DNA of 64,000 bases from Leptogorgia sarmentosa. Taxonomy: Eukaryota. Where the stretch lies: contig OZ210885.1 of NCBI GenBank assembly GCA_964658305.1, forward strand, positions 15,934,001 to 15,998,000, written 5' to 3'. Position 1 is the first letter of the stretch. Each line of letters begins with the position of its first letter. Below, in pieces: positions 1 through 64,000 of this stretch. A program made the translations under genes and the position numbers. The notes under the pieces are model-generated. The model made no database searches. It was not told the DNA's origin and worked only from the letters and a program-made list of their open reading frames with translations.

Positions 1-13300: not shown

Positions 13301-16300
13301 CAATACTTGAGTAGAATTCAACAGATTAACACTGTTCTCATGACAGACGGCAAAGCATCTGCTAATGTGAGTTGTTTTTTTAATGTGTGTTGTTTAAAAT
13401 CTAGCAGTTCACAGTAACACATTGTTTAAAATCCAGCAGTTTGAAGGTTGCCTGTTGTCATTTAGGTAAATTAATTCTTTTTTTTTTAAGTTGGTGAATC
13501 ATATGAATAAATATGGTATTTGCCTGAGTCATTCAAACAAGTACAATGTGCTTGATGATATTGGCAGTAATTTTTTGGATCGTGCTGTTGAGCTGGTCAA
13601 AGCCGGAAAAAAGTTTGTCTATGTTGTGGATAATATAGACTGGGAAGAAAAGGTCCATGACATGAGATCCAGTCACCAGAACAAAAGTGTTCATGCAGTT
13701 GCCACCAGCATGGTCTTCAGCCGGGTCTCAAGTCACCACTTGCCGGATGATGGTCCACAAAACAATGTAAAAACATTTGAATTTAAAAAACTAGTTCACA
13801 TGAGCCCTGAAGCAGTGAGCAAGATTAAGGATCGTTATAGAGTCCTTGTAGCCAAGATCCTTCTGGAAAAGTTTCAGATGTTTGCCAATGCAAGAACCTA
13901 TTTATCAGTCACAACAGAATGTGAGTATGCTGATTTGACTGGTGAAAAGTCAGAGATCATCACACTTCCAGTTCTAATGAAGGACGAAAAAAAGTACGGT
14001 GATTGTGTGGATATCCTTGACCAGTTAGAACAGTGGACTCAAGATATATATGAAGCAAGTGGACTTTGTGAAAAGAATACTTCACCCTCTGCTCCCACAT
14101 CATCAACTGGATGCCACTCACATCCTGACCAACCTGGATCCCATGTTCCACCAGCTGCCTTCGAGGATGATCCTTTGAAAGGCATAAAGGTTCCATGTTT
14201 TGGTGAGGAGTTGACCAGAGTGCGGTTTGCTGGTGCCAGAGATCTGCGTGCTGGTTGTCACAATGCAAAACAACGCCTTGACCACTTGTACCCTTACCGA
14301 ATTGTTGGTTGGCATACAAAGAGAAGTTACTTAAAGGTATGGCAGCAGTAATTTTCCTCTAACTTAGGTTCTGTTTACACAATCCTGCATACCCAAGAAG
14401 CAGTGAGGCACACAAGCATATTTGACAATACGCCAACTTGAAAGGTGTATGTAAACAACCATTATATATTTAACAATTATACCATGAGCTCGAGTCGTAT
14501 ATGAGCTGATAGCCGACGAGGCGCAGCCGAGTTGGCTATCAGCCATATACGACGAGAGCGAATGGTATAATTGTTTTATTATATAGACAAAAGACGAACA
14601 TTATAAAATTTATTAAAATCATTCATTTGAGGGAAACGCTCAGCCATTTTCAGCCATTTTGTTTTAAGCTCACTTGAGTGAGATAATTAATTCGTCCTAC
14701 TCACTATATATGAAGTAATAGCTAGTGAGTAGCTCAGCCAATCAGATTACAGAATATCTCATATATAGTGCTTGTCTATATAATAAATATATATATATCA
14801 CTGCTTTTATGTTCATAAGGTCCTACAATTTGACAAACTTGCTCTAGCTGATAAACTGTCTGTTTTGTGTCAGATTACTTTGAAATATTCACTTTGTACT
14901 TTTCTATGTCTTCTAGTCCATATTCAAACGGCTTTACAAAAATTCAGGTTGAGAGGAGGGTACCTTGAGATATTTTCGGGAAGCTCTTAATAGGCGTAAT
15001 GTAACTCTTGATGTAAAACATTTTGAGGACTGTGAGCAATTGTTCTTAAGTGTTGGTCGCTGCTACCTTGTTGAAGCTCTTCTAGACTTTTTTGGCATGG
15101 AGAGTGTCGATGGAACACCAAAAAGAAATGACCCATTTCCTTCCAATGCTGCTGCTACCTGTGAAGAAAAGAAGATCCACCTAGAAGCAACACTAGGAAG
15201 ATTTGTTGCCCAATATATTTTAGAAGAGACATTATTAGATGATGATGATTGTCTGGATGATGATGTGGTTGATCCTGAAGATGAAGATGGTGTGATGAAT
15301 TACTCCATAAACCTCCTGAAGTCATTCATGATCTTGATGGATTACAAAGATGCTGTAGCAAGTGGAAATGGAGAACATCTGGCATTACTTCACAAACAGA
15401 TGATTCCCTATTTCTTTTCAGTGTCATATAATGCCTATGCAATTGAAATGTTAGTGAGTACCATGCAGAATGAAGTGACATTATCGCCTGCAGAAGCTCA
15501 TCATTGTAAATGGGCAGCATTGGCCAATTGGAAGGGTGGACAGAACAAAAATATCGAAATTGACCTTTTGCAAGAGAACAGAAATAGGGATCTGAAAGGG
15601 CTAATAAAGTCAATGGGAGCAAATAAAACGGAGAAAGCTATCCAGAGAGTCAGTAAAGCTGCTGGAGGAGTGAGGAAGATTGTTGACACTTTTGAACACT
15701 TTTTTCCACCGTTTAAGCTAAACGCCTTTGATACAACCGGGCCCAGCATATAGCTGTTGATAAAGGATAGAACAAATTTTAAAGTTATATTCGTGATAAA
15801 TATATGGCATTGTGCTGAAACATAACTGTTGTAATTAACAAATTTTAAATCACTAAGAAACCTACTTGTTGCAAATCGTACATTTGCAGTGCAATAAACA
15901 ATAACTACAGCAAGTGTGTCCTGGAATAACTGATTTTAAATACTTGTCTTCAGCATCCATGGATACCAACAAGAATCTTCTTAGACATCCATCATCCAAT
16001 TTGCAAAATGATCTCATGGTTTCTTGCATGCCAGCTTTATTTTTAGCTATGTCCCTGTTACTATAATAGAGAATGGCAGATGCTGGTTTTCCATCTCGTC
16101 CTGCACAACCAGTTTCCTGCGAGTATGCCTGAATCTTATGTGGGGGAGTGATGTGAATAACACGTCTGATCTCCTTGATGTCAACACCCATTCCCAATGC
16201 AACTGTTGCAAATATGACCCGAATCACACTTTGTTCAGAACATAGCTGCTTCAGTATTTCATCCTTCATTTCACTTGTTTGTGGGGAGTGAAATTGCCCA

Positions 16301-18418
16301 AACAGTCGATTTCGTGGGATTGGCAGTGATCCTTCAGGATAATATTGATTGCGGCCCAATGTTGACTCAAAAAGTTTATATGCAAACCCACACCATTTTA
16401 GTGGTAGGTAAACAATAGTCAAAGGAAAATTTGCCTTTTCTTTATGCAATTGCTGTGCCATAGTAGAAAAAAGTTCCGTCAAAAAGTCAATGTCCTCACC
16501 AATTCGCTTCTGCTTATAGTAAGTTATGTTTTGACGATCAGGATTACCAACAATTTCAGCACATTCCTTCAGGCCCAATGAACATTTAATTTCCTTCCTG
16601 TCGCTTTTGCTTGCAGTGGCTGTCATTGCAATCACTGGTGAACTTGCAAATGTGGCACAAACAACTGCCAAATTGCCATAGTCAGTTCGGAAGTCCTGAC
16701 CCCTATTTAAACATAATCAAATATAATACAATCATTTACATTTTAAGGCTTTTGATTGTAATATCATTATATTATATTAATACTTCAAAATGTAAATAAA
16801 AGCGTTTGTTTGCATTACCGAGTTTATATGCCCTTTATATTCCCTTTGCCATTTATATACCCTTTGTATTCTAAAGGGTAATAATGTATTGATACCCAAG
16901 ATCCACACTTACCATTCTAAAATACAATGAGCTTCATCAATTACTACAACACAAACATTCTCCTGATAAGGTTTTGACTGCATCAACTTTCGGCCATATG
17001 TACTCGATACTAGAAACTCGGGATGCGCAAACACGATATTATAGTCTCCTTTTTCAAACTTTTCTTTGTCACCTAACTGAAAATCGCAAAAATCTTCCGT
17101 TTCATCTTCAGAATGAGCGTCTCCTGCTTCATCACCTTCGCTTATAAAATCACGAGACGATGACGACGTTGAACACTTTACATCAAGTGCAGCAGCTTCA
17201 ATTCCGTGTAAACTCAACCGATTGATCTGGTTTTTTATAAGTGCATTCAAAGGCGACACAACAATTACAATTGAAGTAATTTTAGCAGCAAGATTAAGAA
17301 CACCACTCTTCTTAGCAAACAGTAGTGCGGGTGTTAAATAAAATACCAATGATTTTCCGTATCCAGTGGGCAACACCGCGAGAGTATCCCGCTGGAGAAA
17401 GATATTTACCTCGGGGAGCGAGGACCAAGACCCTGGGTACGAGGATGGTAATGAGGCGTAGGAAGACATGACTGAATACGAACAACAGAAATTTTAGCGA
17501 GTGAGAACAAAAAAAATCATTTGGAGGCGATTACGGCCACGGCGCCCAGTGTGAAAATGCTGTACAAATATGAGAAACTACGGTATCAGAAGCAAAACGA
17601 GCGCCTCACCGGTTCTGCTGGAACGGCAGGCTGCTCTGCAGCATCTTGCGGTGGCGGCTGAACCTCTGCGTGTGGCTCACCGACAGGAACGGCAGGAATA
17701 CCCTCGAGTGGTGGAGCGTGCGGTGGCGGGACATCAATCGGTGCTTGTCTGCTAGCCATAACTTCGAGGTTAGTCTTTCGTTTCTCTCTCTGTTTGGATC
17801 ACGAGAGGCGATGCGCTGTAGGCCAACAGTGTCGTCGAAATGTTCGTACGTTTTCCCTTTCCTTGGTCCTGTGGAGCGTGCCTTCTCCACGCACTAGCTT
17901 GGTAAGATGAAATCTAGCTTACTGTCTGCCTATATAACGTCGCCCACGAACCCGTGGTTTTGAGCCATTCCCTTATCCCTTCCGCTTCCGGTACAGTTTT
18001 TCTTATTTTCATGGCTAATGAGAATATACATATGTAATGTGAGTCCTTGGGATACAGAGCAGTCAACCTCTGCTCATTGCTCTGGCTGGGTGTGTATATA
18101 AATGATGGGATTATGAGAATACAAAGTCAAACTATCAATTTTTCGTATCACATAGAAATATTACAATGAAATTTAAACAGCACTTACGTTGCCCAATTCA
18201 TTGCCCATAGATGTGCTTGGTCTTGAAGTTGAAGCATGGCTTGAAGTTGATTCATCCTTACAGCGGTCGCGTAAACGGATTCGGTCACCAATCGTCGTAA
18301 CACCTAGACGCACAAGCTCATCATCGTTTAGACTTATGATGTTTTCTGGTCGAATTCTTTCTTCAACGAACCTTTGACTTAACGACTGAAGATTGAGTTC
18401 TTTCAAAATGTTTTCCAT
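4319..18418 (-). CDS. Multi-exon SAM + HECT E3 ubiquitin-ligase gene (cargo of IS3EU-like unit 1); the first intron (7041-18187) is filled with nested TEs; probably degraded
   Basis: The SAM-like exon 18188-18418 (LNDDELVRLGVTTIGDRIRL) ends at AAC|GTAAGT in phase 0. The acceptor TTGTCAG sits immediately before ATG at 7040, also phase 0. Downstream exons carry HECT motifs LEVQFYGE|..AEDYGGPRKEFF and VLQFATATDEEPPLGF...PLANTCSNCLMLP (catalytic Cys). Confidence 0.75.
7292..7822 (-). pseudogene. Tyrosine recombinase C-terminal half (DIRS-type)
   Basis: GKTLRG, CPV, TPHSFRTG (HxxR) and YVGWKS..SARHY (catalytic Tyr) motifs. The N-terminal part is cut off at the LTR insertion near 7843. Confidence 0.85.
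7843..8161 (+). repeat. Probable 5' LTR of a BEL/Pao retrotransposon
   Basis: Begins TGTTG at the point where the YR ORF breaks and ends TACA. It is followed by AAAGGTT (PBS-like) and then a gag-like ORF. Confidence 0.5.
8275..9405 (+). pseudogene. BEL/Pao-type gag N-terminal region, truncated by piggyBac
   Basis: Coiled-coil ORF with LKHSRRGYLGSLTRICNQIDVLL, then a Ser-rich and a charged coiled-coil segment. It is frameshifted near 9020-9140 and ends at the piggyBac TTAA. Confidence 0.55.
9410..11880 (-). mobile_element. piggyBac DNA transposon (only one terminus identified)
   Basis: TTAA at 9406-9409 is followed by CCCTTTGAAC, a piggyBac-type terminus, and a piggyBac transposase lies inside. 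No matching AAAGGG-TTAA end was found. Confidence 0.75.
9570..11428 (-). pseudogene. piggyBac (PGBD4-like) transposase with one frameshift near 10238
   Basis: DDD triad LSLDEGM / VFTDRFYTS / YNNYMGGTDRND, the MPRDRF and KP.CWGIK motifs, and a C-terminal Cys-rich domain CRVC...CRYC..LC...CW..WH. Confidence 0.92.
12244..15753 (+). pseudogene. Academ transposase, about 4 exons (~12244-12727, ~13009-13366, 13491-14335, ~14918-15753)
   Basis: N-terminal CxxC...CxxC, VVDNIDW, GEELTRVR...GWH, NYSINLL...DAVASGNG, YNAYAIE and NIEIDLLQENRN motifs, with GT-AG introns. There are in-frame stops near 12655 and 14950, and the C-terminus looks truncated. Confidence 0.75.
14469..14787. mobile_element. Short non-autonomous element with a large 5' palindrome and internal inverted repeats, in an Academ intron
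   Basis: AACAATTATACCA...TGGTATAATTGTT hairpin (14472-14575) and inverted pair TTTATTATATAGACAA / TTGTCTATATAATAAA. A near-identical partial copy lies at 59401-59670. Confidence 0.75.
15862..17404 (-). pseudogene. RecQ-like SF2 DNA helicase (AcademH cargo), intron 16703-16912, N-terminus missing
   Basis: LPTGYGKS (Walker A), VVSPLNALI, AHPE, DEAHCILEW|GQDFR, MTATA, FATVALGMGVD, QETGCAGRDG and a C-terminal Cys cluster CLRR...CCSYC. Confidence 0.9.
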
Positions 18419-18534
18419 TTTGTCCGTCTAAAACACGCAGTGCTTCCACTTTATTAAGACTAAATTCTCACTTGCTCCCAAACTTCCTTGCATCAGGGGC
18501 ATGTACCGTGAGAAATAACCCTGTCATGTGAGAA

Positions 18535-18690
18535 ACTACATAAAGAAATAACCACATAAAGAAATAACAAAACATAAAGAAGTAACCACATAAAGAAATA
18601 ACCACATAAAGAAGTAACCACATAAAGAAATAACAAAACATAAAGAAATAACCACATAAAGAAGTAACCACATAAAGAAATAACTACATA
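18535..18690. repeat. 16-bp tandem repeat ACCACATAAAGAA(A/G)TA, about 10 copies
   Basis: Directly visible just upstream of the SAM-HECT start. It is plausibly the subterminal array of IS3EU-like unit 1. Confidence 0.9.
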
Positions 18691-21600
18691 TAGACATAAT
18701 CCCCCATCATACTGAAAAGATCTCGAAACGTCATAGTAGAACCACATGAGAAAATGTTGTAATCTCACACCATAGTAATATCTTGTCATTGCATAATGAT
18801 GAGACCTAACGACATAACGTTAAAACTAGACAATATAATATCATGATTCCAATGCGTCATGACAGAACATCAGCATCGAAACATAAAAGAGCACATAAGA
18901 AAGCTACGGCTTTCCATATTATTAGGCATTAAAGTGTGTATTTGTTCTGTTCATTTTTGAAATTGTGGATTCAAGACTAACCCCTCCCCCTTTTGCAGAA
19001 CATTTAAAAAAAACATTGAAATGGTCCACGATGGGGTGGGGTGTTGAAAGAATCATGCAACAACTCCCTGTTTCAAAATCTACTTGTCGACGATCCTTAT
19101 ATAATGTTTTTGAAATCTATAGTTGTGATAGTCCTGTGCAAGTTCCAATAACTGACTATATGCATTCAGAAGAAAGTGAAGGAGAACAAGGTAACTCAAT
19201 TGTTACAATGTGTGCTGAAAATTTAAAACATTCATGTGCAGCTATACATTGAAAGCATTTTGTTGAGCATCATATTCTCTGAATTTTTTTTGTGCAGAAA
19301 ATCTTGATCAAGCTTTGCAGAATATATTTCCAAATCTTGAACATGCTGTATTGAGTGCAGCTTGTACGGAAGCAAATGAAGATATCAATAAAGCTGTTGA
19401 CATTGTTTTAACAAAAAGTGAATATTTCAGGATCTATAAGTTGAGTTGAAGATACAAATCTTCAATGGCAACAAATTTTTAGAATAATTCTATTACTAAT
19501 AATAATTATTTATTGAACACACTACACTACTGTAACTTTAGAGCTAGGCAGAAAAGAGTTGGAGCACCTTTTTGCCAGCTGCCAAAATCCACCCTATATG
19601 AGAATGGTCTCATCCTGAGTAAATACACCTTATTCTTACTCTTGAGTATTTTTTTTGGAAAACCAACTTCTTATTCTTTATTGGTCCTTTAGAGACAAAT
19701 GCTTTCCGGGAACAAGAGGAACAAGACAATCAAACTAGTGTTTCACACAACATAAGTACATACTTTAAATTATATAGTTTTTATATAGGAAATAATTACA
19801 GTGAATTAATCATTGGGTTGTTTTTAGTATCAGTTGATAGTGATGATAGCAGTGGAGATGAGGAATTATTGAATAGGCCATTGGCATCAATTCTATTCAA
19901 ATCCCAAAATAATGAAAAAAATGGTAAGCAACAAAAGTGAGCAGAAGAAAATTGACATTTATGCAAATGAAATATTGTAATGAAGTATTGTAAATTGTAA
20001 TAGTTTATCACTTTGAAATAAATAAAATTACATATTAATTATTAGTGACTTAATTAATTTGGAAGTCATTCTAATTCATTTCAGACATTCCATCTATTAT
20101 CAAACATCTTGGAAAAAAGCTGAATGGGCCTTTTTTGAGAGTTACAACTGATGGCGATCGCTTACCCTCTGATGCTCTTGCCATATACCAAAGATTCTGG
20201 GTGTGATGCATCTCGTCCTTTGAGGATAATGTTTTCTAACCAGCCAGCAATTGACACGGGGTGTTTGTAGGGAGTTTTTCGATAAGATGTATGCAAAGTT
20301 GGAGAATGGGGATGATGATGGTCTTAGGCTGTTTGAAGGGCCTCCTAAAAGACTTTTACCAACATATAGTAGCTGAATTGTTTTCTCTGGCATCATAGAG
20401 GCCATTGGAAAAATGATCGCAAACTCTGTTTCCCAATGTGGATTAGGTTTATCTAGGCTTTCACCAGTGTGTTACTGGTACATTGTATATGGTGACATCA
20501 GAAAGGCAATCTCATTTGCCGAACTGTCTGATATGCATGATCCAGAGATTGCAGCATATCTACACAAGGTGAATATAGAAAACTAGGGATCCAAGGATAG
20601 TGCAAAGTTTCAGAAAGCACGTAATAGAGTGGAGTAATATCAAATTTTGAAACTGAGACACAGAAAAACCGTTGTTGATAGCTTTGCAATTGTTGAAATG
20701 ATGTTGTATTTTTTATATATTATGACATTAGTATAATTTATTTCATGATAACGGAACGAGTATATATAAAATGATTTATTTCCCCATATGTTCAGTGACA
20801 AGACTCAATTATGGTATGTACTAGCTGTTGTCTTTCTTAGTACCTAGTTATAATTATTGACATCAGAACCAACGATTTACAGAGTATGGTATGCATCAGT
20901 GTGTTCTTGATTAAGTTAGCAATGTTCTTTACGACGGTAATGATATGCATGTCTGGTTTTGCATGAATTTCATAAGTATTGACATCATGCATCTTTGGAA
21001 AGAATCATCCTTCTTTGCCCATGTCTTCAAAAATCTCAGAAGTTTTCATTGTATAGTCATCTTCGGGAAGTTAAGATCACAGACATATTTACGATCGTGG
21101 CGGTATAGTTCTCTTATGTAATCATTGGTGGCTGGCAGTTGACAGTTGAAGTACTGTACAGATGAAATACTGCATAATACGTATAGTCCAGTAGTGTCAT
21201 ATTCTTGTTTAATTCGGTGAGCCAAGCAGAGTTTGTAATTTTAAGTCATACAGCGCAGCCATAGGTTTCGGCCGTTTCGCGATCGCACCATTTTACTGGA
21301 TCTGAAATGAAAATGTACATTGACTTAGTTTAGTTATTTCCCATGATGGTTTTTTACTACAGATGGAATACTATACTAATAAGTAGTTCTTTTCGACTAA
21401 TTGATTAATTCCCATGAATATGGGTAAATCACAAGCCTACCTTATTAGTTCTCGCTTTCCTTTATAGAAAATCTCAATGAAAACGATGCATGGTTATGAT
21501 GTCACTATAAAATGATAAAAATTGAATTAATTTGAATCATGATCAAGTCCGGGAAACAGGAAGTTGAACAGAGAAAACTGAGACAAAATGAATGAAGTAA

Positions 21601-21842
21601 ACTTACCTTTTTGTCACCTTGAAGTCCCTTTGGGGAAATCTTCTTTTGTCCCTCGCAAGCAGGGACATCAACCCCTCGAGAAACAGGGGAGCAGGCGGCC
21701 ATATGCAATAAAATATATTTATGTTGGTCTATGTTGTGTGAAGATTATTATAACTGGCAGTCCTCATTGCAATTCATCCATAGCTTGATTTTCCTTAACT
21801 ATTTCAATGGCATTAATTGTTTATATGTTACAAAATTATACA

Positions 21843-24800
21843 TTACATAAGTGAGACAAAGATAGGCTTATGATCGCTGAAGTATGATTCTAAAACACCA
21901 CTGTTTTTCACTCTCTGAGGTATATTGGTGTAAATGTGATCAATTCGTGATTTATAATCGGTTGTCACTTGGCTAATAAGTTGTACATATTTCTTTCCTT
22001 CTATTAGGTATTTACAAAGTGTATTTTTGTCGGAAGCATTTTCATTTAGATTAACATTGAAGTCTCCAAGAATTATAACAGGAGTATTTGGATCATTTAA
22101 AAAAGTAGAATGCAAGTGTTTTAAGGCATCTATGAACCTTGAGATTTTCACTTTTGATGCAGAGCGATAAATTGCTACAATATGCAAATTATTTACCGGT
22201 TGGTTAGCCTTAAGTAACGTCATTTCAACATCATTGTAATTGCATCTTAATGGTTCTGAGATAAGTTGGACATCATTTTTTACATAAACAGCAGTTCCGT
22301 AAGGTGTTCTTGTACCATGTTGTGTGAAATCATTTCTGAATAATTGGAAGCCAGAAATTTTATATAATGCATTGTCATCGTTGCTACACAGAGCAGATTC
22401 TACAAACATATTAATATCAGCCGCTTTCACGTTGTAATCACTAGCAACATCAGCAACATGAAGATGTAATGATCTCACATTCTGAAACAGTATCTTGAAT
22501 GAACCACTTGTATCTTTATAAAGGAAAGGAATATGGCTGTTTAGTGTTGCTTCTTGTCTCAATCTTGTCATTTCTTCTTGTACTTTTTTGCTAACAGCAA
22601 TTTTATTTTCATTCATGTTCAGAATATGCAATCCCGAGATGCTTCTAAGTCTGCTAAGTGCAACATAATGCATATGTTCTCGTTTACATGATGGAAGGTC
22701 AACAACTGCTTCATTCAATGTATCTCCCTGACAACGATGAATAGTTTTAGCTGCAGATGGTCTCAAAGGAAATTGTCTGCGAAGAACTTGCATTTGGTGT
22801 CTTCTGAACTGCCTTGTGACCTCTAAAATTGGGACCCAATGTTTATCTATAGTTTGCTTGTAAAGATGAGAGTAGTCTTTGCAATAATGTTTCCCAATGT
22901 GTTCTTCTTGAAATAAAACCCAAATAATACTTGGTCTTGATGAGCCTGGTACTCGGTAATCAATTTTCTTGATAATACACTCAGCGCCATTAGTCATACC
23001 ATCAACAACCGACACGTTTGTCGTAAGATCATACTTTGCTTCTTTAAGTACAGAACAAGTTGAGTACAAGCCCATAGTTTTTGAAGGGTCGTTTGGTATT
23101 TGTTTTTTAAGTCTTTCTTTTAACTCATCAGAAAGATCTCCAAGAACAATATCAATTGCTTTTATCTGAACCTTCTCGTTTGTAGATTTGTCAAAAATGT
23201 CGTGATTATGTTCATCAACTGCCATATTAGTACTAAATAAGTGAGTTGAATTTATTGGATAATCAGGATGTTGTGGACTAAGCTTCAAAATTCTTTCTTT
23301 TAAAACTTCAATGTCAGCTTCGGTATGTTTTCCTTCTCGGATACGGTTTAATATTTCAGCAAAGTCTTTGTCTTCCCTTTGTCTCATTACTTCTGATAAT
23401 TCAAACATTTGGAAATACTGTTGCCAGAGATTAGTTGCTAACGCATTATACCCATCTTTTGAGTTTTCAAATATCCATTGATCAAAAACTGGTTTGAGTT
23501 GAAACAAGTCCCCAACCGTTATTATACTAAGACCGCCAAAAGGTTCTTTTGTTCCCATAATTTGTTGCAATCTTAAGTCAAGAAAATTAAACATCCCACT
23601 GCCTACCATTGATACCTCGTCAATAAACACAACTTGCATTCGCTGTAACTGACACCTAATTGTATTCAATCTGTCCCTATCAAGTGTGCAGTAATTGAAG
23701 CCTCTGTTTGCTGGAATCTTAAAGGCAGAATGAAGTGTATTTCCTCTTATGTTGAATGCAGCTTTGCCTGTTGGCGCTACTTTAACAACACTAACATCAT
23801 CGGGATTATTTTCTGGCTGAGCATTCAAGTATCTGATAAGAGCTTCATATAAAGCATTTGTGACAGTACTTTTGCCTACACCTGCACCTCCGCTTAAAAA
23901 CAGTCTTAATGGCAGCTTATCAGTCTTAACAGAGTTCAGTACATGGTAGAAAAACTCTTTTTGTTCGATATTGAGTGATTGCACAAGTTTTCTAAAATCA
24001 GTATCTTTCAATCTTTTCACTAGAAGTTCTTCGTCATCATTTGTTCTTGGATATATACCAATATCATTGATCAAGTCATATTCAGCATGTTGTTTATCTT
24101 TACCTGGATCAAAGCATCCAAATAATTCACTAGCTTTTGAGCCAATTTCTTTATCCTGTTCATCTCGATACTGTGCATTGGGAGCAACTACAGCACTAGA
24201 TACCTCACTTTCTATATCTTGTACTGCCTGATCAAGAGCTTCGATATGATACTCATATTGTTGTCTGTTTTGCTCTATCACATCTTTGAGAACTTCAAAC
24301 CGATCTTGGTAAGTCTGGGAGTCTTTTAGAAGATCTGTCGTTTCATTTCTCCAAGCAGTGTAAAGCATTATTTGTTCTCTGCAGAAATTTTCTGGATCTT
24401 TGTTTCTATTGAATCTAACTGATCGTATTATCCTGGGTTTTTGTCTCTTTATAAGTGTTATTCCTCCTTTCATTTGATATTCATCCTTATCAGTTGTTTG
24501 CTCCAAATCCGAAAGATCATCATCTAAATTATCATCTGCATTATTTTCTGCAAGATATACATTTGTCGAAGGTGAGTTTTGTTTAGCTTTCATCTGCTCA
24601 TTACGCTCAATTTTGCAGTTATACCATGCAACAAAATCTGCTAGGCATACATTTTCCAGTTGCTTTGGTCGTCGCTGATATCTTTTAATTATGTTGTCTG
24701 ACTCAATATCACACGAATTGTCGGGAAGTTCTTTAATCTTATCCATGCTTTTTAATAAGAATGTTCTTTCATCTGGATCGGATGTGTTGATAAATTGGAA

Positions 24801-27800
24801 TTCTCGAGAGGATCTTCTCAAAGGCATCTGGAGAACTAAGTAAACAGCTTCTTGTGCACTTATCTCAACAGCATTTAGAAACTTGTTACCAATATGTCTC
24901 ACCTTGTTAACAATATTCTTATTGCCTTCTTTTGCTTCTTCACATGCTTTACGAAGTAACTTACTCATTCCTCTCTGACCTTTAGTAATATATGTAAGGA
25001 TATAAACAGCACAAGCATAAGGATCTAGTACAAACTGAATATCCATGTTAGCTTGCCAAGCTTTGAGCAAGTTTGGATTGTAGCAGTTTATTCTAATTTC
25101 AGATGGCGATCGTTTTAATAACAGCGTACTGTGTTTGAGAGAAAGCCTTGTTGTAAAGCTGTTCTGATAAACCTAGCTTTTGAAGAAACTCAACAAAAGT
25201 CATGGTTTCATCTGCTTTGATAGAGTTTAATAACTCACGTATTCGTTCTAAAGCTTTCTTCAATATAGCCGCGACATTTTCATCAAGATCAATCACAGAT
25301 AAAGGCTCTAAAATCATAGTTCTTGGCATTGGTGGTAACGGAAAGTTAAATCTGCAAACGGCCTGACCTCTCTTCTTACACGTTTTAGAGTGCTTATGCC
25401 TTTGTAAATTTACGAGATCAGTTAAATCATCGGCGTCAGCTTTGCATGAAACATAACTATCGACAAACTCAGCAATATCTTCATCGGTATCTTTACCATA
25501 CTCAGGAGCATTTTTTATCCAGAATAAGCCATGGATATGTGGAGAACCTCTTTGCTGGAATTCGACGCGATAGAAAAAGTCAACAACTTCTCCAATTGGA
25601 TGACTTGGGCTTTTAATAATGTCGTGAATGAATAACTGTACCATATGCTCAAAATTTCGTGCACATGTGACTGGATCTTTCTGTATCAGTTCAGATTTTT
25701 TCTGCCATGTCATTTGTTTAATTTCATCATCACTATAATCTTTATTGTCTATAAGGCGGCCGAGAATTTTAATCAAATGAATCCACCGTGTTTCAGCTGC
25801 TGAAAATGAACAAAACCACGTAGGTTTACCAAGCTGGCGAATCATGGCAAATAGATCTTTTTTACACCTTTCAAAATATGGAGGTGATCCACGTAAATTT
25901 CTTAAAACTCTGAATCCTTCATCCAAATTTATTAACTTGTTGACACAACTTTCTGACTTTAAATCTCCAGCAGTGTATGTTTTACCTTTAGTTTTACACT
26001 TACGTAATGATAAACTTGCACTTCCTTGAATTTGTCTGATCTGTAATTTCTTAAGTTTGTAAAAAATGTTTGGCACAGACTGCGCGACTCTTCTATCTTT
26101 GCTTCGTAATTCCCATTTACACATTGTGCTATAATGAACAGGCACAAGTCTTTCACTGTTGTCAGCTTGACGTTTTCCACAATAAATAGTGGGAAATGAA
26201 AGAAATTCAGAATCTTTGTCTGTAAATATGCCAAGTGGTCTATTACCTTCTCCTGGTGCAAAGCTTATTATTCTATCACCATCTTGAGTAATGTCTGGTT
26301 CTTGCAATAATGTATCCATAACACCTGATGAACGTTCAGTTGTTTCACACCACTCATCGTCTGTATCATTGTCAATCAGGTCATTACTTGTATTTGTGTC
26401 AACTTCTTTCTGACTTTGTGCGTTCAAATTTTCAACAAAGTTTTCTGAAGGGTTCTTTCCATCATTGGAAATAAATTCTGCCCACTCGTTTTCATTATTA
26501 TCGACTTGATTTGGTACGTAACTATCCATTACTTGTATTCCTTCGTTTTTGAATATTTCACTGGTACGAACTAAATATTGAGCTGCTTCCAAAACTTTAC
26601 TAGGTCTAACATTCTGAAATTGATAATGGTGTTTGTAACCAAGGCGACGTTTTAATTTAATTGGAATTGTTTGTGATTCATTAATTGGTCTTGGTAATAC
26701 GCTTACAGTAGAATTAACATCAGCAGGCACATTAACTACATTTCCATGAATACTTAATTGGCCTCCTTTAGGCAGTTCTCGCACTTGCATAAAAGGTATT
26801 CTTGGCGAAATTAGCCTTTCTTCAAGAGGTGTTAAATCCTTTAAGACATCAGGCTTCTCTGGGAAACTCATTTTATTTGCCTTAGCACAAGTAGGAAGCT
26901 TGCCAGCTTTTAGGTTCGAGTGGCATGTATTACATATCCATTCAGTATTGTCAATACTTTTGAGACCAGTAAGGGATAAATTGAGAATTTCTCTTGAACA
27001 CGACTTATATAAAGAAGCATTACATTGAGTGACAGACGACCTATACCACAGCTGGTCACAACAAGTACAAATGTATTCTGGTCCAACACTAATGTTCTTA
27101 TGAAACAATTCAATGGCTTTCGGTATACTTGTTGACAACCTCGTATCATCAGAAGTTCCATGTAAAGTTGCAATTAAATTATCTTGAGAGTTACTTATTA
27201 ATCTCTTCTGTTTACTCTTATTTTCATTCTCTGTACAAGCTAGTTTTCTTTTATTATACTTTCTTTTATGAATATTTTGAACTCTTTCTGGATAGTTTTG
27301 ATTATAAATTCTGCTTGAGTTTTTAAATGATTCCACAACCTTTTCAGGATTTAAATTTCTGTATGACGCAGTAGCTCGCCTGCTAGATTCTTTAACTTTT
27401 TCAGGATTAATATGCATGTATGTTGCCTTGGCTCTCTTAACCTTCTCAGGATTTGATTTTCTGTTCGTTGCACTAGCTAGCTTTCTAGATTCTTTAACTT
27501 TTACAGGATTATTATGCATATATGTTGCAGTGCTCGTTTTAGAGGATTCTTTAACTTTCTCAGGATTTGACTTTCTGTATATTGCAGAGGCTTTTTGCCA
27601 AGATTCCTTAATTTTTTCAGGGTTTGAATTTTTATAGTTTTTATTATAAGTCTTTTTTCTTTCAAGTTCTTTCTTTTTGAATTTATTATGTTTTCGTCTC
27701 TCTTTCATATATTCTCTGATATATTTTTTCCTTTTGTCTGAATTTTTTACATTAGATTGACAATTCCGTGAGTTTGATGTGGTTTTAGCACTTGTCGTCT

Positions 27801-29649
27801 GATTTGTTTGTACAGAAAAAGATCGTGTGATAGGCGTAGTTGATACATAATGCAGTTCATCAAGATGACCTATGTAAATATCTCTCGCATTTCTCCCTTC
27901 AGGCTGAGTATAAATAGAGCTTACAATCGTTGACTCAGAAAAATTTAGTGCAGTTTCCGTGATATTAATTCGTAATTGATTCGTATTAGCAACTGCCTGT
28001 ATAATAATATGGTCTGCCCAAGTGCCAAGTGTCGACATATTTCGTAAATATTGCATCCATGATTGATCAGTGTTATATTCCACGAAATGTTCTGGACAGT
28101 TTATTAAATGTTGGATTGCAAGAGCTCGTATTTGTCGATGACGATCTTCAGTTCCGTAAAGTTGGTGACTTACACTACGAAAGAAGCAATTACCGTCACC
28201 TACAATGTTTACTGGCCTTCGTCCTATGCGAGCTAATCTTGTCGTCAACACTGACATATCTGAAGTATTTACAGGACCTGGATTCAACTCAATATCACCA
28301 CACACAAATAACAAACATTTATGAGACGTTTTTATTCTTTGCATATTGCATTTATTTGTCTGAACAATCTTAGCATTATTTAATTTAAACAATTTGTGTT
28401 TTCTTGTTCTGCTAGTATGCTTGTTAGTAATTATCAAACTTCTTTTAAGATATACATTCTTTGCAAACTTAGTAATTGTTGGCTTCCGAAATTGCCACAT
28501 GTTCGTATTTGTAGGTTTATGAATTACATATTTACGGTATCTTGTAGAGAGCAAATTATGCCAGCATGATGACTTAGGAATGAACTGCTTTATAAAACTT
28601 TTAATTCTACGCCTTCTTGTTTTATTTTTGGTCATTAAATGAACAAACTTTTTCATAGGAATTCTAGACGGTTCACGATCACGCTTTCTAGCATGTTTTG
28701 AATGTCTCATACATCGTGATCTACTTCGATCGAAAACGTAGGACTGATTAGAAGTCAGGTGCTTATTTTGTATTGTAAACGTGGATAAAAGTTCACCTTT
28801 TATATTCGGATTATAATCATTATTTAGCTGTGAACTAGCATCAATTGTTTCTTCTACATAATTGTGATGTGCTTTTAAAATACAAGTGTCATTGACCTTT
28901 GACAGTGTATTCCCAAGGTCATCGGCAGTTTGACAAATATTAATTAGCGTTTCACATAAGCATAGTTGTTTCACACATACAATTTTCATAGTTTCAGATA
29001 AGTTCACATAGTTTCTCATTAGATTTGATAATTTTTCACAAGATTTTAGCAGTTTCTCTTTCAATGGAACACGATTTTGCACCGTTGTGCTAGACCTGTG
29101 CACAAGGTCCGTGTCGATAACACGTGGGCTATCTCCTTGCCGTTTTCCTCGATTACATAAGGCTCGCTGGCAAGTGAAGCGAGTGGCGATAACACGCTGG
29201 CTATCTCCTTGCCGTTTTCCTCGATTACATAAGGCTCGCTGGCAAGTGAAGCGAGTGGCGATAGCACGCTGGCTATCTCCTTGCCGTTTTCCTCGATTAC
29301 ATAAGGCTCGCTGGCAAGTGAAGCGAGTGGCGATAACACGCTGGCTATCTCCTTGCCGTTTTCCTCGATTACATAAGGCTCGCTGGCAAGTGAAGCGAGT
29401 GGCGATAGCACGCTGGCTATCTCCTTGCAGTTTTCCTCGATTACATAAGGCTCGCTGGCAAGTGAAGCGAGTGGCGATAACACGTCGGCTATCTCCTCGT
29501 CTTTTGCTTTTGAATATAGCCCTCTGACGAGTCAAGAGGATTTCACAAATCGCGCAAGGTTTGCACTTCATCTTCTTCGACAAACAACTTGTTCTATGCC
29601 AAGTAACACAAGTCACAAATGATCTTGTCTGACAGCCGTATTGATTCAT
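21843..29649 (-). CDS. Helentron polyprotein OTU protease - Zn finger - HUH Rep - PIF1 helicase - AP endonuclease, one frameshift near 25100-25150
   Basis: OTU: GDGNCFFRSVS...HY. Rep: PTWFCSFSAAE, VEFQQRGSPHIH, HKHSKTC, CRFNFP. Helicase: SGGAGVGKS, FIDEVSM, GDLFQLKPV, TIHRCQG, YVALSR. EEP domain: FQNVRSL, ILGDFN, IDHIY, SDHKP. Confidence 0.93.
29115..29497. repeat. 72-bp tandem repeat (~5.3 copies) in the Helentron 5' region
   Basis: Period 72 (GCGAT at 29186, 29258, ...). It reads as a 24-aa unit RVIATRFTCQRALCNRGKRQGDSQ in the Helentron frame. Confidence 0.95.
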
Positions 29650-32339
29650 ATCGATCAGCTAGCCAATCATATTCAATATTCGCAGTGTGTTGCGCACATG
29701 CTGTGGTTGTTTATATGAACTTTGTCACCTCACGCAGCGCAAGTGAAAAATGTAATTTCCATATTTAGCGAGCCAATCACGTTCAATTATCCGAGCATGC
29801 TTTACACGTGCTATACTCGTGCGTATAACATGTCATTGAGATAAAATGCGTAAAAATTACAGGATTAATTACTTCGTTCGCGAAGCGCTTCGATTAGTTC
29901 GATGCATGTGTTTTACACCACTCATGTCTTACTCGCTACTTAACTCTGGTTTGTATAATTGAATACACTCACGACTGTGTCGGTGGTCAATGAACGCTCG
30001 AGTAAACGCGCGTATCGGCGTATGATGCCAACGAACGAGCTTGACACGTTTCAAAACGGCATGAATACTAAATCTAATTCGTATCTAATTATATCAGTGT
30101 TTGCTGTTTGATAGATGTATTCTTAATACTGTATGTATATTAGTAACGATGTAACCACTGACAAGTGTACCCTCATGCCAGACGGCAAACTGAAAATGTT
30201 TGCACATTTATAATATCCACGGCAGTAGTTGATAGTATGGGCTATGGCTATTTTTGTTCGTCACAAACCTATACATGTTTTCTAGATTCATCGCAGATAT
30301 TCAATTTACATTTTAATCGCTTTGGCAATATATTCACACATTGTCGAAACTTGCATGGCCACATATTACTGATTCAATGTCGCACTCCTTAGCGTCCGCC
30401 ATATTGTGTGCATAAATATTTCATCACCCGAACACGTGCTGACTTGCAATTTTCGAAAAAATCGAAATTCCGGAGGGGTTTTGTGGCATTGTGTACTATA
30501 ACTTGAGGCATCTTAGATCACATTACTTCTCTAGCTAACTTTCTTATCCATACGAATAACTTCAAACAATGATGAATAATAGTATAACGTTACAACTGGA
30601 TAAGATTTGTTCAAACATTGTAACGATATAAGTCAACTAAAGAGTTTCGCACATCAGAGAATCTGGGATACACCCCCCGGAAAGTTTACACTATGACTGA
30701 ATGATCCATGACTGATGTAAATTTTCGCCACTCATCACAATACTGCAAAGTTAAAACTTTGCACTAAAAATGTGGTATTTCAGTTAGTTAGCATTTGTAG
30801 TAGTTTTAATTTCGTCTTTTTTGCATTAACAGTTGTCAAGGCAAGTTCAAAATTGGATGTGGATGAGCTGAATGGGGATAGCACTTTCATCAACATACTG
30901 TCAGACATTGGAAACACTTCAATTTTATCTAAGTACAGTCTAACCGGTACCTATAGTATAAACATGGTTTTATCTAGTAATATTTCAAGGTGTGACCGTG
31001 TGAGTACAACTGTATTACCATTAAGTTGTTGTTCTTTTCTTTTAGCTTGAAAACAAGAATGAAATTGTGCAATGCATATTGTGCCATTTTGTTTTAAATA
31101 AACGTAAAGTTCTTCTGGACCAGTTGAAGGAGGGCCTTAAAATAAATGGTCTTTTGGACGAAATAACCGATCATCCTGACATTTTGGCACCATTGTTCAC
31201 ATGGACAGAGAATTTAGTGAATGCCAGTATTGTCAAAAGTAAACTCAGATTCCCTCCCTTATGTGGTGACCATGTTATGAAAGTTATGCTTCTACATTTC
31301 ATTGATGAGAGCAGTGAACAAGGTTAGTTACCACTGAACTCTCTGTCAGTAATTTGTGATGAATTTAGTTAAGGTTTTTTTCATTGCTTACACATTACCC
31401 AGAGTTTGCCACCAGCAAGGTATTAGCCAGGATTTCAATTGCTGAAATGTGGGCATGGCTACATGGTTTTTGTGGGCGTGGTCACATGTTTTGGGCGTGG
31501 CCTCGATTTTTTGTTGTCGTGGAATTGTGGTGTTCTACTAATTGAACCTTCTCACATTTAGTTTAGTTTTTTGAGCGTTTGACGCATCTTATAGCAATCT
31601 TTACCGTAAACTGTAAGTCTATAACTCTAAAACATGCAATCTCGAGGGGTAAAGCGATTGATGTTTTTTATGCAAGAATCAAGTAATTTTCATGTGAGAA
31701 TCCTTGAAATGTATGTTACAAAAACATTGCGCATTTGCCTACACCCCAGGTATACACTTCAAATTAGCCATGTTCAATGTCTTTTCGATGGGGAAAAGTG
31801 TGAAAACATATACAATGTACCATTAGTAAAGTAAACAGCAGAGGACAACAATTTGGAGTATTCAAGAAATTTTACAAAGCTTGTACTCAGAATGGTGCTA
31901 ATATTATTGGCTAATTCTTAATTTGTCATTTGTTTCAGAGCTTGAAGATTTTTTGGCATTTACAACTGGTGCTGTTGGTGTCACAGCTGTAGTGTCAATT
32001 GATATAAAATTTGATTCAACAGAAGGGGAAATTTTTGCTTCAGCTTGCACAAAAACCTTGCACCTGCCAAATCATGTTCCATTTTATGACCAATATAAAG
32101 AAGCCATGCAAACAGCAATAATGGATGATAGCCCATCATTTAATTCTCCCTGAAGGCCTGAATCAATAGACAAAACTATGAAACAATATGTTGCATTTGG
32201 TATTGAAATTCTTTGTGTTCATCATCATTGGTCCATTTGGTTATCTTTTTACCAGAGGCTAGATATATATCATAGAACAAGTGTTATGTCAACGCATAAT
32301 GAAAGTACAATTATGATTTGAAAACAGCTTAATTAATCA

Positions 32340-34212
32340 ATTTAATTAGGATCTTTGAATAATCTCCACCTTTACTTGTATTCAGTACCTCTATATTGAT
32401 GCTTGCAGAGAAGCCAGGACATCCAAGAGAATATCAATTCCATAGTTATCACTCTGTCTGGTTGGATTAATTAATTGTACAAGCTCTTGGTATCTTTCTC
32501 TGGAACATGGGTTGTTTGTGGGAGGAACAACAATGTTGTTTACTTCATCTGACTCTAATGGCACAGGATCGTCATAATCAATGCCATATGATTCTAAATC
32601 CTCCTAGATTAAAATTCAGTAATCAGTCAAGTGGACAGTCTGCTACTGAATAAATTAATTTAACCATGCACCCACTGTCAACCCTTTGAACTGCAGTGTG
32701 CTCCACTTTTGGTGTTTTACTGTCTGTCAGACTATTTTACTTGTCAAGTGGAGAGAGCTGCTGCTCAATGAGTGATTTTGTTTGATTAAAACACTCAATT
32801 TTCAAATTACTGATCAGATTTTATCATACTTACCTCCGGAACATTCCAAATAATCTAATTCAGTAAAACCATTTCCACGCATTCTTAGTAAGCCAAGGAT
32901 GTACAGCTGCATAGGTGTACGGTTTTCAGCAGTCCTAATATGGTGGTGAACATATCCTGCTTTCCAAAGGTCAAGATGATTATTTATTCTTGGCACATCA
33001 ACAAAATGCAATGCAAAAAAGTGCATTTCATTTGTTAGGTCAATAATTAAGGAATCTTCCAAGTGATAAAAGAGATGGTAATATATATATATATATATAA
33101 AACTCCATCAAAGACATCCCTCCATAATCGCTCAATCCTCTGATTGTGCACACTTTTGCCCACAATCATACTACCTCGACCTGGGCCTCTTAGTGGATGA
33201 TTGAGCATGAATATTGACACAAGGACATTTTCACCACCTTTGTCAGATCTTATTCTTGATGTTAATCTGTATTCGGCCACAGCGTCCTGAAACAATTGCA
33301 GCACGGTATCAGCTTGATTATTTGTACTACACTTCAAGTATACTGGTATGCGTGTATAGCCATCAACCCCTCCATGCACTACAATCCTCCATCTATACAA
33401 TTGAGATAATTAAGCATATTTTCATTTTGTACACTTTAAGCTTTCCATAAAATATGATTGATTTATAATTAGAAATTAATTACCGAATGAGTTTGTGATT
33501 GCCATCTATATGCCATAAGGAAAGAGGACCTCTAACACTGTACACCTGTCTAGGAGTGATTGACATCCATCTCATCGCCACACACCTTCAGGATCAGTCC
33601 TGTGCAATGAATCTCTAACTCTTGCCTGAGTGACTCTTATTGATCTCGACCTCAGCACAGAATAAATTCTTCGATATCCAGCATTTGGAAATTGTTCCTA
33701 CACACCTCTTACAAGTTCATATCAGTTAAGGCAGTGTTTTGGTCGCTTCGGATGGAAATACCATATTCTCTAAGCCGCCTTTTTATTGTACTTTGAGACA
33801 CTCCAAGGACATGTGCAATGTTTGGTACTGAGATGTCATATTCAAGCATATAGACCAGTTGTTCCCTGGTGATCACAAATGTCGGTCTTCCCACTGAGTT
33901 GCTTGTGGTTTGTTCTAAGATGCTTGGAAAAGATCTATTTTGTAAACTTAAATTTTGAAGCAAAGAAATAACATCTAAAATAGCATGAAAGGTTGTGTTA
34001 AATCTGTTGCCCATTCGAGCCAAGTGACCACATATTTGTTCTAAACGAAATATAACGAAGTCTAAAACGTTCTCGTCTGGGCTAGACTGCAATCTTCTAG
34101 AAAGATCAAGAAGGGTCTGTCTTAATCGTGATGAATACAAATTTACAACATTTGCCTCCGCTATTTTGTTGAAAATTCTTAGCATAATTAAATGAAGTTT
34201 TGATAATTTCAT
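32340..34212 (-). pseudogene. IS3EU-type integrase (unit 3), multi-exon, frameshifted
   Basis: GRPTFVITREQL and HTH IAHVLGVSQSTIKRRL, then [13 protein letters not shown]|intron|[21 protein letters not shown] and [15 protein letters not shown] frameshift falls in the (TA)n near 33080-33100. It is convergent with the HECT gene ending at 32153. Confidence 0.88.
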
Positions 34213-34307
34213 TATCCTCCCTCGAGATCTGTGGGCTCAATTCACCAAGGTTGCAAGACATTATCAAAGAATTTATATAATCGACGAATTCATTAAAAAT
34301 TGTTCTA

Positions 34308-34880
34308 CAGGGTGTCTCAAAAAAAAGGTAATCGAACTTTGGCATGCCATTGTGCGTTAATTACTGGGTGTACAAACGTGATTTTTGCATGGTCATAAAG
34401 ATCAAGGTCTTAGCAGTTGAATGACCTATTTCTTGTACGATATGGAAGAAAATCAGGCAAATGCGAGCGTGTTGAAAAACGCATTCTTTCACCTCTGTGC
34501 CTAATTAAAGCAGTGCATAACAAAAGAAAAATGCAATTCATCACGAATGTGTCATGGTAACAAAGATTTTATCAGAATTATTAATAATTATGCATAATCA
34601 GGTCGATTGTTGAAGGGAAGGTCGTCATCTTCGAGTCCCAGAGGGAGTTAATTTTGAATAAGTTTAGCTGCAATTCTCAGAGGTGAAAGAATGCGTTTTT
34701 CACCGAGATTTTTCAACACGCTCGCATTAGCCTGATTTTCTTCCATATCGTACAACAAATATGTCATTCAACTGCTAAGACCTTGATCTTTATGACCATG
34801 CAAAAATCACGTTCGTACACCCAGTAATTAACGCACAATGGCATGCCAAAGTTCGATTACCTTTTTTTGGAGACACCCTG
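34308..34880. mobile_element. Tc1/mariner-type MITE with ~170-bp TIRs and TA TSD
   Basis: TA|CAGGGTGTCTC...GAGACACCCTG|TA, with a long inverted match between 34308-~34478 and ~34711-34880. Confidence 0.92.
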
Positions 34881-36324
34881 TATAGTTACGTTTCGACAAA
34901 TTCGAATAATTAAAGGAATTTTTATTCGATAAATTCATGTATAAACGGCAAATTGTTATCCTTCGCGTAGAAATATCGATAAATTTACAACAGTATATTT
35001 TGAACCTAAAAAAGCGCCATACACCTCTTCCATGGATAATTTGCCAGACACCCTTTCTATTATAACAACAAAACCTTATAATTTAAAATATGAATGTTTT
35101 TGTTGACTTGATAAATTATTTAAATTTTTTAGGTTGTAATGTACGCATAAATTTGTTACAGCAACATCTTGGTTTTTGGAATATTATTTCATGAACAAAA
35201 TAAATACTTTCCTTCAAGCCCACTTTCAAATAACCCCCCCCCCTTATGATAAGTGTACATGCAAATTAGAGTTAACATCTATATAGCTTCCTCTGTGTGC
35301 TACTTAATAAAGTTGACAATTGTTTCTTTATGATGCAGCACCATAAGACAATAGGTCAATACGTACCTTTGTTTTCTTTATTGTAGAAATGCCTTCTGCA
35401 GAATTACATGAATAAATAAGATCTGGAGTCACGACTGGTTGCATTTGACGATCATGCATAATTTGTCTCTGTATACTTTCATCATCAACCAAGATGCAAT
35501 TTATAGAGCAAATGTTATGCAAAACAAAACATGCATATATCACATATGGGACATTTTCCAACTTCAAACTCATTCTGGTATTTAAAATTTGCCATCTGGC
35601 CTTCAAACAACCAAAAGCGCATTCGATTTGGTTTTGTGACGACCTTAACAAATTATTAAAAATAACCTCCTCATTGGCATTGCAAGTAGCAAATTCATTC
35701 ATACAGTACGGTACAGGGGCGGATCCAGGAGTGATCAGATCAATCACGCGACTAAGGTAAAAATCGGCCATAAAATTAATGAGTTAAATTATCAATCTTC
35801 GTGCAGTGTCTTGCCTAAAATGTTCAACTGTCCAGTTCTGAAATATCATCCAGTAGTTTAGCCTTCGAACATGAACAAGCAGAAAAGCGGTCTTACGCAT
35901 GAGTTTTGCGCGATTTAGGCCGATTCTAGCCATCTGATTGGCTGTGCTCAAATTTTGCACGATTTGTGGGGAGTCCTAATCGATGGAGTGATCAGGGGCA
36001 GAGATATATGCTTGCCCATCCCGGACAAAAATATCAATGAAACAATCAATGTCGATACGTCAATTCTGAAGTCGATATGTCAAAAATTCGAAGTCGATAT
36101 ACTTTGGAATCGAAGTTGACACATTAATATTGAAGTTGATGTATTCAAATATCGAATTCGATACGATTTGAAAAAATTCAAGTCGAATCTAAGATCATCA
36201 TAGGTCGACTTGATATAATTACGGAAGAATAATTATCATATTTCGACTCGAAAAAAATTGCCATGTATATGTATCATGTTACAATGTATACATTTACATA
36301 ATCATCATAATGTTTTTCTGAAAA

Positions 36325-37919
36325 ATGGCGACAAGATGGCTACCCAACATAGAAGAGTTTTTTGAATCATATTGTCGCGTGTTAACTGACGGTGGGAATC
36401 TTGCAGATGTAGAAGATGACAGAGCAGATTTTTTTGCCAGAAGAATTGAAGATTATGAGCAGACTGTACGTGTTTTAGCTGCAAGATTACTGGAAGCTAT
36501 ACCAAATGAACATTTATTGCATAATAATACATCACGACTTCTTCATATATCTGCCGATGTGAGGGCCAGATTACAAGATCGTGTTATGGAGCGAGAAAAT
36601 AGAGAGCTTGGACCTTTAGAGGAATCATTCCAAGCCCCAGTTGAACGGTCGGGTGTAAACCAAGGAAGGCCACGATTTGCTGTGAATGGAACAGACGCAA
36701 ACGACCTTCGTCGTTTAGGATTTTCGTGGGTAGATATCGCTCGAATGCTAGGTGTTTCCCCTAGGACACTCCGCAGACGGCGCCATGAGTCCTGTACCTT
36801 CGACGAATTTGGGTATTCTGACATCACTGATGCAGAATTGGACAATACCGTAAGAGGAGTTCTGCAGATCACTCCCCAAGCAGGACGAAATCTTGTTCGT
36901 GGAGCACTTCTTAGTCGAGGATTGCGTATACAAAGAAGACGTATAGAATCATCAATCTCCAGGGTTGACCCTGTCACAACTGCTTTAAGTCATCGAAGAA
37001 GAATAATCAGACGAATTTATAATGTCCCTTGTCCAAATTTCCTCTGGTAAATATATCAAAATGTTTATTTAATAACAATATATTGGCACTGTACTTATGC
37101 ATATTTATGATGAATGCGTTGTTTTATAGGCACATCGATGGGAATCATAAACTGATTACACCATACCGTATTGTTATCCATGGCGGGATTGATGGATATT
37201 CCAGGCTTATTGTATATTTACATGCGTCTAATAATAACAGAACAAACACGGTTCTTAGATTGTTCCAAGATGCTATTGCGAATTACAATATTCCATCTCG
37301 GGTAAGATCGGATTATGGAATGGAAAACATTGATGTTGGTAGATTCATGCTAGTTAACCGTGGGTTGAATAGAGGAAGTTTTATCACTGGGAGCTCAGTC
37401 AGAAATCAGAGAATTGAGAGACTGTGGAGGGAGACCAATCGCCTTATAGCTAGCCGATTTGTCAATATATTTCTCTACTTAGAACAGCAACATGTTTTCA
37501 ATCCTGATAATGAACTCCATCTATTGACGTTACACTTGGTATATTTGCCTCTTGTCAACAATGCTTTAAATGCATTTGTTGAACAATGGAACAGTCATCC
37601 AGTTACTTCAGCTTGCAACTATACACCTACACAACTTTGGGTGAGAGGATTGGTTGAAAGTCGAAACACAGATTGTTCAGCTGTTAATGATGTGCTTGTA
37701 GACAGGCAGGATTTTGAAGGTTTGGGTGTTGAGGAAGATGGACCAGTACCACAACTACAGTCTAGCAATAGTGTAGAAGTAGCAGAAATACCATTTCAAC
37801 TCACACAAGAACATGAATTGAGCGTGTTGGAAATCAGACAAAGATATTCAACAGATACAAATGGAATAACTTGTTACCTACAAGTTCTGCAATACCTTTC
37901 TTCTATTTTAGACACATAA
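36325..37919 (+). CDS. IS3/IS481-like DDE integrase, 2 exons (36325-37046, 37130-37919), apparently intact
   Basis: [27 protein letters not shown], and W|HIDGNHKL (D), [10 protein letters not shown] (D), [10 protein letters not shown] (E). An 83-bp GT-AG intron restores the Trp codon. Confidence 0.92.
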
Positions 37920-38299
37920 TATACAACACACATTTTGCATTAACACAGTACAGGGCCATTGTTAGAAAGAACCATTATATATTCATGTGTATATACATTC
38001 ATATATTCATGTTCACATGCCATACAAAATGCCGAAGAAATTTTTTGCTTTCAAAAGAAATTAGTAATTTAATGCAGAACATGAATATATAATTATCCAA
38101 TTATCATTGTAGTGATGGCCCTGACACTGTATTTCTAACTAAACAGTTTGTTGTAACTACAATCTTGTATTACATTACAGTTCATAGAAAGTAAACACTT
38201 TATATACTGTCGGAACATAACAAACTATTAAAAGATAACCTAAAACTATTTCCAGAATTAAAACTGTAAAAATGCCACATCACATCCCATAATAATCAG

Positions 38300-41200
38300 C
38301 TAAACTAAATGAAATCCTTCGGATTCAAACCACAATGCATTGTCCATATGCTTTTTGAAATTATCATAGGTTTCGTGGCATACTGGCAGGGTTAATACCC
38401 TTGGGCATGTTGCAGCTTTTGGCATCACTTTTGATTTCTCAGTATGAAACTCTACCTTGATCTCTCCAATTTGGGGCCTACCGGTAGCAAACATGCACAA
38501 ATGGCCAAGAGTTACCTTGCTATTCTCTAAAAATGGTAATACAAGTGCATATTTAGCATTTACATATTTACCAATACTGAGGAAGATAGCTAGCATTGGG
38601 AAGACAGCTAGCGTTGCAACAACTTATTTATTTAAATAAATAAATAAGTAAATGTTTTGTTATACAGTAACTTACACAGCTATAGCGCCATATAGCATGT
38701 GAAAATATGGGCGTTGCGCTTTAACACTTGCTATAATATATACTGGGTTGCAATGGATATACAAATATATTAGCGATAAATACAACAAAACATTTCACTG
38801 AAATACTTTTTAATTATCACTAATCATTACCTTTAGCACATTCATCAATGTATGTAGACAACCATTTAAAAGCATTTTCATTCTCTGGAATACCCTCGTA
38901 GTGAATTGGTTCAATTTTCAGCATTCCTTTTAGTATCGATGGATCAATTGCCAAAGCTTTGGATGTAGGGAATACAACAGATACCAAATCAGGGCAAGCT
39001 GAGAGCAATTTCTGCAATGACAGAGTATCCATTCCTTTTGCAATATCTGCCATTTCACTCGCTCGTTTTCTCAAAACTTCGTGCATCATGATTTGTTCAA
39101 CGGCTACATGTGCATTCTTGCCACTTAATTGCTGTCCGACAAATCCAGCCGAATCCAGTAAGGTGAGCACTGTTGGGTTTTCATATAACTCCATAAACTC
39201 GGTGGTAGTTGATGCTTGCAATATCTGAAGCAGTTAGAATTTAAAACAATTTTAACCAAGTACTCAACAACTGTCATTGGTCATGAATTGAACCCACTTT
39301 TGTACTTTACCAAGAATATGTGCTGCAAAAGAATATGTACTACAAAGACAACCATCATAAGTAAATACAATGACAAAAAGAAGACTGCTTTTCAACATTT
39401 TGGGCTAGCTACAGCAGCACTCAACGTTCAGGAATTTAACTTGTTATATTAACAATACCTTTTGGGCATACTCTCTATACTCCAAATCAGGAATGTCCTC
39501 TATAGTAACAAGTGTAGCAGCCTCGTCCATGGATCTAGTTGAAATATATTTTGCAACAGATGGAGCCATCCCTACAAATCCCATCCCACCATGGAGAATA
39601 GAGTGGGCAAGAATCTTTCCAAATAAATGGAAGAGACCATTGTCCAATGATGAACAGCAATGGATCGGAACAATGTGATCTGCCACTCCTTCAAAAAGTG
39701 AAATACCAACACTTGGATCCCCATCCCTTAGTTTCATTAGCACCAGATGGAAGAATTCTTTGGTTAGACCATCACCGTCAATTCCCATTTCATTGTTGAA
39801 ATCAATGTCTGGGGTGAACTTGAGGTTGAATCCATGTCTTTTGTAGATGCGAATCACATCTCGTACAAAATTTTGGAGACTGCCTATCAATGTGAATGCT
39901 TTGTGTAGCAGTTTCTACCATTTGCTGCTGATAGGACCGTAGAGCTAAAAGAGAATTTTTAGCTGATAGAAGGGGCAAGTCTTCATGATGGAAGTCATCT
40001 TCTGCCGAGGATTGATCTGTAAAAAATGCAATTAAACCCTGAATAAAATTGTATTTCTCATGTTAACCCATTAAGCTCCAGAGCTTCCATCAGTAAAATC
40101 ACCTGCAGTTTGTCAAACAAGTTTGTTTGAATGTTTATTGTACATTTCATTGAATCCTTACCAGACAAATCATGGTGGCTTTCAAGAGCTGCATCAAGGA
40201 TGTCATTAATTGCATCATCTAGATTTGTATGTCTTAATGCAGCTCTTCTCAACTCTTCAGCATCTTTTCCAACAAAGATCTGTTGCAACTTTTCTAATCT
40301 TTCTTGGAAACCAGAGGAAAAATCTTGAAGAGCACTATCACCTTGTTGAGATGAGGTACTTGCCTCTTCGTTAGAATTTGTGGCTGCTAAAGACGGCAAT
40401 ACAGCTGGCAGGTATGTTGGAGTTTCAACATCACAATTTTCAACATCGTCTTCTCTGACGTCTGTCGTAAACCATTTACTAATCTCGGGCAATTGATCAT
40501 CCGGGCTTTTCTATAATGAAAATAAATTCAAATTCACATACTGTAAAATGGTGTCAATTATAACCAGAACATTTTGTATTAAAAGATTCTGCACTGTATT
40601 TGCTTTCAATCTTGTGGAATTCTATACTTCATCAATGCACAGTTATAACTGCTGCTTAGCTTACCTGAGTATCAAGCACTAACTCCTCCAATGTCCGTAA
40701 GTAAACAGGTCTAGCACCAGTAATATGCTTTAGGATTTTACCATCCAATTGCTGGCCATGTGGTAGATTAATAGGAACAATGCATGTTCCTGCAGCTTTT
40801 ACAAATTCAAATCTATGGAAGGTAATTAATTACATGTTTATAATTAGCCCCTCTTCAGAACATGTTGTTCAAATGCACAAAGTGAAGTGCAAATATGAAT
40901 GAAACAAATGATATACTTGTGAATGATAACATCTCTCAGTCTGACAAATAAAGAGGTTGGGATTTTATATAAATTGATATACTGAGTAACATACCCTATT
41001 GATTCGTATTCACCCAGCAACACTTTCGAGAATAACTGTGAAAACTCTGTTCTAAGTTCCTCATAATTCCACCTTTTGTCGATAAGAAACGCGTCTACAA
41101 CAAGATTTTGCGTCTGCAGAAACATTTTCTTTTCCCTCCTCGGCACGGTTAACCATGTGGGACTTGGCAAAAGGAACACGTTCTTCAGGTATTTGGAATT

Positions 41201-41578
41201 AGCATCACTTGATTGCGTTCGACTACGCTTCCCTGACTGTGTGGCAGTTTGTCTAACAATTTGACGTTTTCTTGGCTGATTAATCCTGCCATAATTTTGC
41301 CGCGAATTGAAGTTCATGGCAATACTTCTTTGGTCATTCGGTGCGGACCGTGCGGTATTTAAATTACCAGACGTCAACGGCATATTTTCGTGAGGAATCC
41401 CACGAGGGATACGCAACATACCGTTCAGTTCTTGATCAACGCTGTCGAATCTGTTGCCCGTGTTTGAAACAACAGTTTCCAGGGGAGAATTCTGCTCTTG
41501 GGACATCAAATCTACGACTATTGTGCGCACTAAGCGCTGGAGATCTCCCGAAGCCGAAGCTTGTGTTTCTTCCGCCAT
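38300..41578 (-). CDS. HECT E3 ubiquitin ligase (G2E3-like) with a CUE-like domain, about 6 exons, apparent +1 frameshift near 39872
   Basis: CUE-like ERLEKLQQIF...NLDDAINDIL. HECT motifs FNNEMGIDGDGLTKEFF, LFEG, GKILAHSILHGG and FATG...PKAATCPRVLTLP (catalytic Cys), ending ..EGFHLV. Confidence 0.88.
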
Positions 41579-42873
41579 TTTGCGAACTATATTGTATATA
41601 AATTATAATAAGCGCGCCAAAAAAAGATTATGATGATTATGTAAATGTACACATTGTAACATGATACATATACATGGCAATTTTTTTCGAGTCGAAATAT
41701 GATAATTATTCTTCCGTAATTATATCAAGTCGACCTATGATGATCTTAGATTCGACTTGAATTTTTTCAAATCGTATCGAATTCGATATTTGAATACATC
41801 AACTTCAATATTAATGTGTCAACTTCGATTCCAAAGTATATCGACTTCGAATTTTTGACATATCGACTTCAGAATTGACGTATCGACATTGATTGTTTCA
41901 TTGATATTTTTGTCCGGGATGGGCAAGCATAGAGATACCGGCTTTTCAATTGGCTAATTCAAAAAAGTTCTCAATTTCTATTGGCTGAATTTTTTTGATC
42001 GATCAAGCCGCTCATTGCTAATACTATGCACGCACTGCACGGAAAGGTCAGGTCCTTTCTGATCGCTACTTGGCCGCGCAAGCTACAAACTGCAAAGGTT
42101 AACATATTCGAAGTGATATCAGAAAATTTTTGTTCAACAATGTCAGCCAGCATTTACGAAACTGTAAAGGCTGCCTTAGAGAAGAACGATCAGCAATATC
42201 TTAAAGATATTGAAGCTGATATGAAAAAGCAAGTCAATGACGTACCGAAGCGTATTATTGATGAATTGTTGGGTGCTGTGTATAGCAATAGCTTCTTTCT
42301 CGCACGGAATTTTGGAGCAGAATCGTACATTCCGAAGCATGCTCAAGAAAAGAAAAAGTTCTGCACGGCCTTAAGGTAAATATACTTTATTATTCTAACT
42401 AAAATAGCATTATAGCAGTCGATTAATACATGTCTTACGCACATGCTATGATATGAATTCGGCGTCACCGCGTCAGTACGCCACACACATTATAATAAGA
42501 TGAAATTTACATAATATCATATCATAATTTACATAAATACAGCGACTTTATACAGGCATTTCAGTTTGTTTATACTTTGTTTCTGCCTCGTTTACTTTGA
42601 TATATATTTACTATAATATTTATCTAGTGTAAACTACAGGCCCTGAAGCACATGGCTATGTGACAAAGCTTTATGTAGTATGACCTCTACAGCATGTATA
42701 ATGGTAGATGCAACAAGATGTTGCCCACTGCCCAGTGCCATTCAGACTGATTCAGTGTCACCATTTACTCATTGTTTTTCCGGGCTATGTATTAGAGATA
42801 CAAGGCAGCTGTTTTAATACTTTACTAGTGAATATTTTGGAATCCCAGCTGATATATTATTTTATATTTTAGA

Positions 42874-45800
42874 TCTGATGTTACTGGAAACTGCTTGTAT
42901 AGTTCTGTGTCCTTGGTACAAGTAGGTAACAATAGTCTGATGCAGTCATTAAGAGTTTTGACATCAGAGCTTTTCACCAATGCGGAATTTTATTCTGAGC
43001 ACCCCTGCTTCTCTTCTGTTGTCACTGACCATGCTGAGTATTTCAGCAACGTTAATAATATTTTTCCAATGTGTGTCACTCAGGAGTGTTTGGATACAGG
43101 TTGCATTAAAGCCAACCTGGTTAGACAAGAGGCCATTATTAATTGCAATGAGAAAAAGTGGTCATCCTTTCTTTGCATATTGGGTCTTGCTTCTGTTTTA
43201 AATAGGAATATATTTACCTATTATCCTGACTGTGGGGAGCCAAGATTTAAATTGTTGTTTAATCGCATGATTCAACCATGTTTAACTTTAAGTCCAAAGA
43301 AAAGTATAGATAATCTTCACATTCTTTTTTGTTATGAAGGTACTGTAGCTTCTGGAAGAACATTCCAGTCAAATCATTTTGTCCCTCTTCTTTTTCCTAA
43401 ACAGCAGCTAAAACGAAAACCTGTAGCTGCCACTTCCCAAACATGTACCAAGAAGCAAAAAGTATCTGCAATTCCTCCCAAAAAAGCCACAAATATTACT
43501 AATTTTTTTAATGTAGCTGAGAAGTCTGTTTTTAAGCCCAAAGCCCACAACATATTACATTTAGATCCAAATAAACCTAGCACTTCCACAGAGATAAAAA
43601 GCACTGTTTCTAGAACAGGTGAAACACCTATTGCAAAACAGGTAAAATCATCTAGCACCAATTTTGATGTTGCAATGTTCCGAGATATGGTCAAGGGAAT
43701 GAACTCTTCTGAAATTTGCAACCTTATTAAAAATGTCTTTAGGCCTGACAAGAATTATTTTTTTCCTAAGACAAATGGCAGAAGCTTTAGGTACAGTTGG
43801 CTGGAATTATATTCCTGGCTCTGTTATTCACCATCAAAAGATGGTGCATTCTGCTTGTCATGTGTTTTGTTTGGAGATCGTTTTCCTGGTAAATCTAGCA
43901 AAATCCATAATTTATTTTCTGAGCCTCTGCGTCGTTGGAGTGGTGCAGCATATACTTTAAAAAATCATGCTGGACAGGGTTTGAGTGGGGAAATGGGACT
44001 GCATGCTTGTACCTTTCCTATATTGACATCTTTACTTTCCCAAATGTCAGGAAAAGCACAGCCTATAGAGGTCATTTTGGATAGCAATATCAAACAAGAA
44101 GTTTAAGAAAATAGAAACAAACTTGTTTCAATTGTAGACTTGGTAGTTTTTTGTGGCCGTCTTGGTTTACCATTACGTGGTCATCGTGATGATGCTAAAT
44201 ACCATCCGGAGGCTGGCAGTTACTCTACGGGGGGAGTTGGCAATTTTATAGAATCTCTTAGTTTTAGAGTCCGGGCTGGGGACAAAGTTTTGGAGAACCA
44301 TCTGAGAAATTGTGGTAAAAATAAGAGTTATATATCTAAGACTAGCCAAAATAAGATTATTAGGTGTTGTGGTCTAGTGATCAGTGACCAGATCATTCAA
44401 GATGTTAAGGCTAGTAAGTTTTATTCTATAATTGCAGATGAGGCTGCAGACTCCTCTCACAACGAACAAATGTCTCTCGTCTTACGTTTTGTAGACGTTG
44501 ATTTGAATATTAGGGAAGAATTTATTGCTTTCCTACAGTGTAGGTGGGGACTAAGTGGCGAGCAACTCGCCAAGTTGATTTTAGATGCCCTTAATGAGTT
44601 AACTCTATCTATTGATGACTGTTGGGGGCAAGGTTACGACGGTGCAGGTGCTGTTGCTGGGCATATCAATGGTTTGTCAGCTAATATTTTACGTCTGAAC
44701 GAAAAAGCCCTTTACACACATTGTTATAGTCATCGACTCAACTTAGCTGTATGTGATTCGTTGACTGTTGTTGAGGTAAATACTATGATGAAACATGTTA
44801 AAGATGTATCAAATTTTATTAATATCTCCCAGACACGCAACATACCTTTTGAAGAAAATGTCCGCAACTATTCTGAAAGGGAAAGTCAGAAGAGACGGCT
44901 GGTAGACGTTTGTCGGACTAGATGGGTGGAGCGTATTGCTGGTTTGGATACATTCATTGAGCTGTTTGTCCCTTTATATGATACTCTCAAAGAGATGAGA
45001 GATAATGTTGAAGGGAGCTATAGGCCAAACCTTGTCACTGATGCCTCTAATTTTTTTGATCTTGTCACAAAGTTTGAGTTTATTGCAGCTTTGGTCATTT
45101 CTCAGAATGTTCTTGATTGCCTTCTCCCAGTAACGTTATTACTACAGGGAAAGAGTATTGATATTATGGACGGTATTCATTTAATTAACACCACTAAAAA
45201 TGATTTCACTAACTTTAGAAATTCTATCGATTCTTACCACGATATTTGGTATGCCGAGGCGTTGGATTTAGCAGAGAAGGTCGAGGTAGAAGAAAGCAAA
45301 CCACGGACTGTTGGGAGACAAACGACTAGATCCAATCCTCCATATAAGTCAATCTCCGAGTATTACAAGCGTACCATAACTATTCCTTTAGTAGACCATA
45401 TTAATTTAGCTTTACAACACAGATTTGACATCGACAGCGTTAACGTTTATAAAGGGTTAAGCGTTGTGCCGACCAAGATGATGACTTTGAAAGAGAAAGG
45501 GCTAGATTGGCGGAATGATTTTAAAATTGTTACCAATTTTTATATTGACGATTTGCCTTTCCCGTTAGCTTTAGATGCAGAACTGTCACTTTGGACAAAT
45601 TATTGGGAGACATGTGAAGGTCCCCTTCCTGACAACATTGCCACAACTTTGAAAGCTATAACCTTTGATGGTTTTGAGAACATCAAAGTCATTCTTCGAA
45701 TTTTAGGAACTCTTCCCATCACTTCTTGTGAGTGTGAAAGAACCATTTCGGCATTAAGAACACTTAAAAATTACCAACGTAGCACAATGGTTGAAGAACG

Positions 45801-45906
45801 GTTAAATGGTCTAGCCCTAATGAAGATTCATCAGGAGATCGTCCCAGATATCGAAAAAGTAATCAATAAATTTGCCGTTGGAAACACAAGGTCGACATTT
45901 ACCTGA
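42874..45906 (+). pseudogene. hAT transposase (PRKRIR/ZMYM1-like: TTF Zn finger, DUF4371-like, dimerisation domain) with an N-terminal vertnin/OTU-like domain; one in-frame stop at 44104-44106
   Basis: TGNCLYSSVS...NHFVPL (OTU-like), WLCYSPSKDGAFCLSC, LRGHRD, IIADEAAD, GQGYDGA, HCYSHRLNL, TRW and PITSCECER...RLNGLALM. The two ORFs share one frame. An upstream exon near 42139-42375 is possible. Confidence 0.9.
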
Positions 45907-46634
45907 TTTTTTTGTCGCCTTTCCCTAACGTTCTATAAATTGGCACGTGACGGTGTTTAGTAACCAATCATAACCAATAACTTATTATATACAGTATACA
46001 CGTATGAATGACCCAATGATTAAATATAAATTTCGAGGTTTCTCAGTCGGTAAACTTAAAAAGCTTGGTAAAAATCTTGCTTTCATTGCTGTAACAAAGG
46101 CTTCAATCAGGGCGAGCTGGTTATACGGCGAACATTAACAGTCTTAATTTTTATACTACTTTCTCAAAACCAAAGACAGCCAACTGTTTCGTTGAGAATT
46201 CGATTTCGAGAGGAACGCCAAAAATATTTGGGTTTTGAACACATTTCGTCAAAAATACGTGACATTGAAAAAGTTATCCTCGTGATCAATTCTATGATCA
46301 GTTTTAACCATTGATCTTGATCATTTATATGCAACGACAAAATATTCCTATATACAACGTCAACATGCGATTAAATAACAATTTTGAATGTAGATTACAA
46401 TAAGCTTTGCATGTATTTCAAGTTAGGACTTAGGTTTAGATTAGGTAGGACGGGCCCCGGGAAGGGGGGTAAAGGGTTGGAATCGACTGGGATGGTGTGA
46501 AAATACAGCGGGGTTTCACACCTAAAAAATATCCCATATAGTCCCCATGTCCAAGCAAACTCCTTTGCTCCGCAGCAAAGGTGTGAAGGCGAGTCCTGGC
46601 GCCTTAAAACCGGCAGCTTAGGCCTTTAGAAAAG

Positions 46635-46727
46635 GGCTGTCCATGTCTGTACCACAAAATACCATTAACCGTGGTTTTGTGCGTTACCTAGGCATGCTGA
46701 TGAGCCCTGAAATTGGGCGAAACAGTC
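46635..46727 (+). ncRNA. Type III hammerhead ribozyme
   Basis: GGCTG-TC (cleavage after C46641). Helix I is CATGTCT/AGGCATG, the core is CTGATGA (46697-46703), helix II is GCCC/GGGC, then GAAA and CAGTC pairing with GGCTG to form helix III. Confidence 0.88.
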
Positions 46728-48229
46728 GCTTCTCGTTTAACAACTTCCCCCCTGCTTGTCAAAATTACTCACCCCCCTGGATGTTTGGAAAAATTTTTTT
46801 TGACTAACGTACGAAAAATCCTGGATCCGCCCCTGGTATGGTAACAATGTATAAGCTGGATCAGCAAGTAAAAATGAAGGGACTTTATCATGACCTTGGA
46901 ATCAACTATCGTTGCACAATAGGAAGCTTTCCCTCTCTCACCAGGATGTTAATCTGTGAATTTGTGAACACCTTTGCGTCATGAACGATACCAGGCCAGT
47001 GGCAATCAACATCAATGAACAAACCTTGATAGTCACAAATTGCCTGTACATTGAGTGTGTACTTCATTTTATATGAGAAAAAGTCTTGAGAATTTTCCAG
47101 TGGTTGTTTGATCAGAATGTGAGTCCCATCAATACAGCCAAATGCTTGTGGGAAACCATGTTTAGACTCGAAATGCATGATAAGGTCTCTCATTTCTTCT
47201 AAAGTTCTCGGTAATTTTATGTACTTTGGACCAAACATCGTGCTAATAGCATGACAAACTTTGTAGACAGTTTTAGAAACAGTGCTTTTAGCAACACCAA
47301 ATGAATTGGCGGTCATGCGAATAGATCCAGTATTTTTTAAATAATATAAAGTAATAGCTACTTTTTTTTCACTTGAAAGTGCAGTCCAATTTGGAGCTGC
47401 ATCATCTGGCTCAATATATGCCTGGAGCTCCTCAACAAGTTTCATACGCTGCACATACGCAGATTAACATTCCACTCCTCTTCAAGGAGACAACCTTGTA
47501 ATAAATTGCACCGCCACTGTTCAGTTCTTCCAGGTTTTTTCCAGCATGACCGAACCCTTTTACGTAAAGTCCAATATCATGGAATTTGGCATCATAATAT
47601 TGGAAACAACAGACGATGCAACACCTATACATTCTTCAAACTTGACTTCATCACTTTGATTTTCATCAATTTGATTTTCTCCATGATCCGCCATTTTTAA
47701 TATAATTTAGAAAGCAAAGCGCGCCAAAGAGTGCGTGTTTAGGAGGGCTCAATTGATCATATCAAATCATCATATAAACGCACGGTAAAATAATCTCTGG
47801 GGATAGGGTTTCCCTGGTACACAAGACCATATAAACAGGCCCTAAGAATATGGCAAATACACATTGCCAGGCAAAGGCAACTACACAGTCATCGCAGAAA
47901 GAGAAAAAAACGGAACTATGACAAATATAAACATTTTTGTTTACTTTGTGCAATCAGTAAGATTATCAAAAGCAAAGAGAAAGCAATCTTGTCAAGAGGG
48001 CGGAATTATCAGATTAAAAGGCATAGTGCCTGTAATCATCCAACATTGACCTTAGACAATTTGATATCCTGTCAAAAAGATAATGCATCAACGTCCAGCA
48101 TAAGATCTACTGGAACTGTTTGTTGACCCTGGGTTAAGACCAGTGTCATCTTCACAACTAACCTATTTTCTGAAGGTGAGTGTTGCATCTTTTCTGAATG
48201 AATTTATTACAGTAATTGACATTTTATTT

Positions 48230-51200
48230 GCTGAAATTATTGAACATTATTGGGTATTTCCCACCACTATATATTATTATATGACAGTCGACAAGGCCAC
48301 CGTAAACAAGAGGACAAACCAAGGAGTGATTATATGTCCCATGATAAATGGATTATGAGTCCCCATAGTTGCTGGTGCACCAGAGGTCTACAAGAAAGAT
48401 GGAACTCAAGGTGATGTTCTTGGAGGTGATTCTGCATAGCAAGCCTTAGACGAAATAGCCACAAAATTTTGTAGAAATACGCTTTATTATTTAGTGGGCA
48501 AGTTAATTTTACATAGCACTGACCACTGATATAATTGTTAAATATGTTTTTATTTGCACGAGGAGGGAATCGTTACACTTTGTCTATAGTATTTCTACTG
48601 TTCGTTAAGATCTTCTGTCTTCTTCTTCTTGGCGTTGTTAGGTCGGTTTCTCGTTGAGTTTGTCTGTTTGAGTTTCGGTAGCCTTTTCATTTGCTACGCT
48701 TTTACTTCGGTCTACGTCCACTGACTCAAGTTGGGATGGGGAGTTCCTTTTATACTGTCGGTCGAGGGGATCTTTGGACACGTGAACAGCGAGGTGGTAC
48801 GATACTGAATCCACCAATCAGCGTTCATGTGCTGTACTCTGAACCCTCGTTCCAGCTCTCCAATTCTGTTTGTTTAGGGTGTTGTCGCACTTCTCAAGTC
48901 AGTTTTACGCTCACTCTACCGATACTTAGACAGGTTAAGACTAACCTACTTTATTACTTACTAATAGTAAAATAGTCGAGGTGCAACATCTAGGCTTAGC
49001 TTTATAAGTTAACTTAATTTAGAAGAGAATTTAACGAGATTTTGATGACGTATTATTGTAATTACTCAACCGCGTGAATTATCTTGCGGCGTGATTGATG
49101 GCAACCCAAAGCATACGCACGCGTAAGTACAAGGTTTCTATTTTTGCAATGTACACAGCCTGTTCAAACACCTCTGGCTTTTTTCCTCACATTCCGGTCA
49201 AACTTTGACAGTATCCAAGATTGCTTATCATCTCTATCCGCCTAATTCGAACCGTAGTTGACATTCTGCGTAGGTTCGAAAATTTATTATTTACTTTATC
49301 TGGGTTTTGAAGCAAGAATGTCGCTTATCAGCTCCTCTTCGTGCGTAATGTTTAGTTTACCTGCGAGACTTATCTTTAATGTTTACACAATATTATGCAC
49401 CTGGGTAACATAATTATGTCATGTAGTGAAACATTTTAATATTATTTTCCTGAATTCCCAGGCGTTTCTGCGGACGGAGTTTACCAAGCGAAAGGTTTTC
49501 TCGAAATTATTAGCAACAACTCAGAAGGGGAGTCATTCATTGGCCAGGTTACCTGGGATGCATCACATGCTATGAATTTGGTGGTAACAGATGTTAAAAA
49601 TGGAATGATTGGTGCCTCACTCGAATTTTTCTCTACATTCACCAAAAGAACGAACAAGTTTGCAGAAAGCTTAAATAGAGAGAAAGGTACATGTAATTAA
49701 CACTTTGTTATAAGATTTAACACCTCAAATGCAAATGTTTTCAGGTCGAAGTATTTTAGAATCAACAGCAAACCAGCTACAACTAAAATGTACTGTTGCT
49801 ACATTGTACTCCCAGAGAAGATTTGGCAGCTGTGCATTCATCCAGTGGCATTGACTTGAAGCAATGGTTAATTCATCATTAGCAATGAGCGATGATAACG
49901 ATCCATTACAGTATCAAATTGGAGGCCATGTATGTATTTTCTGATTTTGGGAACATTCAATGTGTTGTTTTAACTTTGTTCTTACATTTTCGTAGGACTT
50001 TGTGTGCGATCTTTTGCTGATGTTTGATGTTTTCGAACCCATAGCAAAAGTCATGACTCTGCTTCAAGGTATATCTATTCCAGAATGGAAGGCTTACTGC
50101 TGGGTTGAGGAGTTAGTTACCTGGTTACAAGAAGTTTCGTTAAAGTGTTACGAAGGTAGTGATCTAAATTACTTTCCAAGAATGAAAGATAATGCTGAGG
50201 TAAAACTGATTAATCCAAATACTTTTTTTGCCAAATCGTATCTCAGTGGACTAAAATCTAACATTTAAATTTTAATGCAGAAACAGGCTATTCAACTAAT
50301 GAAGTTTGCAAATTTTAGAGAACATGCTGTACCGCTTTTTAGTGCTTCCGGAATACTTCCAGTTAATTTTCTGTGCTTTTACAATGTTACTTGCTATATG
50401 CATGACATTGTAAATGAAAGGGCCCCATGAACATATCATTTTTCACTACTATTACTGAAAGTCACAACATCCTCTACAACAATAACAACGACGTCGCGAC
50501 CACGTACCGTGTTTGTGTGCGCATGCTTGTAAATGTGCCTGCTGGCGCTCACTAGTTCCTTCTGATTCGAATTGCGATAATTTATACTATTAAGATAAAT
50601 TGATACAACAGTTATCAATCGATTGAAAGCCACCTACCTCAAATAGCTTGCTAAATGAAGGTGGTTTCTTGTAAATTATTTTGTAAATTTATTTAATAAA
50701 GTAGTTGTTGTTGTTGTCGTAGAGTATCCTTAATCGCAGCCATGAGGATGATGACAAAGATGCAGGAACTGTTCATGACTGGATTCAACTGGTTACTGGT
50801 TGGAAAATTTCTGGGACTGAAACCGTGTCAGAAAAGGTTGGACAAACAACACAGAAGAAAATTATGACGAAATGGGTAGAACGAACATTTGCAGACTCAT
50901 TTGCAGATGCGAAAAAATACGCCATTGATCTCTGTGTCTCTCGACAATCACCTTGAAATGTGTGTTACCAAGGCTGCAGGAATGGCTAATTTCTTTGATA
51001 TCGAAGAGACATGCGGAGAGAAACCTAAACGGAAGAATCAAGATCAAATAGGGTGATTTGAAGGAGAATGCAGGCTCAAGCAACTCTTGCAACATAGCAA
51101 CTCTTGCAACATAGCAACTCTTCAAGATGAGCATTTTGATGAGCGAATGCACGCAATCTCATCGAGACTTCTTCATTTGGGATAGAAAAATGTTGGCCAG

Positions 51201-51240
51201 TCTACTAGCATGCATTCCAAAGCTATTGCAAAAAGAAAAG
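48230..51240 (+). pseudogene. Heavily degraded multi-exon DDE (hAT-like) transposase remnants
   Basis: Fragments TVDKATVNKRTNQ, GVSADGVYQ and WDASHAMNLV resemble the D, D and CxxH positions of hAT enzymes. Many stops are present. Confidence 0.4.
48536..49410 (-). mobile_element. Solo LTR (probably Gypsy), 875 bp
   Basis: TGTTA...TAACA termini and a 4-bp TSD TAAT (48532-48535, 49411-49414). A minus-strand TATAAAAG (~48750) lies upstream of AATAAA (~48550). Confidence 0.75.
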
Positions 51241-53669
51241 CTATTGTAAAAAGAAAAACATACTGGGTATTAAGAAGGTATTTTTGTTCCAGTTTGCTAA
51301 TCACACACCTTTCAAAGCTACTGTAAATGATGAAGAAAATGCATGAAAATGTCTATTGTATAATAGGTTGTCTATGCACCACTGTTTGTTAGGAATTAAT
51401 CTTTAATTTTATGTCGTAATATTGTGAGTTGAGTGCGGAAATTTTCACTGAAAATTAATACGTTTTGGTGCACACCTAAAAACGTTCATCACACATCCAG
51501 TGCACAGGAATTTGACATTACATACTGGTGCACAACTCGTGCATGATATATTGTCAAACACTCCTACGATGGGATTTACATCCAGTATGAAACATATATA
51601 AGAAACAAAGCATTCATAATAATGGAAATGGAAATCTGAAAATCTGAATTTATGGGTTACTACTTTATTTTTATACACCATGCATCTTTCTGTGTACCAG
51701 GCGCGAATCCAGCTTTAAATCTGACCGTGGCAGGGTCGAAAATTCGCATAACCAGGGGGGTTCGGGACACCCCCCCCCGGTAAATTGTCAAAATTTGAAC
51801 ACATTTCCCTGCGTTCAGAGCATCGAATTCTATCATATATTCGCCATTAATTCCGCCATATTTTAGAGAGAAATAACGAATCGCACTCAATGAACTTAAA
51901 TCGAGATCATATTACTATTTGACCAACTTCCAATAATTTACATATAAAATTTGCATACACAAATATTCCCTGGCCCTAAGGCAATTGCAAATTTAATATA
52001 AATCTATTAAAATTTCTTACTTAACACAGATATTAGGCCCAGATCTTTCAATTTGACTCTTGGGGAACTGCAGTTTGGAAAATTCGCACACTCGCAGCAC
52101 GATGTCGCCTGTAGATTTTATACGGCGCAGCTTTCCTTCAGTGATAAATTTATATTTATCACACTGTTGCCTCAAGAGTGATAACTCCCCTGAAATATCT
52201 TCGTCCTGGTTCAATTTTTGAAAGATTTCAACGAGCTTCTTGAGAACATCGACCTTTTCAAAAGCCTCCATTCTAACAGCATTCGATTCAGCGAACTGAT
52301 CAATATAGCTTGTTATGAAATTCTACCCGTCAAGTCCGACGAGTACCCGAACTCATCATGCTGAATTTAAAATAAGTACTCAGATACTGTTCTAACATAA
52401 TTAGCTTGCATATTTACTTACTACCTGCAGCCAGACATCTACTCCTCAAAATCAAACGAAAAATTCAATTAATCACGAATGTGGCATTGTAACAAATATA
52501 TTACCAGGATTATTAATAATTACCCCGTGACTATTTGACCGGCAGCCGGTCAGGTTGCAAAAAATACTATTTGACCGGCAGTCTTATTTGTGAGCCATCA
52601 TAATCTTAGGACAGTGGTTATTTAGCGGGGGATTGCGGGAAATTCTGTCTTTTGTATTGTTGGAGCTCTTAAAATAAAAATATTGGGAAAACGAGATACT
52701 TTTTATTACTATCATTTATATTATTTTTTAGTACGGTTGGATATTTGAATATGGAAAGTGCTTACAACTTAAAGAAAAAGGTACCGTATGCAAATATATA
52801 TGCAAATTACATGTGATGTGCTTGCTTCTAAATTATTAATATGTATAATATTCATGTCCATATGCATGGCTGGCATGGCCATACATATTCATCATGTTGC
52901 CTGATAAATGCTGATAAATTTAATTCATATGTCTAAAGGTCCTTCAGGAAAGATAAAGTGACTACATTGAATTGTATAACTGATTAACATACCAATATTT
53001 CCCACTAGGGAAGAGAAGAATAAGACATCTTAATGTGGACTGTAATCTTAAGGACTGTATGCCCAAAAATGTACAATACAACTAAGACCGGATATACAGT
53101 GTATATGATATGCAGTGTATTTTTTTTGCAAAATATACACCCAATGCTGAGTTAGGGTCCACAAAAATAAAACAGTGTCGAACTCATGTTTACAAATTTA
53201 TATAATGTATAATAGTTTACCCCATGCCACCAGGCATGGATTTTCTGAGGGTGGGGGTGCTCCCCCCCCCCCCCCCGCCCAGAAATTTTTGGCATCCCCA
53301 AGAAACTTTAGACTTATAGTTTCCTTAAAAAAAAATAATTGTATAGATATAAACTTTGTAGAGCATTTTAAATTTATTGTAAAATTAATGATTAAAATGG
53401 AAAATGATGTATTGTATAGATTTTCCATTTAAATTTCTGAGCTCACTGCTCATGCAGTTTGAGCACTCTCTTGGATTGGGTGGAGAGTCTTTATTAGACA
53501 TTCACTATTTGCAATATGCATTGCTCACTACTCGCAGTTTGAGCACTCTGGTGACTCCACAATGCAATCCTTCCTCACAATGTGTAACTGTACATCCTGT
53601 GCCCAAGTTCAGGAGTTGCCTTAAGGCCATTATGGTGATAACCGGGAGGGCACATTGTTATATGTTTTG

Positions 53670-53700
<31 letters not shown>

Positions 53701-53790
53701 ATACTTTGGTTGCCATGTCTGGATGATAAAATGATATACTAAAAATTTAAACTTCGTCAGACATTTAAAAAGTTTAAAAACTTTATTGAT

Positions 53791-53826
53791 CCCAAACGTT
53801 TCGCCGATTAAGGCTTCTTCAGTGGG
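53791..53826 (-). ncRNA. Minimal type I hammerhead motif (Penelope-like element terminus)
   Basis: The minus strand reads CCCA-CTGAAGA-A-GCC-TTAATC-GGC-GAAACGTT-TGGG, followed by AATAAA. The segment is flanked by (TA)n. Confidence 0.65.
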
Positions 53827-53995
53827 TATGGTGCTTGCTATAATAATATACGTTCAATATATATATATGAGGCAAAATCCCCTCTAACTAGTCATGGAAT
53901 TTTTATTTTACAGATATTTTACAATACATTGAATATGCTATTTTCAGAATATCATCACGAATAACACATTTCACTCCACCACCAGAATTACAACA

Positions 53996-56900
53996 TTGAA
54001 CATCTGTTTCCCCCAAGTTGTCCCAGTTGGACCTACACTTCTTCATTGCCAGGCCCCAGAAAGGAAAGTAGATGTGTCAACTCTGACAAGTATGCCATCA
54101 GAATCAAGTTGTCTTGAGATGATTACAACACTGAGATTGGGAAGTTACCCAGCAGTTTCATGCGACCTGGGAGTATTTGATGAAATAGAAATGTCTTTGC
54201 AAAGTTTACTAAATGTACATAAGCTTCGCAATGTTTCTGCACAAGTGAAACAAGAAATAGAGTGGTTAGACAAAGATATTAAATATCCTGAATCTGGCTG
54301 TACCGTGCCAAAAGAAGATCTGCATACTTTTAAACGACTTCTGATGGACAAGCCCAATGGAAATTGTGTACTTGAAGATGATAGTACTATACTTGCTTCA
54401 GATCTTTCTACTATAGTTGGAAACAGGTGGCTTCATTATAGCATTCTTTCCGGTATTGTAAAACTACTTCAAAAGGAGAATACAAAGACATGCACACTTC
54501 TACTAAACGACTCACTCTTTATGGATGCTGAAACTCTCCAGAAGCAAGTTTCAAAAATTGTACAAAGCAAACCAAGCAGTCTTACATTTGTTTCTCATGT
54601 AGGAAGGTCCAAAGAAGTTTTTCTCAGTTCACCAAAAAGAAAAGGCTGTCACTGGACAATGACATACTTGGACCTGGTATCTAATTCCTGGTTCTATTGC
54701 GACACTCTTGGTTGGAATCCCCCTTTCGATCTGAAGAAAGAAATTAACCGAGTGTTGGACGCCATTGACAACATTTACTGTCTACCAAAAAAACCCTATA
54801 AGAAGTTTTTTATCTGTCACACGCCATCATCAATCTACATTCACCATCACAACTGTTCATCCAAGTGTTTCAAAAACTTTCCTTTTCAAACATGTGGCAA
54901 CGTATGTGGAGCCATTATAGCTATCTTAGCGGTGGTTGCTCAAAAGGTACCCAATGTCTGGCAGAAAGTGATACTTTCACCAACTGGCAATCTACCTTCC
55001 GGTTTGAAATGGTTGCTAGAGCCAACCACTTACTCTGATTATTTGCGTGAACTGATCATCTCTTGGCTAGTCAAAGGCGAAATCGATGTTGCATTTATTG
55101 AAAACTGCTTAAAAGATGAAGTTGTCCAGAAAATACAAGATCTAGTGTCCGCGACACGTCCTTGTGAATCAGAATTCGTCGAGAAATCAATGCAGTCTGT
55201 GGCACATCCACATCCACCTGTTCTCAAAGTCTTGCACGACGCGCAGCACTCCGTGGCCAGGCTGCCTGTTTCCGAAATAGAAAATGCGCTGGCTCCCGTG
55301 GTAGATCCGCCCGCTTTTAATGTCTTGGAAGACACACAGCACTCCCTGGCCCGTCCGCCTTCTTTCGAAATGGACGAAGTGCAGCCTTCCGTAGTACTCC
55401 CCTCAATTCTCAAAGTCTTGGACGACACGCAGCATTCCGTGGCCAGGCCGCCTTCTTCCGGCGAAATCGATGAAACGCAGTATACCGTAATAGACCCGTC
55501 TGTTCCAGTAGACGTCGGGAAAACTCAGCAATCTGAAACAAGTCCGCCAGAAATTCAGGAAGACCAGCAACTAAAAGATAAAGCGATAAAAAGTGAAAAT
55601 AGGGAGACGTGCAAATTCACAGTGGGAGAACGATTCGCCAGCTTAATCGAACTAGATGAGCCAATCGAACGGTACGAATGTCATTTCTTTTGTCAGCTCT
55701 GGAAGAGAGATGCCAGAACACTAGACGCTGCTCGTAAAAGAGTTCCAGAAAGGGTCAAATGCCAACCAGAGTTTAAAATACTACTCACTCAAGCTCTCCT
55801 GCAAATTTGGCGAAAAAGCTTCAAAGCCGCGCGAAAAAATGATAAGACCATCCAGTTCCTTTCACCAGTGCTGCCCGTTTGAAATCTACCTGTCGCTTTC
55901 ACAAGATGGAAAAGAGTTGGAGGTTCATAGGGTGCATGAGGAACACAACCATCAAATATCACGCGAGCTGTACAACCATTTCCCTCGACAACGACGTCTC
56001 GATACGCAGGATAAAGAAGAAGTAAAAGACGCAATCCGCCTAAAAGCTAACACTAAACTTATCCAGCAAAAGATCGAGAAAGCAACTGGTCGTCCTATAA
56101 CTTTGAAGGATATTCAAAACCTACAAACCCAAACAAGGAAAGAACATAACAGCAATGAATTAGACGCTGTTGTCACCTTCCTTCAAAAAGATCGTAACTC
56201 TACAGTTGAAGTTACCGTGGACAAAGACAACGAATTTAAATGTCTATTTTACCAGGATAAGAAAATGAAGACCGTTTTTGCCATGTATCCAGAGTTATTA
56301 ATGGTTGATGCTACATACAAGTTACTTGACTTGAAAATGCCAGTATATGTTCTCTTAACCGTTGACGGTCATGGCTTAAGTGAAATAATTGGATTGTTTA
56401 TAGTTGCTGAAGAAACAGGAGTAACGATTGAATCAGCGGTAGAATGCTTCAAGACGCATAATCCAGCCTGGGAGAAGACAAAAGTTGTCATATCCGATAA
56501 AGATTTTACTGAGAGGGATGTGTTCAGTAGGTGTTTTCCTGGTGTAGTTCTTCAAATTTGTCTGTTCCATACATTAAGGACATTCAAGAGAGAGGTCACC
56601 ATGGATAAAATGGGCATTACATCTGGCGAGAGAAACAGATGTCTGGAAATTATAACAAAAATTACCTATTCACGGACAGCTGAAGAATACCAACTAAACC
56701 TGGGTTTGCTAAAAGCTACAAAAATTGATTCTGTTGTATCATACTTTCTGGAGAATTGGGATCCGATTAAAGAGCAATGGGTACGTTGTTTTAAAGATAC
56801 TGCCTTCAACTTGGGCGAGACAACCAATAACCATCTTGAAAGCATCAACAGTAAAATTAAAAGCGTTTGTTCCAAATATGGCAGTCTCTTGCAGTTTTTT

Positions 56901-58315
56901 ACCGAATTCTTCGCCGTTTTAGGAGCACTGCGAAATGAACAGCAACACCACAGGCTAATGGCATGTGCTCGCTGTGCAAATTGTTTATTGTCAATGGACG
57001 ATGATCTACGAGATCATGGGAACTATGTTACACCATATGCTTTTAGGCATATTCAAGACCAAGCGAAGATTTCTAAAATGGTAGAAGTAAATAAAAAGTT
57101 ATCAGACGATACCTTTCTCATAATCAGGCATGACCAAACATGTGCGATTGCTTCGCCAGTCTCGTGCCAGTGCAACTACCCTGCAAAAATTGGACTGCCG
57201 CGTCGCCATATTTTTAAAGTTAGACAACTCTTGAATATGAGTCGCTTTGATGAATCACTGGTTTTGGACCGATGGAAGAACGCTTATGCTAACAATTCAG
57301 AACAATATGCTACAACGGAACTCTGCAACATGGAAAGTGATAGCACAAATGATGCTTATATCAATGTACAAGATGAGGTATCTCAGAAAAAGATCTTGTC
57401 AGAAGCCCAGAAGTACAAGAAAGCTTTAAACATGGCTCAAGCATTGGCATCCGTGCCAAGTAAGGTGGGATGAAGACTTTTAATGAACGAATGATGCAGA
57501 TGCGGGCATTACTTGAGTCATGGCAGACTGGGAAACCATTTAATTTAATTGATACAAGCCTGCACAGTATTCCAAGTAATGTTTCTGCAAAAATCGATAA
57601 GCTGTTTTCTGAAAGTGTTGATACTGCTTCTCCTGACAGAGATAACAGCGAAGTCACTCCTAAGACAAGCCTGCAAAGTGGTGAAAACCAGGCAGACGTT
57701 AAAGATACGTTGCAGGGAACACAACCTACTAGAGATGAGAAAAAACAGATGGATATTGTGGATGACGATGCGTCCGAATTCAGTGAATTTGCAGATGTAA
57801 GGATGCCTCCAAAAATGTTGAAGAGAGGAAGGCCTAAAGGTGCCGGTTTGACCGTTATTGGACTCCCGAAAGTAAAGAAGAGAAAAGTTGACAGCAGAAA
57901 TCTAGTACCGTTTGCCAAACTGAAACCAGAAGAAGAGGACAGACTTCTTTTGGAATGCTTTGTCAGCCCTTTAACTGCAAAACAAGCGCTGAGTGGGGCG
58001 CAAATTCAGAATTGTACAATAGAATCAAATCCTCTTAAGATCCCTGACTTGGCGAGGGATGAAAGTGTTGTCGATATCAATCGAATTGAAAAGTATTTTC
58101 GAAATGAAGAATGGTTGAGAGTTTTGGAAGCTTTAACAAAGAAGAGAAAATTTCCTTGGATCTGCTCAGGATGTACAAAGGCAATAAAGAACAGTCAAGA
58201 CAGTGTTGCTTGTGAAAGATGCTTGAACTGGTATCATTTTCCTTGTGTAGCTTTACATAAGAAGCCAAAAACAAAAAATTGGTTTTGCTGGAATTGTAAG
58301 AGTAAATACCAATGA
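53996..58315 (+). pseudogene. Ulp1/C48 protease - MULE transposase - SWIM - PHD polyprotein with frameshifts near 55760-55840 and 57470
   Basis: C48 protease: NRWL, HWTM..D...YCDTLG, FQTCGNVCG. MULE: MVDATYKL, ISDKD, CLFH, TNNHLESIN. A SWIM-like CQC...PRRH, a KRGRPKG AT-hook, and PHD CSGC...CERC..WYH..C...WFCWNC. Confidence 0.88.
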
Positions 58316-59074
58316 CAACCTACACCAGCCAACACCACAGTCAAGTATTATGCGCATGTGTAAGATGTCAGAAAAAACACGGGAAGAATTATGGCAAACT
58401 GTATGCAAAACAGTACGGATTGAACTTTAAAAACACAAAAAATACGAAAATACCTGAAATATAAGTGAGAGAATTTCTTAGTATCATTCTTGTGTTTAAA
58501 AGAAAGTCCTCTTGTGTTTAAAAACATTTTTAAAACAACAAAATGTTTTATACTGGTTGATACAACTTCGGAACAGACCTAATTGTCGTTGTGGTTTATA
58601 TTTTGTAACTAAAACACTGCGTTTCAAATGCAATATAAGTTCTTTGTTCTTCAACATTCATTGACTTGTTCTTCAACATTGACAGCAAAATAGAAGATTA
58701 ATAAATATAGCATCACAGTAACAGAGGAGAGGCTAAATCACGCCTAACAGTTAACCCCATAGACCCCCTCATTCATCATTGTATAATAAAATTAATAGTA
58801 ACAACTATAGAAATACGGTAGACTTACAAATATCTAACGTGCTTTGTAAAAGTTGATTCTTTTCTGCGGAATCTGCAGTAAACTCTTTTAAAAAACAATT
58901 TTATTGTTCATACTATTCAATTGTATCCTTAATCTATGATACAAGGTAAGATGAAGTAGAGGCAACCACTATCCCAGTACCACTGTCCTAAGATTATGAT
59001 GGCTCACAAATAAGACTGCCGGTCAAATAGTATTTTTTGCAACCTGACCGGCTGCCGGTCAAACAGTCACGGGG

Positions 59075-59372
59075 TAATAATCATGCATAATCAGGTGGTT
59101 TGTTGAAAGGAAGGTCGTCATCTTTGGGTCCCAGAGGGAGTTAATTTTGAATAAGTTTAGCCACAATTCTCAGGGGTGAAAATATGCGATTTCGACCAAT
59201 GACTTTTAATAGACTCATATGTGCTCCGTTTTACTCAAAATGGTACAATAAACTTGTCGTTCAACAGCTAACAACTTGCTCTTTATGACCATATAAAAAT
59301 TACGTTTATACACCCAGCAAATAGCGCTCAATGGCATGTCAAAGTTGGATTACCTTTTTTTGAGACACCCTG
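59075..59372. mobile_element. Right half of a diverged second copy of the 34308 MITE; the matching interior piece is at ~52462-52522
   Basis: Colinear similarity with 34590-34880, ending GAGACACCCTG. Bases 52462-52522 match 34533-34590, so the MULE split this MITE. Confidence 0.85.
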
Positions 59373-59400
59373 TGTATATATATATACCCTGACTTGAGCT

Positions 59401-59670
59401 GAGGCACAGCCGAGTTGGCTATCAGCCATATACGACGAGAGCGAATGGTATAATTGTTTTATTATATAGACAAAAGGCGAACATTATAAAATTTATTAAA
59501 ATCATTCATTTGAGGGAAACGCTCAGCCATTTTCAGCCATTTTGTTTTAAGCTTACTTGAGTGAGATAATTAATTCGTCCTACTCACTATATATGAAGTA
59601 ATAGCTAGTGAGTAGCTCAGCCAATCAGATTACAGAATATCTCATATATAGTGCTTGTCTATATAATAAA
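59401..59670. repeat. Truncated second copy of the 14469-14787 element
   Basis: Near-identical to ~14518-14787. Confidence 0.9.
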
Positions 59671-59832
59671 TATATATATATATATACGATAAAGTTTTGG
59701 TTAATGAAATGCCAAAAGAGTGCTCGATACCATATAGATAGAGCAAATAGTATGGTTTTTTTGAGGCAAAACTATATATATATCTGTAATCCAGGCATGT
59801 TAATGTTTTGAAAGATGTTCTCCGGATTCTAG

Positions 59833-60114
59833 TTGTTATGTATCCTAAACTACAACAGTAATCACCCAACACAGCACAGGTGTAGCTGCCTTAGAACCCT
59901 TTTCAACCGCGCCGACACCCATTGTAGTACAACAGAAAGGAAGAAAAATGAACTCGAGTATCTCTACGAAACCTTCAAGAAGAACAACCACCCAAAACAT
60001 TTCATTGAGTCCTTCCTCAAACGAAAACAACAGCACCGAACACAAGACCCAATCATCCAACAAAACCACGAAACACCAACCAGGCGAATAACTCGGCCCT
60101 TTCTCGATATATGA
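59833..60114 (+). pseudogene. Penelope-like retroelement fragment (RT thumb/linker)
   Basis: LNYNSNHPTQHR.SCLRTLFNRA.THCST....NELEYL...F.KNN.P..FI is typical of the region between the PLE RT and GIY-YIG domains. Confidence 0.75.
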
Positions 60115-60164
60115 GCAACCGAAATAGGCGATTTTATTTCTAGATATAATATAATTGTGGTCAC

Positions 60165-61250
60165 ATTAACACTCCATATTAACTATCTATCACAATCCAT
60201 ATGTGTCTATCATGCTCCATATGTATCTATAACACTCCATTCGTATCTATAACAGTCTATAGGTATATACAACACTTCATAGGTATATATAGTACTGTAT
60301 ATACCTATCTATAACACTCTATATATAAGTATCTATAACATGTCCATGATATCTATGACACTCCATACATATCTATAACACTCCATAGGTATCTATAATA
60401 CTCCATAGGTATCTATAATACTCTATAGGTATCTATAATACTCTATAGGTATCTATAACACTCTATAGGTATCTATAACACTCTATAGGTATCTATAACA
60501 CTCTATAGGTATCTATCACACTCTATAGGTATATATGATACTCCATAGGTATATATGATACTCCATACCTATCTAAAACACTCCATAGGTATCTATAACA
60601 CTCTATAGGTATCTATTACACTCCATAGGTATCTATCACACTCCATAGGTGGTCCGTCAGAGTCGTACGCTCTTTTAGTAAGTTAGTGTAGTCAGGCCCG
60701 TAATCGTATAGTTTTGAGTATATTATACGAACTGGTGATATGGTGTTGATATTGATACTATTCGATCTATTAAAGTTATATACAATGATTAATATGAGTA
60801 AATTAAGATTAAATTAATTACCTATAACAAACCATAGACGTTCTCTAAATCAAATGTTACTTACTTCTTTGGCAGGTCACTACACTCTAACAATATAAAC
60901 AGTAGCTACAGGTTAGCAGAACAAATTCACAGGATAGCCCTTTCACCGCTGCTCCTAACTCAACTAAATTATAGGTCTTAATCATGCAATATATATATAT
61001 AATTATCTGACTGTCAAACTGACAAGGTCTGTCGTTGTCACTAACTAACAGAACTAATGATATTAACAAAGTACTTAAATCAATCATGCGATTGTTATGT
61101 TTTGAGTGCCTAACGAAACAATAGGTATATATAATACTCCATAGGTATATGTAAGTATCTATAACACTCCATAGGTATCTATAACACTCTATAGTTGTCT
61201 ATAACACTCTGTAGGTATCTATAACACCCCATAGGTATCTATAACACTCC
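60165..61250. repeat. 20-bp minisatellite ATCTATAACACT(C/T)TATAGGT in two blocks (~60165-60650, ~61120-61250)
   Basis: Directly visible tandem array, interrupted by ~470 bp of unique sequence. Confidence 0.92.
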
Positions 61251-61662
61251 TAGTTGTCAATTAATTAGCAACGAAAACGCAAAAGAGAACAAAAGGTATA
61301 TTAGGATTTTTATTTTGTAAAAAAGATAATGTGAATTAAACAGCAACATGTACAAATTTATCGTATAGAGAACTTCTTAGTTAAGAAGCAAATCAATCGC
61401 ACAAACAACCTGTCCTAAAAAACTTATATCTTATATCATCAATTCTCTCGGTTATATGTCTTTTTCCAATAGTCTGAATAAACCGCCCGCCACACGATAC
61501 AGATAAGCTAAATTATCTAATAATTAATTTGAAGTGAAAGGAATGCATGCTATTCACTTCCGGTATTTTTTGTGTTATGTCAATACTATTATCAAGTATG
61601 CTTACATTGTCATTGTTCATCTAAATTTCATAAAACCGTTGTGCTGTATGTGGTTTATCATC

Positions 61663-63835
61663 TCATTCTTCAGCTCCAGCATTGACTTGACGAAGAAATT
61701 GCTGAAGCTGTTCCTCTAGTATTCGATAAGCCAACTCTTTTTTCTTCTTAACAGTTTGTAATTTATTCTTTATTTGGATTTTTGTCTTTGATTTGGCATA
61801 ACTATTATTCTTCAGAACTGTCCCCACATCCTGGATGCTTGCATTGAACGCTTCAGGCAGTTCTTGCAAGGTGATGTCGTTAAGATCGTTTGTAAGAAGA
61901 TCAGGACTCAGTACTACGTGTTGGAGAAATATAAAGTTCTCTTCATCAGTCCATCTTCCATGTGTAATATTTTCATTGTGCTCTTTCATATAAGATGATC
62001 CATCTTTTTGTTCCCCTCCTGTATCTGTCTTTGCCCGCTGTCTAATTCTTTTGCCATCTGGGACTTCCTTGGTAGCTCTTCCTAGCGGATTCTTGCACGC
62101 TCTACATCGACAGAAATTCCCGCATCCCTTACTATTTTTTAGACAAGGACAACAAGAGGAGTATTTGCGTCCATTAGGAGCCTCCCTATCTATGCATGAA
62201 TCAGTTGCATCTTTTCTTGTCATGCCACAGGTACATTCAATTTTTTTGTTGCTCTCTGACTTTTCGCATTTTTCACCATCTGATAAATCTGCAACGGCAT
62301 CGTAATGGCCTGGTCCATCTCTTGTAAAAGTTAAAAATATGTTATTTGTCAATAAAGTCATCCGGGGTGATAGTAATGACCTGGTAGTTGGTCATATTTG
62401 TTAGGAGTATAAATGGTGTTTTCAGCACATTTGCCAAAGCCTTCACCATTAGGTCGCCCATATCCCCGGAAAATACACCTGGCATCCCAAAAGATTCAAC
62501 TAGTTGGTCATATTGTTTATCAACCATTGCTTGTAGAAATGGAAAGTACTTGGTTTTGTTTTCTTTTAGTTCATTTACCAATATTTTTCGGAGCAGCAGA
62601 GCAATTTCCTCATTGGAATAGCATGGTTCAATACCTAATTCAACGTAATGTTGCGCAGCAGTACTAGTTTTCTCTTCACTGCTTGTCAAGAACTGGGAAA
62701 CACTGTAGGCAATGGCATTGAACAAACAATTTCCGTCTTTTCTCATTGGTACAACTTGCATCCCAAAACGAACAGTTGCACAATCCACTCCGGTTTTGCT
62801 CACTTCACCACCATTTTCAAGTGCTTCATTTTCTCCAGATGCACGGACAAGGTATCTCATTATTTCATTATGAAAAAATAAATCTTGCGAATTCGATTCA
62901 GTTCCATTATCGCTGTTTGTTTTTAAAAAGTTATGCGATCTTAACATTGCTACTGCGCGTTTCACTACACCTTGATCAGCAATCTCGTTATTATTTCTTG
63001 GTTCTGCGTGAAAAACAGCTTCATTGTTAGCGGTATGATCATTTGAATCGTTCCCAATTCCAAATGTTTCATTCGTTTCCATGCCCGTTGTAGTTCTTTC
63101 CTGCACCGATGAAAGTAGTTGGACAATTGGAATTCCCTTTATTTTGTTTTTTCGTCGTGAATTCCACCCATAAAAAAAAACAGTAAGCAAGGCACCAGCT
63201 TTGCGCCAGCGAAGAGTTCGTTGATTTTTTCGTGCAAGCTCTCGTTTATACTGGTTGAATATCCAACTGGTATGCCAGATAAACATCCCAGAATTGTGTT
63301 TTCGCAGGTTCTCAGTTTCTTTCTCAAATGATTCGCGAAGAATGGGATTTTCAGGTAAGGATTGGGAGATCTGCTTCCATTTTTGAACGAAAAGATCGAA
63401 GTTTGCAAGCAGAATCTCCTTTGATGGAGTAGGTTTCAGTCGTTGGTTGCCTTTGTCATCGTGTTGTCTGAATATCATTGCGCATTCATGTTTGCAAGTG
63501 GCTTGGAAAGGATGAGTTTTCACGATAGTTTTTGTGATCCTTTGAGTTGCATGAAAAAGGTCGAGAAGTACGCGGATATCCTCTCCGAATATCTCCTGTA
63601 TTTTCTTACGCCAAGTGCAGCAGTTATCAATGATAAAGTATTTGATGTCGTTTGCGCATAAACTTGGCCGGTCTCTTATCTTTTCAAGGAGTGACTTTGT
63701 TATGTCAAATTGTTCTTTTTTTGTCAGTTTCCAACTCACTACCTCGTGTTTTTCATTCAGTACGACGAAAAGAGAATTGAATTGCTTCACCCAAGCACCA
63801 TCTGCATCGCGTTTAACACCAATGTTCACTGCCAC
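61663..63835 (-). pseudogene. Zisupton/KDZ-like transposase fused to OTU protease, CXC and Myb-like domains; frameshifted
   Basis: VVLNE..EV.SW.LT, FIIDNCC, LLDLFHATQRI and STSINESLH (shifted frame). OTU: DGNCLFNAIA...GDLMVKALAN...GHYDAV. CXC: CTCG...CPCLKNSKGCGNFCRCRACKNP. Myb-like: GRWTDEE. Confidence 0.65.
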
Positions 63836-64000
63836 CTTGAAACAGAATTTGGATATACAGTAGTATTAATAGAAAGTTATATTAAAGAGGATAATTACTG
63901 CGTTAAAAATTGCGTTTAAATAAAATCATAGGCGTACAGGCTACATTTTTTCAGGGGGGGGCAGAAAGATATTTGCCTGAATTTGAGGGTATAGTGAACG

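Follow-up and report, generated by a model that had tools for sequence, protein, structure and literature searches.

In the window, the 64,000-nucleotide stretch of Leptogorgia sarmentosa DNA analysed here, we found a transposon at positions 36007..41931 in which a DD34E transposase gene and a HECT ubiquitin-ligase gene converge. The element is almost certainly an IS3EU/GingerRoot DNA transposon. The HECT gene is very probably a selected accessory gene of the transposon. In the window copy the ligase gene is frameshifted upstream of the HECT domain, and therefore the element is not the self-contained working pair of integrase and ligase that an earlier, sequence-only reading of this DNA had taken it to be.

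The element and its two genes

The features of the element are as follows, in window coordinates.

36001..36006, unstranded: left target-site duplication GAGATA, a single copy in the uninterrupted site of the X5 contig
36007..36320, plus strand: left terminal inverted repeat (TIR), 314 nt, starting TATG, TCGA-rich subrepeats inside
36325..37046, plus strand: transposase exon 1, encoding an HTH (HTH_23 E 5e-5, under the cut-off) preceded by a helical N-terminus
37047-37129, plus strand: transposase intron, 83 nt, GT-AG
37130..37919, plus strand: transposase exon 2, DD34E integrase core (D244, D302, E337; PF24764 E 4e-69)
38300..38526, minus strand: ligase exon 6, HECT C-lobe, catalytic Cys codon 38405-38407, Phe four residues from the end
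38831..39224, minus strand: ligase exon 5, remainder of the HECT N-lobe
39459..40016, minus strand: ligase exon 4, in which the HECT N-lobe begins and the frameshift lies
39866..39874 (about 39,870), minus strand: +1 frameshift in an A/T run; homologues P0001/P0002 read through in one frame
40162..40510, minus strand: ligase exon 3, encoding a linker of low complexity and a CUE-like repeat in degenerate form
40665..40812, minus strand: ligase exon 2, remaining half of the ubiquitin-like domain
40995..41578, minus strand: ligase exon 1, N-terminal helix, basic stretch and first half of the ubiquitin-like domain (fold from homologue L008)
41618..41931, minus strand: right TIR, CATA end
41932..41937, unstranded: right target-site duplication GAGATA, matching the left copy

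The two TIRs are 99% complementary, with 3 mismatches per 314 nt, from which the insertion looks recent. A contig of run X5, from another sample, contains the left flank, one GAGATA and the right flank without the element; it represents either the site before insertion or a paralogue of the host repeat. TA..TA (TAY..RTA) termini are a criterion for IS3EU (PMC10045372), and the TATG..CATA ends agree with it. Together with the TIRs, the 6-bp duplication and an IS3-like DDE core lacking the HHCC motif, they are shared with the IS3EU/GingerRoot elements described previously (PMC10045372, PMC6839031, PMC8232023). PMC8232023, citing Kojima 2019, gives two proteins for IS3EU elements; the window element also has two, the second frameshifted. 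Moreover, the transposase core motifs match, in a comparison by eye, those of IS3EU-1_CVi of the published supplement. The TIRs of HECT-bearing elements (314-400 nt) differ in length from the 100-150 nt given for clubmoss GingerRoot in the available part of PMC6839031. IS481EU, known from parabasalids with duplications of 4, ~15 or ~25 bp (PMC10045372), was ruled out by the 6-bp duplication. Three other HECT or transposase remnants lie in the window, and a search for TIRs around them found none.

The transposase gene is open, with one GT-AG intron, and encodes 503 aa including a helical region of ~100 aa N-terminal to the HTH. The ligase gene has six predicted exons with GT-AG introns; exons were called from GT-AG splice sites, open reading frames and alignment to homologues. 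Its translation stops after 431 aa, upstream of the HECT domain. In the frameshift region, runs X1 and X2, which are one sample and possibly the source of the window, are identical to the window, and the allele of X7, another sample, is one base shorter. The X4 and X5 contigs are also without a gap at this site and were left uncounted, having fewer than 31 letters on one side; X6 has no contig spanning it. An assembly error was rejected, the same sequence being present in X1 and X2. We also rejected an alternative splice around the frameshift, since the stretch it would remove is conserved, and in frame, in P0001/P0002 and L001.

Much of what the sequence-only reading had proposed is borne out by these data: the TIRs (314 nt long, not ~305), the perfect GAGATA duplication, an intact DDE integrase and the IS3EU assignment. 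For the convergent spliced ligase gene, the exon structure and the catalytic Cys codon hold and the assumed intactness does not. The reading had overlooked the +1 frameshift as well as the N-terminal ubiquitin-like domain.

Domains of the ligase

Taken singly, the HECT exons of the window score below the Pfam cut-off (E 0.11 and 0.0028), while 8 of 20 ORFs from relatives exceed it. A family HECT profile that includes the window exons matches the PDB with E 8e-21 over ~330 positions, its Cys aligned with the Cys motif of pub2; the N-lobe region for E2 binding has gaps in the alignment to pub2. A model of the L033 HECT, which is encoded in a single exon, has pLDDT 88.5 and matches HECT ligases in Foldseek with E 3e-12. 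The family thus has the bilobed C-terminal HECT domain expected from the first inspection of the sequence, which in the window copy is left untranslated owing to the frameshift. The catalytic Cys is retained in 50 of 54 C-lobe matches, spanning about 40% transposase identity. HECT domains are subject to a '-4 Phe' rule. Of the 46 family matches scored at the position four residues from the C-terminus, 32 have F and 11 have M (8/54 were excluded).

The CUE-like domain proposed earlier fares less evenly. The window segment has no match to Pfam PF02845 and aligns weakly to a CUE set (HHalign E 4e-4, probability 35%); relatives L008 and L002 contain CUE above the Pfam cut-off. The N-terminal domain has a beta-grasp, ubiquitin-like fold in the L008 model (pLDDT 89). 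Among the matches listed by VIA-align/Foldseek, nearly all are ubiquitin-like/RBD/UBX folds, with middling scores (best Z 6.8, rmsd 3.6, 86 aligned; best Foldseek E 0.01), and these matches speak for fold, not function. Searches of Pfam, PDB sequences and Atlas found no named family for this domain. No RING/PHD-like zinc finger was found by Pfam in the window exons, L008, P0280 or P0278.

Pairing and selection among relatives

Whether other copies of the family carry the HECT gene had been set as a test beforehand. Of the 45 related loci with 2 kb or more of flank, 35 have a convergent HECT no further than 2.5 kb downstream of the transposase, corresponding to 21 of 29 families (clusters at 85% identity); none of the 45 has one on the same strand over this distance. 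Upstream of the transposase, a HECT was found in two orientations, in 2 and 1 of 28 loci. Where the downstream flank is 1.5 kb or longer, 14 of 54 loci have no convergent HECT, and the long loci L024, L025, L045, L082, L083 and L093 are without any HECT. No Pfam match was obtained for any of 37 ORFs located downstream of transposases that lack a HECT. Examination of 39 loci of at least 5 kb revealed four further complete elements with a HECT gene. Each has TATG..CATA ends and a 6-bp duplication of its own, and two of the four are copies from a single family. TIRs were searched for and not found in the long loci L028, L066, L068, L071 and L074, and two scans of viral contigs found no relatives.

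Between families the HECT gene does not evolve neutrally. Its dN/dS is 0.07-0.27, equal to that of the transposase, which indicates purifying selection. For the window and L001 both genes give 0.07, an approximate value because dS is near saturation; for L033-L051 the HECT gives 0.19-0.24 and the transposase 0.215, and for L004-L007 the HECT gives 0.27. In all, dS was saturated in four pairs or segments. In the near-identical copies L002-L003, dN/dS of the N-lobe is 1.37 (interval 0.36-4.0). Between the window and L001, conservation is highest in the C-lobe (82% identity, pN 0.10). The transposase and HECT trees are broadly correlated (rho 0.30, 0/5000 permutations) and have several clades in common, one with 8 members. 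Tree comparison also indicates HECT modules swapped between distant transposases (L027/L033/L034, L002, L032).

These results make passive capture of a host gene, or its retention for the benefit of the host, very improbable, and this explanation is already largely refuted. Host gene fragments do occur in clubmoss GingerRoot elements, according to the accessible text of PMC6839031, the window copy is broken, and in hemichordate gene models related HECTs are fused to fibronectin repeats. However, the convergent position is fixed in 21 of the 29 families with none nearby on the same strand, selection on the HECT equals that on the transposase, and the ligase architecture is conserved in relatives at full length and not as fragments.

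Possible roles of the ligase

We predict with good confidence that the HECT protein of the family is catalytically active. Were it active, its main target would, by a slight margin, more probably be a host factor than the transposase. The complete proposal, which we hold tentatively and at a little under even chances, is that the second gene encodes a protein with a ubiquitin-like fold, a CUE-like domain and a HECT domain, likely an active E3 that tags a host nuclear factor for removal. The DD34E enzyme would cut and paste at the TIRs, generating the 6-bp duplications. The HECT Cys would accept ubiquitin from a host E2, the CUE may bind ubiquitin, the basic stretch could direct the ligase to the nucleus, and the ubiquitin-like domain or the N-terminal helix might choose the substrate. 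Tagging of a host silencing or chromatin factor would then leave the element expressed and mobile. Such a ligase would act in trans, so that a copy with a dead ligase could still persist or move.

The apparent exchange of HECT modules between distant transposases speaks for a host target. So do fungal IS3EU elements, which in the accessible part of PMC12730594 carry a convergent alpha-kinase, in some cases alongside a TET demethylase with a suggested role against silencing. These TET+ elements share with the window element a second enzyme gene opposite the transposase and the 6-bp duplication, and their TAYGG..CCRTA ends can be likened to those found here; their cargo, an alpha-kinase and a dioxygenase, differs from a ubiquitin ligase (PMC12730594, same part). 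We count against the host-target proposal that the window ligase is truncated although the insertion looks recent, that 14 of 54 loci have no convergent HECT, and the N-lobe ratio of L002-L003.

It is less likely that the ligase targets its own transposase, limiting its level or tagging the spent transposase-DNA complex for disassembly and gap repair. The broad co-inheritance of the two genes, seen in the shared clades and in the tree correlation, fits such a role too, and the helical N-terminus of the transposase could serve as a docking site. Yet HECT modules appear to have moved between distant transposases, some families have no ligase, and in fungal IS3EU a kinase occupies the same place (PMC12730594, accessible part). 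A non-catalytic HECT, soaking up E2s or ubiquitin, or acting as a scaffold, and thereby shielding the transposase from host ligases, appears improbable. The HECT domains of human and mouse G2E3 are reported as non-functional in the available text of PMC3673628, hence activity cannot be taken for granted in a divergent HECT; the low Pfam scores and the gapped E2-binding region point the same way. Against a decoy stand the Cys kept across diverged transposases, the hydrophobic residue near the C-terminus and the strong conservation of the C-lobe. Returning to the host-target reading, we note a fish 'G2E3-like' HECT described as an active K48 ligase in the accessible part of PMC13623101; we do not assume its kinship to the IS3EU-borne family.

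The window ligase is highly divergent, as are the G2E3 and GL-Metazoa HECT families, and the survey of the latter makes no mention of transposons in its available text (PMC3673628). G2E3 has RING/PHD fingers, whereas the window ligase family has a ubiquitin-like fold and CUE in place of them and retains the Cys. Ulp1 proteases are carried by Mutator/CACTA elements. Both these and the OTU proteases of Helentrons remove ubiquitin or SUMO, whereas the ligase described here is predicted to add ubiquitin. The OTU is itself a transposon-borne enzyme of the ubiquitin system, according to the accessible text of PMC6431247. A HECT ligase as the second IS3EU protein was not found in the literature searched; Repbase entries and Kojima 2019, outside that search, may mention HECT.

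The suggestion that 'G2E3-like' annotations may be transposon cargo receives some support. The RefSeq name 'G2/M phase-specific E3 ubiquitin-protein ligase-like' stands on 2 of 10 relative clusters looked up, and an Orbicella RefSeq protein of the L064 element family, XP_020612464.1, is named 'uncharacterized'. A wider reading, which we regard as possible and rather doubtful, is that a large animal IS3EU branch with some low-GC, possibly fungal, relatives has the HECT ligase as its regular second protein, an anti-silencing E3 that would destroy a host repressor, and that many lineage-specific 'G2E3-like' genes of invertebrates are this mobile cargo or arose from it by domestication.

The HECT identification gives a name to the second protein, so far unexplained, in a transposon superfamily that is widespread and little studied. 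If the proposed role is true, a DNA transposon carrying a ubiquitin-adding enzyme would disarm its host much as viruses do, and the substrate of the ligase would point to the silencing factor that counts in animals. In corals and other invertebrates, some HECT gene models named 'G2E3-like' or 'uncharacterized' may be transposon cargo, which would inflate counts of host E3 expansion.

Structure and polymorphism of the element

The transposon occupies the following positions in the window.

36007-41931, whole element, arms of 314 nt, 99% complementary
36325-37046 and 37130-37919, plus strand, transposase exons, open, 503 aa
41578-38300, minus strand, ligase gene, six GT-AG exons, 752 aa with X at one break

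The element starts with TATG and ends with CATA, its left and right arms mismatch at positions 282, 306 and 312, and GAGATA borders it on both flanks. The terminal inverted repeats and the perfect GAGATA duplication proposed from the sequence alone are thus present, with arms of 314 nt and not of about 305 bp. In a contig of sequencing run X5, the left flank runs up to 36006 and is followed by the 30 letters found after the right duplication. This is the unoccupied state with a single GAGATA; because the flank belongs to a deep repeat, it may represent either another allele or a paralogous copy. A contig of run X6 joins the identical element end to a different flank, which indicates another insertion site. 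The element lies inside a high-depth repeat (35328-36006 and 41932-42060) adjoining a Harbinger-type DDE_Tnp_4 fragment.

The integrase, described earlier as intact, is confirmed by the open 503-aa frame, the match to PF24764 (E 4e-69) and the catalytic triad D244-D302-E337; a helix-turn-helix (HTH) match stays below the Pfam cut-off. The nearest named transposase, from the octocoral Dendronephthya, is 84% identical across 53% of the query, which points to a probable cnidarian host. According to PMC10045372, TA..TA ends and, in most cases, 6-bp duplications define IS3EU/GingerRoot elements; those described in PMC8232023 encode two proteins. Compared by eye, the IS3EU-1_CVi core from the supplement of PMC10045372 and our transposase have common motifs around all three catalytic residues. 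The window element is a real IS3EU element.

Near 39866-39874 the reading frame of the ligase gene is displaced by +1, and a stop follows after 431 aa, ahead of the HECT domain; the homologous proteins P0001 (88%) and P0002 (74%) cross the site of the shift in a single frame. A contig of run X1 agrees with 38719-41375 with zero differences and zero gaps, and run X2 is concordant; both represent one sample, possibly the window's source. In a contig of run X7, from another study, one base fewer is found across the site (one contig, depth 6.7, compared over 39747-40200 only). The frameshift is therefore real and polymorphic, and the picture of an intact transposase-ligase pair is wrong for the window copy.

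Domains of the ligase

Taken one at a time, the window HECT exons stay below the Pfam cut-off. Of the 20 ORFs examined, 8 score above it, 4 have a HECT match below it and 8, mostly partial exons, have no HECT match. A 21-row profile including the window exons matches solved HECT ligases (E 8e-21) across about 330 positions, and the Cys motifs line up. The HECT model from L033, a related locus picked by its transposase, has a pLDDT of 88.5 and matches HUWE1, pub2, Smurf2 and E6AP (E 3e-12 to 1e-11, TM at most 0.67). The catalytic Cys is present in 50/54 C-lobe matches, the other four being two broken pieces of L094 and two that end before the motif. In L008 and L002 a CUE domain scores above the Pfam cut-off; in the window it appears degenerate. 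Of the predicted CUE-like and HECT gene, the HECT part with its Cys stands. An N-terminal domain of about 120 aa is conserved as well; its L008 version was modelled at pLDDT 89, and almost every structural match listed has a ubiquitin-like fold, at scores that are middling (best Z 6.8; E 0.01 in Foldseek). A basic stretch was seen by eye upstream of it in the viewed sequences.

Generality and evolution of the pairing

Loci were chosen by transposase alone: with an alignment of 38 transposases we took the 80 best among at least 557 confirmed metagenome stretches, together with 14 prokaryote-bin contigs. The HECT profiles were seeded with the window protein, iterated on the same loci, and checked against Pfam and PDB. 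Within this set of the best 80 of 557 plus 14 bin contigs, a convergent HECT gene was found in 44/93 loci with a core call (L094 excluded) and in 40 of the 54 with at least 1.5 kb downstream. Where at least 2 kb of flank was available, 35/45 loci, representing 21/29 families clustered at 85% identity, carry it within 2.5 kb downstream on the opposite strand, so the gene is present well beyond the window copy; a same-strand HECT within 2.5 kb occurs in 0/45, and an upstream one in 2/28 and 1/28 loci. L014 is an exception, with HECT in tandem further downstream. Five loci of 22-28% GC (L038, L054, L059, L075, L078) have a related HECT upstream of the transposase, not facing it, and no HECT was found in L024, L025, L045, L082, L083 and L093 despite 4-9 kb of flank.

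Among 39 loci of at least 5 kb, L019, L026, L067 and L086 are complete TATG..CATA elements, each with its own 6-bp duplication (TTTCCC, CGCTCG, CGGATC and CTACAC, respectively); L019 and L026 belong to a single family inserted at two places. The insertion target of L067 is GGGGCGGATC, resembling a sequence at window position 35717. L081-L094 are eukaryote-type elements on contigs filed in bacterial or archaeal bins, including the complete, spliced-looking L086, and are likely host DNA within these bins.

The window contains further elements. At 3107-7055 lies a second, decayed IS3EU-like element with plus-strand transposase fragments (PF24764, E 7e-36) and a convergent minus-strand HECT gene with its Cys kept (Pfam HECT, E 2e-4). 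A third, at 31046-34236, has a minus-strand transposase (PF24764, E 1e-41) and convergent plus-strand HECT exons, also with the Cys. Inverted repeats were looked for in both and not found. An orphan CUE above the Pfam cut-off with a broken HECT N-lobe lies at 19267-20583 (plus strand), with no transposase seen nearby. A MITE-like element with 174-nt arms (97%) occupies 34306-34882, and a related partial copy 59075-59362. On the minus strand at 21843-29658, two long ORFs of 1519 and 1109 aa resemble by eye a Helitron/Helentron Rep-helicase carrying OTU and endonuclease parts. ORFs at 7292-7873, 10064-11509, 44107-45906 and 55725-57473 look, again by eye, like a tyrosine recombinase and like transposases of the piggyBac, hAT and Mutator types.

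With the HECT N-lobe profile we obtained 873 clusters at 50% identity (E up to 0.001), among which there may be ordinary HECTs. The expectation that "G2E3-like" annotations often represent this cargo is borne out in part: RefSeq uses the name "G2/M phase-specific E3 ubiquitin-protein ligase-like" for 2 of 10 clusters looked up. Another of the ten contains Orbicella "uncharacterized" models, and the representative of that cluster shares 92% identity with the L064 cargo. The hemichordate RefSeq models P0213, P0224 and P0253 fuse fibronectin III repeats to a related HECT, possibly by domestication or gene-model fusion.

Function of the ligase

The ligase might be nothing but passive cargo, which we consider very improbable. 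Between families, Nei-Gojobori dN/dS of HECT ranges from 0.07 to 0.27, close to the transposase values, in line with purifying selection: 0.07 for both genes between the window and L001 (HECT pN 0.165; pS 0.727, near saturation), 0.19 and 0.24 against 0.215 for transposase between L033 and L051, and 0.27 for HECT between L004 and L007. The near-identical L002 and L003 give 1.37, a value based on 11 changes and bounded by a wide interval, which is what drift of the copies once inserted would produce. Transposase and HECT trees of 30 elements have several supported clades in common, and their distances correlate (rho 0.30, 0/5000 permutations). Some supported conflicts between these quick trees suggest module swaps.

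A decoy or scaffold role of the HECT protein seems to us improbable, and control of the element's own transposase unlikely, if less so. G2E3 HECT domains are reported inactive in PMC3673628, which is the main caution against an active E3; a fish "G2E3-like" HECT is described as active in PMC13623101. In full-text literature searches we found no publication linking IS3EU or any TIR transposon with HECT (Repbase and the Kojima 2019 review, outside this scope, could already mention the domain), nor does "HECT" occur in the main text of the transposon papers checked for it. OTU is described in Helentrons (PMC6431247), and fungal IS3EU elements are described as having a kinase in the second-gene slot, with TET beside it (PMC12730594).

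Above these alternatives we tentatively place an E3 that is catalytically active, works in trans and targets a nuclear factor of the host. Its chemistry would follow established HECT biology as described in PMC6457168, and a host nuclear factor may be its target because modules appear to be swapped, some families are without the gene, and a kinase takes its slot in fungal IS3EU elements.
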